DNA from: an uncultured Armatimonadia bacterium
GTDB taxonomy: Bacteria; Armatimonadota; Zipacnadia; CAVVLO01
Direction: 5' to 3'
NCBI GenBank assembly: GCA_963749155.1
Contig: CAVVLO010000002.1
Coordinates: 1,248,001-1,312,000 of the forward strand
DNA: 64,000 nucleotides
The translations under genes were made by a program, and so were the position numbers. Under the pieces are notes generated by a model that searched no databases, was not told the origin of the DNA, and saw only the letters and a list, made by a program, of their open reading frames with translations. The number at the start of each line of letters is the position of its first letter. Positions within the stretch are counted from its first letter, which is position 1. Positions 1-64,000 of this stretch are shown here, piece after piece.

Positions 1-630
1 AAAGATGGCGGCCGCGAACATCGCCGGCGAGAGATTCGAACTCGCTTGCAGCTCGGAAAGATAGGTAGTCCCAGTCAGGCCATAGATTAGCGAGATGCCA
101 TACAGCATAAAGGCAGAACAAGCCGCCCCGTACAGCAGATACTTCAGGCCGCCTTCAGAAGAAGGCTTGTCGCCCCTGACATAGCCGACCAGGATATAGC
201 TCGTGATACTGACCAGCTCGATGCTGATATAAAGTGTCAGCAGCTCCTTGGCCGCCACCGCCAGCATGATGCCGCCCACGGTCACTGCGAGCAGCGCGAA
301 GAACTCGCCCTGGAAGTGGGGCATCCGCTGCTGGACATACTCAACCGCGAGCAGGCAGACCAGCGCGCCGGAAAGCAGGGCAAGCAACTGGAAGAAGGCC
401 GCCATCCCGTCGAAGGCCAGCAAATCAGAAATCCAAAGGGGCATCCCTGCGGCTTCGGCATCGACGCCCATCCCGTTCAAGGTCTGTATCCCTATCAGGA
501 TGAACCCAACCGCCGCCACCCAGGCAAGCCACGACTTCCTGGTGGACAGTGACAGCATATCCAGTATCAGGAGGGCTACAGCCAACCCGAACACCAGCAA
601 TATGGGCATTAGTGGAGCAACTGCCTGCAA
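1..630 (-). CDS. nuoN: NADH-quinone oxidoreductase subunit N (5' part; runs off the window edge)
   Basis: Hydrophobic ORF read from a TTG at 630 after GGAGG. Contains IELVSITSYILVGY...SEGGLKYLLYGAACSAFMLYGISLIYGLTGTT, typical of NuoN, and directly follows nuoM. Confidence 0.9.
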   Translation of the reverse strand, partial: MQAVAPLMPILLVFGLAVALLILDMLSLSTRKSWLAWVAAVGFILIGIQTLNGMGVDAEAAGMPLWISDLLAFDGMAAFFQLLALLSGALVCLLAVEYVQQRMPHFQGEFFALLAVTVGGIMLAVAAKELLTLYISIELVSITSYILVGYVRGDKPSSEGGLKYLLYGAACSAFMLYGISLIYGLTGTTYLSELQASSNLSPAMFAAAIF

Positions 631-643
631 CTTGGCGCCTCCG

Positions 644-2143
644 TCAGAGCCCCAGGGTCTGTCCGAGCGTACCGAGCGCGCTCGCCAGGTTCATTACCGC
701 TTCATTCGCCGGGCCGGTAACGAGGAAGGGTGCAAGCCCTATCGCCACCGTCAGCACCATCAGCGGTACCAGTACGCCGACCTCGTGCAAGTTGAGATCG
801 GCCATCTCAGCGTATTTCTCATTCACCTCGCCCAGCAACACGCGCTGGACAGTCCAAAGCAGATAAGCTGCGCCCAATACTATACCGATCACCGAAAGGG
901 CGGTGATAATCTGGAAGACGGGGAAGGCCCCCATCAGCACGAAAAGCTCGGACACGAAGCCGCTCATCGTCGGCAGGCCCAGCGAGCCCAGGCAAATGAA
1001 GATGAAGATGCCCGAGTAGACCGGCGCCACCGCGCCCAGTCCCCCGAAGTTGCCGATAACTCTGTGATGAGCGCGCTCGTAAAGCATCCCTACGAGAAGG
1101 AAGAGGGCGCCCGTAAGCAACCCGTGGCTGAACATCTGCAAGATGGCCCCGTGCATCGCCTGGGGCGTCCCGGCGGCAAGGCCCAGCATTATAAAGCCCA
1201 TATGGCCTACCGAGCTATACGCTACCAGCTTCTTCAGGTCGGACTGGGCCATAGCCACGAGCGACCCGTAGATGATGCTGATAAGCGCAAGCACCGCCAC
1301 CAGCCCCGAATAGGCGATGCTCATATCTGGCATTATCGGCATCGAGATGCGCATAAAGGCGTAAGTGCCCATCTTCAGCAGCACACCGGCCAGTATGACA
1401 GAGCCAGCGGTCGGTGCTTCGACGTGAGCATCGGGCAACCAGGTGTGGAAGGGCCAGACCGGCACCTTGATTGCGAAACCCACAAAGAGGAACCAGTACA
1501 CCACGCCCGCAAGCGGCATCAGGCCCGCCATCGGCGTCAGGCGCGCCCACTCCAGCAGGTCAAAGGTGCGCGGGTCGGTGTGGAAGTAGATAATCAGTAT
1601 GCCAAGCAGCATCAGCACGCTGCCTGCCAGCGTGTAGAGGAAGAACTTGATGGCCGCGTATTCGCGCCGCTCGTGACCCCAGATGCCAATCAGGAAGTAC
1701 ATCGGCACCAGGCTGACTTCCCAGAAGACGTAGAACAGAATCATATCCAGCGAGCAGAAGACGCCCAGTGTGCCCATCTCGAGCAGCAGGAACAGGGCGA
1801 AATACTCTTTCACCCGTACCTTCACGATGAAGGAGTAGACGATAGACAGGAAGGTAAGCAGCGTCGTCAGGACGACCATCGGCAACGACAGGCCATCGAG
1901 CCCGATATGGTAGCTCGCGCCTATCTGGGGGATCCAGCTATACTGCTCTTCAAACTGCATCCCGACGGCATTCTGGTCAAAGGCCCAATACAGGTAGAAG
2001 GACAGCAGCATCGCGGCGAAAGACACAATCGCCGCAAACCACTTGATAAACTTCTCCTGTTCTTTCGGCACCAGCATCAGAACAAGTACGCCTGCCAGAG
2101 GCAGGAACACCTGTACCGAAAGCAGTCCGCTAGCTCCATCCAT
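644..2143 (-). CDS. nuoM: NADH-quinone oxidoreductase subunit M
   Basis: Motifs FYVFWEVSLVPMYFLIGIWG, HTWLPDAHVEAPTAGSVILAGVLLKMG and LKKLVAYSSVGHMG. Confidence 0.96.
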   Translation of the reverse strand: MDGASGLLSVQVFLPLAGVLVLMLVPKEQEKFIKWFAAIVSFAAMLLSFYLYWAFDQNAVGMQFEEQYSWIPQIGASYHIGLDGLSLPMVVLTTLLTFLSIVYSFIVKVRVKEYFALFLLLEMGTLGVFCSLDMILFYVFWEVSLVPMYFLIGIWGHERREYAAIKFFLYTLAGSVLMLLGILIIYFHTDPRTFDLLEWARLTPMAGLMPLAGVVYWFLFVGFAIKVPVWPFHTWLPDAHVEAPTAGSVILAGVLLKMGTYAFMRISMPIMPDMSIAYSGLVAVLALISIIYGSLVAMAQSDLKKLVAYSSVGHMGFIMLGLAAGTPQAMHGAILQMFSHGLLTGALFLLVGMLYERAHHRVIGNFGGLGAVAPVYSGIFIFICLGSLGLPTMSGFVSELFVLMGAFPVFQIITALSVIGIVLGAAYLLWTVQRVLLGEVNEKYAEMADLNLHEVGVLVPLMVLTVAIGLAPFLVTGPANEAVMNLASALGTLGQTLGL

Positions 2144-2160
2144 TGCTATCTACTCCCAGC

Positions 2161-4156
<1,996 letters not shown>

Positions 4157-4163
4157 CGTAAGG

Positions 4164-4484
4164 TTACCACTTCAACAGATTGAGCTTGTCGACGAGCGAG
4201 GTGCGGTGAGAGCGCCAGACGGTGATGACCAGCGCAAGCCCGACCGCTATCTCGGCTACGGCGACACAGATTACAAACAGGGCGAAGATCTGCCCGGCGA
4301 AATTATCCGGCGTCACGAACCTGGCGAAAGCCACCAGGTTGAGGTTTACCGCGTTCAGCATCAGCTCGATACACATCAGCACGCCGATAGCGTGCCTGCG
4401 GATGAGCACTCCATAAAGCCCAATGCAGAAAAGCAGGGCTGCCAGTATCAGATATTGTTCAAGCGAAGGGGCGCCGATTGTCAT
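4164..4484 (-). CDS. nuoK: NADH-quinone oxidoreductase subunit K
   Basis: Motif [18 protein letters not shown]...[12 protein letters not shown]; 106 aa with three TM segments. Confidence 0.96.
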
Positions 4485-5014
4485 TTTTCCGGACGCACCT
4501 CCTTCGCAATCACCACAGCGCCTATCAGGGCCACCAGCAGCAGGATGGAAGCTATCTCAAAGGGCAGCACAAACTTCGTGAACAGCGTCTCAGTTAGTCC
4601 CAAAAGGCTTGCATCGGTCAGCGCCTGACCCGTCGCGGCATCTGAAGTAACCGCTGGATAGTCCGAATTCAAGAGCACCGCGATAAGCAGCGGCAGGAAA
4701 GCTCCGAATACGATTACAGCGCCCAGTCCTACCTGCTCATTGGTCTGGGCGATGGGCCGCTTGAGTGCCCGGCGCGTCACCATAACGGTCATCAGCACCA
4801 GGATGGACACGCCGGCCGCGTAAATCATTATCTGTACGACGCCCAGATAGGGCGCCGACAGCATAAAGAAGAAACCCGCCACGACCAGCATCGTGAAGGC
4901 CAGCGCCACCGCTGCGTGCAGGATGTTGCGCACCATCACGACGCAGATGGCCCCGCCCACCAGCAGTACAGCAAGTATCCAGAAGAGCAGTTGCGAACCC
5001 AAAGCGGTAATCAT
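4481..5014 (-). CDS. nuoJ: NADH-quinone oxidoreductase subunit J
   Basis: Motifs [12 protein letters not shown] and [18 protein letters not shown]; operon position. Confidence 0.94.
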
Positions 5015-5485
5015 AGCTTCTCCACCGCCTGGTCTGGCCGCTTGCCCTGGGCTATCAGACGCGGCAGATCGTAAACCAGGTCCTCTGGCTCATAGCTTGT
5101 AAGGTCATATGCCTCGGTCAGGAAGATGGCATCCACCGGACAGATCTCCTCGCACATCCCGCAGAAGATGCAGGTCAGGTGGTCTACCTCGAAATCCTAC
5201 CAGCAGCTTCTTCTTGCTGCCCTCGGGCTGTTCGGTCTTCAGTGTGATGGATTTGGTGGGGCAGATGCGCTCGCACAGCCCGCAAGAGATGCACTTGGGC
5301 GCGCCCTTCTCGTCCACCGCCATCGCCAGTATGCCGCGCCAGGCATCATAGACCTTGCGCTTCTGCTGCGGATAGTGGATGGTCACGGCCTTCCGGTTGA
5401 AATACTTTTGAGTGACACTCATCCCGGCCAGGACGGTGTAAGGCCAGCCCACGATGGACTTCAGGCTTTCCAGCAGCTTGCTCAC
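5011..5485 (-). CDS. nuoI: NADH-quinone oxidoreductase subunit I, 2x[4Fe-4S] (frameshift near 5192)
   Basis: First motif CISCGLCERICP is in frame from GTG 5485. Second motif CIFCGMCEEICP follows a one-base shift and ends at TGA 5011, overlapping the nuoJ ATG. Confidence 0.9.
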
Positions 5486-6597
5486 TGGCCAGCCCCCTTC
5501 ACGAGCAGCCACCAGGCGGCGAAGAAGATGTTCAGGACGCCAATCGGCACCAGCACCTTCCAGGCGATGCCCATAAGCTGGTCAACGCGGATACGGGGCA
5601 GAGTCCAGCTCCACCAAAGCGAGATATATATAAGGATATAGACTTTTAAGAAGAACCAGAACAAGCCGCTCACGATGCCTGTCGTCGGTCCCAGCGGCGA
5701 ATGCCAACCGCCCAGGAACATTGTCACCGCGACCGCGCACATTGTGAACAGGTTGATGTACTCCGAGAACATAATCATCGAGAACTTCATACCGGTGTAT
5801 TCGGTCGTGAAGCCTGTGACAAGCTCGGATTCCGCTTCCAGCAGGTTGAAGGGCGCGCGGTTTACCTCTGCCGTGCCCGCCAGGAAGAAAAGCACCAGCG
5901 CGATAAAACCTGGCACGGTGAGGAAGTTCCAGTGAAGCAGGCTTGACGACTGGTAGTTGGCCACACTGACCATGCTCATCGAGCCTGACAGCATTACGCC
6001 GACCACCAGCGCCAGCATCAGGGGCATCTCATAACTGACAAGCTGCCCTGCCGCTCTCATCCCACCCAGCAGCGAATACTTGCTGTTCTGGCCCCAGCTT
6101 CCCAGCAGGATGGCCAGCGCCGTAAAACTGGTCACTGCCGAGATAAAAAACACGCCGATGTTGAGGTCTGCGGCCACCAGCTTGGGCCCGAAGGGGATGC
6201 ACAGATAAGCCGTGAAGGCGAAGCCGACCGCCAGGATTGGACCGAGTATAAAAAGGAAAGCGTCCGCCTGCTTGTGGCGGATGTCCTCCTTCCGCATCAG
6301 TTTGATGGTGTCGGCGATCGTCTGCAGGATGCCGTGCACCTTGCCCACATACATCGGGCCAACACGCGATTGCCAGCGGGCGCTGAGCTTGCGCTCCAGC
6401 CACACCAGGAACATAACCGTCAGCGACAGGAATATATAGAAGATAATAATGGCGACGACGGAGACGACGATATTCCAGATGCTGTCAAGCTCCACGGCCT
6501 TCAGGCCGCGCGAAAGCATCCAGGCATCCAGCATCGTGGGGATGCCAACAATCCAGCCCCAAGCTGCTCCCAGCCAGTCTCCAAGTGTCTGCCACAT
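5482..6597 (-). CDS. nuoH: NADH-quinone oxidoreductase subunit H
   Basis: Motifs WLERKLSARWQSRVGP, SKYSLLGGMRAAGQLVSYE and NRAPFNLLEAESELVTGF. Confidence 0.96.
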   Translation of the reverse strand: MWQTLGDWLGAAWGWIVGIPTMLDAWMLSRGLKAVELDSIWNIVVSVVAIIIFYIFLSLTVMFLVWLERKLSARWQSRVGPMYVGKVHGILQTIADTIKLMRKEDIRHKQADAFLFILGPILAVGFAFTAYLCIPFGPKLVAADLNIGVFFISAVTSFTALAILLGSWGQNSKYSLLGGMRAAGQLVSYEMPLMLALVVGVMLSGSMSMVSVANYQSSSLLHWNFLTVPGFIALVLFFLAGTAEVNRAPFNLLEAESELVTGFTTEYTGMKFSMIMFSEYINLFTMCAVAVTMFLGGWHSPLGPTTGIVSGLFWFFLKVYILIYISLWWSWTLPRIRVDQLMGIAWKVLVPIGVLNIFFAAWWLLVKGAGQ

Positions 6598-6599
6598 AG

Positions 6600-7766
6600 T
6601 TACCGGTCCACTTCTCCCATCACGACATCCAGGCTTCCGAAGATGGCCACCAGGTCGGCCAGCTTGAGCCCGAGCGCGGTATAGGGGACTGCCATAATAT
6701 GGATAAACGAAGGCGCCTTGATGTTAGCCCTGTAAGGCTTCTCGCTCCCGTCGCTTATCAGATAGAATCCCAGGTCGCCACGAGGCGCCTCGATATGCGC
6801 ATTGGCTTCGCCCGCTTCCGGCTTGAGCACCCGCGGCACTTTCGCCATCGTCGGCCCTTCCGGCAGTTGCTGAAGCGCCTGGCGGATTATCCGGATGGCC
6901 TGGTGCATCTCGTGATAACGCACATAAGCTCGATCCAGACTGTCTCCCTGCTGGCCAAGCGGCACCTCGAACTTGAACCTGTCGTAAACCGAGTACGGCT
7001 TGTCCCGGCGCAGATCCCAGTCTACCCCTGAACCTCGAAGATTCGGTCCGCTTATCCCGAGCGCCAGGGCATCTTCGCGCCTTAGAAAACCGATGTCTTT
7101 GGTCCGGTACTGGAAGATGGCGTTCTTCAGCAGCAGCTTCTCATATTCTGGCAGCTTCTCTTCGATAGCTCTGAGCGCTGTCCAGCACCTGTCTACCCAG
7201 CCCTCGGGCAGATCGCACTTGACTCCACCGATCCGGTAATAGTTGAAAGTCATCCGCTGGCCGGTCAGCTCTTCGAGCAACTCCATTATCAGCTCGCGCT
7301 CGCGGAAACAGTAAAGCACCATCGTGGTGGCGCCGAGGTCGACCCCATAAGTCCCAAGCCATACCAGGTGGCTCGCGATGCGCATAAGCTCATCGCAGAT
7401 TACCCGGATGAACTCGGCCCGCTCCGGTACTTCGACCTTCGCGAGCTTCTCGACCGCCAGCACATAAGCGTGCTCATTGGTCAGTCCCGCCAGATAATCA
7501 AGCCGGTCCACCAGGGCGATGTTTTGAGCCCAGGTGAAGCCTTCCATCAGCTTCTCGATGCCCCGATGCAGGTACCCTACATGACACTCGATCTCGTTGA
7601 GCTGCTCGCCTTCCATCCTGAGGAACATCCTGAACACGCCGTGCGTACTCGGATGGGAAGGCCCCATATTCAGCCAGAACTGTTCGAGCCCGCTCGCATC
7701 CGCCTCGGGATGCGTAAGCCGGTCCAGGTCAGAAGAATTGATTTCCGGTGCGCCAAATCTTGTCAT
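6600..7766 (-). CDS. nuoD: NADH-quinone oxidoreductase subunit D
   Basis: Motifs NMGPSHPSTHGVFR and GYLHRGIEK; C-terminal SLDVVMGEVDR. No NiFe-binding CxxC motifs. The ATG overlaps the nuoC stop. Confidence 0.96.
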   Translation of the reverse strand: MTRFGAPEINSSDLDRLTHPEADASGLEQFWLNMGPSHPSTHGVFRMFLRMEGEQLNEIECHVGYLHRGIEKLMEGFTWAQNIALVDRLDYLAGLTNEHAYVLAVEKLAKVEVPERAEFIRVICDELMRIASHLVWLGTYGVDLGATTMVLYCFRERELIMELLEELTGQRMTFNYYRIGGVKCDLPEGWVDRCWTALRAIEEKLPEYEKLLLKNAIFQYRTKDIGFLRREDALALGISGPNLRGSGVDWDLRRDKPYSVYDRFKFEVPLGQQGDSLDRAYVRYHEMHQAIRIIRQALQQLPEGPTMAKVPRVLKPEAGEANAHIEAPRGDLGFYLISDGSEKPYRANIKAPSFIHIMAVPYTALGLKLADLVAIFGSLDVVMGEVDR

Positions 7767-8239
7767 CTTTCGATTACCGGTTTCCACTCTTTCAGCAGCG
7801 GATTCCCAACGAAGCCCTCCGGCAGCAGGATGACCCTGAGATCCGGATGGCCTTCAAATTCGATTCCGAACATATCGAAGGTCTCTCGTTCATGCCAGTT
7901 GGCTCCCGCATAGACCTCGACTGCGGAGGGACATACTGGCTTTTCTTTCGAGACCTTTACCCGCACGAAACACTCGAGCTTCGTCTTCAGCGAGTGCAGG
8001 TGATGCACGACTTCCAGGCTGTCGCCTCTGTCTATCCCAAACGCCTGGGAATACCAGTCGAAACCGAGCATCTCGTCATCGCGCAGCAAGCCAAGCGTTG
8101 CAATCAAGGCCTCGGCCGGCGCCGTCAGGCTGAATTCGGTCTCATCGCCGAACTCGGCCAGCGTCACTCCAGCCGGCAGCTTGCCCTCGAGATATTCGAT
8201 TGCCTCAGTGGCAGTAGTCATTATTTGCTGGTCTTCCAT
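7763..8239 (-). CDS. nuoC: NADH-quinone oxidoreductase subunit C
   Basis: Motif [23 protein letters not shown]...GNPLLK. Confidence 0.95.
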
Positions 8240-8775
8240 TTGGGCTTGGCAATACGGGGCTGGTTGTGCTCGTAAGCCTCATTGCGCCGGATACTTCCCT
8301 TGGCTATCTGCCTCTGCAGGGCCATCACCGATTCAATCAAAGCTTCGGGGCGCGGCGGACAACCAGGCAGATAGACATCCACCGGCACAATCTTGTCGAC
8401 GCCATTCACGACGCCATAAGCGTTCTGGAATATGCCTCCGGAGCAGGCGCAGGCGCCCATCGCGATGACATACTTCGGCTCTGGCATCTGTTCGTAAAGC
8501 AGGCGAACCCGTTTGGCCATCTTGTAAGTGACGGTGCCCGAAACCAGCAGCAGGTCGCTTTGCCTGGGGGTCGCGCGCGGAATAACGCCGAACCGGTCGA
8601 AGTCGTAGTGGGCGACGTAAGTGCTCATCATCTCGATGGCGCAGCATGCCAGGCCAAAAGTCATCGGCCAGACAGAACACTTCTGGGCCCAGTTGAAGAC
8701 CAGGTCCAGGGTCGTCGTCACAATTTGTCCGCCAACCTTGTCAGCGAACTCGGGCACGCGATCGATTATAGCCAT
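8221..8775 (-). CDS. nuoB: NADH-quinone oxidoreductase subunit B
   Basis: Motifs [16 protein letters not shown] and [13 protein letters not shown]. Confidence 0.97.
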
Positions 8776-9131
8776 TCAAGTGCACCCTTGCGCCAGGCAT
8801 AACCCAGCCCAAATAAAAGGACCAACAGGAAAAGAGCCATCTCGAAAAAGGCAAATCCGGCCAGGTCGGGCAACTGCTTGAAAATCAGCGCCCACGGAAA
8901 AAGGAAGGCCGTCTCCAGTTCGAACAGCAAGAAGAGCAAGGCGATTACATAATATTGTGGTTTGAAACGCAGCCAGCTATCTCCAAAAGGCAACTCGCCG
9001 CACTCATAAGCAGTGCGTTTGCCATCAGTGGGAGCATGAGGCCGGAGTATCCAGGCGAAGATAAATGCGCCAACTGCCATTAGCATCCCGCCAAGCAGGA
9101 AAAGCAAGATGCCAACGTAATTGTGTTGCAC
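8766..9131 (-). CDS. nuoA: NADH-quinone oxidoreductase subunit A
   Basis: Motifs YECGE and [14 protein letters not shown]...PWA...GALEW. GTG at 9131 preceded by GAGGG. Confidence 0.93.
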
Positions 9132-9206
9132 TACCCTCACCTGCCCACACATGAAAAGGCTGGTCGCGGTCATCTGTCTGTTTGGCCCGCTACCAGCTGA
9201 CCTTTA

Positions 9207-9235
9207 GATATACACCTTCAGCGGTCCGGGGTCAA
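9207..9235 (-). promoter_or_regulatory. Putative sigma70 promoter of the nuo operon
   Basis: TTGACC-N17-TATATC on the minus strand upstream of nuoA. Confidence 0.45.
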
Positions 9236-9343
9236 TAATCGACCCTTTCAGAAGGGGGCATCCGGTGGGTAAATAACGGCAAAAACGTCTTCTACTTGCC
9301 GCCTCCCCAAAAAAGGTGAAAAAAACTTGCCGTAAAGCCGAAC

Positions 9344-9372
9344 TTGCAGACTACTCGCCTCGTAGGTAGTAT
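9344..9372 (+). promoter_or_regulatory. Putative sigma70 promoter of the secretin cluster
   Basis: TTGCAG-N17-TAGTAT. Confidence 0.45.
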
Positions 9373-9429
9373 AACGCCTAATCCGACCTGTTCTTGCAAA
9401 GAGGATAGGCGCAGGGAGTGTTAGTCCTT

Positions 9430-10815
9430 ATGAGTATCGCCAAAAAGGCGACTTTGGTCGCCAGTTTTTTGCTTGCTTGTTGCTTTTTATCTGGCCCTGT
9501 TCTTGCCCAGCCAGCCAGCCCACCTGAGCCTCCTGCTACGCCTGCGGCAACTGAGGCGCCGGCCGCGGAAGCCCCTGCTACCGAGCCTGTTGAGGTAAAA
9601 GTCGAGGTTACCCTTTCCGAGCAAGGTGTTACCCTCATCGCCCGCGAGGCCGATGCCCACGAGGTTTTCTACAGGTTGGGGGCTGCTACTGGCACCTGGA
9701 TTATCGTTAACCAGTCGGTTAATCAGAAATTGACCCTGGTGCTTCGTAACCGGACCCTGGAGGAAATATTCGAGGCAATCGCCACTGGTTATGGGCTCTC
9801 CTGGTCGAAGATAAGCGGCTACTATATGATATCGAAAGGCATTCCCGACGATCCCGCCGCCTATCTGCTAAGCGACATTGCAACTATTCCTCTAAATTAT
9901 GTCCAGGCTTCGGCTGCCAAGTCTCTGCTGCCGGTCTTTCTACAGGACCACGTCCATATCAACGAGCAACAAAACGCGGTCGTGCTCTCAGGTCCACGCG
10001 AGGTGCTGGCCAAGTTCGAACAGGATATCAAGCAGTTTGATATTCCCGCAGAGCAGATCCTGATCGATGTGCTTATGGTCGAGCTTACCCGCGATGGCAG
10101 CGAACGTCTTTCCTCCGCCATCCAGTGGGTAAACAACGGCGACAGCTACTCAACCGACAGTGAAGATGGTTCTGTCGAATGGGAATCTGATGCTTACAAC
10201 TGGAGCACATATGCCCAGCTTGACGACCAGTTTTGGATGGCCCTTCAAGGGCTTGAAACCTCTGGTGACGCTTCGGTGCGCGCCCAGCCCAGCATCGCCA
10301 CTGTCTCGGGTCAGGCTGCCGAGGTCTTCATCGGGGTTGAAAAGTATCTGAAGACTAACGTCCAGATGGTTGGTCAGTCCTCTAGCGGCACGCGCACCTC
10401 CATCCAGGCGGGTATCCGACTCGCAATTACCCCCTGGACCGGTGGCGCAGGCACCATCCTGGCGCGTATCGAGCCAGAAATCAGTACTCTGTCGGCCGAT
10501 GATCCAATCACAGGTCTGCCCGAAATGAGCAGTCGCAATGCCGAAACCTGGGTGCGTCTCAAGGACAGTCAGACCATTGTCATCGGTGGTCTCACCCAGC
10601 GCGAAAAACGCACTACCATTGGCGGCATCCCTCTCTTGAAGGACCTGCCTCTGATTGGCAAATTGTTCCAGCGTCGCAGTTCTGAAGAAATCGAGACCGA
10701 ACTTGTTATCTTCGTAACCCCTCGCCGCCTGTCCGCTTCGGGGCAGCTTTCGCCTGAAGAAGAAACTAGGCTCAAGGAAAAGTTTGGTCTGGAGGATTTT
10801 AACGGGGCGCTGTAG
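9430..10815 (+). CDS. Secretin family protein 1 (signal peptide, Pro/Ala linker, STN-like, N3-like and secretin domains)
   Basis: C-terminal VRLKDSQTIVIGGL...GIPLLKDLPLIGKLF...ELVIFVTP is the secretin signature. Confidence 0.9.
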   Translation: MSIAKKATLVASFLLACCFLSGPVLAQPASPPEPPATPAATEAPAAEAPATEPVEVKVEVTLSEQGVTLIAREADAHEVFYRLGAATGTWIIVNQSVNQKLTLVLRNRTLEEIFEAIATGYGLSWSKISGYYMISKGIPDDPAAYLLSDIATIPLNYVQASAAKSLLPVFLQDHVHINEQQNAVVLSGPREVLAKFEQDIKQFDIPAEQILIDVLMVELTRDGSERLSSAIQWVNNGDSYSTDSEDGSVEWESDAYNWSTYAQLDDQFWMALQGLETSGDASVRAQPSIATVSGQAAEVFIGVEKYLKTNVQMVGQSSSGTRTSIQAGIRLAITPWTGGAGTILARIEPEISTLSADDPITGLPEMSSRNAETWVRLKDSQTIVIGGLTQREKRTTIGGIPLLKDLPLIGKLFQRRSSEEIETELVIFVTPRRLSASGQLSPEEETRLKEKFGLEDFNGAL

Positions 10816-10825
10816 CCCCTCCTGT

Positions 10826-12661
10826 ATGAGAAAGTCACCGAGTTTCCTGGTTTTGTCAGGCCTGCTTCTCCTGGTGTTGCTTCTGGGCAACTCCCAGTTG
10901 GCTGTTGCCCAAATGCGCGCGTATGCCACTATCAACAAAGTCACCTGGACCCAGCTTGCCAATGCCGTTACCGTGCGTATCGAATCAGACGGCATCCTGG
11001 AGGCTGACCTTGACTGGGAAAATATTGGCAACCTGATTGAGTGGAACGAAGACGTGGGTGACTGGCAGCCTAAGGCCTCTCAATCACTTTCCTTGCAGGT
11101 GGCTAATGGCAAGATTGGGGTTCAGAACTTTGTGGACATAAGCACCTATCCTGTCAGCCATCTCGAATTCTCTCCAATGACTTACGCGGAGCAGGGAATC
11201 GGCTGCAGGGTGCGCCTTCTGTTCTACAAAGAAGCGGGCTTGCTTGAAGCCTTTGGCGATTTTGACATCCGACAGTGGTGGGTAGCCAACTATGTTCCCT
11301 TGCGAGTCGAGGCGCAACTAAGCCGCGACCAGCGCGCTCTGCTTATCACGGTCTATTCCGACAGGCAGATCAATCCTAAAGCCAAAGACGATGAAGCTGC
11401 CGCAATAAAGCAGCGAATTGAAACGGCAAAAAGCTTACTGGTAGTCAGCGAACACGACGGCCTTATCGATGCCGACCTGCTTAATGTGCCCCTGGCAGAT
11501 GTCGTCAGAGAACTCGGCAAGCTGGAAGCCTGCCCCAGGCTGGTACTCCCCGAGGATATCAATCCTTACGTCACACTTTATGCCAAAGATCAGCCCCCAC
11601 TTAGACTGCTTGAGGCTATCGGAAGTATGACCGGCCTGACCTTGTGGCGCACTGATGGTCAATACTCTTATGCCCGCTCCAACATCGAGACAGCCAGCGG
11701 CTATTATGGTTCAAGCGCCTGTACTATCCAGCTGGAAAATATAAAACTGGAACAAGCGCTCAATCTGATGCCTGATTTCCTGTTGCGCGACCTGCGCCCC
11801 TCAGCCGAGCATAACGCAATCAATATCGCCTGCAGCGCACCGATTACTTCTAAAGTCCGGCAAGATATCGAGCTACTCGATCAACCACCACGCCAGGTCG
11901 GCCTGGCTCTGATGCTAGTTCAGTTCGAGAGAGAGAAAAACGAGAAAGTTTCTTTCTCTGCCCGTTATCAGAACGGCAACGACCTGTTTTCCTTCGATTC
12001 TGATCTGGGTACCCTTCTCGGTTGGCTTGACTCACCCAATCCCTTCTTCAGTCCACTTGGCTCAGTAGGCGGTTATTGGGATTTGCTGGTGCGTGGTCTG
12101 AAGACCAACCGCAAGGCCGAACTGCGCTCCTCACCCTACCTGGTTACGTTGTGCGGGCAGGAGGCCAGCCTTTTTGTCGGTAAGACTCAATATGTAAAGC
12201 GCAGTAATCCTTACGATGGCTCGGAAGAAGTTGGTCCTGTCAAGCTCGGAGTCAATCTCAAATTTACTCCCATCGTAGGGCCGGAAGGTGTGGTAACTCT
12301 TAAAATCTGGGCTTCCGATTCGAGCATCATTGACCTTGATGCCCAGACCGGTCAGCCTACTCTGCGCTCGGCCGAATTCACGGGCACGGTCCGCGCCAAT
12401 TCTGGCGAAACGATCTATATCGGTGGCCTGGAATTACAGCGTCGCGAAAAAATCGAACAGAAGCTGCCTGTGCTTGGCGATCTGCCTCTGATTGGTAAAC
12501 TCTTTACCTCCACCAGCAAGTTGGAGGTCGACTCAGATTTTGGACTCTTCATTACGCCTTTCCTCTTGCCCGATTCGCAGGGCTTTCCAGCCCAGCAGCT
12601 CGGTCTGATGAATCGCGTTCAACTTATGATGGACTCTGAGACTAAGGAAGGTAAGCAATGA
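10826..12661 (+). CDS. Secretin family protein 2 (extra N-terminal AMIN-like region)
   Basis: Motif GETIYIGGL...KLPVLGDLPLIGKLF...FGLFITP; signal peptide. Confidence 0.88.
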   Translation: MRKSPSFLVLSGLLLLVLLLGNSQLAVAQMRAYATINKVTWTQLANAVTVRIESDGILEADLDWENIGNLIEWNEDVGDWQPKASQSLSLQVANGKIGVQNFVDISTYPVSHLEFSPMTYAEQGIGCRVRLLFYKEAGLLEAFGDFDIRQWWVANYVPLRVEAQLSRDQRALLITVYSDRQINPKAKDDEAAAIKQRIETAKSLLVVSEHDGLIDADLLNVPLADVVRELGKLEACPRLVLPEDINPYVTLYAKDQPPLRLLEAIGSMTGLTLWRTDGQYSYARSNIETASGYYGSSACTIQLENIKLEQALNLMPDFLLRDLRPSAEHNAINIACSAPITSKVRQDIELLDQPPRQVGLALMLVQFEREKNEKVSFSARYQNGNDLFSFDSDLGTLLGWLDSPNPFFSPLGSVGGYWDLLVRGLKTNRKAELRSSPYLVTLCGQEASLFVGKTQYVKRSNPYDGSEEVGPVKLGVNLKFTPIVGPEGVVTLKIWASDSSIIDLDAQTGQPTLRSAEFTGTVRANSGETIYIGGLELQRREKIEQKLPVLGDLPLIGKLFTSTSKLEVDSDFGLFITPFLLPDSQGFPAQQLGLMNRVQLMMDSETKEGKQ

Positions 12662-14382
12662 TACGACTTATTCTGGCTCTGACCCTGATAACTGTAATGC
12701 TTGCGCTGGTGTTGGTCCCTGCCTCTGCTGCGCCAGTCTATAGCAGCATCACCGAGATCACCTCAAGAGAGCTTTCTAATGGGGTGCAGATCACCATCAA
12801 GGCCGACGGGGTAATCGAGTGGCATGTCCCTCGCCGGTTTAACAGCACCACGCCTACCAGCAGGCTGGAGGTACACTTTCCCGCTTCGCTCAACAGCAGT
12901 GGGGAAAGCACCTTCTATATAAACAAATATCCTGTCAGCCTGGCCCAACTGCAGATTGCACCCGATGCCAAGGAAGGGGTGGGGGTCGAGTTATACATAA
13001 CAATGATAGAGCCCTCTACCTTCTCAGTTTCGCAAAGCGATGATATGACCAGTGTCGTCATCACCATCAATAGCGACCGCACCCTGGCAGCAGGCGCTGG
13101 CGGCAAAGGGGCAGGAGGCGAAGCCGAGAGCCAGCTTTTTGTTGAAGCCGATGATATGGGCCTCCTGACTGTGAACGCACAGAAGGCCAGCTTCCCCAAG
13201 CTTATTCGTATGGTCGGCGAAAAAACTGGCCTGGATATCGTGGTAAACGATGCCGCCTCCCTTGCCAACCTGACGCTCTCTATCAACCTTACTGGCGCCA
13301 AACCTGAAGAGGCCTTCCAGGCTATTGCTTCTGCCACTGGACTTGCGCTTTCCAAGCAGGGCGATGAGATACCCATCTATATGTTTAGCCAGGGCATCCC
13401 GGTTGATCTGGCTTCCTACCGGCTCTCTGCCACCGAGTCCTTCTCCATGGACCAGATCCTTGCCTCCGATGCTCCCAAGATGCTGCCCAACTTCCTGTTG
13501 CAGTATCTTCACGTGAACAATGCGCAGAATGCCGTCGTTGTTACTGCGCCTGATCAGATGCTTGAAAAGATTGGCGCTGACCTGGACAAAGTGGATATTG
13601 GCCCGCCGGTCATTATGGTTGAGGCTCTGGTCGTGGAGTTCAAGGACACCGAAGACAAAGATAGTTTTATGTCGATGGTCTACCGCAGTGGTGAGCGTCA
13701 ATTTATCACCAGACCTGACCAGGGGCTCTCCTATTACACCGACATTGGCTCTTTGCCAAGCAACTTCCAGGCCTCTCTTAAGGCACTGGAAAACAGCAGT
13801 ACTGCTCGAGTCGTGGCCAACCCGAGGATGTCCTGCCTCAACGGCCGGTATGCCACTGTCTTCATAGGGAAGATCCGCTTCATCAACGTAGAGTTCCTTT
13901 CTTATGGCACGCTGGTCAAGTTGATTCAAGGTGTCAACGTCGGCGTCAGCTTGACTATCGCTCCCTGGACGGGCGGTAATGGCGAGATCACAACCCTTAT
14001 CGTGCCTCAGGTCAGCAACATCGCCGAGTTGGACCGAGAATCCGGCCTGCCTACCCTTAGCACCCGGCAAGTATCGACTACAGTGCGCGTGAAGGATGGC
14101 CAGACGATAATTATCGGTGGCCTGAAGCAGACTCAGGTTTTCGAGCGCGAATCCAAACTCCCGATTCTGGGCGACCTGCCGCTCATTGGCGATCTGTTCA
14201 CGCGCAAAAGCAAGAACAGCGTAGACTCCGAGCTTGTAATCTTCATCACGCCCCATATCCTCAATCCGGAAACTTGCCAGCTCGAAGGCGATGAGCGCGA
14301 GCAGCGCTGGCGCGAAGAATTCCTGGGCGCCGAGGGAGTCAGTTGTGAGGTTCCACTGCCTTCTCTGACTTCTCCCAACTAG
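12658..14382 (+). CDS. Secretin family protein 3 (extra N-terminal AMIN-like region)
   Basis: Motif VRVKDGQTIIIGGL...KLPILGDLPLIGDLF...ELVIFITP; ATGA overlap with the previous gene. Confidence 0.9.
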   Translation: MIRLILALTLITVMLALVLVPASAAPVYSSITEITSRELSNGVQITIKADGVIEWHVPRRFNSTTPTSRLEVHFPASLNSSGESTFYINKYPVSLAQLQIAPDAKEGVGVELYITMIEPSTFSVSQSDDMTSVVITINSDRTLAAGAGGKGAGGEAESQLFVEADDMGLLTVNAQKASFPKLIRMVGEKTGLDIVVNDAASLANLTLSINLTGAKPEEAFQAIASATGLALSKQGDEIPIYMFSQGIPVDLASYRLSATESFSMDQILASDAPKMLPNFLLQYLHVNNAQNAVVVTAPDQMLEKIGADLDKVDIGPPVIMVEALVVEFKDTEDKDSFMSMVYRSGERQFITRPDQGLSYYTDIGSLPSNFQASLKALENSSTARVVANPRMSCLNGRYATVFIGKIRFINVEFLSYGTLVKLIQGVNVGVSLTIAPWTGGNGEITTLIVPQVSNIAELDRESGLPTLSTRQVSTTVRVKDGQTIIIGGLKQTQVFERESKLPILGDLPLIGDLFTRKSKNSVDSELVIFITPHILNPETCQLEGDEREQRWREEFLGAEGVSCEVPLPSLTSPN

Positions 14383-14407
14383 CTTCAACGGCTAGTTTAA
14401 AAACCAG

Positions 14408-14432
14408 AAAGGAGCCCTTCGGGGCTCCTTTT
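14408..14432 (+). terminator. Rho-independent terminator
   Basis: AAAGGAGCCC-TTCG-GGGCTCCTTTT. Confidence 0.85.
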
Positions 14433-14511
14433 CGTTTGCAGGCTAGTAGGTGCTTCCAGCTTCCTCCCGAACTACAAACCCACTCGCCAGCCAGGCGCAG
14501 GAGGTAACTGG

Positions 14512-15795
14512 ATGGAATCACTGTTGCTAGTTTTGCTAATGGTATTGTTGCTTGCTCTTTGTGTCAGCTCTGTTGGGGCTGAGGCCGTCTTCCCGATTGC
14601 CGATTTCGGCGCCGCCGCGGATGCAACTACCGACGACACCGCTGCCATACAAGCAGCCCTCGATGCCGCCTCGCAAGCGGGAGGAGGCATCGTCCAACTC
14701 GACAACAAGCAGTACCTCGTGGCAGGCAGCCTCACCCTCCCTCGCGGCGTTACGCTGCAGGGCCTGTGGGAGATGCCCCACCATGCCGCCCTCGAGTTCG
14801 GCACCACCATCTACGCCACCGGTGGCAAGGGCCAGGCTGACGGCACCCCGCTCATCAATCTGATGCCGGATTCGGCCGTGAAGGGGATGACCTTCTTTTA
14901 CCCCGAGCAGCAGCTTTCGGACATCCAGCCCTACCCCTGGACCATCCAGGGCCGCGGGATGCACTCCAGCGTAATTGACGTAACGCTTGTCAACTCATAT
15001 CAGGGTATCGACTTCGGTACCCACGGGCATGAGCTGCACTATATCCGCAACGTCTTCGGCTGCCCCCTCAAAATCGGTGTCTATATAGACAAGTGTACCG
15101 ATATCGGCCGGGTGGAGAACGTCCACTTCAATCCCCACTATTGGCTCAGGTCCAGCGACCCCCAGCTTGCTGCCTTCGCGGACCAGGGCTGGGCAACCTT
15201 GAGAGAGTATCTCTTCGATAACCTGACCGCCTTCCTCATCGGGCGCTCTGACTGGGAATATATCTTCAATACCTTCAGCTTCGGCGCGCATATCGGCTAT
15301 CACTTCATCGAGACACCCTCTGGCGCGACCAACGGCAACTTCCTGGGAATCGCTTCCGACTGGGCCTGGACCAGCGTCAAGGTCGACGCCACCCAGGAGC
15401 CTGGCCTGCTCATCACCAACGGTCAGTTCGTCGGTGGCACAGGCTCTGGCAAGGTCATCGACATCACCGACGGAGTGGTGCAGCTCTCGAACTGCGCCTT
15501 CTGGGGTCCTCAGGATGTTATCGTTTCGATAACTGGTCGTTCTTTCGCCAGCTTCAGCCAGTGCAATTTCTGCCACTGGGATCAGTCCAAACAGGGCGTG
15601 CCTGCTATAGACGCCAAGGGCGGCACGCTGCTTATGCAGAGCTGCCGGTTCGGTCAGGACAAGCTTTCGATCCGGCTCGGGCCGGATGTCGCGGCGGCCA
15701 GCCTCATCGCCAACGGTTTCCGCAAGAAAGTGACCATCGAGAACAACAGCACAGGCCAGGTTGAGCTGGTCGGCAACCTGCCAGTGCCGTATTAA
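14512..15795 (+). CDS. Secreted right-handed beta-helix protein (pectate lyase 3 / GH28-related)
   Basis: Signal peptide, then DFGAAADATTDDTAAIQAALDAASQAGGGIV, the typical start of this fold. Confidence 0.8.
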   Translation: MESLLLVLLMVLLLALCVSSVGAEAVFPIADFGAAADATTDDTAAIQAALDAASQAGGGIVQLDNKQYLVAGSLTLPRGVTLQGLWEMPHHAALEFGTTIYATGGKGQADGTPLINLMPDSAVKGMTFFYPEQQLSDIQPYPWTIQGRGMHSSVIDVTLVNSYQGIDFGTHGHELHYIRNVFGCPLKIGVYIDKCTDIGRVENVHFNPHYWLRSSDPQLAAFADQGWATLREYLFDNLTAFLIGRSDWEYIFNTFSFGAHIGYHFIETPSGATNGNFLGIASDWAWTSVKVDATQEPGLLITNGQFVGGTGSGKVIDITDGVVQLSNCAFWGPQDVIVSITGRSFASFSQCNFCHWDQSKQGVPAIDAKGGTLLMQSCRFGQDKLSIRLGPDVAAASLIANGFRKKVTIENNSTGQVELVGNLPVPY

Positions 15796-15813
15796 CCTGC
15801 CAGGCCAAACCAG

Positions 15814-15849
15814 AAAAAAGAGCCGGCGCGCGTAGCGCCGGCTCTTTTC
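15814..15849. terminator. Bidirectional terminator
   Basis: AAAAAAGAGCCGGCGC-GCGTA-GCGCCGGCTCTTTT between convergent genes. Confidence 0.85.
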
Positions 15850-15875
15850 TTGCCCAACCAGTTTGTTTTGGCTTG

Positions 15876-17141
15876 CTACTTAAGATCGGTCAAATCTAGC
15901 GGCCTGTGTTCTTCTTGCAGTTTTGCTTCAGCGACTAGTCGCAGCCTGCCCGCATAACTTTGCCATTCGCCGTCGGTATCCAGGCGGATCAGCCAGGCCA
16001 GCAATCTAAGCGTGCGTTCAGGCTCCTCTTGCTTGCAGGCAAGTTCTGCCGCCCGGAGCAGTGCCTGTAAAGCCATCGAATCACTCGGCCAGAGCGCAAC
16101 AAACAGCTCAAATACGCGGCTTGCGACCTTGTCATGCTCGATTGCGTCCAGCTTCCGCGCCTGCTTCAGCACCGTCATCGAATCCAGGCGACTTGCGCTG
16201 GCCTGGGCGATAAGCCCTTCCACAAGCCCTGAGGCTTCTTCATCGCGTCCAGCAAGCGCAAGCCCTTCGACTGCGGCCAGCTTGTAGGGGGCTGCATCCT
16301 CCGCCTGGTGGGTCTGCTCCATTGCATCGGCGACCATCAGGTTGGCGTCAGGATTGGTCGGCGCCCAGCGTAGCAACGATTTGCCTGCCGCTTTGACCCC
16401 ATGCCAGTTGCCATTTTCGGCGTATTCACGAGCCTGGTCGAAATAATTCTCTTCCAGCGCCGAGGTATTCATCTTCAAGCCGAAAGAAGCTGCCATACCG
16501 AAAGCGAATCCGCCGATATGCGCCCAATAGGCGACGTCCGCAATAGAGGTATGTAGTTCGGTTTCCGCCATCCCCCACATATAGGCCAGCAGCAATTGGA
16601 GAGCAAACCAAAGCCCCAGCACTAGCCAGCCAGTTACAGGATAGACCTGACAGATTATGCGGTATCGGTACATCCAGCCCCAGACGACGAAGACGAACAC
16701 ATTGACCGGTACGAAGTAATACCGCACCGCGAAAAGGCCAAGTATGCCCGCGATGGCCCCGGAGGAACCAACACCCCCTCTTGCCGCCTCGCCCTGGGTA
16801 ATCCAGTGCTCATAGCCGAACTGCGCTCCGATTGCTACCAGCCCAGCGCACAGGTACAACACCAAAAAATTGAAGGGCCCCAGATCGTCCTCGACATGCG
16901 GTCCGAACACCCACAGGAAAAGCATATTCCCAACCAGATGGAAGAGCCCCGCATGGGTAAACATATGGGTCAGTACCTGGCCCCAGGCGAAGTTGTCAGG
17001 CTGGAAGGCCAGCTTGTCCAGTGCCTCTTCATATCCCAGCACCAGGCACAGGATATAGACGATGCCATTGGCTCCGATCAGGCAGTAGGTCGCCCAGGGG
17101 AAATACTGCCCCTTGCGCCAGGTGCCAATCGGTATAATCAT
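15876..17141 (-). CDS. Rhomboid intramembrane serine protease with C-terminal TPR-like domain
   Basis: Motifs HAGLFHLVGNMLFLWVFG, GSSG and AYWAHIGGF; soluble helical tail. Confidence 0.9.
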   Translation of the reverse strand: MIIPIGTWRKGQYFPWATYCLIGANGIVYILCLVLGYEEALDKLAFQPDNFAWGQVLTHMFTHAGLFHLVGNMLFLWVFGPHVEDDLGPFNFLVLYLCAGLVAIGAQFGYEHWITQGEAARGGVGSSGAIAGILGLFAVRYYFVPVNVFVFVVWGWMYRYRIICQVYPVTGWLVLGLWFALQLLLAYMWGMAETELHTSIADVAYWAHIGGFAFGMAASFGLKMNTSALEENYFDQAREYAENGNWHGVKAAGKSLLRWAPTNPDANLMVADAMEQTHQAEDAAPYKLAAVEGLALAGRDEEASGLVEGLIAQASASRLDSMTVLKQARKLDAIEHDKVASRVFELFVALWPSDSMALQALLRAAELACKQEEPERTLRLLAWLIRLDTDGEWQSYAGRLRLVAEAKLQEEHRPLDLTDLK

Positions 17142-17156
17142 TGGGTTGTCACCCTC

Positions 17157-17861
17157 CTACTGGACGCGAGTATATCTGAAGGGCCGGCCCCGTTTTGACC
17201 CTTTGACCGAGCGCGCTATCAGCCAGCCGCAACCAAAGCCCGCCACGTGAGCCAGCCAGGCCACTCCTGCTCCCTCAATTGTGCCCATCCCCCAAAGCGA
17301 TTGGAGGAGCTGCAAAACGAACCAGTATCCAAGGTACACCGTCGCCGGTAGTTCCAGGATGAAAGGCCAGAAGAACAGGAAGAAGACGGTTAGTATGCGC
17401 GCGTAGGGGAAGAACACCAGATAAGCGCCAAGCACCCCTGCTATCGCTCCGCTTGCGCCTACAATCGGTGTCGTTGTATCTCCAGCGAGCGCTCCAAAGG
17501 CGCTTTGCGCAAGCGCGCCTGCCACCCCGCAGCCAAGGTAGAAGACCAAAAATCTGGGCTTGCCGAGAGAGTCCTCGACATTATCGCCGAACACCCAGAG
17601 AAACCACATATTGCCGATAAGGTGCAGCCAGCCCCCATGCACGAACATATGTGTGATGAGCGGCGCCAGCCCCCACAAATCCACCAGGGAGTGACTTGTG
17701 AACACATCGGCAGGCACAAGTCCCCATCGGCGAGCGAAGGCCTCGAGGATTGGCAGGGGCATCGCTGCCTCGGATAAAAATACGACTGCCGAGGTCAGTA
17801 TCAATGCGAAGACGACAAGAGGTTTCTTGCGAGAGGGCACATCGTCGCTTATTGGGAACAC
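17157..17861 (-). CDS. Rhomboid intramembrane serine protease
   Basis: Motifs HGGWLHLIGNMWFLWVFGDNVED, GASG and AWLAHVAGF. Confidence 0.93.
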   Translation of the reverse strand: MFPISDDVPSRKKPLVVFALILTSAVVFLSEAAMPLPILEAFARRWGLVPADVFTSHSLVDLWGLAPLITHMFVHGGWLHLIGNMWFLWVFGDNVEDSLGKPRFLVFYLGCGVAGALAQSAFGALAGDTTTPIVGASGAIAGVLGAYLVFFPYARILTVFFLFFWPFILELPATVYLGYWFVLQLLQSLWGMGTIEGAGVAWLAHVAGFGCGWLIARSVKGSKRGRPFRYTRVQ

Positions 17862-17876
17862 GGCTGGCCGCCTCCC

Positions 17877-18650
17877 TCAGACTCGAGGCACATCAGGGGC
17901 GAAATGGTCCTGGAAGGACCAGAGCCATTTCTGCATCAGACCTGGAGACTGCGGATGCATCGCTCGCCGCGAGGCGGCCTGGGCTTCCTGCACTCTGCCC
18001 AGATGGGCCAGCGCCTGGGCCAGATGCTGTTGCACATCGGGAGAGTCAGGGCTGCGCCTGGCTGCCCATTCGAGATAAGGCACAGCCTCGGCTAGTCGCT
18101 TGCTCTTGAATAACGCCCAGCCGTAGCTGTCTACAATATAAGGCGAGGCAGGTTCGAGCTCCATTGCATGTTGAAGAGAAGCAAGCGCCAAATCCAGGTC
18201 CTCTTCCAGCTCGACCAGCATATAGCCTGCATCGTTCAGCACCTGGGGATCATCGGGAAAGCGCACAAGCAGTTCTTTGTAATACTGAAGGCTTTCTTCA
18301 CTAGCACCCTGACTGCTGAGCGCCCAGGCATAAGCCAGGGGAGCGCGAGCCCCTGTATCAAGTTCGGCGGCTTTGCGCAGATATTCGAGGCCTTGTTCAG
18401 CCTCTCCGACGCCTAGCATCAACTGACCGGCCCGGCTCCAGACGCTTACTTCATCAGGACGCATTTTTATGGATTGTTCTGCAAGAGCTACAACCTGCAA
18501 GCTGTTGCCTTCCACGCCAGCCTTGTAGGCGCGCGCAAGCAATCGTTCGGAGGCAATAAGGCCAACGAAGTCGGTCCTGAGGGCCGGTGATATCATTATC
18601 ACCGCGTACAGCCCAACCAGAAGCAGTATTGGAATCCAGTATCCTCTCAT
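17877..18650 (-). CDS. Membrane-anchored TPR protein
   Basis: Likely start MRGYWIPILLL (TM or signal). TPR patterns PDDPQVLNDAGY and SPYIVDSYGWALF. Confidence 0.8.
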   Translation of the reverse strand: MRGYWIPILLLVGLYAVIMISPALRTDFVGLIASERLLARAYKAGVEGNSLQVVALAEQSIKMRPDEVSVWSRAGQLMLGVGEAEQGLEYLRKAAELDTGARAPLAYAWALSSQGASEESLQYYKELLVRFPDDPQVLNDAGYMLVELEEDLDLALASLQHAMELEPASPYIVDSYGWALFKSKRLAEAVPYLEWAARRSPDSPDVQQHLAQALAHLGRVQEAQAASRRAMHPQSPGLMQKWLWSFQDHFAPDVPRV

Positions 18651-18652
18651 AA

Positions 18653-19588
18653 TCACACAGGCCAGATGCGCAGATAATTCCAGGCGATAAGGGCACAAGC
18701 CGCCCAGGCCCAGTGAGCCGCCACCAGTTCCAGGTAGGCGCCTCGCCTCAGCCAGGCATAGGATAGCACAAACCCCGCAAGTGAGGCGGCCACAATATGG
18801 ATGCCCGAGGTGCTCATAAGGCCGAAGAACAGCCCCGCTACCAGGGCCACAAGCCAGGTGGGCCTGAAGCCTTTGGCTCCTTTTAACACCAACACCCGGT
18901 AGTAAAGCTCCTGCGAAGGAGCGATAATCACAGCCAGCAAGAGGAGCGCAGGCCAAAGCTGGCCGGAGGTTCTCACAATACCAGCCAGTGCCCACGGTCC
19001 GCGATTGTCGGAGACCATACTGAGCATCAGGTGGTAATCCACAGCCAGCAACCTGGCCAAAATCCAGGTTGCGCCAATATGCGCTCCCCAGCAGACAATC
19101 CAGAGCGCTAGTCCTAATACAAGGCCCACTCCAAGCTGTGCCAGCCAGTGACCAGAAGAGGTGACTGCTTGCACCTGGGCTTCTGCAGACTCTTCGTGCA
19201 GCTTTTTTCTTGAGCGCGGTTGCCAGCTCTCGACCAGCAAGCCCAGCCCATACGCAGCCACGGTTACAAGCTTGACCAGAGAAGTAGCCTCGCCGATTGT
19301 GCCCGAAGAATAAGCTCTGAACAGTCCCCCTGCTGCCAGCGCCGCAATATTTGCCAGGAGGAGAGGTCGGAACAACCGCCAGAAGGCGCTGAAGAAGCGT
19401 GAAGCCCGGCCCGAGCTTTCATGCGGGGCCGGATGGGGAAGGAACCACCACTGATACAGCCATATAACTAGCCCAATCAACACCACAAGCCGGCCGAAAA
19501 CCAGCAGGCTATAAAAACTCGCAACAAAAAGCGAGTCGGCGAAGGCCATCACATAAAGCTTGATCGCTTCCAGGGCACTGCCCAGCAC
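18653..19588 (-). CDS. CPBP/CAAX (Abi)-like intramembrane metalloprotease homolog with degenerate motifs
   Basis: Multi-TM protein. APSQELYYR replaces the canonical EExxxR; FFGLMS replaces FxxxH; the final motif is AAHWAW. Confidence 0.65.
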   Translation of the reverse strand: MLGSALEAIKLYVMAFADSLFVASFYSLLVFGRLVVLIGLVIWLYQWWFLPHPAPHESSGRASRFFSAFWRLFRPLLLANIAALAAGGLFRAYSSGTIGEATSLVKLVTVAAYGLGLLVESWQPRSRKKLHEESAEAQVQAVTSSGHWLAQLGVGLVLGLALWIVCWGAHIGATWILARLLAVDYHLMLSMVSDNRGPWALAGIVRTSGQLWPALLLLAVIIAPSQELYYRVLVLKGAKGFRPTWLVALVAGLFFGLMSTSGIHIVAASLAGFVLSYAWLRRGAYLELVAAHWAWAACALIAWNYLRIWPV

Positions 19589-19593
19589 AGGCG

Positions 19594-22500
19594 CTAATCC
19601 TCTTCCTGGCCGGCAAAGGCCGTGAGATCGTAATACCTCGACGGCACGTAGATATGATCTTCGCCAATGGCCGCGGACTGCTGGATGCCATAGGCGGTAT
19701 CAAAAAGGGTGACCTGTTCTCCATCCTCCAGTTTGAAGGCGTAGAAAGAGCCATTCATCGCGCCCACATAGGCCCAGCCTTCGGAGAGGGCTGGCGAGGC
19801 CAGTATCTCATCGCCTACTTCCTGGCTCCAGAGGGTCTCACCAGTCCCGGCGTCAAGCGCCATAACTTCGCCCTTGCCTGTTGCCACCAGCAACTGGCCT
19901 GCTGTGTAACAGGGAGAAGCCCTGAGCGCTGAGCCCAGTTGCCTTTCCCATATAACTTCGCCACTTCCCGAAGCCAGACAGTACAGCCCTCCATCATCCG
20001 AGCCTGTATAAATCAGGTCGTCTACCACAGCTGCTGCACTGTATATTTCCGAGCCTGCCCGGAAACGCCAGCGCAACTCGCCTGTCTCGAGAGCGATCGC
20101 ATAAAGATGCTGATCCCAGGAGCCGATATAACAGGTATCACCCTGCAGGACAGGCTGAGCCAGCAGGCGACTGCCTGCCGAGAACTGCCAGGTTGGCTCT
20201 CCTGTAGCGAGGTTGATACAGTGCAGCGTGCCCTGCCAGTCGGGAAGCAACAAGCGACCGGAATGCGCAAGCAAGGGAGCGCGCAGCTCGCGCTTGAGAT
20301 CCAGCACGCGCTTCGAATCTCCGTCGTTTACCTCGAAACGGAAGACTTCGCCTTCCTGGCTTGCGAAATAATAATACCCTTCAGAGTACGTGCCGGTGGC
20401 AGCCAGGGTTTGGCCAGCTTTGGCTTCCCAAACCTTGGCGCCAGTCTGGGCATCGCATGCCAGTACCTGTCCACTGGCGCAACCGATAACTACAAGGCCC
20501 TCTGCCACTAGTGGATCGGTGATGACCATTGCTGGCGCGTTGAAGATCCAGCTCTGCTCAAGAGGCGCTGTTAGCTTTGATGGCAGCGCGCCATGCCCAC
20601 GCGGTCCACCCCGGGAAGCAACCCAGAAGGTCTCCTGCAGCAGTTCTTCAGTTTCCGGTGGGGTAAGCGCAAGCTGATACGAAAGCCGGAACTCCTCAAG
20701 CTGTTCGAGTGTGGGCAACACTCTGAGCGCCGCCTGCAGATGTTCGCGCGCTGCCGTATATTGTTTTTGGTCTACCCGCAGCAGGCCCAGCACAAGCTGG
20801 ATTGCGCCCTCTGACTTGGTGTCTTTTGCTTTTTGAAGCGCCTCAATCAACTTGTGACGCGCGCTGGCTCTGGCCATTCTTATCGCCAGAGCGAGTTGCT
20901 CAGAGGCGCTTGCCTTTTGCAATTCCTGTACCAGTTGGTCGGCAGCTTTTTCGCCGAGGATCCGTTCGTAGGCTCGCAGCAACTTGCGATGAGTAGGCTC
21001 GAGCTCGGTGCGCTTGAGAGCTTTGATAATATCAGTTGCCGCAGTTTTATCTTGCAGCCTGGCCAGCGCGTCTGCCGCCCGAGCTACCGTCTCTTCGTCG
21101 GTCTCCTCGAGCAACTTGTGTAACTGGGGCAACTGCTCCTTAAGTGAAGCTAACACTTCCTCTTCACTTGGCCCGCCGCGCTCCGTCAGCTCTGAGAGCA
21201 AGAGTCTTAGTGTCCGTGGAGATTTCGACTCCTTGAGGGCTCCGGCCAGACGCACCCGAGTTGCTTCCGATGCCTTGGGAAGCATCTCTTCCAAAATTGC
21301 CCCGCCTCTGTCTCCTAGTTCCAGCGCCTTTTGCGCCCAATAACGCACCGCGACGCCTGTTGTCATTGAGCTGCGCACCAGCAGTTCAAGCTGATCTGGC
21401 TCAAACTCCAGCTCGCGCCGATGCCTGTGGATAACCGCGACAGAGTCTGCAGACATCAGGCTGTTGTAACGCTGCCAGTCTCGCTCTGACCGCACCAACA
21501 AGTCACGCAACTGCTTGGCGAGGATCTCTTCAGGTGACAGAGACTTGTAGATATCATCTACAATCCGTTCATGGGTCAACTCGTAGCGGCGTTCCTGCGG
21601 ATTGCCTACCCGGCGCACCAGCCCGGCATCGTGCAGATGAAGCAGCACGCGTTCCATCTGGTCTGCTTTGGCTCTCGCTTCCAGTTGCAGGCGCTCGAAG
21701 GTAATGCCAATGGTGGTGTTGAAGCTGCCAGCAAGCGCCTTCAACACTGCGATCCCGAGTCGCCGTTCATTGCCTTTCAGCTTCTTTAACGACTCGTCCA
21801 GATATTGCCCAACAATACGTTCGGCGCCTCCGAGCTTCTGGTACATCGCCCGGGTCGCCAGTTCTTGTTTGTTTTCAAGTTCTTGAAAAAGTTTTCCGCA
21901 GACAATTTGCAGTTTGGGCGGATCGACACCCTCGCCAGACACATCTACGATTATCTGTTCTACCAGGTCTGCTTCAAAACCGATGCCAAAACGTCCCGCC
22001 GGCTTCGTAATCGCTGACCTGGCCCCATCAAAACTGAGGAAAGGCAGCCTGTAGATATGCTCGAACACTTGGGGCAGATGGTTGCGCGCCTCGTCCAGCC
22101 GGGCCATAAAACGCTCTCGGAACATAAGCACTAGCGTGATATTGGCTTCTTCAGCCTTAACTAGCTGCTCGAACTCCGCATTCAGCCAGTCACGCGAGGC
22201 CGGCCCCAGCCTTAACATCACATGTTCATACTGGTCGAAAAACACTATGCAGCGTTTATCCACCTGTTTGGCAGCCGCCAGCACCATCTCGGCGATGGAT
22301 TCGGACGGCTCGGGTTCGAAGCCCAAATCTTCCCGGATTGCGCGCGCAAAAGCCTCCAGCAGATTTTCCTCATATCTGACATAGAGATAGGGCTGTTCGT
22401 CCTCGATGAACTTCGGCAACAGGCCGGCTTTCACGAAACTGGTCTTGCCCGCTCCGCCACGGCCGATAAGCAGCCAAAGGCGCTTCTCCTCATCGGCGAG

Positions 22501-23529
22501 GAAATCGCGGAATTCTCTAAGCTCATTGTCTCGCCCGTAATAAAGCTCCCGGTCAGCCAGCTCGAAGCTGTGCAGAAACTTGTAAGGCCCCTCAGGCAGG
22601 ATTTTTAAGTCCTTTTTCCTGGGGCTGGCGAAGGTCGCCCTGGTCGAATAGCGCACCAGCCGGTTATACAGCGCATTGGCAAAAGCCTGGAAGGTGCCAC
22701 TCTCTCGGCAAAGCAACCGCCCAGAGCTGTTGCGAGTTTTAAGCAGGCTGACTACCTGGGGAAGATAAGCGTGAAATTCAAGTGCCGCTGGCTGTTCGAT
22801 CTTCAACCGTTCGAAGTGCTTCGCGTCGATAATCGGCACTTTGCGGTTGACCCACCACAGGCGCTCCCCATGCGCGCTTATGGCTGACACAACCGGCATA
22901 TCTCGTGCAGTAATAGACACCAACAAGGTGTTGTGGCGAGACAGGCGATGAAGGGTAGAACGCACCTGGGCCACATTGTGCTCGATAGTGCGAGTGGTCA
23001 CTGGCAATAACTGGTTGGCGAGATCGCCGCCCATCTTGATAAGAGTAACTTTTTCCGACTCGGAAAGAGCCTTGACGATTTCGCTGCGGGGGTGATGTCC
23101 GACCACAAAGAGGTTGTAAGCCTCACCAGGTAACAACCGTTCGGCTTTCAGTGCCTCTTCCAGCTTGTCAGTAGGATCAAAAGTGAAAACCAGAGCACAG
23201 TAGCCACGCGTGATTATCCTGGCAAGTTTGGCATATCCTTCGGCCATACCTTCGTCTTTTATGGCTTCCTGGGCCAGTTCGAAACCGCGCTTCTGTGGTT
23301 CTGGTGAGGAGTCGATGGCGGCCTCCAGTTGGGGCCAGAACTCCTCTTCGGCAAGCTCTGCCGCTTCTGGATGCTCGCTACGCCACCACTCGGCCAGGTG
23401 AGAGCGCAAGTTCATTGCCAGACTCGGTCGTTCTTCCGTCGCCGAGATTCCGCTTCCCAGTATGAGTACGAAGGCATCGCGCACGCCTTGATACTCGGCC
23501 ATCAGTTCCCCGATTTCCTGGATTACCAT
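19594..23529 (-). CDS. STAND (nSTAND1-like) ATPase with N-terminal degenerate SIR2-like domain, HEAT/TPR-like helices and C-terminal PQQ-type beta-propeller
   Basis: PYKFLHSFELADRELYYGR; Walker A GRGGAGKTS; Walker B IVFFDQYE; winged-helix YELTHE; repeated DAxTGxxxW blades. The N-terminus has VLILGSGIS/LIKMGGD/LWWVN. ATG 23529 follows GAGGA. Confidence 0.8.
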   Translation of the reverse strand: MVIQEIGELMAEYQGVRDAFVLILGSGISATEERPSLAMNLRSHLAEWWRSEHPEAAELAEEEFWPQLEAAIDSSPEPQKRGFELAQEAIKDEGMAEGYAKLARIITRGYCALVFTFDPTDKLEEALKAERLLPGEAYNLFVVGHHPRSEIVKALSESEKVTLIKMGGDLANQLLPVTTRTIEHNVAQVRSTLHRLSRHNTLLVSITARDMPVVSAISAHGERLWWVNRKVPIIDAKHFERLKIEQPAALEFHAYLPQVVSLLKTRNSSGRLLCRESGTFQAFANALYNRLVRYSTRATFASPRKKDLKILPEGPYKFLHSFELADRELYYGRDNELREFRDFLADEEKRLWLLIGRGGAGKTSFVKAGLLPKFIEDEQPYLYVRYEENLLEAFARAIREDLGFEPEPSESIAEMVLAAAKQVDKRCIVFFDQYEHVMLRLGPASRDWLNAEFEQLVKAEEANITLVLMFRERFMARLDEARNHLPQVFEHIYRLPFLSFDGARSAITKPAGRFGIGFEADLVEQIIVDVSGEGVDPPKLQIVCGKLFQELENKQELATRAMYQKLGGAERIVGQYLDESLKKLKGNERRLGIAVLKALAGSFNTTIGITFERLQLEARAKADQMERVLLHLHDAGLVRRVGNPQERRYELTHERIVDDIYKSLSPEEILAKQLRDLLVRSERDWQRYNSLMSADSVAVIHRHRRELEFEPDQLELLVRSSMTTGVAVRYWAQKALELGDRGGAILEEMLPKASEATRVRLAGALKESKSPRTLRLLLSELTERGGPSEEEVLASLKEQLPQLHKLLEETDEETVARAADALARLQDKTAATDIIKALKRTELEPTHRKLLRAYERILGEKAADQLVQELQKASASEQLALAIRMARASARHKLIEALQKAKDTKSEGAIQLVLGLLRVDQKQYTAAREHLQAALRVLPTLEQLEEFRLSYQLALTPPETEELLQETFWVASRGGPRGHGALPSKLTAPLEQSWIFNAPAMVITDPLVAEGLVVIGCASGQVLACDAQTGAKVWEAKAGQTLAATGTYSEGYYYFASQEGEVFRFEVNDGDSKRVLDLKRELRAPLLAHSGRLLLPDWQGTLHCINLATGEPTWQFSAGSRLLAQPVLQGDTCYIGSWDQHLYAIALETGELRWRFRAGSEIYSAAAVVDDLIYTGSDDGGLYCLASGSGEVIWERQLGSALRASPCYTAGQLLVATGKGEVMALDAGTGETLWSQEVGDEILASPALSEGWAYVGAMNGSFYAFKLEDGEQVTLFDTAYGIQQSAAIGEDHIYVPSRYYDLTAFAGQEED

Positions 23530-23624
23530 CGTCCTCGGGCTTCGCCCCTGCCCCCATCTAACCTCTGGCAATATCGCTCGTGAAAGCTTTTCCCAGCGAG
23601 CTTGGTACTGCGACTATATACTAG

Positions 23625-23664
23625 ACGACTGGCGGCCGGTAAGCAAACCCGCGCCGCCAGTCGT
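23625..23664. terminator. GC-rich hairpin downstream of rubredoxin
   Basis: GACGACTGGCGGC...GCCGCCAGTCGT inverted repeat. Confidence 0.5.
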
Positions 23665-23814
23665 TGTAGACTGCTAGTGTTCTCCAGCGAACAAGCTGCG
23701 TGATAGCCTCTTTCGCCGGCTGTTGCGCAACTCCTTGCTAAAACTGGCTATCAAGCTTTTCTAGCTAGCAAGCTAACTTGCCTTCAAGCTCTGCTTGTGG
23801 TCTCCAGCTTCAGA

Positions 23815-23973
23815 TTATTCAGCCGAGAAGTCGCTTTTGCCTGCCCCGCATACTGGGCAAACCCAATCCTCGGGCACATCTTCCCAGGCAGTGCCCGGGG
23901 CGACGCCGTTATCTGGATCGCCCTCAGCGGGATCGTAAACATATCCACAGATATCGCATACGTATTTCTGCAT
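23815..23973 (-). CDS. Rubredoxin (52 aa, absent from the ORF track)
   Basis: Manual translation [60 protein letters not shown]. Confidence 0.97.
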
Positions 23974-24009
23974 CGGTCCAGCCCTCCTGCTTCTTTACCA
24001 GAAGCGTGA

Positions 24010-24511
24010 CTAGTTGGCGCGGCGCACCGCGGCCAGATGGCTACTCAACATATTGACGTGATGCATCTCTTCCTTCGCCAGCTGCTCGACCTTGTCCTTC
24101 CCGGAGCGGTCAGGCGTCATTTCAGCCAGGCCATTATAGAACAGCACCGAGTCCTTCTCGAACTGGATGGCCTTGACCAAAATATCTTCCAGGCTTTCCT
24201 GCCCGGTCAGCAGGTCGGCGGGACTCTGCCTGGTGTTGAATATATGGCTGTCCGCCAGCGCCTTCAGGTACATATCAAGCTCGCCGTCCGGATCATAAAG
24301 CTGCGGCTGCCGGGCTTTTTCTGGCAACGATTTTAGAAGGTCCAGGAAGAGCTGCTCATGCTGCACTTCCATCTCGGCCAGGCCAAGCAGCAGCTTGCTG
24401 CCGGCTTCATCCTGCTGGAACTCTGCGGCCTTGCGATAGAACTCGCTGGCCATTGCGCTCGATTAGCGCTGCTGTCTCATAGATTTCTTCTGCGTTAAAG
24501 GTGAGGCTCAT
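24010..24511 (-). CDS. Ferritin-like/rubrerythrin family protein (frameshift near 24449)
   Basis: MSLTFNAEEIYETAALIERNG joins SEFYRKAA... after removing one base. Two ExxH motifs (EVQH, EMHH). Confidence 0.85.
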
Positions 24512-24516
24512 CGGGG

Positions 24517-25050
24517 TTATCCTCCTGCTACAGGCGCTTCGGCAACTGGCAACACAAACGGCACCGGGCGAGCGCCAAATTCTTTGTCTATCATATAGGT
24601 GCCAGCCATATTGCCCTGGACCATCTCGGTCTTGGCTACATTCTGCTCCGCGTTGGCCTCTTCCTCTACCTGCTCGTCCACATACCACTGCAGCATGGAA
24701 GCGGTCGCGAAGTCTTTCTCTTCCTGCGCCAGCACCATCAGATTATTGATGCGGCCAGTGATATAACGCTCGTGATCCAGAGCGGCTTTGAAGGCCTCAA
24801 CGGGCGTTGCCCACTCTACCTGAGGCGCCTCCAGCGCCGCAAGCTTTGCGCGGCCACCGCGCTCCAGGATGTAGTAGTAGAACTTCATCGAGTGGATAAG
24901 CTCTTCCTTGGCCTGCACATTCATCCAGTGAGCCATACCCATCAGGTTCTTCGCTGCGAAATCGGCCGACATTGCCAGGTACAGATAGCCCGAGAACAGT
25001 TCGGCCGCCACCTGGTCGTTCAAGGCAGTTTCCATTTTTTCGGTAAGCAT
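24517..25050 (-). CDS. ftnA: Non-heme ferritin
   Basis: Motifs ALNDQVAAELFSGYLYLAM, QAKEELIH and LQWYVDEQVEEE. Confidence 0.93.
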   Translation of the reverse strand: MLTEKMETALNDQVAAELFSGYLYLAMSADFAAKNLMGMAHWMNVQAKEELIHSMKFYYYILERGGRAKLAALEAPQVEWATPVEAFKAALDHERYITGRINNLMVLAQEEKDFATASMLQWYVDEQVEEEANAEQNVAKTEMVQGNMAGTYMIDKEFGARPVPFVLPVAEAPVAGG

Positions 25051-25097
25051 CTTTCTAGCCTCCTTTTAGCTCTTCATGCAAGGGACTTCAGTTAGAA

Positions 25098-25135
25098 AGG
25101 AACTCCCCCCTTGCGGGCGGAGTTCCCTCTTTTTC
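25098..25135 (-). terminator. Putative terminator between peroxiredoxin and ferritin
   Basis: GGAACTCC...GGAGTTCC stem flanked by A/T runs. Confidence 0.55.
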
Positions 25136-25155
25136 AAACTAATCGCTGGCTGGGA

Positions 25156-25839
25156 CTACTTGGCGCCTGGATCTTTCTTGAAGCAGAGGAACCAGTCGAG
25201 ACAGTAGTAGTCGTCGCCAGCGCCTTCGACGCGCTCTTTGGCGGCGCCGCAGCTGCCGGGCGGGGGAACGATAACATCCTCACCGGGCTGCCAGTTGGCC
25301 GGAGTTGCGATCTTGTATTGGTCGCTCCGCTGCATGGCAATCAGCAGGCGCTTGATCTCTTCCATATTGCGCCCGTTGGACAGGGGGTAGTACAGCATGG
25401 CCCTGACCTTGGCCTCCGGGTCGATGACGAACACTGCACGGACAGCCTGAGTGTTGCTTGCGGTAGGCTGCAGCATCCCGTATTTCTTGGCGACTTCCAT
25501 CGTCAGGTCGCTGATAACCGGGAACATTACCTGGATGTTGCTCATACCCTTGAACTCGATTTTCTCGGCGATGGTGCGCAGCCAGGCGATGTGGCTGAAA
25601 GTGCTGTCGATTGACAGCCCGATTAGCTCACAGTTTAGCGCCTTGAACTGGTCGGTCATTGAGGCGAAGGTCATGAACTCGGTGGTGCAGACGGGTGTAA
25701 AGTCAGCCGGATGGCTAAAAAGAATGACCCATTTCCCTTTGTAGTCATTCGGGAAATTCATTGGGCCTTGCGTCGTCTCGGCCTGGAACGAGGGAGCTTT
25801 GTCTCCAATAAGTGGCAGATGACCAAACTGTTCTTCCAT
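25156..25839 (-). CDS. Peroxiredoxin (Prx6 / archaeal-bacterial type)
   Basis: Motifs FSHPADFTPVCTTE and ATPANW; C-terminal CLDWFLC. Confidence 0.95.
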   Translation of the reverse strand: MEEQFGHLPLIGDKAPSFQAETTQGPMNFPNDYKGKWVILFSHPADFTPVCTTEFMTFASMTDQFKALNCELIGLSIDSTFSHIAWLRTIAEKIEFKGMSNIQVMFPVISDLTMEVAKKYGMLQPTASNTQAVRAVFVIDPEAKVRAMLYYPLSNGRNMEEIKRLLIAMQRSDQYKIATPANWQPGEDVIVPPPGSCGAAKERVEGAGDDYYCLDWFLCFKKDPGAK

Positions 25840-25903
25840 TGTTATTCCTCCTGTTCAAGTGTGATTCAAGCCCGTATGGGCGTCTTCCCGTCGGGGTACT
25901 GCT

Positions 25904-26478
25904 TTAGAAACAACCGCAAAGCGCCTCAAAATAGGCCTTTGGATGCGCGCAAGCCGGACACTGGTCAGGAGCTGCTGGTCCAGTGTGAATATAGCCGCAG
26001 TTGCGGCAACGCCACTGGTTTACCCCTACGCGCTCGTACATCGTGTCCTCTTCGATATATTTGGCCAGCGTGCGATACCGGCGCTCGTGATATGACTCGG
26101 CTACGGTGACGAACTCGAAGATCTTGGCGATTGCCTCGAAGCCTTCGGCGCGCGCGGTGTTTGCGAAACCTACATATAGCTCGGAAGCCTCGAACAACTC
26201 GCCTGCGGCGGCTTCTTCAAGGTTCTCTACGTTGTGCCGATAACGCCAGCAGGATACGAGGCGGTGATTTCTACCTCGCCTCCCTCAAGAAATTTGAAAA
26301 AGCGCTTGGCGTGCTCTTTCTCCTGGTCGGCGGTTTCGGCGAAGATGGCTGCGACAAGCTCATAGCCTTCCTTTTTGGCTTGCCCTGCAAAATAGGTGTA
26401 CCGGTTGCGAGCCTGAGATTCCCCTGCGAAAGCTTTGAGCAGATTCTGCTCGGTCTTGGTGCCCTTAATAGATGCCAT
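25904..26478 (-). CDS. rbr: Rubrerythrin (frameshift near 26230)
   Basis: TEQNLLKAFAGESQARNRY...EKEHAKRF, plus AESYHERRY and the rubredoxin-like CRNCGY...CPACAHP in a second frame. Confidence 0.92.
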
Positions 26479-26517
26479 GAAGTCTCCTCCTTCAGTACCT
26501 GGGTTCAATGTTTCTGG

Positions 26518-26940
26518 TCAGGCTGACTCGTTCTTTTTGGTACATTCAGGACAGCGCCCTCTGAACTCCAGGCGGTGTTCAAGTACCTCGAATTCTTCGA
26601 TCTGATCGGCAAGCTCATCAAGCGCGCCTTCGGCATCGAGAGCCAAATCGAAGACCTTGCCACATTCGATACAGCGAAAGTGGTAATGGCGTTCTGTGTC
26701 AGCATCATAACGCCGTTTCTTACCGGTAAGCTCGAGCTTCTGGATCATACCGGCCTCTGCCAGGCACTCGAGGTTGCGGTAGATGGTCGCCAGGCTTACC
26801 TTGGGAACCTTCTTTCGGACCAGCACGAAAACTTCATCGGCTGTCGGGTGAGACCTCAGTTTGGCGAGTTCTTCAAGTATCGCTCTGCGCTGAGGAGTCA
26901 TCTTCATTGAGGATTTCTGCTTCCACTCGTCTTTTTCCAT
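26518..26940 (-). CDS. perR: Fur-family regulator, likely PerR
   Basis: Motifs TPQRRAIL, HPTADEV, SLATIYRNL, HYHFRCIECG and C-terminal CPEC; heads a peroxide-defence cluster. Confidence 0.8.
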   Translation of the reverse strand: MEKDEWKQKSSMKMTPQRRAILEELAKLRSHPTADEVFVLVRKKVPKVSLATIYRNLECLAEAGMIQKLELTGKKRRYDADTERHYHFRCIECGKVFDLALDAEGALDELADQIEEFEVLEHRLEFRGRCPECTKKNESA

Positions 26941-26950
26941 GGTCACCACT

Positions 26951-27002
26951 AATAGGAACTATTCTTATTTAGAATAATACTGGACATCTCCCGGTGCGTC
27001 AA
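26951..27002 (-). promoter_or_regulatory. Sigma70 promoter with an adjacent Fur/PerR-type operator
   Basis: TTGACG-N17-TATTAT (27002-26974); 19-bp imperfect palindrome AATAGGAACTATTCTTATT at 26951-26969 over the predicted start site. Confidence 0.7.
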
Positions 27003-27348
27003 GGTTTCTCTTCGAAAAAGGCAGGATTTTTTTCCAGAATCGCAGCAAGCCCTCGCGGATTCATCGCCTCAAATAAAAGCTAAACTCAGGGCAGCCTTAT
27101 ATATATGTAGTAAGTCGAGAAGGACCCCTTACATCTGTTACAATCCGTTGATTTCACGTCACAAGACGCTGTAGTAAATGTGCATATAAATTGATTTAGT
27201 AAAACCCTATTGCAATTTTGACAGATAGTGATACCATATAAGGTAGTCGGGAAATCACATCCTGTCGCCGCCGATTCCCTCATCGCCGAAACTGCTGTCT
27301 CCCCGACCAAACTAGCTCTGTGGCCCACGGAGGCTTGGAGGGATCTCA

Positions 27349-28353
27349 ATGCTCAAGTTACATCATCTGGTATTTGTCTCGCTGTGCCTGCTTCTCGTTT
27401 GTGCCAGCGTCTCACTGGCTGAGGATATTACTCAGCCACTTCTTGCGGACGGCGTACAGGTTGGATCGGTAACTGTCACTAATGACGCCGATCAGGTCTA
27501 CGTTACCCTGTCCGCCGATTATCCGTGGTCTCTTGTATCAGCTGCCGCCTTCATACAGGAGATTGAACCTGATTCCGGAGACCCTACGACTTTCAACTGT
27601 CAGGCGCCCGATACTCAAGGCGCCCCCTCCTGGACGTTCAGCGTCCGACGCATATGGGGTGCAATGCATTTCTACGTTGAGGCCTATGCGCTGCTGTCGA
27701 TGCCTGGACTGGAAACCTTGACCATCGCCACCACTTCCGGCGAGCCAGTCCAGCTCATAAGCACGCCCCTGGTAAATGGCTTCGGCAGCACCACTGGCCT
27801 TGCCCAGGTCGATGGGGTTGTTGATGATGAGGTGCCAGGGCTCCAGGTTACACTTTCTGCAGGGGAGAGCTGGGAGCTCCTTCAGACTTTTGTCTATGCC
27901 GGCGCTACCCCGCCCAGCAAGCCCAACCCCGCTGCCTTCCCCTACAGGCATATGGCGCTTTCTGGAGTAGACAGTGATCAGTTCTTCATCTCGCTGGATT
28001 CACTTGGCCTGGCCGAGGGAGATGAAGTCAATCTGGCCGCTTACGTCGTGAGCCGCAAGCTGCTTGGTTATTGGCGGAGTTGGCCTATCTACCAGTACAG
28101 CTTCGCCTGGGCCAAGGGCACAAGACTGCGCGAGTTGCCGGGTGGGCCACGCTGGAGTTGGGTTGACCGTATCGTTGGCTGCCAGGCGATGTACTTCACG
28201 ACAACCATCGCGCTGCCAGTAAGCGAGCCTGTTATTCCAGAGCCCATCTATGCCGAGGCCTGGTCGGCTGGTGACGCAGCGCCTCCCGATGGCCTGGGAG
28301 AGTATTTTGAATTCTTCGCTGACGACACAGAAGGTTCTCTCTTCTTCTGGTAA
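27349..28353 (+). CDS. Secreted hypothetical protein with two related beta-rich modules
   Basis: RBS GGAGGG; signal peptide; repeated VTLSAxxxWxL motif. Confidence 0.7.
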   Translation: MLKLHHLVFVSLCLLLVCASVSLAEDITQPLLADGVQVGSVTVTNDADQVYVTLSADYPWSLVSAAAFIQEIEPDSGDPTTFNCQAPDTQGAPSWTFSVRRIWGAMHFYVEAYALLSMPGLETLTIATTSGEPVQLISTPLVNGFGSTTGLAQVDGVVDDEVPGLQVTLSAGESWELLQTFVYAGATPPSKPNPAAFPYRHMALSGVDSDQFFISLDSLGLAEGDEVNLAAYVVSRKLLGYWRSWPIYQYSFAWAKGTRLRELPGGPRWSWVDRIVGCQAMYFTTTIALPVSEPVIPEPIYAEAWSAGDAAPPDGLGEYFEFFADDTEGSLFFW

Positions 28354-28377
28354 CCGACCGGTATTAGGTTCCGAACG

Positions 28378-28408
28378 AAAAGGGAGGCCCAGCTGCCGGG
28401 CCTCCCTT
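28378..28408. terminator. Terminator between convergent genes
   Basis: AAGGGAGGCCC-AGCTGCC-GGGCCTCCCTT. Confidence 0.75.
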
Positions 28409-28434
28409 GCTATTTGGCCATCCTGGAGACGACT

Positions 28435-29259
28435 CTAGCCAACGGGTATTTGGAACCACACCAGCTCATCCGGCTGACCTGGACGCATCACTCGCAGGGC
28501 AAGCTCCCAGATGCCAGCTTTGGACAGTTCACTCACAACTGCAAAAGGGCCTGGCTTTGCGGCTGTCACCGGCCACAAGCGCTTGCCAAGCTCAGGTTGG
28601 CCAGCAGGATAGAGGAAAAAGTTCAGCTTGACGCTCTGCACATCCACTCCTGACTCATCTGTCAGATGCACTTTAAGAGTTGTTTTACCAGCCACAAGGG
28701 CCTGGGGAGCAACTTGCAGTAGTACCTGGGCACCAGAGATCCTTCTGGTCTGAGCAATGCCAGTGCCAGCCATCATGCCGCCGGCCATCATCTTGCAGCC
28801 CATGCCACCGCTGGTAGAGGTCTTCGCCATCGAGTTGCAGCTGCAATCTTTACCCGCAGCCACTGCGCCGCAGTTCGCGCACTCGGACTGAGCACAGCCT
28901 GCCCCACAGGTCGGAGCTGCCATCGGCTGGCCCATCATCATGCCACCGCCCATGCCGCCGCCCATCATCTTGCAGCCCATGCCACCGCCAGCGGAGGCCT
29001 TCGCCATCGAGTTACAGCTGCAATCTTTACCCGCAGCCACTGCGCCGCAGTTCGCGCACTCGGACTGAGCACAGCCTGCCCCACAGGTCGGAGCTGCTGC
29101 ATCAGGAAGAGACATGGGCAGCTCTACACTCGGATAAGTCGCAACGGGGGTTGTGGGAGCGGTCGAAGGGGAATAGGGACACTGGGCCAGAGCCAGCCCT
29201 GTCATCAGCATCAACCAGATGCCGGTTGAAAGTACAAGTCTCAAGTGATACCACCTCAT
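28435..29259 (-). CDS. Secreted Cys/Met-rich repeat protein with C-terminal YtkA/FixH-like Ig domain
   Basis: Signal peptide, two Cys7 repeats with Met/Gly runs, and a C-terminal LKVHLTDESG...AGIWELALRV. Confidence 0.7.
   Translation of the reverse strand: MRWYHLRLVLSTGIWLMLMTGLALAQCPYSPSTAPTTPVATYPSVELPMSLPDAAAPTCGAGCAQSECANCGAVAAGKDCSCNSMAKASAGGGMGCKMMGGGMGGGMMMGQPMAAPTCGAGCAQSECANCGAVAAGKDCSCNSMAKTSTSGGMGCKMMAGGMMAGTGIAQTRRISGAQVLLQVAPQALVAGKTTLKVHLTDESGVDVQSVKLNFFLYPAGQPELGKRLWPVTAAKPGPFAVVSELSKAGIWELALRVMRPGQPDELVWFQIPVG
28785..29098. repeat. Intragenic tandem duplication with a 177-bp (59-aa) period
   Basis: The sequence encoding AAPTCGAGCAQSECANCGAVAAGKDCSCNSMAK...GGMGCKMM occurs twice, nearly identical. 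Confidence 0.95.
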
Positions 29260-29337
29260 ACCAGGCGAACCTGGAGAATGACTACCATTATAGTAGACGA
29301 ACAGGCTTACTCTCAATCCGGTTCCCGATATCAAAAA

Positions 29338-29368
29338 AGAGAGAGAACCTTTTACGAGTTCTCTCTCC
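29338..29368 (-). terminator. Terminator after the rhamnosidase gene
   Basis: AGAGAGAAC...GTTCTCTCT stem followed by T6 on the minus strand. Confidence 0.7.
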
Positions 29369-29389
29369 TTGGTGTGTCACGTCCAGTTA

Positions 29390-32224
29390 TTACAATCCAG
29401 GAGCTTCTTCTCCATTCACTACTACTCTGACAACATCCTGCCAGTCAGCATTGGGCACTACCTTCCACTCGACGCCTTCAGGCATATCAATATCGAGGGA
29501 AAGTGTCTCGCCCTCGAGCTTCCAGGCCACTTTCAGTTCGCCCTTGGGTGACCAGGTCGAGCCTTGGGCCCAGCTTACACCAGCCACAGGATGCGGGCTG
29601 ACTTCGACCTGGCTTGCGGCGACGCCTGTTATCTGGATGCCCAGCAGCACCTGGTTGAAGACGAAAAGCGGCGCGCTGGACCAGGCATGGCAATAACTCC
29701 GCGTCGGCCAGGAACCAAGCGCCCCGCGGAAGGTCTCCCAGCAGGTGCTGGCATCGCAGTCCAGCATATCCTGCCACTTGCTTTCGATGAGTTTGATAGC
29801 TTCCGCGGACTTGCCTTCCTTCATCAAGGCTTCGAGGAAGAACTGCAACGCAAAGGGGCTGCCTACCTGGGTCATCCCTTCAGGCGCTTCCAGCACGTTG
29901 GCAAGGGCCACTTCGCGCTTGCCCTTCGGCAGTACGTCATACAGCAATCCCAGTACGCTCGTATGCTGAGAGGTCTTCGGGCTGACTGTTCCGTCCTCGT
30001 GGATGGAATCTGGGTAGCTCTCTTTCCCCTCATCCCATAGCGTGAGGAGTGCCTGCGACAACTCCTGGCGGAACCCAAGCAGCCACTCGGTGTCGTGCTT
30101 GCCCAGCGCCTTGCAGCACTTTAGCGCCGCATCGATGCCCCCAATAGCGAACAGCGAGTTGTGCAACACGGTCCTGTGCTGGTCGTCTATTGGCGTCCAG
30201 TCGAACATATTCCAGGCCGACATACTGAACAAACCGCGGTCCGTGCAGAACTGCCGCGTGCCTTCAAGGTTCTGGATTACCCAGGGGTACAGCTCTTCGA
30301 GGCCTGCCCTATCGCCTGTTGCGAAATAGTATTCCCAAACGCCCAGGCCCCACAGCCAGCTCCACGCGGGCAGCAGGCAGTCCCAGCCACTCGGCACCTG
30401 GCAACCGGTGATGGGATAGCGCTCAAGCGACTGCCCTGTCAGGCGCAGGCAGCGTAGCGAGATGTCTTCGGCGCCGTAGCAGACGAAGTTGAACAGCGAC
30501 TCATTGCGCGCATCGCCCACCCAGAGAGTCTGTTCATACAACGGGCAATCGGTGAAGGTGTCTTCCATGCACAGCCGCAGCGTGTAGGCACTGATATCCC
30601 AGATGCGATTGAAGGACGCATTGCTGCTGACAGGAAGCTACCGCGCAGTTCGACTGGATAGGTCGCCTGGATTATCAAGGCGCGCCTGATTCGTACTGGC
30701 CCAGTCATACTGCGTAGCGTTAAGAAGAGATACCTGCCCGCCCGACGCTTCTGCGCGACATACCGATTGAGCCCCGCCTTCGTGATATAGCGGAAGCCGT
30801 TGCGGTTGGTGTAGGTGTGCTGCAGGTTGTCGCCCTCGCGATATTCGATCAGATTCGCGTCCACGACAGTGCCTTCTGGCGCGTCCAGTTCGAACTCCAC
30901 CCAGCCGACCACCTCGCGCCCGAAGTCCAGGGCCAGTTCCACATCGCCCGCCTCCGAGGGGAAGACAGTCGTCCACTCGGAGTTATCCGAGAGCAACCCT
31001 CTGCGTTGTTCCACCAGCCCCGTGGCATCGCCAACTACCTGGCGGGAGAAGAAGGGCAGATAGCTGTCCTTGAGCACGCAGTCGGCCGGGACGAGCTTTG
31101 CGGCTTCTCCAGCCAGGGCTAGCAGTTCCACGGCAGTCCTGGCCTCGGCATAAGGCAGCATCGCCGGCATCGGGTCAGTGGCAAAGGGAAAACCAGTAGG
31201 CCAGACCCCTTGAGGCAGCTCATCGAGCGCCCCGAAAGGCCCGATAAAGAGCCAGGCACTCTCGGCGTCCTCACCAGCGGGATTCCTTAACGTAAGCCCT
31301 TCCCAGGAGTCCGGCGCGATGCCGAAGTCATAATCATGCGAGTTGGCCCGCTGCAGCAGCACCAGCAGGTTGTCCCCAGCCTCGAGTTGCAGCTTGCCCT
31401 CGGTTAACTCAATCCCCTGGCAGAAAGCCCGTCCGCCAAACATATGGGTCGAGAAGCCAACCACGCGCGGCGCATCGCTGGTGATGAGGGTCGCGAAAAC
31501 GCCTGCCATCGGCAGCCCGTTGCTGCTGCGGTCGTCTGGATAACACAAGCGCTTGAGGTCCAGCACAACAGCTTCTGCCGAGTTGTGGACAAGGGTAGCT
31601 GAAAGCCGCTCAGGATAAATCGGCTCCTTCGTCAGGAAAGCCACATCGCGCTCGTGCAAGTCCTTCCACGGTCCTGCTTCCGCCTCATAAATCACCTCGG
31701 CAGCCGGCCACTTGCTCTCATCGGGACAGTAGCAGGCGGCGCCAGGCAGCTCTTTGCGGGCGTCGTACCACTCGCCGCGTTCCATCTGGATGCTGACTCT
31801 GGCTATCCACTGCTCATGCGCAGGGCTCACCTGGGCCTTCCAGCTTGCATCAGTGCCAAAGACCAACTGCTTGCCCTGAGGCTGTCTCTACCTCGAGTTG
31901 CGCGAGCAGTCCGGCCTCCTGGGGCACCTGGTGGAAGTTGCTCTGCCCATAATAGCGCGCCATCACTGCGATGACGTTCTCGCCTGGTTTCAGCAACTCG
32001 GTGGCCTCAATCACATCATACTGGTAGTGTTCGGGCCACGCGCGCGCTGGGCCATCCTCGACCCACTGGCCATTTATAAAGACTCGGTATTGGGAATCCG
32101 CCGTGATAAGTAGCCTGGCGTTTTTGATTTCGGGTAGCTCGAAGCGCTTGCGCGCCCAGATGGTTTGGTTGACAGGCTGAGGCCCTTGCCCCGCCGCCCA
32201 GATCCACTTGCCTTGCCAGTTCAT
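29390..32224 (-). CDS. Alpha-L-rhamnosidase-like glycoside hydrolase (GH78), frameshifts near 31875 and 30630
   Basis: N-terminal WIW...ARLLITADSQYRVFING; LDFGREVVG; DTFTDCPLYEQTLWVGD; TCWE...SYCHAWS. Spread over three overlapping ORFs. Confidence 0.88.
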
Positions 32225-32371
32225 AACTCTTGCCTCCATCAAATCCAGTATGAGCCAGAAATCGCCTCGCAAGTTTCCTCGAGGTGCAGTTTACACCTGC
32301 CAGGCGTGTTGCAAAGAGTACCTTGGCATATTATCCTTTACTATCACAACTGCTATCTGGAGGAACCTCGT

Positions 32372-33310
32372 ATGTTTTTTCTCGGTCTTGCCGTTCCCCT
32401 ACTGTTTGCTGGACTAGGCGCCCAGGCGCCGGTGCCGGTTATCCTCGATACTGATATCGGCGATGACATTGACGACACCTGGGCGCTTGCGATGCTGCTC
32501 GGATGCCCCCAGGCAGATTTGAAACTCATCGTTACAAGTACCAATAACACGCCCGAGAAAGCCCGCCTGGTCGGGAAGCTGTTGCAGTATATGGGCAGAG
32601 AAGACATCCCCCTGGCTGTTGGCGTACAGACCAGCGATAGCAACTTCGCCCAGCAGGATTGGCTTGGCGACTGGTCGTGGGATTCGTACAAAGGCAAGGT
32701 CGACGAAGACGGCGTGCAGGCGCTGGTGGACGCTATCAACCTGAGTCCCGAGCCTCCCGTGCTTATGGCAATCGGCCCTCTGACCAACCTGGCCGCCGCG
32801 CTCGAGCGCGACCCTTCCATCGCCGGCAAGTGCCGAGTCGTGCTGATGGCCGGTAGCGTATATAAGGATTATGGCGGAAACGAGGGTCGCAGCGCCGAAT
32901 GGAACGTCGTCTGCGACACGCCTGCCTCTCAGGCGGTCTTCTCGGCGCCCTGGGAGATAAGCATCACGCCGCTCGATACCTGTGGCCAGTTGCGGCTTGC
33001 CGGCGCCGAATACCAGGAAGTTGTCGATTCTGCCTGCCCGCGCGCCAAAGCGGTCATCGAGAACTACGAGGCCTGGGCTCATCGCCATCATCATCCTGCC
33101 GACTCAAGCAGTGTGCTCTTCGACACCGTCGCCGCCTATATGACCTTCGATGAGTCTCTGCTCAATATGGAGACAGTGAAGCTTGTCGTGGACGATAAAG
33201 GCTTCACCATCCCCGATGAGGAGAAGGGCAAACCAATCCGCTGCGCCCTCTCCTGGAAGGACGAAGCGGCCTTCCGGCGTTTGCTTATCGAGTCGCTGAC
33301 GCATAAGTAA
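32372..33310 (+). CDS. Nucleoside hydrolase (IU-NH family), possible signal peptide
   Basis: Motifs VILDTDIGDDIDD, IGPLTNLA and AEWNVVCD. Confidence 0.9.
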   Translation: MFFLGLAVPLLFAGLGAQAPVPVILDTDIGDDIDDTWALAMLLGCPQADLKLIVTSTNNTPEKARLVGKLLQYMGREDIPLAVGVQTSDSNFAQQDWLGDWSWDSYKGKVDEDGVQALVDAINLSPEPPVLMAIGPLTNLAAALERDPSIAGKCRVVLMAGSVYKDYGGNEGRSAEWNVVCDTPASQAVFSAPWEISITPLDTCGQLRLAGAEYQEVVDSACPRAKAVIENYEAWAHRHHHPADSSSVLFDTVAAYMTFDESLLNMETVKLVVDDKGFTIPDEEKGKPIRCALSWKDEAAFRRLLIESLTHK

Positions 33311-33384
33311 GAGATTACAGAACTCCCTGCCACTTAGTTTCCCTGGACAAGAAGAAGCAGGAAATATATCAGGCAGACAAAACC

Positions 33385-33413
33385 TTGACAGCAAGCCAAT
33401 ACAACCCTAGTCT
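33385..33413 (+). promoter_or_regulatory. Putative sigma70 promoter
   Basis: TTGACA-N17-TAGTCT. Confidence 0.6.
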
Positions 33414-33479
33414 CAATAAGGGGTAGTCACCACCTGGGCGCAAGAGCAAAGTGCGCCTGACACCTAAGGAGGAAGAACT

Positions 33480-33984
33480 ATGACCAGATTGTTATTGCTC
33501 GCAGCCTTGATGCTGGCGCTTGTAGCGCTGGCAGGATGTTCTTTTGAAGCCAAAGTTGGAGGCGATGAACCTACCACAGGTCCACCAACTCCGCCGCCAG
33601 TTACAGAAACTGCTCCCGAAGGGCCTGCAGTTGTGACTGAACAGGTCGGCAAAGCCTATGATGAAGCCGCAGGAGAGGCCACCCAGCTTACTGCCAGCTT
33701 CGCACCGACCGACAAGGAGATCCACGTCAACGTAGGGGTCAAAGGCCTGACCACAGGTGACAAGGTCACAGGCACTCTGATGGCCAAAGCAGTTACCGAT
33801 ACCGAGGGCAACAAAGATAACCGACTATGAGGTCGCCAGTACCGAGATGGATGTGCCTGGCGCAGAATCAACTTTCCACTTCACCTTCAGCGCCCCGGAT
33901 GCGGGCTGGCCGGTGGGTACGTATGAAGTTATCCTGGCAATAGGCGGCCAGACCTTCCACACCATTGCACTAACTGTGGACTAA
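33480..33984 (+). CDS. Lipoprotein with Ig-like domain (frameshift near 33815)
   Basis: Lipobox LAGC and Pro-rich linker; continues ...FTFSAPDAGWPVGTYEVILAIGG after removing one A. Confidence 0.78.
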
Positions 33985-34007
33985 CTGCTTGCACGCCGAG
34001 TTAACCG

Positions 34008-34042
34008 AAGGGCGGAGCCACGATGGCTCCGCCCTTTGTTTT
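34008..34042. terminator. Terminator
   Basis: AAGGGCGGAGCCA-CGA-TGGCTCCGCCCTTTGTTTT. Confidence 0.85.
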
Positions 34043-34063
34043 AAGCCCCTGGTCGGCGCGCCC

Positions 34064-35185
34064 CTAGTCCACCTGGGGCTTCAACCTGCGAAGGAACTCG
34101 GCTGTGAGGTGGGTCAACGTGTAAGGTTCATCCTCGGGGCCGTCTTTCTCGGGATACTTGTACCAGCTCTGGACGATGTATCGGTCTGCCTGCCCACCTG
34201 AGGCGCGATACCAGTCCAGGAATTCAAGCGACCTCTCTGAGAAGGCCTGGGCTGAGGTATTGCCACCAAGGTCGCTGTTCAGCACGATGTCGAACTCCAC
34301 ATCCTGCGACTTCACGAACCGTTCCAAATCAAGCAGCCTGCTCATCCAGTCGACACTGGCAGGATCTTTGATGGGCTCCGGCCAAGGTGTGCCGTAGATA
34401 TTGTATTCACCTTTCGTGTGTTCGTAGGGACTGTCAGCGCGCACACCCGCTGGCTTCAGTCCCTCAGCCTCAAGCCGCCTGAGCACACTGCGTATCAGTG
34501 GGTAATAATCGCCCCAGAACGTCCCCCCAGGCCCGCTGCCCCAGTAGGCCATCTCGCCCTTCCAGCCCCAGTTGGGGAAGTTGGTTATCAGGACGAACTG
34601 CACCTGCGGGTACTTTTCCCGCCAGGCGCGCATATATCCGACCAACTCGTCACCAACTTTGGAGATAAGCCAGAGGCCCTTGATATCGCCATCGGGGGTC
34701 ATCCGGCCCGTGTCAGCGCCTGGATGCATCAGCCTGCGGACAGGCCCATCCAGCACCATATAATCAGGCGGTCCGTAAGATTCGATCAGGTTAACGAGCT
34801 TGGTCATCTCCTCGCTTGCGCATTTGGCTCCGACGCCTGGCTCGAGACTGGGGCGGACCTGCTCGGTTATGCCCCGAGGGTTGGCAGGACTGAAATCGAG
34901 GCTCTTCGGCTCCCAGTCAAAATAACCGCCCTCGATACCGATTTTGATGCCGGCTGCTTTCAGGTCGGTCGCGAAGGCAGCAAGCTCCGGCTTGGGGATG
35001 AGATAGGCGACCGCATTGATGTAGAGCTCCATCCCGTCCAGGTTGCGCCGTGTGAAGTCCCACTTTAGCTCCTCGGAGGTCAGCTTCTGTGGGTAGTAAT
35101 GGGCCATCCACACCTCGGGCGGGGCCGCGTTGGCAAATCCTGCCATCAGAGTCGCTCCCAGTAACCAGGCAATCATAAAACGCAC
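34064..35185 (-). CDS. Secreted hypothetical protein (possible TIM-barrel hydrolase)
   Basis: Signal peptide; 373 aa; 2 nt downstream of the preceding gene; no recognised motif. Confidence 0.65.
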   Translation of the reverse strand: MRFMIAWLLGATLMAGFANAAPPEVWMAHYYPQKLTSEELKWDFTRRNLDGMELYINAVAYLIPKPELAAFATDLKAAGIKIGIEGGYFDWEPKSLDFSPANPRGITEQVRPSLEPGVGAKCASEEMTKLVNLIESYGPPDYMVLDGPVRRLMHPGADTGRMTPDGDIKGLWLISKVGDELVGYMRAWREKYPQVQFVLITNFPNWGWKGEMAYWGSGPGGTFWGDYYPLIRSVLRRLEAEGLKPAGVRADSPYEHTKGEYNIYGTPWPEPIKDPASVDWMSRLLDLERFVKSQDVEFDIVLNSDLGGNTSAQAFSERSLEFLDWYRASGGQADRYIVQSWYKYPEKDGPEDEPYTLTHLTAEFLRRLKPQVD

Positions 35186-35187
35186 GG

Positions 35188-37368
35188 CTAACCTCGCTTC
35201 ACGATGAACTCGACCTCGACCTCGGCCGGGACAGGGGTCTCCAGTCGTGGAGAAGCTTCAGTCCACGAAAGCAGATAGCGCGAGGCTGTGCCAGGCGCGA
35301 CCAGCTTTACCATGTGACGTCCTTCAGCAAGCCCACTGGTGTCCAGTTGATAGGTGTCAGTCCTCAGTCCGCTTGCGACTTCTTTCCCATCTACGAAAAG
35401 GGTGAAAGTCTCAGGCTCGAGGCCAATCCACTGCCATTTGAGCGGCAGGCTCGCATCAGCCTCGGTCAGGCGCCTTGGCGATTCCAGCACCAGGACAGTG
35501 GTCTCAGGTGTCGCCTGTTTGTAGAGGTCTATCACCGCGGCTTGCAGGTTGAGGTAGAAATAGCCCCAGCCCCCTTGAGGGCTGCGATAACCTGGGGTGT
35601 CCAGCGCAGTCGGCTCATAATCGTCGGTCAACTCGGCGCTATAGGTGTCGTAATAATTGTCTTTGTTCTCGCCATGCCCGGCGCCCTCTGCCTGCCCGGC
35701 AAATTCGTTGAACTGGTGCAGGAAGAGCACCTGTGGCTTCGCGTCCAAAGCTACTCGCATCGTCTCGAGGAAGGTCGCCCCTCCCCGCAGTCCCGCAGCG
35801 TTCGCCTTCGTCCAGCCCCCGCTGTCAAAGTACCCAAAGGCCGCTGTGACTGCTTCCGCAACGCCGTCCTTGTAAGTCACCATGGCGCCGGTATCCATCC
35901 AGCTCCACAGCCCCAGCTCATGCTCGCGTGACTTGTCGTTCTGGGCTGAAACATAGCGGAGGGTGAAATGACCCTCTGGATCCACCAGTTTGTCCTTGCC
36001 AGTCGCCATATAGGTGTGGCCCAGGTTGAGCAAGGTAACCAGTGGCTTGTCTTCAAAATCAAGCCACAGGCCTGTAAAACGCGGATTGCGGATGTAGTTG
36101 TGATACACCCAGTCCAGCATCTCATTTACCGCGCGCTCGCCGCCTTCTACATGGCTGATGCCTGCCAGCAAGGTGAACTGGGGCACTGGCAGGCCTTCTT
36201 CGCGCATCACGGCTAGCGTCTCAAGGGCCAAACTGGTCGAATGGATTATCTCATTGCAGTTCTCACCGCGCGAATCCCAGGTCGGCGAGAACCAGATATG
36301 GTTGGACCAGTCGGCCATCCAGAAGTCCGCGCCCGCTTCCATCAGCCAGATGACATGCTGACGCGTGACAGATTGGTTGTAAGACTGGTAATAGCCGATG
36401 ACCGGCACTGCCTCGGCGGTCTGCCAGAAGGGATTGCGCGGGGTGAACCAGGGCTCCCACTGGGCGCCAACCCGGTGGCCAGGATCGAGAGGCATTGCCT
36501 CGATTTGGCGGCGCAGCACCCGCACCGTGACGGTGTTGGAGACGTTGGCCTCCTCGGGCAGGAGGCTGCCGGCAAAAAGACCCATCCGCCCACTAAGGCC
36601 TGGCCATTTGTCAGGTACCGCCGCGCCGGCGTCAGGCGCGCCCAGGAGTATGACAGGTTGGCCTTCCTCCGCCAGGCTGGCCGGCCAGCCGGCCGGGGCT
36701 TCGGTAAAAGCGCGCCACTCGGTACCACTTGTCACCAGGGGTTGCTGCCCAGGGCCCCTCAACTCAAGCCGCAGCAACAATCCCGCAGGAACACCTCCAT
36801 TATGACACTCGGCCGAAAGCACATTACGCCCTGGCCTCAGCAACCGAGTGGGCACCGGCACAGCCTTCATATCGTGCCAGCCGACATACTCGTGAATCAG
36901 TTCTCCATTCAGCCACAGCTTGCCGACATCATCTACCGCGAACCATAAGTCAGCAGACTCCGGTATATCATCCAGCTCGAAGCTCTGCTGGAGGAAAACC
37001 GTCTGATTTTCGGCGAGCTCAGGCGCCCAAATCCAGCGTTCTGGCATCTGACCTGGAGCAGGCCGCGCCTGCACTAACAACTCGGTCAGACCGGGGTTTG
37101 GCAGCGGGATGTGGAAAACGGCCTTCCCTTGGGCATCAGCGTAGGCGTGGTTGCCCCAGCGCGCGCCGTTGGCATAAGGCAGCAACTCCGCGCCCACTGC
37201 AGGAGATCCGTCAGGATACCTGGCTTCGGCCATAAGGGTGATCGTCCTGCCCATCCCAACTTCGGTTTTATCAACGGTGAGGGTGACCTGGGCCGGCTCA
37301 GAGTGAACTTGCGCCAGGATTACACTGCCAATCATCAGCAAACAGAGGGTTAGGAGTACCAATTTCAT
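35188..37368 (-). CDS. Secreted glycoside hydrolase-like protein (GH71/GH99-like barrel with Ig and sugar-binding modules)
   Basis: Motifs PVIGYYQSYNQSVTRQHVIWLMEAGADFWMADWSN and HQFNEF; jelly-roll-like WIW...AVDDVGKLWLNG. Confidence 0.6.
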   Translation of the reverse strand: MKLVLLTLCLLMIGSVILAQVHSEPAQVTLTVDKTEVGMGRTITLMAEARYPDGSPAVGAELLPYANGARWGNHAYADAQGKAVFHIPLPNPGLTELLVQARPAPGQMPERWIWAPELAENQTVFLQQSFELDDIPESADLWFAVDDVGKLWLNGELIHEYVGWHDMKAVPVPTRLLRPGRNVLSAECHNGGVPAGLLLRLELRGPGQQPLVTSGTEWRAFTEAPAGWPASLAEEGQPVILLGAPDAGAAVPDKWPGLSGRMGLFAGSLLPEEANVSNTVTVRVLRRQIEAMPLDPGHRVGAQWEPWFTPRNPFWQTAEAVPVIGYYQSYNQSVTRQHVIWLMEAGADFWMADWSNHIWFSPTWDSRGENCNEIIHSTSLALETLAVMREEGLPVPQFTLLAGISHVEGGERAVNEMLDWVYHNYIRNPRFTGLWLDFEDKPLVTLLNLGHTYMATGKDKLVDPEGHFTLRYVSAQNDKSREHELGLWSWMDTGAMVTYKDGVAEAVTAAFGYFDSGGWTKANAAGLRGGATFLETMRVALDAKPQVLFLHQFNEFAGQAEGAGHGENKDNYYDTYSAELTDDYEPTALDTPGYRSPQGGWGYFYLNLQAAVIDLYKQATPETTVLVLESPRRLTEADASLPLKWQWIGLEPETFTLFVDGKEVASGLRTDTYQLDTSGLAEGRHMVKLVAPGTASRYLLSWTEASPRLETPVPAEVEVEFIVKRG

Positions 37369-37558
37369 TTCGCACCTCCAGCAAGTCGTGCCTGTTGCCG
37401 CAAGGGCACAAGTCCAGGCGCGGTAAAGCCAGTGTAACGACGGATTGATTTGGCGGCAACCTGTGCGCCCCTTCTACGGCGGTATTAGCCCGGGTATTCG
37501 CTATACTAATTAGACTAAGGTCGGCAACCCAGACCTTGACTGAGGAGAGAGTCTCTCC

Positions 37559-40500
37559 GTGGAATCCAGAATGCAGCCTAAGCAAGTGCTGCTGTATGCT
37601 GCGCTACTTTTAGTTTATCTGGTGGTCGTAGCGTTGCTGTATATAGAGCAGCGACAAGCTGCGCTTGCCCAGATAAACCTCGAGTTCAACCTTGCCGCGC
37701 GCTCTGCGCCTGGCTTGCTGGCTAGTGATTACCATGATCGTATGGCCAGGGGTGGACTGGTAAGCGATACCGAGCAGCTTCGATATAAAGCGGCTTTCTC
37801 CAGGCAAGCAGGGCAGGTCGGAGTCGATTTGCTTGCCACTCTGGTTATCACGAACAACCAGTTTACTATTGCAGCTTGTAGTGAAGGCACTCTGCGCGGG
37901 CATGGACTGGCAGGGCTGCAAGGCTGGCAGCTCTTTGATGTGGCAACTACCGGCCTCTTGCGCAACGCATATGAGGCCCCCGCCCCTGTTTTTGGTCGTC
38001 TCAGGATTATGAACAAAAACCTGCACGTTGCCCTGATTCGTGAGGTAAGTGAGCAGGGGACTTATTATCTGGCTTGTGCTGGCCAGTTTGAAGAAGCTGT
38101 AAGCGCCCGTCTCACAGGTGACTTGGTCCAGTCGCTCGCCCGGGCTATTGCCCTGCTGCTCTTCCCAATGGCGCTGCTTATTACTTATGTCAGGTCGCGC
38201 CAAAAGCTTTTCTCTCAGATCCAGCTCAAGGCGGCTGAACTTGAAGCTACCCTTGTCTCAGTACCCGACGCCTATGTCATCTACGATGCTCAGGGGCGTA
38301 TCGTCAGGATGAATCCTGAAGCCAAACGTTATTTCCGTTACGATGATACAACGGCTGGGTTGCCACTTGATGACCGGATGAGACGTATGGGGCACATCTT
38401 CCCTGAAGTCGATGCCTTGAATATCACTGAATCACCTCAATACAAGGCGCTGAAAGGTCAGTCTCTCGCCAGTGAAATTTTTTCTGTCCAGCACCCCGGC
38501 GCTGCCGAGTGCTGGCTTGAGATGACAACCTCACCCATCCTGGGCGTTGATGGCAAACCCGCAGGCGCCTTTGCGATTTTCAAAGATATTACTGAACAAC
38601 GCAACTATGAGCAGATACTGCAAAGATATCGTGTCCTCTTCGATGAGGCGCGCGACATCATCTTCCTGATGAAGCCTGATGGCAGCATACTCGAAGCAAA
38701 TCGAGCCGCCGAAGAGGCATATGGGTATACCCATCGTCAGTTCGAGAGCAAAACGGCCAGAGATCTTCGCGCGCCCGATACCAGAGACCAGGTTGATAAC
38801 CAGCTTAAACAGGCCCTTGAGACCGGGGTACTTTTCGAAACCTGGCATATGCGCCGCGACGGTTGCAGATTCCCTGTAGAAGTCAGCTCCAGGCGCATCC
38901 TGGTGCATGGCCAGCCGCTTCTGTTGTCTGTCATACGCGATATATCCGCCCGTAAAGAGGCAGAAGAAGCTCTGGCCAGGGCACGCGATTTCGCAGAATC
39001 CATTATCAACACCGCCCAGGTGTTGGTGGTGGTGCTGGATGAGACTGGCAACATCCTCCGTATCAACCCTTATGCCGCGGAACTGTGCGGTTACACGACC
39101 GAAGAGCTGGCTGGCCGCAACTGGTTCGACACAATGCTGCCTGACTATGAAAAGAAGCGAGTAACCGGCATCTTCGATGATGTAAAAACTGCAACCCAGG
39201 TTCGTCGTGGCCGGAACCCAATCAGGACCAGGAGCGGCGAAGAACGGCTTATCGAGTGGTCCAGTGTAACTCTGTCGGCAAACGAGCAAGTCGTTGGAAT
39301 ACTCTCCATCGGACAGGACATCACCGAACGACAACAGATGGAAGAGGCCCTGCTGATAAGTGAGGAACGTTACCGTGGACTGTTCGAGAATTCTCCTGTC
39401 GCGCTTTGGGAGGCTGACTTCTCCCGGGTAAAGCAGTTTGCCGATTCACTCGAGATTCCCGCGGACACCAGTGTAGCAGCCTGGCTTGCCTCCAGCGAAA
39501 ACTTCCTTGGGCAGGTTGCCCAGGGCATACACATCATAGGCGCCAACCAGGCGATGGTAGCACTGTATGGCGCCAGCAATCTTCAGGAACTGTTCAACCG
39601 GGCTGAAGAGACTTTGAGCCCGGAGCAACTTCAGGTTCACGCCTTCAATATCGCCCAGATGAGAGCTGGGCTTCAGGGAGGCGAGGAAGAAGTACTCCTA
39701 CATACCTTTGATGGAGAAGCGCGCAACGCCATTATGCGTTGGGTGGCTATGCCGGGCTATGAAGAAAATTACAAGCGAGTCCTTATATCTATTGTTAACG
39801 TCACTGAGCAGAAACGCGCTGAACAGGCTGCTCGCGACGTAGCCAGGCAATTCGAGTTGTTTATGGACCAGGTGCCTGCGTCAGTGTTTATCAAAGACGC
39901 CAACTCCGTGATGCTCTATGCCAACTCTTATCTGCGCGGTGTGCTGGGTATTGAGAACTGGATTGGTCGAGAGCCAGAGGAAGTCCTGGATGCTGAAACG
40001 GCCTCCTTGATACGCCAGGCTGATCAGGACGCGCTGCAGCTTGGCTTGTCTATGGTGGTCGAGACCCTGATAGACTTTGAGGGTAATTCCCGGTATTTCG
40101 AGACGCGCAGATTCCCCATCCACCGGGAAGAAGCAGAAGACCAGCTTGGCGGTATTGCGGTAGATGTAACCGAGCTACGCAAGGCTCAGAGCGAACTGCA
40201 TAAGCTGAACACCCAACTGGAAGAGCGAGTTGTCCAGCGCACCGAGGAACTGGCTGCGGCCAACCAGGAACTTGAAGCCTTTACCTATTCGGTATCGCAT
40301 GATCTTCGCGCGCCCTTGCGCGCCATCAACGGGTTTGCCGAGATACTGATTGAGGACTGGTCCGAGCAGGTTGATGGCGAGGTGATACGGCTGCTTAGCC
40401 AAATCAAGCAGAGTGCCGAGCAGCTCAGCCAACTGGTCGAGGACTTGCTCCGATTCTCCAGACTTGGACGCCAGTCGCTTCACAAGCTCGAGCTGGACCC

Positions 40501-40936
40501 ACTAGTGATTGTGAAAGAGGCGCTGAAGGAGCTTGCTCTCGCAACAGGTAATCTGCGCGTCAAGCTGGGCGATCTGCCAAAGTGCAAAGCCGATCCGGCG
40601 CTGCTAAGACAGGTCTATATCAATCTGCTTTCCAATGCAATCAAGTTTAGTTCTCATCAGGAAAAACCTTGCATCGAGGTAGGCGCCCAAAGCCAGGGAA
40701 AGCGCACTGTCTACTTTGTGCGCGACAAGGGAGTAGGCTTCGATATGGCCCAGGCCGAGAAGGTCTTCGGAGTTTTTCAGCGGCTACACAAGCCTGAGGA
40801 ATACGAAGGCACCGGAGTGGGTCTTGCCATCGTGTATAACATCATAAGGCGTCATGGGGGGCAGATCTGGGCTGAGGCCGAACCCGGCAAGGGCGCCTGC
40901 TTCTTTTTTACTCTGGGAGGCCGGCAGCCGCGCTAA
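37559..40936 (+). CDS. Membrane sensor histidine kinase with multiple PAS domains
   Basis: Two TM helices and several PAS/PAC units (DITE motifs). H-box YSVSHDLRAPLR; N, G and F boxes NLLSNAIKF, DKGVGF and GTGVGL. Confidence 0.93.
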   Translation: MESRMQPKQVLLYAALLLVYLVVVALLYIEQRQAALAQINLEFNLAARSAPGLLASDYHDRMARGGLVSDTEQLRYKAAFSRQAGQVGVDLLATLVITNNQFTIAACSEGTLRGHGLAGLQGWQLFDVATTGLLRNAYEAPAPVFGRLRIMNKNLHVALIREVSEQGTYYLACAGQFEEAVSARLTGDLVQSLARAIALLLFPMALLITYVRSRQKLFSQIQLKAAELEATLVSVPDAYVIYDAQGRIVRMNPEAKRYFRYDDTTAGLPLDDRMRRMGHIFPEVDALNITESPQYKALKGQSLASEIFSVQHPGAAECWLEMTTSPILGVDGKPAGAFAIFKDITEQRNYEQILQRYRVLFDEARDIIFLMKPDGSILEANRAAEEAYGYTHRQFESKTARDLRAPDTRDQVDNQLKQALETGVLFETWHMRRDGCRFPVEVSSRRILVHGQPLLLSVIRDISARKEAEEALARARDFAESIINTAQVLVVVLDETGNILRINPYAAELCGYTTEELAGRNWFDTMLPDYEKKRVTGIFDDVKTATQVRRGRNPIRTRSGEERLIEWSSVTLSANEQVVGILSIGQDITERQQMEEALLISEERYRGLFENSPVALWEADFSRVKQFADSLEIPADTSVAAWLASSENFLGQVAQGIHIIGANQAMVALYGASNLQELFNRAEETLSPEQLQVHAFNIAQMRAGLQGGEEEVLLHTFDGEARNAIMRWVAMPGYEENYKRVLISIVNVTEQKRAEQAARDVARQFELFMDQVPASVFIKDANSVMLYANSYLRGVLGIENWIGREPEEVLDAETASLIRQADQDALQLGLSMVVETLIDFEGNSRYFETRRFPIHREEAEDQLGGIAVDVTELRKAQSELHKLNTQLEERVVQRTEELAAANQELEAFTYSVSHDLRAPLRAINGFAEILIEDWSEQVDGEVIRLLSQIKQSAEQLSQLVEDLLRFSRLGRQSLHKLELDPLVIVKEALKELALATGNLRVKLGDLPKCKADPALLRQVYINLLSNAIKFSSHQEKPCIEVGAQSQGKRTVYFVRDKGVGFDMAQAEKVFGVFQRLHKPEEYEGTGVGLAIVYNIIRRHGGQIWAEAEPGKGACFFFTLGGRQPR

Positions 40937-40937
40937 C

Positions 40938-43235
40938 CTAGTCCGATTGTAATATCCGCCTGGCCTTCGCAAGTAGTTCGTCAGGTTCGTAAGGTTTGGA
41001 CACAATCTCACTTGCCCCTGAAGCCAGCAACCGCTGGGCCAGTTCGCCTTCGGTTTCTTCTGTCGCGACGAGTATTGGCGCATCCGGACACAGTTCTTTG
41101 AGCTTGGCCAGAGTCTCCTCGATGTCCAGATCCGCCAGTAAATCAGAAAGTACCACCAGTTTCACATCGTCTCGGCGCTCGGAGCAGCATTCCAGCGCGG
41201 AAATCGGGTCTGCCACTGCTATCACATCATAACCGACCGACTGCAGTGTCATAGTCACGAGGGCGGTGGCCAACTCATCGTGTTCCACCACCAGCACCAT
41301 CCCGAAGGCGCCAGTAGCCCCCCTGGCTTCTGGTTGGACCTCTTCTGGCTGTGCTTCGGCATCGACAGGCAGATAAACTAGAAACTCCGCTCCCTGGCCC
41401 GGCTCGCTAATCACATTGATAAAGCCTCCATGCCGCTTTACCACGCTGTAGACCATCGCAAGCCCAAGTCCTGTGCCTTCACCAGGCCCTTTTGTGCTGA
41501 AGAAAGGCTCAAAAGCTTTGGCCAGAATCGCCTCGCTCATACCAATCCCCGTGTCGGCGAATCTAAGCAGCGCGAAAAATCCCTCAGGGGTATCTTCTGC
41601 CTGCCGCAGAGGCTGACCACTGAGCTGGGCAAGCTCGGTCGTAAGGGTCAGTGTCCCCCCGTTAGGCATTGCATCCAGCGCGTTTATGGCCAGATTCATT
41701 ATTACCTGGGCTAGCTGATCATGGTCAGCTGATAGCAGAGGCAGCTCATCGGCGAAACGCGTAAGGAGCTGGATGTTGCGCTCGAGCCTGGGCGACAGCA
41801 CCAACAAGGTATCGCGTACCAGGTCGTTCAGGTCCACAGTGGTGAGTTTGGGGGGCTCTCCTCTGGCAAAACCAAGCATCTGCCTGGTCAGTCCGGCCGC
41901 TTGCTCGATGGTAGCGCGCGCAGCTTCCAGGGGCTGACGATTACCGGCATCTTCAGGGGGAAGCTCTACCAGCTCCAGATGGCCTTTCAAGGCTCCCAGC
42001 AGGTTGTTGAAATCGTGAGCGATGCCACTTACCAGCCTGCCCAGGCTGTCAAGCTTCTCGGAGCGCATCAGATGAGTCTCCAGTTGCCTGAGCTCGGTCA
42101 CATCGCGCAACACGCCGCGCAGCTCGATAAGGCCCCCATCTGGATTATAGGCCGCCCTGATGCTCATCAAGGCGTTTAGCCGGCTCCCATCAGCCCGGCG
42201 CAAGGTCACCTCGGAGTTCTTGACCACGCCACGCTTCTTGCAAAGCGACAGTAAATGACGAAGCAGGGCCGCGTCCTCGAAAAGCTCTTCGGTTGGGTTC
42301 GAGGTCAGCAAGGCTTCCTTGTTGGGATACCCAAACAACTCGACGCCGGCACGGTTGATGTCCAATAGATTGCCTTCCGGCGTCATACGGAAGATAACAT
42401 CAAGTGACTCCTCAAAAAGGCGCCTGTATTTTTCTTCTGATCCCAGCAGCAGATTGACGGCGCGTTTCCTTTCGGTGATATCGCGGCCTATCGAGAGAAG
42501 CACCGGTTGCCCATCCAGCTCGAAAAGGTGCGCGCTAACCTCAAAGGGAATACGTTCTCCATTTTTGGCCACGAAAACCGTTTCATAAGCGACGCGTTTG
42601 TTGCGCTTGAGTTGTTCCATTGCGGCTGCAGATAGAGTCTTCGGACCTTCCTGCAGCTCACCGGGATCCAGGCCCAACAATTCTTCGCGCGGATATCCAA
42701 GCCGGCGGCAAGCCAGATCGTTTACTTCAAGGAAAGGCCCTGGCTGGCTTCCTTTCCCAACTTTTTGCAGGAACATCGCATCGTTGGCCATATTGAAAAG
42801 GGTCTCGAAACGGCGCTGAGATTCGCGCAACCGGCGCGCCGCCTCTATGCGCTCGAGCCTCAACTGACGCTCTTCAAGCGCTCGTGAGACCGCCTGGCCC
42901 AGTCTGGCCATCCGGTCTTTCTGGACGTAATCGGTGGCCCCCTCCTTCATACACTGGACGGCCGCCTCTTCGCCTATCTTGCCCGAGACGACGATAAAGG
43001 GGATGTCATATCCTCGCTCCTGCAGCAACTGCAGCGCTTCGGGGGCCTCGAATTCCGGTAAGGAATAATCGGCTAGCACCACGTCGGGGCGCTTCTCCAG
43101 CTCGCCGAGATACTCTTCGCGTGTCTCGACGCGCACCCAGTCAGGATCGAACCCGCCACGCTGAAGCTGGCGGATGATAAGCTCCGCATCGGTTGGGGTG
43201 TCTTCGAGTAGCAGCAATCTAAGCGGAGTCCCCAA
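40938..43235 (-). CDS. Hybrid kinase: receiver, 2x PAS, HisKA/HATPase and degenerate receiver
   Basis: LLLLED...LADY receiver; GIAHDFNNLL; EPFFSTKGPGEGTGLGL. TTG 43235 follows GAGGAG. Confidence 0.9.
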   Translation of the reverse strand: MGTPLRLLLLEDTPTDAELIIRQLQRGGFDPDWVRVETREEYLGELEKRPDVVLADYSLPEFEAPEALQLLQERGYDIPFIVVSGKIGEEAAVQCMKEGATDYVQKDRMARLGQAVSRALEERQLRLERIEAARRLRESQRRFETLFNMANDAMFLQKVGKGSQPGPFLEVNDLACRRLGYPREELLGLDPGELQEGPKTLSAAAMEQLKRNKRVAYETVFVAKNGERIPFEVSAHLFELDGQPVLLSIGRDITERKRAVNLLLGSEEKYRRLFEESLDVIFRMTPEGNLLDINRAGVELFGYPNKEALLTSNPTEELFEDAALLRHLLSLCKKRGVVKNSEVTLRRADGSRLNALMSIRAAYNPDGGLIELRGVLRDVTELRQLETHLMRSEKLDSLGRLVSGIAHDFNNLLGALKGHLELVELPPEDAGNRQPLEAARATIEQAAGLTRQMLGFARGEPPKLTTVDLNDLVRDTLLVLSPRLERNIQLLTRFADELPLLSADHDQLAQVIMNLAINALDAMPNGGTLTLTTELAQLSGQPLRQAEDTPEGFFALLRFADTGIGMSEAILAKAFEPFFSTKGPGEGTGLGLAMVYSVVKRHGGFINVISEPGQGAEFLVYLPVDAEAQPEEVQPEARGATGAFGMVLVVEHDELATALVTMTLQSVGYDVIAVADPISALECCSERRDDVKLVVLSDLLADLDIEETLAKLKELCPDAPILVATEETEGELAQRLLASGASEIVSKPYEPDELLAKARRILQSD

Positions 43236-43623
43236 GGGCTCCTCCTCGAACTCGCCTCCGGCTAAAAGACCTTCTCGACTAGCAGAAGACTGGCTGTCAA
43301 TTGCCGGCTGATGCCGGGTGGTTATGTTCCTTATTATACCGAATCCTGATTCAGGCTCCGACTCCTGGCCAGGCCACACCGGCTATATGAGAAGCTTCTA
43401 TAGGCTATTTTTGGGTAGGCAACAATACGGCAACTCTTACCGAATTGCGGGAATCGGACTTCCTTTTTTGCCCTGACCGGCAGGCTGTCAGGGGGAATAT
43501 ATGGCTGTTAGACTTATGTTATCGGTAACAAGCCACCTCTTTCAAATACGGCAACGATTGCAGGGGTGGAGACCAGCAGGCAGCCTGGCTTGCTGGTTAT
43601 CTTTTTTCAAGAGGATGAGCAAA

Positions 43624-44961
43624 ATGAGAATCCGGTTATTGAAGATCTCTGCCATACTGGTAGGTGTCGCGGCGCTACTGGCCTGGGTGGCAAAGATCGA
43701 TCTGCCCTCCACAGAGGGAGACCTCTCTACGCTCAGTGCGGTTGACACAGCCTGGGTTTCTATTTGCGCAGGCCTGGTCATGCTGATGACTCCGGCGCTG
43801 GGTTTCTTCTACGGTGGACTGGTCCGCCAGAAGAACCTGGTCTCTATCCTCATGCAATGCCTGGCCATTTTTGCCGTTGCATCTGGCGTGTGGACATTAT
43901 GGGGTTATTCCTTGGCCTTTGGACCTACGAAGCACGGTCTGATTGGCGGACTGAAGTACGCCTTCCTGACTGGCGTAGGCACAGCGCCGGATCCTGATTA
44001 CAGCACGACTATACCGGGCTTGTCCTTTTACTTCTTCCAGATGAAGTTCGCCGCCATCACGCCGGCGCTCATAATCGGAGCTTTCGCCGAACGCATAAAG
44101 TTCTCTTCTCTTTTGGTGTTCCTGGTTGTCTGGGCGACAGTAGTATATGCGCCAGTTGCTCACTGGGTCTGGGGACTTGGTGGCTGGCTGCGCAACCTTG
44201 GCGCGCTGGACTTCGCAGGCGGCACAGTCGTGCATATCCTGGCTGGCATCACCGCGCTTGCAGGCGCCTGGGTCGTAGGCCGGCGGCGTATCCCCTCCGA
44301 GGAACAAGAAGGGCCCAACAATGTCCCCTTCGTAATTCTTGGAGCTGCGCTACTATGGTTTGGCTGGTTCGGTTTCAATGCCGGCAGCGCGCTTGGGATG
44401 AACGGTGTCGCTGTGATGGCTCTTGTCACCACCAACATCGCGGCTGCCTTTGCCACGATGAGCTGGGTCGCTGTTGACTGGTATGTCCGCGGCAAGCCAA
44501 CGGCGACAGGCGCCGCGATAGGCGCTGTCTGTGGTTTGGTCGCAATCACTCCCGCCGCAGGTTATGTTACTGTCACTGGTGGCATGGCAATAGGCCTGGC
44601 CGCCGGGCTTGTCTGCAACCTCTTTGCTGTCCTGATGAAGCGCACGCCTATCGATGATACGCTGGATGTCTTCGCCTGTCATGGGGTGGGCGGTATCCTG
44701 GGCGCCTTGCTCACAGGAGTCTTCTGCACCAAGGCTGTAAATCCGGCTGGCGCCGATGGGCTGCTCTACGGCAACCCAAAGCAGTTTCTGATTCAGCTTG
44801 CTGCGGTAGTTGTAGTTGCGGTTTGGGGATTTGTGACATCGGTCCTCTTGCTCAAGGTTATCAACAAGGTGATGAAGCTACGCGTCTCGGTGGCGGATGA
44901 GCATCTTGGGCTCGATTTGGCCCAACACGGCGAAAGTGCTTATCAAGGTAGCTGGAAGTAG
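43624..44961 (+). CDS. amtB: Ammonium transporter AmtB, copy 1
   Basis: Motifs DTAWV, FQMKFAAIT, LDFAGGTVVH, WFGWFGFNAGS and DDTLDVFACHG. Confidence 0.96.
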   Translation: MRIRLLKISAILVGVAALLAWVAKIDLPSTEGDLSTLSAVDTAWVSICAGLVMLMTPALGFFYGGLVRQKNLVSILMQCLAIFAVASGVWTLWGYSLAFGPTKHGLIGGLKYAFLTGVGTAPDPDYSTTIPGLSFYFFQMKFAAITPALIIGAFAERIKFSSLLVFLVVWATVVYAPVAHWVWGLGGWLRNLGALDFAGGTVVHILAGITALAGAWVVGRRRIPSEEQEGPNNVPFVILGAALLWFGWFGFNAGSALGMNGVAVMALVTTNIAAAFATMSWVAVDWYVRGKPTATGAAIGAVCGLVAITPAAGYVTVTGGMAIGLAAGLVCNLFAVLMKRTPIDDTLDVFACHGVGGILGALLTGVFCTKAVNPAGADGLLYGNPKQFLIQLAAVVVVAVWGFVTSVLLLKVINKVMKLRVSVADEHLGLDLAQHGESAYQGSWK

Positions 44962-44983
44962 TCACTGATCCTCCCTGAACGAA

Positions 44984-45010
44984 GGCCGCCGGAGAAGCCT
45001 TCCGGCGGCC
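44984..45010 (+). terminator. Hairpin after amtB copy 1
   Basis: GGCCGCCGGA...TCCGGCGGCC; a homologous hairpin follows copy 2. Confidence 0.6.
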
Positions 45011-45229
45011 AGATTCTCTCCTCGGTAGGAACCAGCAGGGCAACTGCCCCTTCTCAGACTACAATCTCGCTTACTTTTTGCCTTGAACAGGCGGCTATCA
45101 GACGGCAAGCCTCACTGGTAGGCTTCAGTTATCCAGGGCAAGCCGAACTCGGCTTGGTTATCACTTTGCCCCTCGCTTTCCGCTAGCTTGCCTTATGCTT
45201 GTCTGCGCTGTCCATGGAGGTTGTTCGCT

Positions 45230-46568
45230 GTGAAGAAACGTCTTTGGAGAGTAGCTGCTGTCGTGTTTGGGTCTGCCGCTTTGCTGACCTGGCTAGCCAA
45301 AATCAACCTGCCCTTCCAGGGTGGCGACACCTCCACTATCAATCAGACAGACACCGCCTGGGTTGCCCTCTCATCGGGTCTCGTAATGCTGATGACTCCC
45401 GCGGTCGGTTTCTTCTACGGTGGTTTGGTGCGGCAGAAGAACCTGGTCTCGATCCTGATGCAGTCGCTTGGCCATCTTCGCTATCGGGTGTGCTGTCTGG
45501 ACCCTCTGGGGTTACAGCCTGGCCTTCGCGCCGGGTTATTACGGTCTCATCGGGGGTCTCAAGTATGTGCTGCTGCAGGGCGTAGGCGCAGCTCCTGATC
45601 CTGACTACTGTGCCACAATACCAGCTGTTTCTTTCTACTTCTTCCAGATGAAATTTGCAGCCATCACTCCAGCCCTTGTGATCGGCGCTTTCGCAGAACG
45701 CGTGAAGTTTTCGGCTTTGCTGGCCTTCCTCATCATCTGGGCTACTATCGTTTACGCGCCTGTAGCCCACTGGGTATGGGGAGTCGGGGGCTGGCTGCGC
45801 AATCTGGGCGCTTTGGATTTCGCTGGCGGACTTGTCGTGCACCTGCTGGCGGGTGTCACTTCGGTAGCAGGCGCCTGGGTCATCGGAAGGCGCCATCGTC
45901 CTGCCAACGAACCAGACGGGCCTAACAACGTCCCCTTCGTCATCCTTGGCGGCGCGCTCTTGTGGTTTGGCTGGTTCGGCTTCAACGCTGGCAGTGCTCT
46001 GGGTATGAACAGTGTCGCAATCAATGCTCTCGTCACCACCAATATTGCCGCTGCCTTTGCCGTAATCAGCTGGATGGCTGTGGACTGGTATGTCCGCGGC
46101 AAACCTACGGCAACAGGCGCAGCCATTGGCGCAGTCTGCGGTCTTGGCGCCGTGACGCCAGCAGCGGGTTTCATTGACTTGACCGCGGCGATGGTTATCG
46201 GCCTGATTGCTGGCTTCGTCTGTAACTTGTTCGTTGTACTTATGAAGCGTACCCCAGTTGATGATGCTCTTGATGTTTTCGCCTGCCATGGTATCGGCGG
46301 TATGCTTGGGTCTTTGCTCACTGGAGTCTATTGCAGTAAACTCATCAACCCAGCTGGTGCCGATGGGCTGCTCTACGGCAATCCCAGGCAGTTCTTCATC
46401 CAGCTACTGGCCGTTCTGGTCATTGCGATCTGGGGCTTTGTGATGACAGTCCTTATTCTCAAGGTACTCGGCAAGGTGATGAAGCTGCGCGTCTCGGTAG
46501 CCGATGAGCATCTTGGGCTCGATTTGGCCCAACATGGTGAAAGCGCTTATCAGGGTAGCTGGAAGTAA
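45230..46568 (+). CDS. amtB: Ammonium transporter AmtB, copy 2 (frameshift near 45465)
   Basis: Same motifs as copy 1. One extra base in ATGCAGT(C)GCTTGGCC versus ATGCAATGCCTGGCC in copy 1. Confidence 0.92.
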
Positions 46569-46592
46569 TCGTCGACAATCTCCAAACATCTG

Positions 46593-46628
46593 GGCCGCCG
46601 GAGTCTCCCCCTCTGGCGGCCTTCTCTT
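46593..46628 (+). terminator. Hairpin after amtB copy 2
   Basis: GGCCGCCGGAG...CTCTGGCGGCC followed by TTCTCTT. Confidence 0.6.
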
Positions 46629-46694
46629 GACCAGGCAGGATTTCAGCTTTCCAAAGTGAACCGGTTACCCAGTTACACTGTAGGAGGTAACCTG

Positions 46695-49554
46695 ATGCGA
46701 ACTCTTTTGCTGCTTGCAGGCTTGCTTGGACTGCTTTGCTCTACCCGTCCTTTGCCCTCGAAGTCAGTCTCGACCTGACCAGGGCCCTGTCAACCCCAGG
46801 CCTCAAGCTGCTTGACTGGCGCCGATGGCAACTGGCGCCCGGCAGAGGTTGATGGCACTCAGGTGGTTGAGTTCGGCTTCAAGCAGGAGGCCTTTTACCT
46901 GTATTTCAAACTCGACCAATCACTCTTCCCCGAAACGCCTCTGCCGCTCTATGTCAGCATCGAGTTTTTTGATAAGTCCTTTGCCACAGGGCTGAGTCTG
47001 CAATACGACCAGGCGGGGAAGACGGCTTACGAACCAGCTTCCGGTTATTCCTTTGGCATTGGCAGTGGCGAATGGCGCACCGCCTGGTTTGAACTGCCAG
47101 ATGCCGCTGTGTCCCATCGGCAGAACCTTCAGGCCGATTTCCGGCTTATGGCAGGCAGTTCGACTCTGCTGCGCCGGGTAACGGTCACCGACCAACCTGC
47201 CTCGGTAGTCTCGAAGGAGCAGATGCGCGCCGAATTAGCCGCCCTTGCGCCAAAGCTGCCAGACGACTTCCTCTATACAGTAGGGGCAAACGCTTCTGTC
47301 AGCGAGCTTAGGTCCGGCGCGCCCTTCTGGAAGCTGATGGGCTTCAAGGACATCGAGCTCTACGTCACCTGGCGACTGCTCAACGACGATCCCGCCGTCT
47401 GGGACTTGAGCCAGTTCGATGCGATGGTGGACGAGCTGCAAAGCTGGGACCTCAAGTGGATGCCCTTCCTCATCGCCGGGCCTGCTTACGCTACTCCCTT
47501 GTGGTATCGCAACTCACCCGACTCGGTCTTCACCAAATGCCTCGAACATGACGCAGGGCAGTCGCATCCAGTCCATCTTCAATCCCGATATGGTTGGTCG
47601 GGTGGATGAGTTCCTGCGCCAGTGTGGCCAGCACTGGAACGATGACCGGCTGAATTACATCCTGCTTGGAGTCTCGGGCACGTATGGAGAGTCCATCTAT
47701 GCCGCTGGACCAGAGGGCGGCTGGACGGCTTCAGAAGCTGGTGAGGATTATCACAACCACGGGGGTTTCTGGGCTGCCGAACCTGAAGCCATCGCGTCCT
47801 TCCAGGCCTGGCTCGAAGCAAAGTACGACGAGGTGGATAGCCTCAACCAGGCCTGGGGGAAGGGGTATACCGACTTCGGGCAGGTGAAGACCTTTATCCC
47901 AGGCGCCGATATGCCACGCCGGATGGCCTTCGATATGGCCTCCTGGTATACCCAGGCGATGACCGACTGGTCGGCGGTCTGGACAGACTCCGCCAGCAAG
48001 CATTTCCCAGGGACACCCGTCTATCTGTGCACGGGGGGGCACGGTATTGCGATGTTGGGTGCCGACTTTGCCGCGCAGGCCCAGATGCTTTCGCGCTTCC
48101 CGTCAACTGGCATCCGCATCACCAACGAGGCCAGCAACTACCTCAGCAACTTCGATATGACCCGGATGGTCGCCTCGGCCTGCCGTTTCTATGATATCGG
48201 CTTTGGGTTCGAGCCCGCTGGCTATTGCGATCACAACGGCATCGTTGGGCGACTCTTCAACGACATCAGCAGCGGCGCCAACCAGTTTCATGACTATCAC
48301 GGCAATCCCTTTAGTAACTCAGCATATGCCCAGAATCTGCATCGCTTCTCTGGCCTGCTCGGTAAGCGCGAGCCCCTAATCGATGTGGCGGTTTTCCAGC
48401 CCAAACCTGCTGTCTACCTCGATGAGAAGGAGATGTCTCGTTTCTACGGGGCCGCCGCGGCTCTCAGGCAGCTCGTGGACGTCGATTTCGTGGATAGCAC
48501 CCTCGTCGCAGATGGCGCGCTGGAGCAGTACAAACTGATTGTGCTGCCCAACACCCGCTTCGAGGAGGAGACAACCTTGCAGGCCCTTCTCGATTGGGTG
48601 GAAGCTGGCGGAGTGGCAGTTGTGGCTCGCAACGAAGCCCCCTGGCTCGAGACCATCGAAGGCTCCACCGCGCTCAGGGAAGAACTTCTCGGCGACCTGG
48701 CCAGCCTGCCCGATACCAGCCTTGTTGTGCCCGAGACACCCGACCTGGGCAACCGGCGCGCGATACTCGAAGTCGGCGCTTCAGGAGATGACCTGTGGCT
48801 GAGTGGTGACTGGTTCAGCGCCGAGTCAGGTTCCGAGGAGCTGCCCGCCAACCGCAGAAGCTGGCGCTGGATGAGCCACACGGCGCGAGTTATCCTTCCT
48901 GTCTGGTTTGAGGGCCCCGCGACCCTCTACGTGGGGGGCAACCTGTTCGGTGAGAATCCAATCTCCTCCGGACGGCTGCTGCTGGATGGCAAGGAGCTTG
49001 GCCCGTTGCTGGGCCCGCAGGACGGCGACTACCTGTTCGAGATCCCCGCCGCTGACCTGGCCGGCAAGAGGCGCGTGACTCTCGAGTTCGATATGAAGCC
49101 CCTGCGCGGCTTTGATATCGGCATCTCCGACTCGCGCGAGCTGGGCTTCCTGCTCAACTACATCGACTTTGGCCCGACCAGGGCCAACCGGATGGTGCCT
49201 GCCAAACTGGCAGAACTGGGCTTGAAAGCGACCGTGGCCGAAGCTGACCTGCTGCGTTGTTCGCGCTCGCTTGGAGAGGGCAAAATATTCCTGATGCCGA
49301 CGAGTCAGGCTTCCGCAACCGAATTTGCCTCCTTCACCTGGGAGGTAATCAGGCAGGCCAGCGCGCTGGGACTTGGCGAGGAGTTCATCCCCCTGCTGGA
49401 CGGCAAGTTTGATGGCGTCTACTGCACGCTCACAACCAACTCGCTGCTCTGGTTCAATGATACAGATGACCCGAAGCCAGGCTATGCTGTGGTCAAGGGG
49501 AAGCCTTACGAGGTGGAACTGGAGCCGCACTCCATCCAGGAGCAACCTCTGTAG
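46695..49554 (+). CDS. Secreted GH42/GH14-like glycoside hydrolase (indels near 46745, 46811 and 47552)
   Basis: RBS AGGAGG and signal peptide; motifs ELYVTW, GPAYATPLWY, GVSGTYGESIY, WLEAKYDEVDSLNQAWG, RITNE and GFEP. Confidence 0.7.
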
Positions 49555-49574
49555 TCCCGGTAACATCACCCAGC

Positions 49575-49611
49575 AAAAAAGCCGGGCCCCCAGGGGTCCG
49601 GCTTCTTTTTT
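49575..49611. terminator. Bidirectional terminator
   Basis: AAAAAAGCCGGGCCCC...GGGGTCCGGCTTCTTTTTT. Confidence 0.8.
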
Positions 49612-49628
49612 AAGGTTTATGTCACGGT

Positions 49629-49994
49629 CTAAACTGGCAAGCCTGTCGAAGGCCACAGCCTTACCATCATATAGGCAATCTCGGCCAGGGCCGTTACCAG
49701 CACAACCGCGCTAGCAGTCAACACATAACGCTCCAGCTTTTTCAGATCACGGGGCGTTATCATCCCCTTGTACATCCGGAGCTGCACCAGCTGAAGCCAG
49801 GCTGCCACGATCAGGCCAAGCGACAGCGCGACAGGGATAAGCGCGCTCCATTGACTATGGGTCAAGAAAGGTGCGATCGCAAGTAAAGGTACTGCAAGCC
49901 CTGCGACCCAACGCACCAGGCGCTGACGGCCACGGAGCCACCGATATGCGGCGTCGGGGCCGCCTTTCTCCTCTATTCTCGCTGCCTCTTGCAA
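49629..49994 (-). CDS. Small hypothetical membrane protein (3 TM)
   Basis: Three hydrophobic segments; fills the gap between a terminator and glmM. Confidence 0.55.
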   Translation of the reverse strand: MQEAARIEEKGGPDAAYRWLRGRQRLVRWVAGLAVPLLAIAPFLTHSQWSALIPVALSLGLIVAAWLQLVQLRMYKGMITPRDLKKLERYVLTASAVVLVTALAEIAYMMVRLWPSTGLPV

Positions 49995-50178
49995 GGTACT
50001 TCAACCTCTCATAAAGTTCACTTTGTTCGTGTATGATACCCTAAACGGCTCCATATTAAAAGTGGTTCCCTGTTTCCAATATGTAAACTTATCCCTTCAG
50101 TCTGTATTGACTTGCTGGTAACGTCCTCCGGGAAACCTGATACACTTCTGGTGATCCCTTATGGAGGTTGCTTGTCAG

Positions 50179-51546
50179 ATGAGATTACCTGCTTCCAGAC
50201 TCTTCGGTACCGATGGCGTGCGGGGCATTGCCAACCGCGAACTCACCGCCGAACTGGCCCTCGGCCTTGGCCGCGTTTTCGGCCTTTGGCTTGCGCGCGA
50301 CCTCGAGAGGCCTGAGGTCCTGATAGCCCGAGATACCCGCCTCTCTGGCCCGATGCTGGCCAGCGCAGTCGAAGCAGGCCTTACGAGCGCCGGCGCCGAC
50401 GCCGTCGACTGCGGCATCCTGCCTACCCCTGCGCTCGGTCTGCTGACTGCTCGCCAAGGGCGCGCGGGCGCCGTTATGCTCTCAGCCTCGCACAACCCGC
50501 CCCAGTTCAACGGCATCAAGCTGCTTTCAGGTGAGGGCAAGAAGCTTCCCGACGAGGTCGAAGACGAACTCGAAGCCCTGCTGCGCGTTCATGGAGAACA
50601 ATTCTATGAGGGCGATCCTGACCAGGTAGGCCTGCTTTTCGAGCATCCCGAAGCCCGTGAGGAATACCTGGACTTCCTGTTTCAGCTTTCGCCCTTGCCG
50701 CTCAAGCTCGAGGGGCTCAAAGTGGCGCTCGATTGCGGCTTCGGCGCGGCCTTCGAGCTTGCCCATCTGGCTTTCGAGCGCGCCGGGGCCGAGGTCGTAC
50801 TGCTCAATGCCGAAGCAGACGGCGCGCGCATCAACGCAGGCTGTGGCGCGCTCCACCCCCAGCAGGTCGGCCAGGCCGTGCTCGATTCGGGGGCAGACTT
50901 CGGAGTGGCCTTCGATGGCGACGCCGACCGCGCGATGTTCGTTGACGAGGCTGGCAAGCCACGCGATGGCGACCATATCAAGTATCTCCTCGCCGCCGAT
51001 GCCCTCTCCCGGGGCGCCTTCTCGCCGCCAATCGTGGTCGGCACGGTGATGAGCAACCTGGGCCTCGAGCTTGCCCTGCGCGAACTGGGAGTAGAACTCG
51101 TTCGCACGCCTGTAGGCGACCGCTACGTGGCCGAGACGATGGCTGAGCGAGGCGCGGTGCTGGGCGGAGAGCAATCTGGCCACATCATCTTTGCCGAACA
51201 TGGGCTTGGAGATGGCATATATACGGCCTTGCGGGTGGCAGAAGTGGTCTCTCGCACGGGCAAACCGCTGTCCGAGCTTGCCGCGCCCGTCCAGAAAGTG
51301 CCCCAGGTGCTGATAAATGTCCCGCTCCCCCCTGGCTACGACTGGCAACGCTCCGAGCCGCTCCAGCAGGCGCTTGCCGAGTGGCAGGCCACCCTCGAGG
51401 GGAAGGGCCGCCTGCTGCTGCGTCCCTCTGGCACGGAGCCATTGCTGCGCGTGATGGTCGAAGCCCTCGACAAGGCGATGGCCTACGAAGCCGCCGGCGC
51501 CCTCGCCGAGACCATCACCTCCGAAGTGCCCGAGGTGGAAGGGTAA
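50179..51546 (+). CDS. glmM: Phosphoglucosamine mutase
   Basis: Motifs FGTDGVRG, SASHNP, DGDADR, GTVMSNLG, GGEQSGH and RPSGTEPLLRVMVE. Confidence 0.95.
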   Translation: MRLPASRLFGTDGVRGIANRELTAELALGLGRVFGLWLARDLERPEVLIARDTRLSGPMLASAVEAGLTSAGADAVDCGILPTPALGLLTARQGRAGAVMLSASHNPPQFNGIKLLSGEGKKLPDEVEDELEALLRVHGEQFYEGDPDQVGLLFEHPEAREEYLDFLFQLSPLPLKLEGLKVALDCGFGAAFELAHLAFERAGAEVVLLNAEADGARINAGCGALHPQQVGQAVLDSGADFGVAFDGDADRAMFVDEAGKPRDGDHIKYLLAADALSRGAFSPPIVVGTVMSNLGLELALRELGVELVRTPVGDRYVAETMAERGAVLGGEQSGHIIFAEHGLGDGIYTALRVAEVVSRTGKPLSELAAPVQKVPQVLINVPLPPGYDWQRSEPLQQALAEWQATLEGKGRLLLRPSGTEPLLRVMVEALDKAMAYEAAGALAETITSEVPEVEG

Positions 51547-51551
51547 GCAAC

Positions 51552-51579
51552 TTGCCAACGGCAGGCTAGTGGGTACAAT
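51552..51579 (+). promoter_or_regulatory. Putative promoter of cassette gene 1
   Basis: TTGCCA-N16-TACAAT. Confidence 0.6.
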
Positions 51580-51602
51580 GTATACAGTGGGCACTCGTCG
51601 AG

Positions 51603-51690
51603 GCTAAAAACACAACGCGCCCAATTCGCTCCGATATTCACAGCAGTGGCCACACCGCCCTTACGAATATGGAGGTGCCGTGCCGTGAAA
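51603..51690 (+). repeat. Cassette leader repeat, copy 1
   Basis: About 88 bp, GCTAAAA(A)CACAACGCGCCCAAT...GGAGGTGCCGTGCCGTGAAA, also at 53767-53853. Confidence 0.9.
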
Positions 51691-52663
51691 GGTCACCCTA
51701 CGCCTTGCCCTTATCTCCAGTTGCTCAGCAGTATGGCACTGATCTTGCTCCTCCTGGCAGGGACCTGCCTCGTCGCGCACGGCGACAGGACTGGCCTTGC
51801 CAGGAAACTGCTTGCCACGAAGGACGCTCTGCGGTGGGATGGGCCACAACAGGGCCTCTTCGGAGACATCTACAAGGTTGAGGAACCCGGTAGTGGGCGC
51901 AAGGCCCTGATCGAGCTTGAACCCGGTAGTGGCGAGCTGCGGGAGTTTACGTTACTAGGCAACCCGCCTACTCTGAAGGGACCCGCCCTAAGTGAGGAGG
52001 CGCTAGTTCCGGGAGGCAAGAACCCGCGCGGAGGAACTCCTGCCTGAGTCATACGGGATCGCTGGGCTGGTTGCCTCGACAAGTCAGCCGAAGCATCTGG
52101 GGCCGGTCACCTCTGTAACCCTGAGAGGGATGCAGGGAGACATACCTGTGCCCCCTCGGGTAGCCATACTGCTCTCCAATGATGGCAAGATTCTGACGAA
52201 GGTGCTGATCTCGGAATCTCCGATCTCTAGCCTGCGTGTAGGGGACGTGAAGTTCTCGGCTGAGAAGGCCGCCGAGTTAGCAATCGGTGAGGCGGTGCGC
52301 AGGGTGGCCGCTCTGACAACCTTCAGTGAGAATCGAGTGCAAGAACTTGCTGGGTACGCGCCCGAGGGACTTCCGAGCCTGTACTACTCTAACGATACGC
52401 TAGGCAAAGTCAACGGGCTGCCTACTCCGGGCGCTTTCTACAACGTGAAGGTGATCCGCACTAGACCTGCTTCTACCAGTGAGAGTGACAGGTTGCTTGA
52501 CCATCTTTATGTGACAGTCGATGCGAACACGGGCCAGTTCGGTGCTCCACCTGGGATCGCCGGATCCTCGACTCCGGCAGAGAGTAGCCGTTCAGGTGGC
52601 TCGCAACCCCTTGTCGCTTACATCCTCGCCGCCCATGGTCAGTGGTCACATCGCCGTCCATAA
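51685..52663 (+). CDS. Surface-protein cassette 1 (PepSY-like; frameshift near 52008; C-terminal anchor truncated)
   Basis: Signal peptide; shares PPR(V/I), YAP...YSN...PTP and VxVDxxTG with cassette 2. Ends AYILAA, then runs into the next leader. Confidence 0.7.
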
Positions 52664-52686
52664 TTTGGAGGTGCCGTGCCGTGAAA
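52641..52686 (+). repeat. Cassette leader repeat, copy 2 (3' half only)
   Basis: 46 bp identical to 53808-53853. Confidence 0.92.
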
Positions 52687-53616
52687 CTCTGTGTACTGTT
52701 TGCCCTCCTTGTAATGGGAACCGTTTTGCTCCCGACTGTTACGTTGGCCGAAGACCCTCGTGATGCCGCAGCTTCGGTATTGCTCGGTGGTGATCTTGCA
52801 GGCCTGGAGTGGGATTCGGATAGACTGGTGACCGAACATGGGACTGCAGTAGCTCGGTTGGAACTCGGGCACGGATATATTGTAAAGTCCTTCTCTCTCC
52901 TGCGAGATCTGCCGCCGTGTGGAAAAGTCCTCGACGACAAGGCTTTCGAGGCGAAAGGCAGGGCTCTGCTGAAGCAACTCGTCCCTGCGAGCTGGGATGT
53001 CGACGGCCTAGACTGTCAGCTAGGCGATCGACCCATCAGGGGAACAAGACTCCTCTATTTCCGCGGGGCAAGAGACGACGTGGTACTGCCCCCTCGCATC
53101 CTGATGCACCTGACGCCGGACGGGCGAGTCGTGCGCCACCTTGGGATACCCGAGCAACCGCTACCTGACTCGGCTCTTCTCCCCCCCCAAATCGACATCG
53201 AGCAGGCAAAGAAGCTAGCGCTAGCCACCGCAGTGCAGAAGCTCAGCAAGCAGACTGGCAAGTCGAAGTGGCAGGTGATGTGGCGAGCACGTTACGCCCC
53301 GAGTGCAGAAGCGCCGAAACTCCGATACTCGAACCAGCCAGAGGGCTACAACCTGAAATTCCCAACCCCTTGCCCCATCTGGTACGTGCGCATCGAGCGT
53401 ACCAAACCCGCCGCTAATGGTAGAGATGGCTTGCCAGATTATCAGGGTGTTATGGTAGACGGCAATACCGGGGCCACAATGACACCACCCGACGTTGTAG
53501 GAGGCTCACTAACGACCGGCAAGATGGCCGCGGGTGCGCCTTCTGCCGCCTATGCCCTCGCCGCCCTGGCAGCCCTGCTGCTCATCTTCCTCGTCGTGAA
53601 GCTGAGGAAGAGGTAG
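52681..53616 (+). CDS. Surface-protein cassette 2 (signal peptide, PepSY-like domain, C-terminal TM anchor)
   Basis: GTG after GGAGG; IDIEQAKKLA...VMVDGNTG; tail AYALAALAALLLIFLVVKLRKR. Confidence 0.8.
   Translation: MKLCVLFALLVMGTVLLPTVTLAEDPRDAAASVLLGGDLAGLEWDSDRLVTEHGTAVARLELGHGYIVKSFSLLRDLPPCGKVLDDKAFEAKGRALLKQLVPASWDVDGLDCQLGDRPIRGTRLLYFRGARDDVVLPPRILMHLTPDGRVVRHLGIPEQPLPDSALLPPQIDIEQAKKLALATAVQKLSKQTGKSKWQVMWRARYAPSAEAPKLRYSNQPEGYNLKFPTPCPIWYVRIERTKPAANGRDGLPDYQGVMVDGNTGATMTPPDVVGGSLTTGKMAAGAPSAAYALAALAALLLIFLVVKLRKR
53546..53615 (+). repeat. Conserved anchor-coding repeat, copy in cassette 2
   Basis: 68/70 nt identical to 54761-54830. Confidence 0.93.
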
Positions 53617-53619
53617 CCC

Positions 53620-53649
53620 CGTTGTTTCGGGACACTCCTGTCCCGAAAC
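53620..53649. repeat. REP-like hairpin
   Basis: GTTTCGGGACA-CTCC-TGTCCCGAAAC; inverted copy (25/30) at 54853-54882. Confidence 0.7.
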
Positions 53650-53716
53650 CGAAGCTTCAGGCTTCGAGGGTTGGTCTCGGGCAGGGACGCCGGATGAAAA
53701 TAACCTCCCAAAACGC

Positions 53717-53751
53717 TTGCCAAATTCGGGGGGGGGGGGGGGGGGTAACAT
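53717..53751 (+). promoter_or_regulatory. Promoter with G18 homopolymer in the -35/-10 spacer
   Basis: TTGCCA-AATTC-G18-TAACAT, in the same position relative to the leader as the cassette 1 promoter. Confidence 0.65.
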
Positions 53752-53766
53752 ATATATGGAGCGAAA

Positions 53767-53853
53767 GCTAAAACACAACGCGCCCAATCCGCTCCGATAT
53801 TCACAGTAGTGGTCACATCGCCGTCCATAATTTGGAGGTGCCGTGCCGTGAAA
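53767..53853 (+). repeat. Cassette leader repeat, copy 3
   Basis: Full-length homolog of 51603-51690. Confidence 0.9.
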
Positions 53854-54831
53854 CCCAGCTACCTCCCTACCGTCCTTCTGCTGTTAGCCTTAGTCACTAG
53901 CCTGCCCTGTGTTGGGGGGTGGAGCGCGCCGCCCGACAGTCTGCTTACAGAGCTGCTGGGCGTATCAAAGGTAACGGTAACAGAGGATGGAAGTAGCGAG
54001 CATTTAACGAGCTACACGGTCGCTGCCCAGCAGGGGAATGCCAAGGGCGAGTTCCGCGAGCGCCCCAACGGGTGGAGCTTTGAGCTTACCGAACTAGGTC
54101 CGGCGCGAGCCACTGTAGCTAATGACACCGAGGCGGTCTCACGCACAAAGCAACTAGCACAAGCCTTGATAGCTGACTGCTGCCCCGAGGAGGAGCTGGA
54201 TGTCGTTTGCTTTTCGGTGCCTGGCGGGAGAGAGCTGCAGGTGAGGCAGAAGGTTGGCCAAACAGTTAGCCTGGATATGCTGAATGCAATCCTGGACAGT
54301 GACGGCAGGTGGCTGTCCGTGAACCGCAGAGGTAAAGTAAATCCCTTCGATGCCAAGCAACGGGAGCTGGCGCTGCAGGTGCCGAAGGTAGACTTCGACC
54401 AGGCTGTCGCGATCGCCAGCACCCATGCCACGACGCTGGCGGCAGAGCGAGCTGGAATGTCGCCAGAGGTGCTCGCAAAGCAGATCTCTTGGAAGCTCGA
54501 CGATGACGACCCTGAGATCCAGACGGAGCTTCGAGTTCTGCCGGCAGGGATGCAGGGACGCGGGCCGTGGTATGGCTGGTCGGTGATACTGCAACGCACT
54601 GGCACTGCACCACAGCAAAATGCTGATACTCCCATGCCGTCTGCTATGCAGGTTGATGTCGATGCGATGACAGGCGAAGTAGCCGAGGTGTACCTGCCTG
54701 CCGGTAGTTCCGGCAGCAATCCGGCGAGTAGCCCCGACACAGAGGCTGACGAGTCCCTTTCCGCCTACGCCCTCGCCGCCCTGGCAGCCCTGCTGCTCGT
54801 CTTCCTCGTCGTGAAGCTGAGGAAGAGGTAA
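53848..54831 (+). CDS. Surface-protein cassette 3 (signal peptide, PepSY-like domain, C-terminal TM anchor)
   Basis: VDFDQAVAIA...VDVDAMTGEV; tail AYALAALAALLLVFLVVKLRKR. Confidence 0.8.
   Translation: MKPSYLPTVLLLLALVTSLPCVGGWSAPPDSLLTELLGVSKVTVTEDGSSEHLTSYTVAAQQGNAKGEFRERPNGWSFELTELGPARATVANDTEAVSRTKQLAQALIADCCPEEELDVVCFSVPGGRELQVRQKVGQTVSLDMLNAILDSDGRWLSVNRRGKVNPFDAKQRELALQVPKVDFDQAVAIASTHATTLAAERAGMSPEVLAKQISWKLDDDDPEIQTELRVLPAGMQGRGPWYGWSVILQRTGTAPQQNADTPMPSAMQVDVDAMTGEVAEVYLPAGSSGSNPASSPDTEADESLSAYALAALAALLLVFLVVKLRKR
54761..54830 (+). repeat. Conserved anchor-coding repeat, copy in cassette 3
   Basis: 68/70 nt identical to 53546-53615. Confidence 0.93.
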
Positions 54832-54852
54832 GGAGACAGGGCCTCGGCCCTG

Positions 54853-54882
54853 GCATCGGGACAGGAGTGGCCTGATACAACG
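54853..54882. repeat. REP-like hairpin, inverted copy
   Basis: GCATCGGGACAGGAGTGGCCTGATACAACG compared with the reverse complement of 53620-53649. Confidence 0.6.
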
Positions 54883-54900
54883 AAACCGAGCCACGACCCC

Positions 54901-55575
54901 CTATCGCCTTGGCGTCGTCCGCCGTTCCAGTTCCAGTCGGATGATGGAGTCGGCGGGAAGAATCTCCGAACCTGGCCCGGTCAGATAGACAAGAGTCCGA
55001 GGGCCGACGATGGTGCCTGGGTTCAGCACCACATTGCAGCCGAGTTGCGCCTCGTCACCGATGAGCGCGCCGAATTTGCGCAATCCCGTGTCGATGAGGC
55101 CCTCTTCGGTCCGCACCTTCACGCCTGTCTTCGTGACTTTGAAATTGGAGAGCTTGCTGCCAGCGCCGAGGTTGCTCTCGCGCCCGAGCACACTGTCGCC
55201 CACGTAGTTGAAATGCGGCGCGCCCGCCTTCGGCAGCAGCAGTGAGTTCTTGACCTCGGTCGCGTGGCCGACGATCGCCCCCTCGCCCACGTAGACATCG
55301 CCGCGGATATAGGCCCCGTGCCGCACCTGGGCGCCTTCCTTGATGATTGTCGGCCCCTGGATAAAGGCCATCGGCTCCACAACGGCGCCGCGCTCGATAA
55401 CCACCTCGCCCTCGATAACGGCGCTCGGATGCACTTCGCCCCGCACATCGCGCTTCACGCGGTCAGCAAGCAGCGCTCCCAGGTGAGCCAGCACCTCCCA
55501 GGGGTACTCGAAACTCGCTATCCACTCACCCAGCTCGAAGCCTTCGAGCCGCCAAAGGTCAGTTGCTTTCAGCAT
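54901..55575 (-). CDS. Hexapeptide-repeat acetyltransferase similar to the GlmU C-terminal domain (archaeal type)
   Basis: Motifs GHATEVKNS, APHFNYVGDSVLG, NLGAG and TGLRKFGALIGD; no nucleotidyltransferase domain. Confidence 0.82.
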   Translation of the reverse strand: MLKATDLWRLEGFELGEWIASFEYPWEVLAHLGALLADRVKRDVRGEVHPSAVIEGEVVIERGAVVEPMAFIQGPTIIKEGAQVRHGAYIRGDVYVGEGAIVGHATEVKNSLLLPKAGAPHFNYVGDSVLGRESNLGAGSKLSNFKVTKTGVKVRTEEGLIDTGLRKFGALIGDEAQLGCNVVLNPGTIVGPRTLVYLTGPGSEILPADSIIRLELERRTTPRR

Positions 55576-55630
55576 AAGTCGTCCCTCCCGCAGTTATAAT
55601 AACAGGCAGCGCGCCCAAGTGGAGGCCGAT

Positions 55631-58180
55631 ATGAGAAACCGGACCAACTCTTGTTTGCTTGTTCTTCTCTTCGTCAGTTTGTGGGTCTCAGGCCTGGGAT
55701 TCGGGCAGCCGAAACCCTCCGGTCTGGCGGACCTGGACACCATCCGGGCCGAAGTGGCTGCCTCGCCCACCACCGAGGCCAACGCGAAACAGCGGTTGGC
55801 TCTGCTGTATTCCTGGTATCGCCTGTTGCAGAACCAGGGCTACGATATCGCGAGCTTCGAGCCGCTCTCCCAACAGTTGCGAGGCGGTCCAGTGCCCGCG
55901 GTCGTGGACGAAGGCTATCGCGCGCTGGAGGCAGTGCAGGCCGGCGATCCACTTGTGGCGGTACAAGGTTTTACTTCCACCCCTGCTGAAGCTCTCCTCG
56001 ATTGGCCGAGTTACCATGGCGATCTCGGCCAGACAGGCTCCACGAAGGAAGCAGGTCCGACCGAAGGCGCGCTGGCCTGGCGTTTCTCCCTCGGGTGGGC
56101 CTGGTACGGCCGTCCAACGATCGAAGCAGGGAAGGTCTACATCGCTTCGCCAGGCCGCACCACCGCGCTCTACTGCCTGGATGAAGCCACGGGCGAGTTG
56201 AGATGGAAGGCCCGCCAGTGGGGTATCAGCGGTTGGGATCCCCCGCCAGCCGACTCTCCAGTGACAATACTGGCGGATGAAGTAATGGTGCGCGCGACCG
56301 CCTCGCAGGGCGAAGTCGCTCAACTCGTCTTCGTAGATAAAGCCACCGGCGCGGTTAAACGCCGCGTCTCACCCGGCCCGACAGAACCGCGCTGGGAGCC
56401 GGCTGCTGAACCGACCGGCGACGACTTCCTCACGTATCTGACCGACGACTCGACCACGGTCACGGTGAAGCTCGCCAAGAGCGGCCGCACCTGGTGGCGG
56501 TTCCGCGTCGGGCGAGCAATCGGCGAACCTCTCCTTGTGGGCGACCGCGTCTATGTCGGCACCACCGAGGGCAAGCTTTGGGCGTTGAACTTGACCACCC
56601 CGAGCCGTGTCGCCTGGGTCTACGAAGCCGGCGCGCCCCTGGCGGGAACCCCGGCGCTCAGCGGTGACCGCATGCTGATCGGCGCCAACGACGGTTCTGT
56701 CCACTGTGTGGAAGCCTCGACCGGCCAGCGCCTCTGGCGCTCTGAGGTGGCCAAGCCCGAGCACCGCGCTCAGCAGCTCTTCTCCAGCCCCACAATCACC
56801 GGCGATCGGGTGTACCTGGCTGCGGCGGACAGCCAGCTTTATTGTCTCGATCTCGCAACTGGCATCGTGCGGTGGCGCTTCCCCCTGGGTGATTGGGGTC
56901 GCGCGCGCCCTCTGGTGCTGGGTGATATCGTCTACACAGCAGCACTTGATGGCACAGTGACCGCGATCCGAGACGCTGGAGACTACCCCGAACTGCTGTG
57001 GACTCGCACCTTGGACAGGACAAAGCTCCTGGCTGATCTGACTGGAAGTGAGCGCGGCTTACTGATCGCAACCTCTGATCTTTATCTCTACTCGCTGTCG
57101 CCTGCGACAGGGGAAATCCAGTGGCGTCGCAGTCTGCTGGAATCCATCGAAGTGGACGGGGACCGTGTGCTGGCCGATGCTGCGCCGGAGATCTTCCAGT
57201 CCTCGCCCACTGTCGTTGACGGACTCGTCTGCATCGGTGGCCCAAGCGGCTTCGTCCACTGCGTGAGAGCTGCAACCGGAGAGGAAGTCTGGCGTTTTGA
57301 GACCGGCGGCAAGGTCTCAGCGACCCCAACAGTTGGCGCCGGACGTGTCTATGTGGGCCAATTCGGCGGAGATGAAGACTTCTACTGCCTCGACGCCGCG
57401 ACCGGAGAACCCCTCTGGACGCGACCGGTGGGCTGGGTCTGGACAGCCGCGGGCTTCGATGAGGGGCGACTCTACGTGGGCACGACCGAGGGCGACTTCC
57501 TCTGTCTCGAAGCCGCAACGGGACGTGAGTTATGGCGCTATACGACCGGCGGGGGCATCTACCCTTCGCCTGCCTTCGATGAGGAGCGCGTCTATACGGG
57601 CTCCTGGGATGGTCTTTATTATGCTTTTAACAAGCGCACAGGAAAGCTAGAGTGGACTTACTCCCGTCCGGGCTTGCCCTACCACATTGGGGGAAGGCCA
57701 GACTCCGCCTGTCCCGTTATCGCGGGCGACTTGCTGCTGGTGCAAACCCAAGGGGCGTTGCTGGTGGCTCTCGAGGCGGCAACAGGGCGAGAGCGCTGGC
57801 AGTGGGCGGTGCCTGAGTGGAGGCTCCAAAACGGCACTCCGGCGTATTCCGGGGGGGTTGTTTATGCCTCCTGCTTCACAGATGCCTATACGTGCCCTGG
57901 TGGCGCGCAGCTCTTCGCGCTGGAGGCCTCCACCGGAAAGCAGCTCTGGGCGTATCCTGACGGGGGAGGTATCACCGCTCCTTCGGTTGCGGGAGAGCGC
58001 CTCTACTTTGCCTCGACAGGAAGCGCCTGGTTTACCTGTCTCAATACAAAAGAGCCTGCCCAGCCAAGTCTGGTTTGGCGTTACAAGCTAGGCGGGCCAG
58101 TAATGGAATCCACGCCAGCGCTATATGGGAGACTGGTTTTCATCGCAGATTCGGCCGGTTGGCTGTGGGCTTTGCGCTGA
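55631..58180 (+). CDS. Secreted PQQ-binding-like (BamB-like) multi-beta-propeller protein
   Basis: Signal peptide; many LYCLDxATGxxxW blades. Confidence 0.85.
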   Translation: MRNRTNSCLLVLLFVSLWVSGLGFGQPKPSGLADLDTIRAEVAASPTTEANAKQRLALLYSWYRLLQNQGYDIASFEPLSQQLRGGPVPAVVDEGYRALEAVQAGDPLVAVQGFTSTPAEALLDWPSYHGDLGQTGSTKEAGPTEGALAWRFSLGWAWYGRPTIEAGKVYIASPGRTTALYCLDEATGELRWKARQWGISGWDPPPADSPVTILADEVMVRATASQGEVAQLVFVDKATGAVKRRVSPGPTEPRWEPAAEPTGDDFLTYLTDDSTTVTVKLAKSGRTWWRFRVGRAIGEPLLVGDRVYVGTTEGKLWALNLTTPSRVAWVYEAGAPLAGTPALSGDRMLIGANDGSVHCVEASTGQRLWRSEVAKPEHRAQQLFSSPTITGDRVYLAAADSQLYCLDLATGIVRWRFPLGDWGRARPLVLGDIVYTAALDGTVTAIRDAGDYPELLWTRTLDRTKLLADLTGSERGLLIATSDLYLYSLSPATGEIQWRRSLLESIEVDGDRVLADAAPEIFQSSPTVVDGLVCIGGPSGFVHCVRAATGEEVWRFETGGKVSATPTVGAGRVYVGQFGGDEDFYCLDAATGEPLWTRPVGWVWTAAGFDEGRLYVGTTEGDFLCLEAATGRELWRYTTGGGIYPSPAFDEERVYTGSWDGLYYAFNKRTGKLEWTYSRPGLPYHIGGRPDSACPVIAGDLLLVQTQGALLVALEAATGRERWQWAVPEWRLQNGTPAYSGGVVYASCFTDAYTCPGGAQLFALEASTGKQLWAYPDGGGITAPSVAGERLYFASTGSAWFTCLNTKEPAQPSLVWRYKLGGPVMESTPALYGRLVFIADSAGWLWALR

Positions 58181-58194
58181 AACAAGGCCCCACC

Positions 58195-58292
58195 AAAAGA
58201 GTGCGGGACCCAGGGCTGCCACCCGGGTCCCGCGATTACGGTACTCAGCACACAAACTTGGAGGGTGAGTGTTGCTGTTCCGTTTAATGACA
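58195..58292 (-). ncRNA. Candidate small RNA (~95 nt)
   Basis: Minus-strand TTGCCA-N17-TAATAA promoter-like motif, a long hairpin with a CCCUCC loop, then a GC hairpin plus CUCUUUU. Confidence 0.35.
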
Positions 58293-58483
58293 TCTAATTA
58301 TTAGCACCGATTTTATTTTCTGGCAAGTACCTATCGAGAATATAAACTACATATTTCGAATATTTCTGGAAGGTGAAGAAGGAATCTCTGGCGCTCGATT
58401 GAATATTCTGTTAACATCAGCTCACTAGTCCCGCTCAGCCGTATAGATGCGATTTGGTTTCATGCCCAGGGAGGACGCCCCAC

Positions 58484-58660
58484 TTGAAGCGACACCCCGA
58501 GTTGGCTCACGTTACAGTTGGTTATCAAGAGTCAAATACGACTTCACTTACCAAGGCCCGCCGCATCGCAATGAACCTTTGGGCTCCTACCTGCAAAAAG
58601 CGAGAGGAAGAGGCTTCTCAGAGGCGCGAAGAGGCGACCACCAAGCCACTTCAGAGCTGA
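58484..58660 (+). CDS. Possible 58-aa small protein
   Basis: TTG 9 nt after GGGAGG; no recognised motif. Confidence 0.3.
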   Translation: MKRHPELAHVTVGYQESNTTSLTKARRIAMNLWAPTCKKREEEASQRREEATTKPLQS

Positions 58661-58674
58661 CCTGCTGGAGCGCC

Positions 58675-58703
58675 TTGACACCCTCGTTGGGCCGGTTTAT
58701 ATT
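58675..58703 (+). promoter_or_regulatory. Sigma70 promoter of the CDF transporter
   Basis: TTGACA-N17-TATATT. Confidence 0.7.
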
Positions 58704-58704
58704 G

Positions 58705-58790
58705 AGGTATAGAACAGGCGGCCTGATTCGACAGGCGCGGCTGGGCTCGTAAAATCGAGCAACGGGTTTATGATCCCGTGGGACTCTCAA
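58705..58790 (+). ncRNA. NiCo (czcD) metal-sensing riboswitch
   Basis: Pattern GAACAGGC-[hairpin]-GCGGCTGGGC-[hairpin]-GCAAC-[hairpin]-GTGGGAC matches the NiCo four-way junction as recalled. It sits upstream of a CDF exporter and overlaps a terminator. Confidence 0.85.
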
Positions 58791-58806
58791 GTCTCACGGG
58801 TTTTTT
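58775..58806 (+). terminator. Riboswitch expression-platform terminator
   Basis: CCCGTGGGAC-TCTCAA-GTCTCACGGG-TTTTTT, mutually exclusive with the aptamer 3' end. Confidence 0.85.
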
Positions 58807-58820
58807 ATTGCGAGGTTTTT

Positions 58821-59768
58821 ATGGGCGAAGAGACCCTCAAGCGCAAGACAGGTGTAGCAAGACTGTCAGTGGTATCCAATACACTTTTGGTCTGCTTCAA
58901 ACTGGTTGTGGGATTGCTGACAGGCTCGGTGTCCATTCTTTCCGAAGCCTTGCATTCCGCTGTAGACCTGATTGCCGCGGCGATTGCGCTCTTCGCGGTG
59001 AAGAAAGCTGGCGAGCCCGAGGATGAGCATCACAGGTTCGGCCACGGCAAGTTCGAGAATATTTCCGGCTTTATCGAAGCCTTGCTCATCTTCGTTGCTG
59101 CGCTCTGGATAATCTATGAAGCTATCAGTAAATTGTTACACCCAGAGGCCCTGCAGGCTATTGGCTGGGGCGTAACGGTGATGGTTATCAGCGCCCTTGC
59201 CAACACGCTCGTTTCCAGTATGTTGTTCAAGGTAGCCAAAGAAACCGATTCCATCGCCCTGCAGGCAGATGGCTGGCATCTGCGCACTGATGTTTGGACC
59301 TCTGCGGGCGTCGCCGTGGGTCTTGGTGTAATGATGATTGGTGAGAAGTTTGCACCACCAACTACCAATCTGCACTGGATTGACCCGGTTGCAGCGCTTG
59401 TTGTGGCAATACTCATCCTCAAAGCAGCCTGGGAGCTAACCCATCAGTCACTAAAAGACCTCCTGGACACAAGCCTTGATGAAGAGGAGGTCGGCTGGCT
59501 AGAGGAGTATCTTCGCCAGTTGCCTGATGGCGCTTGTGGCTATCACCACCTGCGGACGCGCAAGGCAGGGCCAGTCCGGTTTATCGAACTCCATCTGCTG
59601 GTCGAGCCCGAGATGACCGTCGAAACAAGTCACGAGCTGGCCGACGAATTGGTTGCCGCTATCAAGCAACAATTCGAGGGAGCCAGAGTGTTGATCCACG
59701 TCGAACCTTGCGAAGCAGCGAAGAAAGCTTCCAGGGCAGGTAATAAGGCTGCCGATGGAGAAGACTAA
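58821..59768 (+). CDS. Cation diffusion facilitator family metal exporter
   Basis: Motifs SEALHSAVD, HRFGHGKFE, ADGWHLRTD and C-terminal IHVEP. Confidence 0.95.
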   Translation: MGEETLKRKTGVARLSVVSNTLLVCFKLVVGLLTGSVSILSEALHSAVDLIAAAIALFAVKKAGEPEDEHHRFGHGKFENISGFIEALLIFVAALWIIYEAISKLLHPEALQAIGWGVTVMVISALANTLVSSMLFKVAKETDSIALQADGWHLRTDVWTSAGVAVGLGVMMIGEKFAPPTTNLHWIDPVAALVVAILILKAAWELTHQSLKDLLDTSLDEEEVGWLEEYLRQLPDGACGYHHLRTRKAGPVRFIELHLLVEPEMTVETSHELADELVAAIKQQFEGARVLIHVEPCEAAKKASRAGNKAADGED

Positions 59769-59800
59769 CTCGTAGCTAGCCACCTGGCTGGGAGCGCGCG

Positions 59801-60718
59801 ATGCGGGTCTTTCTCCTTTACAATCCGGTAGCCGGAGCAAGTCGCGGCCAAAGGCAGGCTCAAAGGGCAGCGGGAGTGCTGACCGAGGCCGGCTGGCGTG
59901 TCGAACTCGTGGGCACCTCGGGCCCTGGTCAGGCCGAGCAACTGGCTCGCCAGGCTGCCGAGGAAGGCGTAGATCTCGTGGTGGCTTGTGGGGGCGATGG
60001 CACCTTCTGCCAGGCGGCGCGCGGACTTGCTGGCAGTGGAGTGCCCCTCGGACTGGTCCCCGCGGGCACCGGCAACGACCTGGCTCGAAGTCTCGGTATT
60101 GCTTTTTCGCCTGGGCAGGCTGCCAGGCAGCTCCTTTGTGGCGCCGCTTCCCATATGGACCTGCTTCGGGTAAACGAGGGCCTGCTTGCGGCCAACATCG
60201 TCGGCACGGGTTTCGATGCCGCCGTTGCTGAACGCATCACCCACCGCAGCCGTTTCGCCACTGGCAAACTCGCTTACCTCACCGCCGTGCTGCAGGAGCT
60301 ATCCCACTTTTCAGCCTGCCAGCTCAAGCTGCAGGTGGATGGTCACCGCTGGGAAGGGCGCGCTCTACTCGTGGCTTTCGCCAATGCCCAGAGTTATGGC
60401 GCGGGGATGAAAGTCGCTCCCAAAGCTGAACTCGATGATGGATTGATGGATGTTGTTGTGGTAAGCGAGCTGCCCAAATACGCTTTCCTCTGGCACTTGC
60501 CGAAGGTCTTCTCAGGCCGGCACCTGGGCTTGAAATGGGTGCATTATTTTCAAGGACGCCAGGCAGAGCTCGAGACCGAACGGCAATTGCCAGTCCTCGT
60601 GGATGGCGACCTCGAAGCGACTACCCCGCTCCATATCGAAGTCGCCCACCGCGCTCTGCTCGTATGGCGGCCAGGCCCTCTTGCGGGCACTGGCGTCCCT
60701 CTTCCCGTTGAAGCCTGA
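59801..60718 (+). CDS. Diacylglycerol/lipid kinase (YegS/BmrU family)
   Basis: Motifs YNPVAG, GGDGT, PAGTGNDLAR and VDGD. Confidence 0.93.
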   Translation: MRVFLLYNPVAGASRGQRQAQRAAGVLTEAGWRVELVGTSGPGQAEQLARQAAEEGVDLVVACGGDGTFCQAARGLAGSGVPLGLVPAGTGNDLARSLGIAFSPGQAARQLLCGAASHMDLLRVNEGLLAANIVGTGFDAAVAERITHRSRFATGKLAYLTAVLQELSHFSACQLKLQVDGHRWEGRALLVAFANAQSYGAGMKVAPKAELDDGLMDVVVVSELPKYAFLWHLPKVFSGRHLGLKWVHYFQGRQAELETERQLPVLVDGDLEATTPLHIEVAHRALLVWRPGPLAGTGVPLPVEA

Positions 60719-60719
60719 C

Positions 60720-61175
60720 TCAGGCTGAAGGTTCTTCTAGCTGGGAGGTGCAATGCGGGCAACGCGTTGCCGCCAGCGGGATAGTAGTTGCGCAGTAAGG
60801 GCAAGGCTTCTCGTTTACTTCAGGTACCTTGGGTTCGGCTTCCTTCAGCTTGCGCAGCCGGTTGATGCTCCTGACCAGCAGGAAAACAGCGAAGGCTACG
60901 ATGAGGAAGCCGATGATATTGTTGATGAAGACGCCATAATTGAGGGTCGCTGCCCCAGCTTCTTTAGCCGCGGCAAGACTTGCATAATCGCTGCCTGACA
61001 TGTTCAGATACAGGTTGGTAAAGTCTACCTTGCCCAGCAGCAAGCCGAGGGGAGGCATAATTATGTCCTCGACCAACGAGGTGACTAGCTTGCCAAAGGC
61101 CGCCCCGATGATAATGCCTACAGCCATATCAACCATATTGCCTTTGACCGCGAATTCCTTGAACTCTTTAAGCAT
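60720..61175 (-). CDS. mscL: Large-conductance mechanosensitive channel with C-terminal zinc ribbon
   Basis: [27 protein letters not shown]; tail CPYC...CPHC. Confidence 0.96.
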
Positions 61176-61220
61176 TAGCCTCTCCTCCCTGGCGGTAAAG
61201 ATACCCAGATAGTATGCTAG

Positions 61221-61784
61221 CTACACTGAGCGGGCCTGGCGACTCGCTTCCCACTCCGGACGCAGCAGCGAATAGACCTCCAGGTCGTGGCGACCGATGC
61301 CGGCAAGGCCCGCGCAACGCTGGATGCCCTCATGTGTGAAGCCAAGCCGCTCGGGGATGGCTCGACTGCGCAAATTGGCAGTGGCAGCGCGGATGACCAC
61401 GCGCTCGATAAAAAGGTCACTGAAGAGATAATCCACGACCGCCTTGCAGGCGCGGGTCATAAAACCTTTGCCCTCGAAGCCAGAGCCAATCCAGTAACCT
61501 AGCTCGGCAGACTGGGAGTTGGCGTTCATATCGTGGATGCCGATTACGCCGGCGAGTTTACCCTCGGAGAAGAGCCCCGCTGCGAAGGCGCCAGTGCGGC
61601 TATAGTCGTTTGAGGAGTGCTGGATGAAGGCGAGAGAATCGGTTGCTGTTTTCGTCTCGTCCACCCAGGGCAGCCACTGACGCAGCCGGTCGCGGTCCGC
61701 CTCAATAAGCGCGAACAGCTCCTCGGCGTGTTGCGGGCGCAGCAAGCGAAGTTCCAAATCAGGGCCCAGTTCGCAGGAGAACAT
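61221..61784 (-). CDS. GNAT acetyltransferase, RimL/YdaF type
   Basis: Motifs LRQWLPW, ELGYWIG...GKGFMT and SRAIPERLGFTHEG. Confidence 0.9.
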   Translation of the reverse strand: MFSCELGPDLELRLLRPQHAEELFALIEADRDRLRQWLPWVDETKTATDSLAFIQHSSNDYSRTGAFAAGLFSEGKLAGVIGIHDMNANSQSAELGYWIGSGFEGKGFMTRACKAVVDYLFSDLFIERVVIRAATANLRSRAIPERLGFTHEGIQRCAGLAGIGRHDLEVYSLLRPEWEASRQARSV

Positions 61785-61831
61785 AGCGCATCACCAGTAG
61801 TCAGCCTATCACGCTTCTACTGGTAAGGAAA

Positions 61832-61861
61832 AGAGGCGCCCCAATGGATGAGGCGCCTCTT
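61832..61861 (-). terminator. Terminator after the DUF1559 gene
   Basis: AAGAGGCGCC...GGCGCCTCTT followed by T-rich sequence on the minus strand. Confidence 0.65.
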
Positions 61862-61880
61862 GAGGCTTGCCAGGCTGATT

Positions 61881-62543
61881 CTACCAGCCGTATCCGGAGG
61901 GTACACTCCTGTCGGGGTTATGCATCCCAGGTAAAGGCAGGGCGACTGTCGGCTCCCACTTCAACCATTTGGCATGGCCATCAGCGAAAGCATAATTGGA
62001 ACCTTCGCTGTGCCTTGCTTTGGCGATATGGTCTACGAGCCAGTTGTGCCCATCGCCTGCCACATAACTGTCCAGGTTGTCCCAGTTCCAGCTCGAGAGA
62101 CCAGGCCAGGGATGATATCCATCATACGGCATATTCTGTTCGCGTTCGGCAATCATTATTGTGTCCGCGGCGTTTCTGAAAGTGGCTAGTGGCATCCCGT
62201 GAGCAAACAGACCATTGATTACATAATCTGTGTTTGGGTTTCCCCCAGTCTCGCCCGAGAGTGAAGGACACTGGAAGATCTGGGCATTCTTCACGTAGGG
62301 CTGTAGTGGCGTATACCACCGGTAAGTTGCGGTACAGGAGACGAAACACTCATCATAATCCTGGATATACATCATCATACCCAGGCCAATCTGCTTCACG
62401 TTGCTGAGGCAGGCAGACTGCCTGGCTTTCTCCTTCGCTCTGGCGAACACGGGGAAAAGGATTGCCGCCAGGATGGCGATAATGGCAATAACAACAAGCA
62501 ACTCTATCAGCGTGAAACCACGCCGACGCGCAAAGGTATTCAT
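61881..62543 (-). CDS. DUF1559 prepilin-type N-terminal cleavage/methylation protein with H-X9-DG motif
   Basis: [42 protein letters not shown] and [17 protein letters not shown]. Confidence 0.93.
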
Positions 62544-62598
62544 AAGCTGGACCTCCAAAATCAAGCTTGAGATGACAGAAAAGAGCTGGATGTCTCTC

Positions 62599-62907
62599 TC
62601 AGGCTGAAGGAGGCGCTCTGGTAAGGGGCTGCCAGCGCTCGGTCAAGGAAGGCGGGCAGCAAGGGGGTAAATAAGCTGCAAGTATAGAAGCGGGTGGGGT
62701 AGGCGCAGGTGTAGAACTGGCGATAACCTGGGCCGAGGAGACCGCCGAGATAAGCTCGCAGGCGGCGCACTGATGCTTTTCGGCTGACTTATGCTCCTGG
62801 TGGTTGTGGATGGGGAAGCTTGACAGCGCAATCAGGCAGGCAAGTATTAGCGAGAGGACAAGTCCTCCCGTTTTCAGCCCGCTAATTGGCTGCTTCAAGC
62901 TCTCCAA
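62599..62907 (-). CDS. DUF2946-like leader peptide (TM, His-rich, CxxC, C-terminal RAPP)
   Basis: Hydrophobic segment, HNHQEH, HQCAAC, Pro-rich linker and TRAPPSA-stop. Confidence 0.75.
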
Positions 62908-63056
62908 GTCGTAATTTCCCTCGGCTTTGGTTGATTGATTATACCCAGCAAAGGAGCCAAAGGTTCCCTGCCCAGGCTAGCGGCAGGAGAAGCCTCTCTT
63001 TGGCGAATACCTAGCCGGCCCCATCTGTAATCCAATAGCCAGGAGGAAGCCAGTAA

Positions 63057-63887
63057 ATGGTACCCATTTTCTTTACCAAATTGTTTCAGCCCCTCTCCCT
63101 CTTTGAACTGGCCACCCTTGCCCAGGGCTACGGAGTCGCGGGCTTCGACCTGGCCGTCCGAGCAGGCCATCCGGTGAACCCCGACAACGTCGCCACCGCG
63201 CTGCCCGAGGCGCTTGCCCTCTGGAGGAGTGAAGGTCTTACCGTGCCGCTCGTGACACTGGAGACTGGCGCGACCAATCCTGCTGATGAGGCCACCAGGC
63301 GCATCTTTGAGACTTGCGGCGAGTGGGGTGTGCCCTTCATCAAGCTGGGCTATTGGACCTGGCAGTCAGGCGCCAGCTACTGGGAAGGCGTCGATGCCAT
63401 CCGGCGCGACCTCGAGGGCTTCGCAAAGCTGGCTGAGGCCACCGGCGTCGTCGCGCTGCATCACAACCATTCGGACAACTGCTATGGCTCCAACGCCTGT
63501 GGCTCGATGCTGCTGGTAAAGGATTTTGACCCTGCCCTGATTGGCGTCTACCTCGATCCTGGCCATCTGGCCGTGGATGGCGAGTGGATACCGATGGCGC
63601 TTGCGGCGGTAAAGGACTACCTGCGAATCGTCGCGGTCAAGAACGTCCGTTGGCTGCCCGAGGAGCCCTCATACCGTCTGCCCGGTACCAGCCCCAAATG
63701 GCGGCCCGACTGGTGCCAGCTCGAAGAGGGCATCGTGAACTGGCCCGAAGTCATCGGCTTTGTGAAGGAGGCCGGCTTCGAGGGGCCGATCAACTTCCAC
63801 GGCGAATATTCTAACCTGCACGAGGTCGCCGCCGTGAAAGCTGCCCTGGGACGCGACCTCGCCTATCTGCTGCCCCACCTTGCCTAG
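63057..63887 (+). CDS. Sugar phosphate isomerase/epimerase (xylose-isomerase-like TIM barrel)
   Basis: Motifs GFDLAVRAGHPV, HHNHS, YLDPGH, AVKN and FHGEY. Confidence 0.85.
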   Translation: MVPIFFTKLFQPLSLFELATLAQGYGVAGFDLAVRAGHPVNPDNVATALPEALALWRSEGLTVPLVTLETGATNPADEATRRIFETCGEWGVPFIKLGYWTWQSGASYWEGVDAIRRDLEGFAKLAEATGVVALHHNHSDNCYGSNACGSMLLVKDFDPALIGVYLDPGHLAVDGEWIPMALAAVKDYLRIVAVKNVRWLPEEPSYRLPGTSPKWRPDWCQLEEGIVNWPEVIGFVKEAGFEGPINFHGEYSNLHEVAAVKAALGRDLAYLLPHLA

Positions 63888-63905
63888 CACCTGGGAGGGA
63901 GCCTG

Positions 63906-64000
63906 ATGAGAGACTACTCAATTTTGCCGATGCTGCAGCGCCGGATGGCCGAGGCTTGCGCCGCCCGGGCGCCTTTCCCCACCGACCCGGAAGAGCTGAT
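63906..64000 (+). CDS. Start of an unknown CDS running off the window
   Basis: ATG after GGAGGGAG; open frame MRDYSILPMLQRRMAEAC... to the window end. Confidence 0.55.
   Translation, partial: MRDYSILPMLQRRMAEACAARAPFPTDPEEL

What the first reader, a model, noticed from the sequence alone, without database searches (positions are those of the whole stretch)
51552..54882. Cassette array of variable surface proteins with constant leader and constant membrane anchor
Seen: three units, each built as promoter + ~88-bp leader ending GGAGGTGCCGTGCC-GTG-AAA + highly divergent signal peptide and PepSY-like core + anchor AYALAALAALLLxFLVVKLRKR + REP-like hairpin (some parts are missing at the unit 1/2 junction). 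The flanks are near-identical (46/46 nt leader between units 2 and 3; 68/70 nt anchor), while the cores are barely alignable and similarity stops right after the second codon. The array sits between glmM and a GlmU-like gene, and no recombinase is in the window. Inferred: a cassette-exchange system in which homologous flanks swap variable ectodomains. This is the best candidate for an undescribed system here.
Basis: partly seen in the sequence, partly recalled or inferred. Interest (0 to 1): 0.85.

Follow-up and report, generated by a model that had tools for sequence, protein, structure and literature searches.

The report
Swappable protease-keeper cassettes with phase switches
Three neighbouring genes share near-identical leader and membrane-anchor DNA around very different cores, and each core belongs to a family normally encoded right behind a secreted caspase-fold protease, so the array is likely a recombining, partly on/off-switchable stock of protective inhibitors against proteases of rival strains.

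Summary
The repeats are real, but the cores are homologous, not unrelated. They are predicted triple-PepSY (YpeB-like) domains of a family with about 20 genes or remnants in this genome.

Elsewhere the family sits directly behind large secreted clan CD (caspase/CHAT-fold) protease genes: 28 of 29 testable held-out loci in the phylum, and 3 pairs in this genome. The window's units have no such neighbour; units 1 and 2 nest among the protease partners.

Flank swapping is supported. Silent sites match 83/108 in anchors versus 124/499 in cores. A second genome has its own constant-anchor arrays and a three-part chimera. One contig from a related population skips unit 1 at the leader.

Six of the genome's 11 G/C runs of 10 or more lie in this system, including G18 in the unit-3 promoter spacer. 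In other genomes, 7 of 12 protease genes are out of frame at a 5' simple repeat.

Best reading: an orphan immunity-like array for a phase-variable secreted protease. Binding, inhibition and toxicity are untested. Earlier scan notes found the protease-PepSY pair on other DNA; my look-ups returned none on arrays or switches.

The parts
50179..51546 (+). glmM (left flank, context)
   Evidence: PGM_PMM I-IV
51552..51579 (+). sigma-70-like promoter of unit 1, TTGCCA-N16-TACAAT
   Evidence: 10/12 match; 4 sites found vs 0.8 in shuffles
51607..51690 (+). constant leader 1 with RBS and first two codons
   Evidence: 88% to leader 3 over 84 nt; no Rfam family at its gathering score, no unusual fold
51685..52634 (+). 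unit 1: signal peptide + triple-PepSY-like core, one frameshift near 52005-52010, anchor truncated
   Evidence: 49% to the protease partner at C3:600k; sister to it 100/96; core present in runs X1 and X9
52608..52686 (+). unit 1/2 junction: anchor stub joined to the last 46 nt of the leader (TGGTCA duplicated at 52636 and 52643)
   Evidence: (D1, D5); run X7 contig joins 51643 to 52640
52681..53616 (+). unit 2: intact 311-aa signal peptide + triple-PepSY core + linker + TM + KLRKR
   Evidence: model pLDDT 83.8; YpeB C-terminal domain 5boi Z 11.8, rmsd 6.0, 200 aligned
53546..53615 (+). constant anchor DNA, copy in unit 2
   Evidence: 68/70 to unit 3; 15/15 four-fold sites identical
53619..53670 (+). 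REP-like hairpin, left orientation, plus second hairpin
   Evidence: fold z -2.5; subfamily of 8 strong copies in the genome
53717..53751 (+). promoter of unit 3 with poly-G spacer: TTGCCA-AATTC-G18-TAACAT (spacer 23 as assembled); candidate phase-variation switch
   Evidence: same design at C3:514.4k with G15; about 5 letters shorter in run X10 (inferred from gap count)
53770..53853 (+). constant leader 3
53848..54831 (+). unit 3: intact 327-aa member, most divergent core, same anchor
   Evidence: family HMM built with it, E 2e-42; PepSY E 0.25, below cut-off; long branch
54848..54883 (-). REP-like hairpin, right orientation (inverted partner of 53619-53653)
   Evidence: (I1)
54901..55575 (-). 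hexapeptide-repeat GlmU-like gene (right flank, context)

Best explanation
The array holds three genes with shared leader and anchor DNA whose cores are homologous to the partner encoded behind a secreted caspase-fold protease, and it likely works as a recombining stock of membrane-tethered inhibitors (orphan immunity proteins) against versions of that protease made by other strains. SHOWN: (a) a conserved two-gene module, a large exported protein with PKD/FlgD-Ig domains and a C-terminal His/Cys clan CD domain, followed by a triple-PepSY partner; (b) partner genes without a protease in tandem arrays in two genomes; (c) anchors with a much younger common ancestor than their cores; (d) simple repeats at the 5' end of protease genes and in promoters of orphan partners. 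INFERRED: the partner acts like a detached propeptide that binds and blocks its cognate protease in the periplasm. Foreign cores are captured and fitted into the resident promoter-leader and anchor frame by ordinary homologous or homology-facilitated recombination, with no dedicated recombinase. Slippage of the repeats switches the protease on or off by frameshift and tunes single orphans by promoter spacing.
For: Partner directly downstream of 28 of 29 testable held-out protease loci (31 examined, 2 at contig ends; 15 genera, kin not independent). Invariant His and Cys; fold match to CHAT, separase and gingipain, Z 12.9-10.0. Unit 2 fold matches YpeB (Z 11.8) and M36/M4 propeptides (Z 7.3, 6.2). 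Two of 151 family proteins are fused to the protease, one in N-terminal propeptide position. Units 1 and 2 lie in a 100/98 clade with two protease-paired partners. Four-fold sites: anchor 83/108 vs core 124/499 over all 10 pairs, where genome codon use predicts 0.29-0.36; in G004, 191/200 vs 353/888 over 14 of 15 pairs. G004 chimera: 5' 327 nt 94% to one gene, 730-nt core 87% to another, anchor 89-98% to others. G004 has 12 family hits in 3 arrays and no protease match with this query. Core codon usage is atypical (CAI percentile 0-16 in 7 of 8 KLRKR-group cores) against 79-82 for the flanking genes. Six of 11 genome-wide G/C runs of 10 or more lie in the system. 7 of 12 protease genes from 11 other genomes are out of frame at a G6-G9 or (CT)4-5 run in the first 25 codons.
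Against: No inhibition, toxicity, delivery route or expression is shown. PepSY-fold proteins also regulate non-proteases (YpeB-SleB, YycI; PMC4282423 passages). Only 9 of 20 family loci from other genomes showed a protease upstream (several end at contig edges). One protease locus with room had no partner (L103). Protease-partner co-divergence is weak (rho 0.17, 47/2000 permutations, confounded by kinship). The unit-1 skip rests on one contig (depth 6.4, 50 nt on the short side, laid at 80% likeness) and was not seen, where no contig covers the place. Unit 3 sits on a long branch with weak placement. G000 has homopolymer errors (three runs show an extra T at 49605), so its run lengths and frameshifts are unreliable. 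Several family genes are broken, which also fits decay.
Confidence: 0.55

Rival explanations
1. Leftover partners. The protein is a folding chaperone or tether for its own protease. Orphans accumulate when protease genes decay, and local gene conversion homogenises their short flanks without any protective role against foreign enzymes.
For: Decayed pair at C3:517-519k; unit 1, C3:514k and C1:295k are broken; propeptide-like fold and fusions.
Against: Orphans have their own promoters and switches. Of 16 changed codons in the X3 allele of unit 2, 10 are silent. The genome has about 20 partner genes or remnants for 3 protease loci. G004 keeps 3 arrays with no protease found.
Confidence: 0.2
2. 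One reading: antigenic variation of exposed surface proteins (phage or predator evasion) by cassette exchange, with no protease link.
For: Constant flanks, mosaic genes and poly-G switches are typical of contingency loci.
Against: Tight linkage of the family to the protease. Inner-membrane-type topology. No silent promoterless donor set: units 1 and 3 and C3:514k have promoter and RBS.
Confidence: 0.1
3. Envelope regulation rather than conflict. The protease processes the cell's own envelope or surface proteins, and the PepSY proteins are YycH/YycI- or YpeB-like regulators whose variants tune substrates or signalling.
For: Fold similarity to YycI, YycH and YpeB; the nearest solved protease relative is the CHAT domain of the anti-sigma factor DdvA.
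Against: Patchy distribution (protease match in 44 of 251 genomes), frequent out-of-frame state, extreme divergence and atypical codon usage do not suit a housekeeping role.
Confidence: 0.12
4. Assembly artefact: repeats and junctions were produced by long-read misassembly.
For: Homopolymer error at 49605; indel-like letters at the unit 1/2 junction, which no contig bridges.
Against: All three cores and the anchor-hairpin-promoter junction occur in independent public runs; the same architecture occurs in G004.
Confidence: 0.03

Closest known systems
Homogeneous polyimmunity loci of polymorphic toxin systems (Zhang et al. 2012, PMC3482391; section 39 read whole, other passages by search)
   Same: Tandem, co-oriented, distantly related paralogues without a toxin gene between them; content differs between strains; the paper lists C-terminal caspase-like domains as toxins (Tox-Caspase, exported also by T2SS).
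   Different: The immunity proteins it lists for Tox-Caspase are Imm36 and Imm57; 'PepSY' has 0 occurrences in its search listing. Here the units are membrane-anchored, carry their own promoters, share homogenised leader and anchor DNA, have poly-G switches, and no recombinase is adjacent.
Orphan T6SS immunity arrays of Vibrio cholerae (PMC5361080; abstract and passages)
   Same: Arrays built by homologous and homology-facilitated illegitimate recombination; the unit 1 joint (homologous leader at the 5' side, short microhomology at the 3' side) fits that model.
   Different: There the orphans trail the effector gene. Here they lie on other contigs or kilobases away, and each is refitted with a constant leader and anchor.
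PepSY proteins: M4/M36 propeptides, YpeB (5boi), YycH/YycI, DUF4901 YcdB/YcdC (PMC4282423 passages)
   Same: Predicted fold, and the inhibitor-of-a-partner theme.
   Different: The partner is a clan CD cysteine protease, not a zinc metalloprotease or lytic enzyme; the window's proteins fall below Pfam cut-offs.
Neisseria porA and lgtG phase variation (PMC3639595; passages)
   Same: Poly-G between -35 and -10, and poly-G inside a reading frame.
   Different: Found here in an environmental lineage and on both halves of an enzyme-partner module; switching itself is not observed.
Caspase-fold protease + PepSY partner noted earlier in this scan in Bathyarchaeia, Archaeoglobi and Fibrobacteria (unchecked AI notes)
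   Same: Same two-gene module, with fused forms.
   Different: The lines shown mention no orphan arrays, flank swapping or simple-repeat switches.

Membership tests
Polyimmunity locus (Zhang 2012) | Tandem paralogues, same orientation, not interrupted by toxin genes | tested here: met
   three co-oriented family genes; no protease-domain hit on contig C2
Polyimmunity locus (Zhang 2012) | Homologues found as the gene next to a toxin-like C-terminal domain | tested here: met
   28 of 29 testable held-out loci; toxin status of the protease is itself inferred
Polyimmunity locus (Zhang 2012) | Content differs between strains | tested here: inconclusive
   one contig skips unit 1; one contig joins the leader end to a start not found in G000; both single and low depth
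Polyimmunity locus (Zhang 2012) | Products neutralise a toxin | not testable with these tools
PepSY domain family (PF03413) / DUF4901 | Pfam score above the curated cut-off | tested here: inconclusive
   window proteins: best E 0.25; 10 of 29 aligned relatives match PepSY at E<=0.01, best 1.7e-13, and 4 match DUF4901
PepSY domain family (PF03413) / DUF4901 | PepSY-type fold | tested here: met
   5boi Foldseek E 9e-7; Z 11.8, rmsd 6.0, 200 aligned
Clan CD cysteine peptidase (partner gene, outside the window) | His-Gly...Gly-Cys dyad on the caspase-hemoglobinase fold | tested here: met
   H and C invariant in 11 of 11, 90% or more of 24; 8rot Z 12.9, rmsd 3.1, 157 aligned (model pLDDT 61.9)
Clan CD cysteine peptidase (partner gene, outside the window) | Proteolytic activity | not testable with these tools
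   needs an assay
Integron / shufflon cassette array | Adjacent tyrosine recombinase acting on att/sfx sites | tested here: not met
   2 PF00589 matches in the genome, the nearest about 190 kb from the array
Gene-conversion antigenic variation (pilE/pilS, vlsE type; recalled) | One expressed locus plus silent promoterless donor cassettes | tested here: not met
   units 1 and 3 and C3:514k each carry promoter-like sites, leader and RBS
Simple-repeat phase-variable locus | Long homopolymer in a promoter spacer or 5' coding region | tested here: met
Simple-repeat phase-variable locus | Tract length varies within or between populations and changes expression | tested here: inconclusive
   X10 contig is about 5 letters shorter inside the skipped repeat (inferred: 9 gap letters, 4 listed as insertions); expression untested

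The most novel reading that the evidence does not exclude
Armatimonadota wage a protease war using an antibody-like defence. Captured, hypervariable triple-PepSY inhibitor domains are plugged into a constant promoter-leader and membrane-anchor frame. This gives each cell a switchable repertoire of tethered inhibitors against rival strains' phase-variable secreted caspase-fold proteases, without any dedicated recombinase.
Probability: 0.3. Interest if true: 0.9.

Novelty: new variant of a known kind. Interest (0 to 1): 0.74.

Why it matters
It gives a testable role to a large unnamed family (6,140 representatives at E<=0.001, a count that includes distant DUF4901-type proteins). It points to an undescribed effector-keeper pair built on a secreted clan CD protease. 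If the inhibitor reading holds, PepSY modules, known against metalloproteases, would also be a natural and diversifying source of caspase-fold protease inhibitors. The orphan arrays would supply ready panels for studying specificity. It would also extend simple-repeat phase variation and orphan-immunity arrays, mostly studied in host-associated bacteria, to a little-studied environmental phylum.

Tried and rejected
- Word-based protein search with unit 2 found only units 2 and 3.
- The ESM Atlas gave no hit above 0.87 (lead only).
- Metagenome scans found nothing: anchor pattern 0; partner protein, 88 candidates, none confirmed.
- No genome closer than class is held, so glmM-GlmU synteny could not be compared. 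One search fetched 8 distant GlmU-like loci, which I did not analyse.
- DUF6345 as the protease's family: 0 matches in G000.
- Leader as riboswitch or structured RNA: no Rfam match beyond one chance-level hit (E 0.92) and folding z 0.14 and -1.07; rejected.
- Dedicated recombinase: none near.
- REP transposase as driver: two weak Y1 hits, one flanked by related but different hairpins; unproven.
- The joint 53670-54849 in run X10 first looked like an empty site for unit 3. Its 44-nt spacer matches the length in the gene-free REP doublet at C1:294k, so it probably comes from another locus; not counted.
- Uncovered stretches in single runs (for example X2 has no depth over units 1-2, X1 none over most of units 2-3) are suggestive but prove nothing.
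- No RNA holder listed.
- Literature: nine searches listed no paper describing a PepSY partner of a clan CD protease or such arrays in Armatimonadota. The library lacks most subscription journals and I read no supplements, so the Additional File of PMC3482391 may bear on this.
- Three scan look-ups on arrays, sequence and phase variation returned nothing.
Full report
OBSERVATION. The window is G000:C2:1248001-1312000 of a 4.17-Mb, 7-contig genome. No relative closer than class is held. The label Armatimonadota comes from an earlier scan note and an Atlas cluster; I did not test it. The leader and anchor repeats are as described: 46/46 nt between units 2 and 3, 38/46 between units 1 and 2, anchor 68/70. 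Units 2 (311 aa) and 3 (327 aa) are intact. Unit 1 has a frameshift near 52005-52010, and its anchor breaks off after AYILAA, running into the last 46 nt of the leader. The cores are homologous (unit 1 vs 2: 34% over 145 aa, E 2.5e-18).

THE FAMILY. Seven further anchor copies and one further leader copy lie at C2:1402-1405k (three tandem genes), C3:513-517k, C3:600k and C1:295k. A broader profile finds about 20 genes or remnants in the genome, including a second subfamily with other tails. The unit 2 model (pLDDT 83.8) matches the YpeB C-terminal domain (Foldseek E 9e-7; Z 11.8, rmsd 6.0, 200 aligned), then M36 and M4 propeptides and YycH/YycI at Z 5.9-7.3. Ten of 29 aligned relatives match PepSY and 4 match DUF4901.

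THE PARTNER. Two intact family genes in G000 start within a few bases of the end of a roughly 600-aa exported protein, and a third follows a decayed copy. The C-terminal domain has invariant His and Cys and matches a CHAT protein by profile (E 7e-5). By fold it matches CHAT, separase and gingipain (Z 12.9, 11.7, 10.0; model pLDDT 61.9). N-terminal parts carry PKD or FlgD-Ig domains in 7 of 8 homologues scanned, several below cut-off. The domain was found in 44 of 251 genomes of the phylum sample. In loci not used to build either profile, a family gene follows directly in 18 of 20 (two at contig ends; weakest E 3.6e-3) and in 10 of 11 further loci. These come from 15 genera and are not independent. 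In the other direction, only 9 of 20 family loci from other genomes had such a gene upstream, read by eye; the rest were orphans or cut by contig ends. Two of 151 family proteins are fused to the protease domain, one with the PepSY modules in front like a propeptide. In a tree of 46 cores, unit 1 is sister to the protease-paired C3:600k gene (100/96) and unit 2 is in the same clade (100/98); unit 3 is a long branch with weak placement. The window's units are thus partners without their enzyme.

RECOMBINATION. If selection alone kept the anchor constant, its silent sites should be as saturated as those of the cores. Over all 10 pairs of 5 in-frame genes, four-fold sites match 83/108 in the anchor and 124/499 in the cores; without the divergent C2:1405k gene, 63/75 and 80/307. 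Genome codon use predicts 0.29-0.36. The anchor is GC3-rich, which inflates the match somewhat, and pairs are not independent. Downstream flanks come in types (hairpin, terminator) that do not follow core similarity. The C3:514k gene starts like unit 2 and ends like C2:1403k. Genome G004, of another family, has 12 family hits in three arrays with a different constant anchor and no protease match with this query. There the contrast is 191/200 vs 353/888 in 14 of 15 pairs, one close pair dropped. One G004 gene is a three-part chimera. Core codon usage is atypical in 7 of 8 KLRKR-group cores, as expected for foreign DNA. No tyrosine or serine recombinase lies near the array.

POPULATIONS. Twenty public runs hold part of the stretch; I laid 7 different runs. 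In X7, one contig joins 51643 to 52640: the unit-1 promoter and leader run straight into unit 2's leader end and gene, without unit 1. The cross-over lies at the very start of the 46-nt repeat, which fits insertion of unit 1 with its own leader end better than deletion (inference). It is one contig and was not replicated. In X7, unit 2 is about 98% identical while glmM is 95% and the next large gene about 91%. In X3, unit 2 is 92% while unit 3 is 99%, and 17 of the 19 listed differences fall in 73 nt (16 rows of that table were not shown). In X10 the leader end is followed by a start not found in G000. Unit 1 sequence is present in X1 and X9, so it is real; its frameshift and junction are not bridged by any contig.

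PHASE-VARIATION LAYER. The genome has only 11 G/C runs of 10 or more. Six lie in this system: G18 in the unit-3 promoter spacer, G15 in the same position at C3:514k, G12 and G10 upstream of two second-subfamily orphans, and G17 and G13 at the end of the signal-peptide codons of both intact protease genes, where signal and body are out of frame as assembled. A crude post-hoc binomial gives p about 5e-13. G000's homopolymer lengths are unreliable, so the on/off state is unknown. In other, fragmented assemblies (probably short-read), 12 of 21 protease ORFs inspected had a recognisable start. Five are out of frame at G6-G9, two at (CT)4-5, and five are in frame. Five of the six G/C runs of 8 or more in those 118.5 kb sit at the start of a protease ORF. 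An X10 contig across the unit 2/3 junction is about 5 letters shorter inside the repeat (inferred from gap counts), which would bring the spacer from 23 to 18. This resembles porA and lgtG of Neisseria (PMC3639595 passages).

MECHANISM. Shown: the module, orphan arrays, young anchors on old cores, chimeras and repeat tracts. Inferred: the partner is a detached propeptide-like inhibitor; the protease is a costly, switchable weapon or envelope-attacking enzyme; orphans protect against non-self versions; cores enter by homologous or homology-facilitated recombination as proposed for Vibrio immunity arrays (PMC5361080 passages). I put 0.85 on flank-mediated shuffling and 0.55 on the whole immunity reading. 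Rivals: leftover chaperones with gene conversion (0.2), envelope regulation (0.12), protease-independent antigenic variation (0.1), artefact (0.03).

KNOWN AND NEW. It works like a homogeneous polyimmunity locus (PMC3482391 section 39), but membership cannot be settled without an inhibition assay. It is not an integron or shufflon, and not a silent-donor system. Nine paper searches listed no description of the pair or the arrays. Earlier notes of this scan report the protease-PepSY pair in archaea and Fibrobacteria; I had reached the pair before reading them, and they are unchecked. My look-ups for arrays and switches returned nothing. Verdict: new variant of a known kind, interest 0.74.

Noticed in passing
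window 52636-52664: The unit 1/2 junction duplicates TGGTCA and so creates a 9/12 promoter-like site (TGGTCA-N17-CATAAT) just before unit 2's RBS; probably too close to the start codon to be useful.
   Followed up: partly
window 53619-54883; G000:C1:294144-294274: The two inverted hairpins bracketing unit 3 also occur as a gene-free doublet with a 44-nt spacer. 7 of the 8 strong copies of this REP subfamily (7 were the training set) lie within about 1 kb of a family gene or remnant.
   Followed up: partly
G000:C2:250798, C2:304813, C3:309791: Three other long G runs (18, 18, 13) each begin the same roughly 55-nt downstream repeat; one lies upstream of a PEP-CTERM-type gene at C3:310282. A separate repeated, possibly phase-variable element.
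   Followed up: no
G000:C1:362k, C2:833-839k, C3:464.5k, C3:611k: The second subfamily of partners, and one protease gene, share their own promoter-leader motif ending in ACTAG(T/A)GG-like boxes, a parallel constant frame.
   Followed up: partly
G000:C3:598074-598335 and C3:518709-518956: Two protease loci share 253 nt (88%) of promoter and signal peptide up to the G run and diverge right after it, so the protease body may also be a swapped cassette.
   Followed up: partly
G000:C1:421114-421725: A RAYT-like Y1 transposase gene flanked by arrays of related REP hairpins.
   Followed up: no
window 46812-49554: Two overlapping ORFs of a glycoside-hydrolase-like gene look like one gene split by a frameshift, probably an assembly error.
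   Followed up: no
window 55619-58180: 853-aa exported PQQ/BamB-type beta-propeller repeat protein, divergent from the GlmU-like gene.
   Followed up: no
L019, L020, L023, L027, L034, L070: Protease partners in other genomes often end in a copper-amine-oxidase-N-like domain (label recalled from the motif) instead of a membrane anchor, so the tail is a modular, exchangeable part across the phylum.
   Followed up: no

Follow-up and report, generated by a model that had tools for sequence, protein, structure and literature searches.

A candidate RAPP leader peptide of the CruR/CutF class upstream of a prepilin-type DUF1559 gene

A two-gene unit on the minus strand

The window, by which we mean the whole 64,000-nucleotide stretch of DNA analysed here, carries on its minus strand a unit of two genes, and all features described below lie on that strand. 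The first gene, which we call the leader, is a 102-aa ORF that starts with TTG and has a DUF2946-like (CruR/CutF-class) architecture (62599..62907); the second, its presumed regulated target, is a prepilin-type DUF1559 / H-X9-DG gene of 663 nt encoding 220 aa (61881..62543), assigned by Pfam and NCBIfam matches. The ATG of the DUF1559 gene is at 62543, leaving a gap of 55 nt (62598..62544) after the leader's stop codon. The preliminary description of this DNA had recognised an ORF at this distance from the DUF1559 gene, with a hydrophobic segment, a His cluster, a CAAC and a near-terminal RAPP, and the sequence confirms it on each of these points.

A likely Shine-Dalgarno sequence for the leader, GAGGG, is found at 62918..62922, with the TTG start 10 nt further on, and a perfect TATAAT at 62938..62943, read from the sequence and without a convincing -35, could be a -10 box. 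A promoter and terminator scan of the minus strand gave nothing useful: the TATAAT went unreported because no -35 was matched, and the scan also missed a terminator-like site at 61825..61861, a 13-bp GC-rich hairpin (-24.6 kcal/mol) followed by UUUUCCUU. This terminator-like hairpin, located after the stop codon of the DUF1559 gene, would close the two-gene unit ahead of a GNAT gene. A scan of positions 61700-63100 against Rfam retrieved no family at E<=1.

The DUF1559 protein matches PF07963 (N_methyl; 38.1 bits, cut-off 21.2) and TIGR04294 (H-X9-DG; 27.1 bits, cut-off 19) over their thresholds, as it does PF07596 (35 bits, cut-off 23.3), of which only profile positions 2-82 of 268 are covered. 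Homologues are numerous, 7898 of the 8000 scored candidates falling at E<=1e-20 and the closest orthologues (P0004-P0040) being 60-99% identical, and the names Armatimonadota, Armatimonadetes or Armatimonadia appear as source in 11 of the best 120 listed; tblastn against plasmids returned nothing at E<=1e-8. Conserved His and Asp residues are found at H115, H144, H178, D188, H190 and H208. The AlphaFold2 model (pLDDT 94.2) begins with a helix spanning residues 12-62, and its best Foldseek matches in the PDB are type IV pilins (all E >= 0.2, TM <= 0.33, mostly restricted to the helix), with no sign of a known metal-binding fold in that search. The idea, put forward in the preliminary description, that the DUF1559 protein might work through secretins such as those at 9.4-14.4 kb was abandoned: we found no evidence for such a link, the three genes lie approximately 48 kb away, and the 64-kb window holds no other prepilin-type gene.

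Motifs and classification of the leader

Residues 14-31 of the leader (62815..62868) form a run of 18 hydrophobic residues preceded by K5 and K12, which was judged by eye to be a signal anchor or signal peptide. A weak Pfam match of residues 3-31 to the single-helix membrane protein PsbX (E 0.05) agrees with the membrane-helix character of this segment and says nothing more. It is followed by a putative metal-binding sensor at codons 34-50 (62758..62808), comprising His34, His36, His39, His45 and the C47-A-A-C50 motif, and, after a Pro/Ala-rich middle part, by a putative arrest segment at codons 82-100 (62608..62664) that includes a second Cys pair (C83-C84) and ends in RAPP (62619..62608). 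The C-terminus reads R97-A-P-P100, Ser101, Ala102 and TGA, the stop being the third codon after RAPP, and the interval between CXXC and RAPP is 46 residues (51-96).

Translating the whole window in six frames gives 127,996 residues, among which RAPP occurs 8 times, and a C-x2-C followed by RAPP 40-50 residues further on occurs once, in the leader. The window has 1225 stop-to-stop frames that are 30 aa or longer, and 3 of them, the leader among these, have R[AG]P[PG] within their last 12 residues. The GC3 of the leader frame is 0.62, compared with 0.68 +/- 0.06 for the genes of the window and 0.57 for the remaining two frames, and its ESM recognition score is 3443, when 9 of 100 shuffled proteins reach 2300.

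The CruR/DUF2946 class is described in PMC9426467 by a CXXC, a C-terminal RAPP, 45 +/- 1-2 residues between the two and an N-terminal export signal, either a signal peptide or an N-in/C-out membrane segment; the leader has the CXXC, the RAPP near its C-terminus, the spacing and, by inspection, the N-terminal segment. It likewise passes all four of the rule-based filters for CutF-like proteins of PMC9973294 (fewer than 150 aa; PP within the last 15 residues; N-terminal signal; same-strand neighbour at less than 1000 nt). The preliminary description had called it a DUF2946-type leader, and that assignment holds for the motif architecture and for the ESM Atlas neighbours, though not for the Pfam profile: the DUF2946 HMM (PF11162, gathering score 23.7 bits) gives no match to the leader even at E<=10, and NCBIfam gives none either. 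Its one homologue (see below) scores 10.7 bits (E 0.92), below the gathering score, with residues 35-100 aligned in the right register to positions 52-117 of the 117 in the profile. DUF2946 clusters are its closest named neighbours in the ESM Atlas, PF11162 being carried by 11 of the best 30 neighbours among named clusters and by 4 of the best 30 among all clusters, and the top neighbour scores 0.95 with 184 of 256 features in common. Judged on its sequence, then, the leader is a CruR/CutF-class (DUF2946-like) peptide by the published motif definition, lying outside the Pfam DUF2946 model.

The prototype of DUF2946, CruR of Bordetella pertussis (Bp2923), is reported to have a CXXC-RAPP spacing of 45 rather than 46 residues (PMC9426467) and three residues after RAPP rather than two, and it passes the Pfam model that the leader fails. 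It comes from a proteobacterium, whereas the organism considered here appears, from the sources of its DUF1559 homologues, to be Armatimonadota-like, and in the published account it is followed after 162 nt by a gene for a TonB-dependent transporter under Rho-based control, in place of a 55-nt spacer with a predicted masking hairpin and a DUF1559 target. The leader resembles CutF of Rhodobacter capsulatus in features that are here predicted from sequence: an exported leader, a Cys motif, a Pro-rich C-terminal stall site, a short spacer and a stem-loop hiding the Shine-Dalgarno sequence. CutF differs in having CxxxC, an EF-P-dependent PPP and the multicopper oxidase CutO as its target, where the leader has CxxC, RAPP, which is reported to resist EF-P, and DUF1559.

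Conservation of the leader

A search of a word-indexed collection of 5.8 billion proteins gave 12 candidates, of which one (P0001) matched the leader, and exhaustive phmmer against 1.84 billion representatives gave three matches, of which the same protein was the only real one. The other two, P0002 (1665 aa, 15 stretches) and P0003 (1048 aa), were dismissed as low-complexity matches to the Pro/Ala-rich middle of the leader. Scanning the contigs of one genome per species with the alignment of the leader and its homologue revealed no further leader homologue; a hit in a Spartobacteria MAG (L001) was rejected as spurious, its 16 matched residues lying inside a frame that has neither a comparable ORF nor a DUF1559 gene beside it. 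With a single homologue found, conservation of the leader therefore rests on two sequences.

These two sequences are both 102 aa long and 75% identical. The hydrophobic segment and the His/Cys cluster are conserved, all six residues of the putative sensor and the C83-C84 pair being retained; residues 61-81 are variable, and the 19 residues that follow (82-100), ending in RAPP, are 100% identical. The homologue is encoded on a contig of 1204 nt, to which no DUF1559 match could be traced.

Published occurrences of the pairing

The association of such a leader with a DUF1559 gene recurs. The source data of PMC12992588 (EMBO J 2025) name "DUF1559 domain-containing protein" among the 30 groups that show enrichment behind RAPP small ORFs; it is found after 112 RAPP ORFs as opposed to 68 AAPP controls (6.46-fold, adjusted p 1.05e-31), in the company of TonB receptors, PCu(A)C, CopC, SCO and multicopper oxidases. 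These published pairs, of which WP_040351587.1 with WP_081444902.1 is an example, share with the window both the pairing and the leader architecture. In the source data of Fig. 4B of that paper, a CxxC precedes the C-terminal RAPP in 47 of the 57 listed rows (counted by eye), three of the 57 being annotated DUF2946, and hand counts of the CxxC-RAPP spacing in five rows of the source data gave 43, 45, 43, 43 and 43. Several rows have short DUF1559 genes (612-790 nt) comparable to the 663 nt of the gene in the window, and the matches listed there include no homologue of the leader at the sequence level. Spacers in the first 20 RAPP-DUF1559 rows range from 69 to 434 nt (PMC12992588). All of these exceed the 55 nt of the window, and the published pairs may therefore work differently. 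The recognisable organisms in the RAPP-DUF1559 rows are, we take it, Planctomycetota.

The pairing of DUF1559 with RAPP leaders is consequently not new, and any claim to novelty is weakened because the association already stands in a table published in 2025. The main text of PMC12992588 does not mention the pairing, nor are the pairs tested or discussed there. DUF1559, N_methyl, prepilin and the planctomycete phylum name are absent from the text supplements of PMC9426467 and PMC9973294, which is uninformative since the large tables of those papers possibly fall outside that scope. Of the four papers that a full-text search for DUF1559 retrieved, none deals with arrest peptides, to judge by titles and abstracts.

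A predicted hairpin over the Shine-Dalgarno sequence

The Shine-Dalgarno sequence of the DUF1559 gene, GGAGG (62552..62556), is followed 8 nt on by the ATG and falls within a predicted stem-loop (62551..62614) in which a GCCUCC arm pairs with GGAGGU, the stem running on through the leader's stop codon. The 5' arm GCCUCC consists of the third base of Ala98, the codon of Pro99 and the first two bases of Pro100, that is, the anti-Shine-Dalgarno sequence lies inside the putative stall codons themselves, unlike in CutF.

The fold itself is not statistically exceptional: over 68 nt it has a free energy of -21.5 kcal/mol (z -1.58), with 14 of 200 shuffled sequences as stable, and over 161 nt a z of -1.09, with 31 of 200 as stable. 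The DUF1559 Shine-Dalgarno sequence is paired with a probability of 0.99-1.0, and its value of 0.99 is the highest among the 12 genes of the window with a perfect GGAGG, other such sites also being paired at 0.77-0.92. When the footprint of a stalled ribosome was masked, the first three Shine-Dalgarno bases fell to 0.12, 0.13 and 0.52 paired, the last two still being paired (0.87 and 0.98). CCU makes up 25.5% of Pro codons, and its use at Pro99 is therefore not strong evidence of selection. With these reservations, the predicted CCUCC:GGAGG hairpin fits a CutF-like switch in which stalling unmasks the Shine-Dalgarno sequence.

Proposed mechanism and alternatives

It seems reasonably probable, by analogy with these systems, that the leader is a cis-acting regulator of the CruR/CutF class, controlling the DUF1559 gene through a metal- or redox-sensitive stall and unmasking of the Shine-Dalgarno sequence. 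That RAPP-type motifs stall ribosomes, as the preliminary description had stated, is experimentally established according to PMC10951233 and PMC12992588, with the caveat for the ribosomes of the present lineage that arrest at RAPP may be species-specific (PMC10951233). CruR is reported to stall when its two Pro codons occupy the P and A sites, and to require RAPP for regulation (PMC9426467, PMC12992588), and stalling on CutF melts a stem-loop that covers the Shine-Dalgarno sequence (PMC9973294; bioRxiv 10.1101/2025.02.05.636593). In the window, the hydrophobic N-terminus would bring the translating ribosome to the membrane, where the His-rich C-x-x-C cluster, 46 residues before the arrest site, would sense a transition metal (copper being the precedent) or the redox or export state. 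The ribosome would then pause, its P-site tRNA carrying Arg97-Ala98-Pro99 and its A site holding Pro100-tRNA, on two proline codons (CCU CCU) that would themselves act as the anti-Shine-Dalgarno sequence. A ribosome stalled there would keep the 62614..62551 hairpin open, allowing a second ribosome to initiate on the DUF1559 gene, and one that went on to the stop two codons later would let the hairpin re-form; the response would presumably run in that direction. A point against a metal switch is that the DUF1559 protein has no known link to metals.

Within the same class, the leader could instead act as CruR does, the stalled lead ribosome blocking Rho and its release causing transcription to end prematurely, or polarity to set in, ahead of or inside the DUF1559 gene, with the hairpin being incidental. 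The family prototype with CXXC and RAPP is reported to act through Rho, and the published RAPP-DUF1559 spacers are mostly long in the first 20 rows, as is that of CruR. The 55-nt spacer, however, consists mostly of a hairpin with the Shine-Dalgarno sequence as its 3' arm, which would leave little naked RNA for Rho loading, and the topology of this hairpin is CutF-like. Rho-based control of the unit thus appears unlikely, with the qualification that it and unmasking are not mutually exclusive.

We give about the same small credence to a leader that monitors export, membrane insertion or periplasmic disulfide formation instead of metal, with the pulling force of translocation or folding freeing the stall and production of a Sec/SRP-dependent, four-cysteine pilin-like protein being tuned to envelope conditions. 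Arrest peptides that combine RAPP with an N-terminal localisation signal are classically reported to monitor Sec or YidC, genes for DsbA-family and thioredoxin-domain proteins are likewise reported as enriched downstream of RAPP small ORFs, the 2025 CutF preprint links stalling to failed disulfide formation, and the leader has a conserved second Cys pair. The downstream gene is, however, an N_methyl/DUF1559/H-X9-DG gene and not a Sec, YidC or Dsb component, whereas a Sec or YidC gene follows in the case of the monitoring substrates SecM, MifM, VemP, ApdA and ApdP. SecM, ApdA and ApdP, as described in PMC10951233 and PMC7897499, have secA, secDF or yidC as their targets and, unlike the leader, lack a Cys/His sensor cluster. 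Four His residues together with CxxC, and a spacing of 46 residues, are what characterises the metal-linked DUF2946 class, in which the nearest named ESM clusters also fall.

It is more improbable still that the leader is a stand-alone small membrane protein, for instance a partner that binds metal or serves the pilin-like protein as an anchor, with a non-regulatory RAPP and two genes that are merely co-transcribed. The weak hairpin statistics and the conservation along most of the leader's length would suit such a protein. Against it stand the exact conservation of the 19 residues up to RAPP, the family-typical CXXC-RAPP spacing, the report that RAPP is among the most avoided bacterial tetrapeptides and, where present, is concentrated at the C-terminal ends of small exported proteins, and the reported behaviour of the CruR and CutF proteins, which escape detection in vivo and work exclusively in cis. 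Finally, an untranslated leader, its frame open by chance within a 5' untranslated region, might be suspected from the TTG start, the 10-nt Shine-Dalgarno spacing and protein searches that yielded the single homologue and no entry for the window ORF itself, but is scarcely credible in view of that homologue's equal length, 75% identity and motif-wise conservation, the single occurrence of the combined motif in six frames, the ESM recognition score and a GC3 closer to the value of genes than that of the other frames.

Significance

Leaders of this class have been known since 2022 and their association with DUF1559 was tabulated in 2025, and what is presented here is therefore an instance and a hypothesis and not a new system. 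The proposed stall-and-unmask switch would, if it exists, be unusually compact, its stall codons doubling as the anti-Shine-Dalgarno sequence of the target, and this minimal design, with a 55-nt spacer and an anti-Shine-Dalgarno sequence within Pro-Pro codons, would be handy for dissecting the mechanism. Some DUF1559 members are preceded by metal-linked stalling leaders of the kind that controls copper receptors and chaperones elsewhere, and the window extends CruR/CutF-type leaders to an apparently Armatimonadota-like genome.

DUF1559 is described as the largest paralogue family in model planctomycetes, with 68 copies in Planctopirus limnophila, two of them essential (PMC10632474). We suggest, as a tentative possibility that we consider rather doubtful, that a subset of the DUF1559 / H-X9-DG family in Planctomycetota, Armatimonadota and their relatives constitutes a metal-responsive, probably copper-responsive, envelope module switched post-transcriptionally by CxxC...RAPP arrest leaders, in the way that Proteobacteria switch TonB-dependent copper receptors, PCu(A)C, CopC and multicopper oxidases. 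If this is true, DUF1559 proteins would gain a first functional handle, and pilin-like fibres or pseudopili would become connected with metal acquisition or defence.

The leader ORF

The leader, an ORF of 102 codons with a TTG start (62907..62599, reverse strand), is preceded on the same strand by GAGGG, 10 nt 5' of the TTG, and by a perfect TATAAT 30 nt 5' of its start. An 18-residue hydrophobic stretch (residues 14-31) follows K5 and K12; beyond it lie four histidines (His34, His36, His39 and His45), the motif C47-A-A-C50, a Pro/Ala-rich middle, a second cysteine pair (C83-C84) and a C-terminus composed of R97-A-P-P100, Ser, Ala and the stop. Re-reading of the sequence confirmed the preliminary description of this locus and its coordinates. 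Translated in all six frames, the window (127,996 residues) contains eight copies of the arrest motif RAPP and a single C-x2-C with RAPP 40-50 residues after it, in the leader. Among the stop-to-stop frames that are 30 aa or longer, 1225 in all, three end in R[AG]P[PG], including the leader; the other two (52824-53168 and 56410-56667) lie inside ORFs 52642-53616 and 55619-58180. GC3 is 0.62 in the leader frame, 0.57 in the other two frames and 0.68 +/- 0.06 on average for the genes of the window.

One homologue, P0001 (102 aa, 75% identity), matches the leader in length and keeps its hydrophobic segment, its four histidines and both CxxC cysteines; it is exactly identical to the leader over residues 82-100 and divergent over residues 61-81. 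Judged from these two sequences, this pattern would be that expected of a sensor combined with a tunnel-contacting arrest segment. No homologue beyond P0001 was found among 1.84 billion representatives (two further matches were of low complexity and were dismissed), in a word-indexed protein search, or in contigs of one genome per species, where the single locus returned was spurious.

Members of the DUF2946/CruR family, whose prototype is CruR of Bordetella pertussis, are defined by CXXC and RAPP 45 +/- 1-2 residues apart, with RAPP three residues before the end, and by first position in the operon, and more than 95% carry an export signal (PMC9426467). The leader resembles CruR in its CXXC, its RAPP and their spacing, with 46 residues between the two motifs and RAPP two residues before the end; it has an N-terminal hydrophobic segment, stands first in a two-gene unit and passes the rule-based filters for leaders like CutF of Rhodobacter capsulatus (PMC9973294). 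All the motif-level features are present, but the Pfam DUF2946 profile (PF11162) gives no match to the leader at E<=10; with P0001 it reaches 10.7 bits (E 0.92), in the correct register and with RAPP at the profile end. Among protein-language-model neighbours, PF11162 is carried by 4 of the 30 nearest clusters when all are counted and by 11 of 30 when only named ones are (top score 0.95). Because motifs, spacing and neighbours agree and the profile does not match, the leader is classed here as DUF2946-like in its architecture and not at the level of the profile. Its target is not a translocase, which sets it apart from the Sec/YidC monitoring substrates. Four of the 30 named neighbour clusters (ESM Atlas) belong to DUF2607 (PF10795, Pseudomonadota, ~99 aa), a small uncharacterised family that may share a leader-like architecture.

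The DUF1559 target gene

The target gene (62543..61881, reverse strand; 220 codons from the ATG at 62543) lies 55 nt 3' of the leader. Its product carries an N-terminal methylation motif (PF07963, 38.1 bits), a DUF1559 match limited to profile positions 2-82 of 268 (PF07596, 35 bits, cut-off 23.3) and the H-X9-DG C-terminal domain (TIGR04294, 27.1 bits, cut-off 19). Homologues are very numerous (7898 of 8000 scored candidates at E<=1e-20), and the nearest with a named source belong to Armatimonadota MAGs (11 of the 120 matches listed), which suggests the phylum of the window. In the confident AlphaFold2 model (61 sequences; pLDDT 94.2, pTM 0.87), residues 12-62 are helical and there is a small beta head; the best PDB fold matches are type IV pilins, reached only at E >= 0.2, so that no solved structure is a close relative of the head domain. 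A putative metal site would be compatible with conserved histidine and aspartate residues (H115, H144, H178, D188, H190, H208 and others), as a lead only. Directly 3' of the stop, a 13-bp GC-rich hairpin with a U-tract (61861..61825, reverse strand, -24.6 kcal/mol), not reported by a consensus terminator scan, suggests a self-contained two-gene transcript.

Predicted coupling of arrest and initiation

A hairpin (62614..62551, reverse strand, -21.5 kcal/mol) is predicted in both the MFE and the ensemble structures. Its 5' arm begins with GCCUCC, which spans the final base of the Ala98 codon, the CCU of Pro99 and two bases of the Pro100 codon, its first and second; the stem then runs on past Ser101, Ala102 and the stop codon. 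The Shine-Dalgarno that lies 8 nt 5' of the DUF1559 ATG, GGAGGU, forms the end of the 3' arm. As the anti-Shine-Dalgarno lies within the Pro99/Pro100 codons, a ribosome arrested there would cover it. Assuming a footprint whose 3' edge is 15 nt past the P site, the Shine-Dalgarno would lie ~42 nt beyond that edge, by our estimate with room for a 30S subunit. When the footprint is masked, the first three bases of the Shine-Dalgarno drop in pairing from at least 0.99 to 0.12, 0.13 and 0.52, the last two remaining paired (0.87 and 0.98). Statistical support for the hairpin is weak: 14 of 200 shuffled sequences fold as stably over 68 nt (z -1.58) and 31 of 200 over 161 nt (z -1.09). Pairing probability of the DUF1559 Shine-Dalgarno is the highest among the 12 window genes with GGAGG, others reaching 0.77-0.92; CCU is a common proline codon (25.5% in the window), although just one of 31 Pro-Pro dicodons is CCU-CCU.

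In CutF, unmasking of the Shine-Dalgarno by the stall is experimentally demonstrated (PMC9973294); the leader, with its predicted fold, would follow the same logic. CruR stalls in vitro, and its regulation requires RAPP. As CruR acts through Rho, a Rho-dependent component in the control of the DUF1559 gene is possible, though less likely with a structured spacer of 55 nt. As far as the sequence goes, control by ribosome arrest may run in either direction: metal might lengthen the stall in the manner of CutF or release it in the manner of CruR.

Recurrence of the pairing

Genes downstream of RAPP small ORFs have been classified across 52,895 GTDB representative genomes (PMC12992588, EMBO J 2025, Fig. 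4B source data). The 30 groups listed there include "DUF1559 domain-containing protein", downstream of 112 RAPP ORFs versus 68 AAPP controls (6.46-fold, adjusted p 1.05e-31), so that the pairing put forward in the preliminary description is conserved. Among 57 of the RAPP-DUF1559 rows, counted by eye, CxxC precedes a C-terminal RAPP in 47, the other 10 having a single Cys, CxxxxC or His only, or being unrelated proteins (a DUF1573 protein and one with RAPP at residue 21, for example). Three leaders are annotated as DUF2946, 53 as "hypothetical protein" and one as DUF1573 domain-containing protein; the window leader thus resembles 54 of the 57 in its want of a DUF2946 annotation. The CxxC-RAPP spacing, hand-counted in five rows, is 43, 45, 43, 43 and 43, and the DUF1559 gene of several rows is short (612-790 nt), like that of the window. 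The pairing is real and recurrent, and already public, though uninterpreted; the main text of that paper makes no mention of DUF1559, pilins or type II secretion, and its assays, as described there, include none of the DUF1559-linked leaders.

In about five of these 57 leaders, CxxC is replaced by a single Cys after a His-rich patch (e.g. ...DHxC-x-x-T) or by CxxxxC. The DUF1559 genes behind these five or so tend to be short (681-786 nt), and such leaders may constitute a second sensor subtype.

Secretins and other neighbours

Three consecutive Secretin genes (9418-14382, forward strand; PF00263, E 6e-38, 5e-31 and 1e-38) lie ~48 kb from the leader-DUF1559 locus, and nothing was found linking them. 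The ORFs scanned include no recognisable pilin, ATPase or platform gene next to the secretins, and the window has no prepilin-type gene other than the DUF1559 gene. The earlier interpretation is partly supported: the class of the leader and the pairing, which is conserved, stand; nothing found here shows metal acquisition through these secretins.

An MscL homologue (60720-61175, reverse strand; PF01741, E 2e-42) has a C-terminal CxxC...CxxC extension with weak zinc-ribbon matches (UPF0547, E 3e-5), a tail unusual for a mechanosensitive channel. A CDF-family cation efflux gene (58770-59768, forward strand; Cation_efflux and ZT_dimer) lies ~2 kb from the leader locus on the opposite strand; no other metal transporter is recognisable in the vicinity, and no evidence ties the efflux gene to the leader. 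Elsewhere, two adjoining rhomboid-domain genes are followed by genes for a TPR protein and a CAAX-protease-like protein (15876-17861, reverse strand), adjoining which 19594-23571 encodes a 1325-aa protein with a STAND NTPase and a PQQ beta-propeller.

Implications

Both the leader class and its statistical association with DUF1559 are already published. The window adds to them a divergent example from a genome that appears to be Armatimonadota-like; its spacer is unusually short, and its anti-Shine-Dalgarno lies within the predicted stall codons. Other groups enriched downstream of RAPP ORFs include TonB copper receptors, PCu(A)C, CopC, SCO and multicopper oxidases (PMC12992588), and solely by guilt by association with these targets it can be hypothesised that DUF1559 proteins are metal-linked. 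The leader-DUF1559 pair offers a way to test what DUF1559 proteins do.
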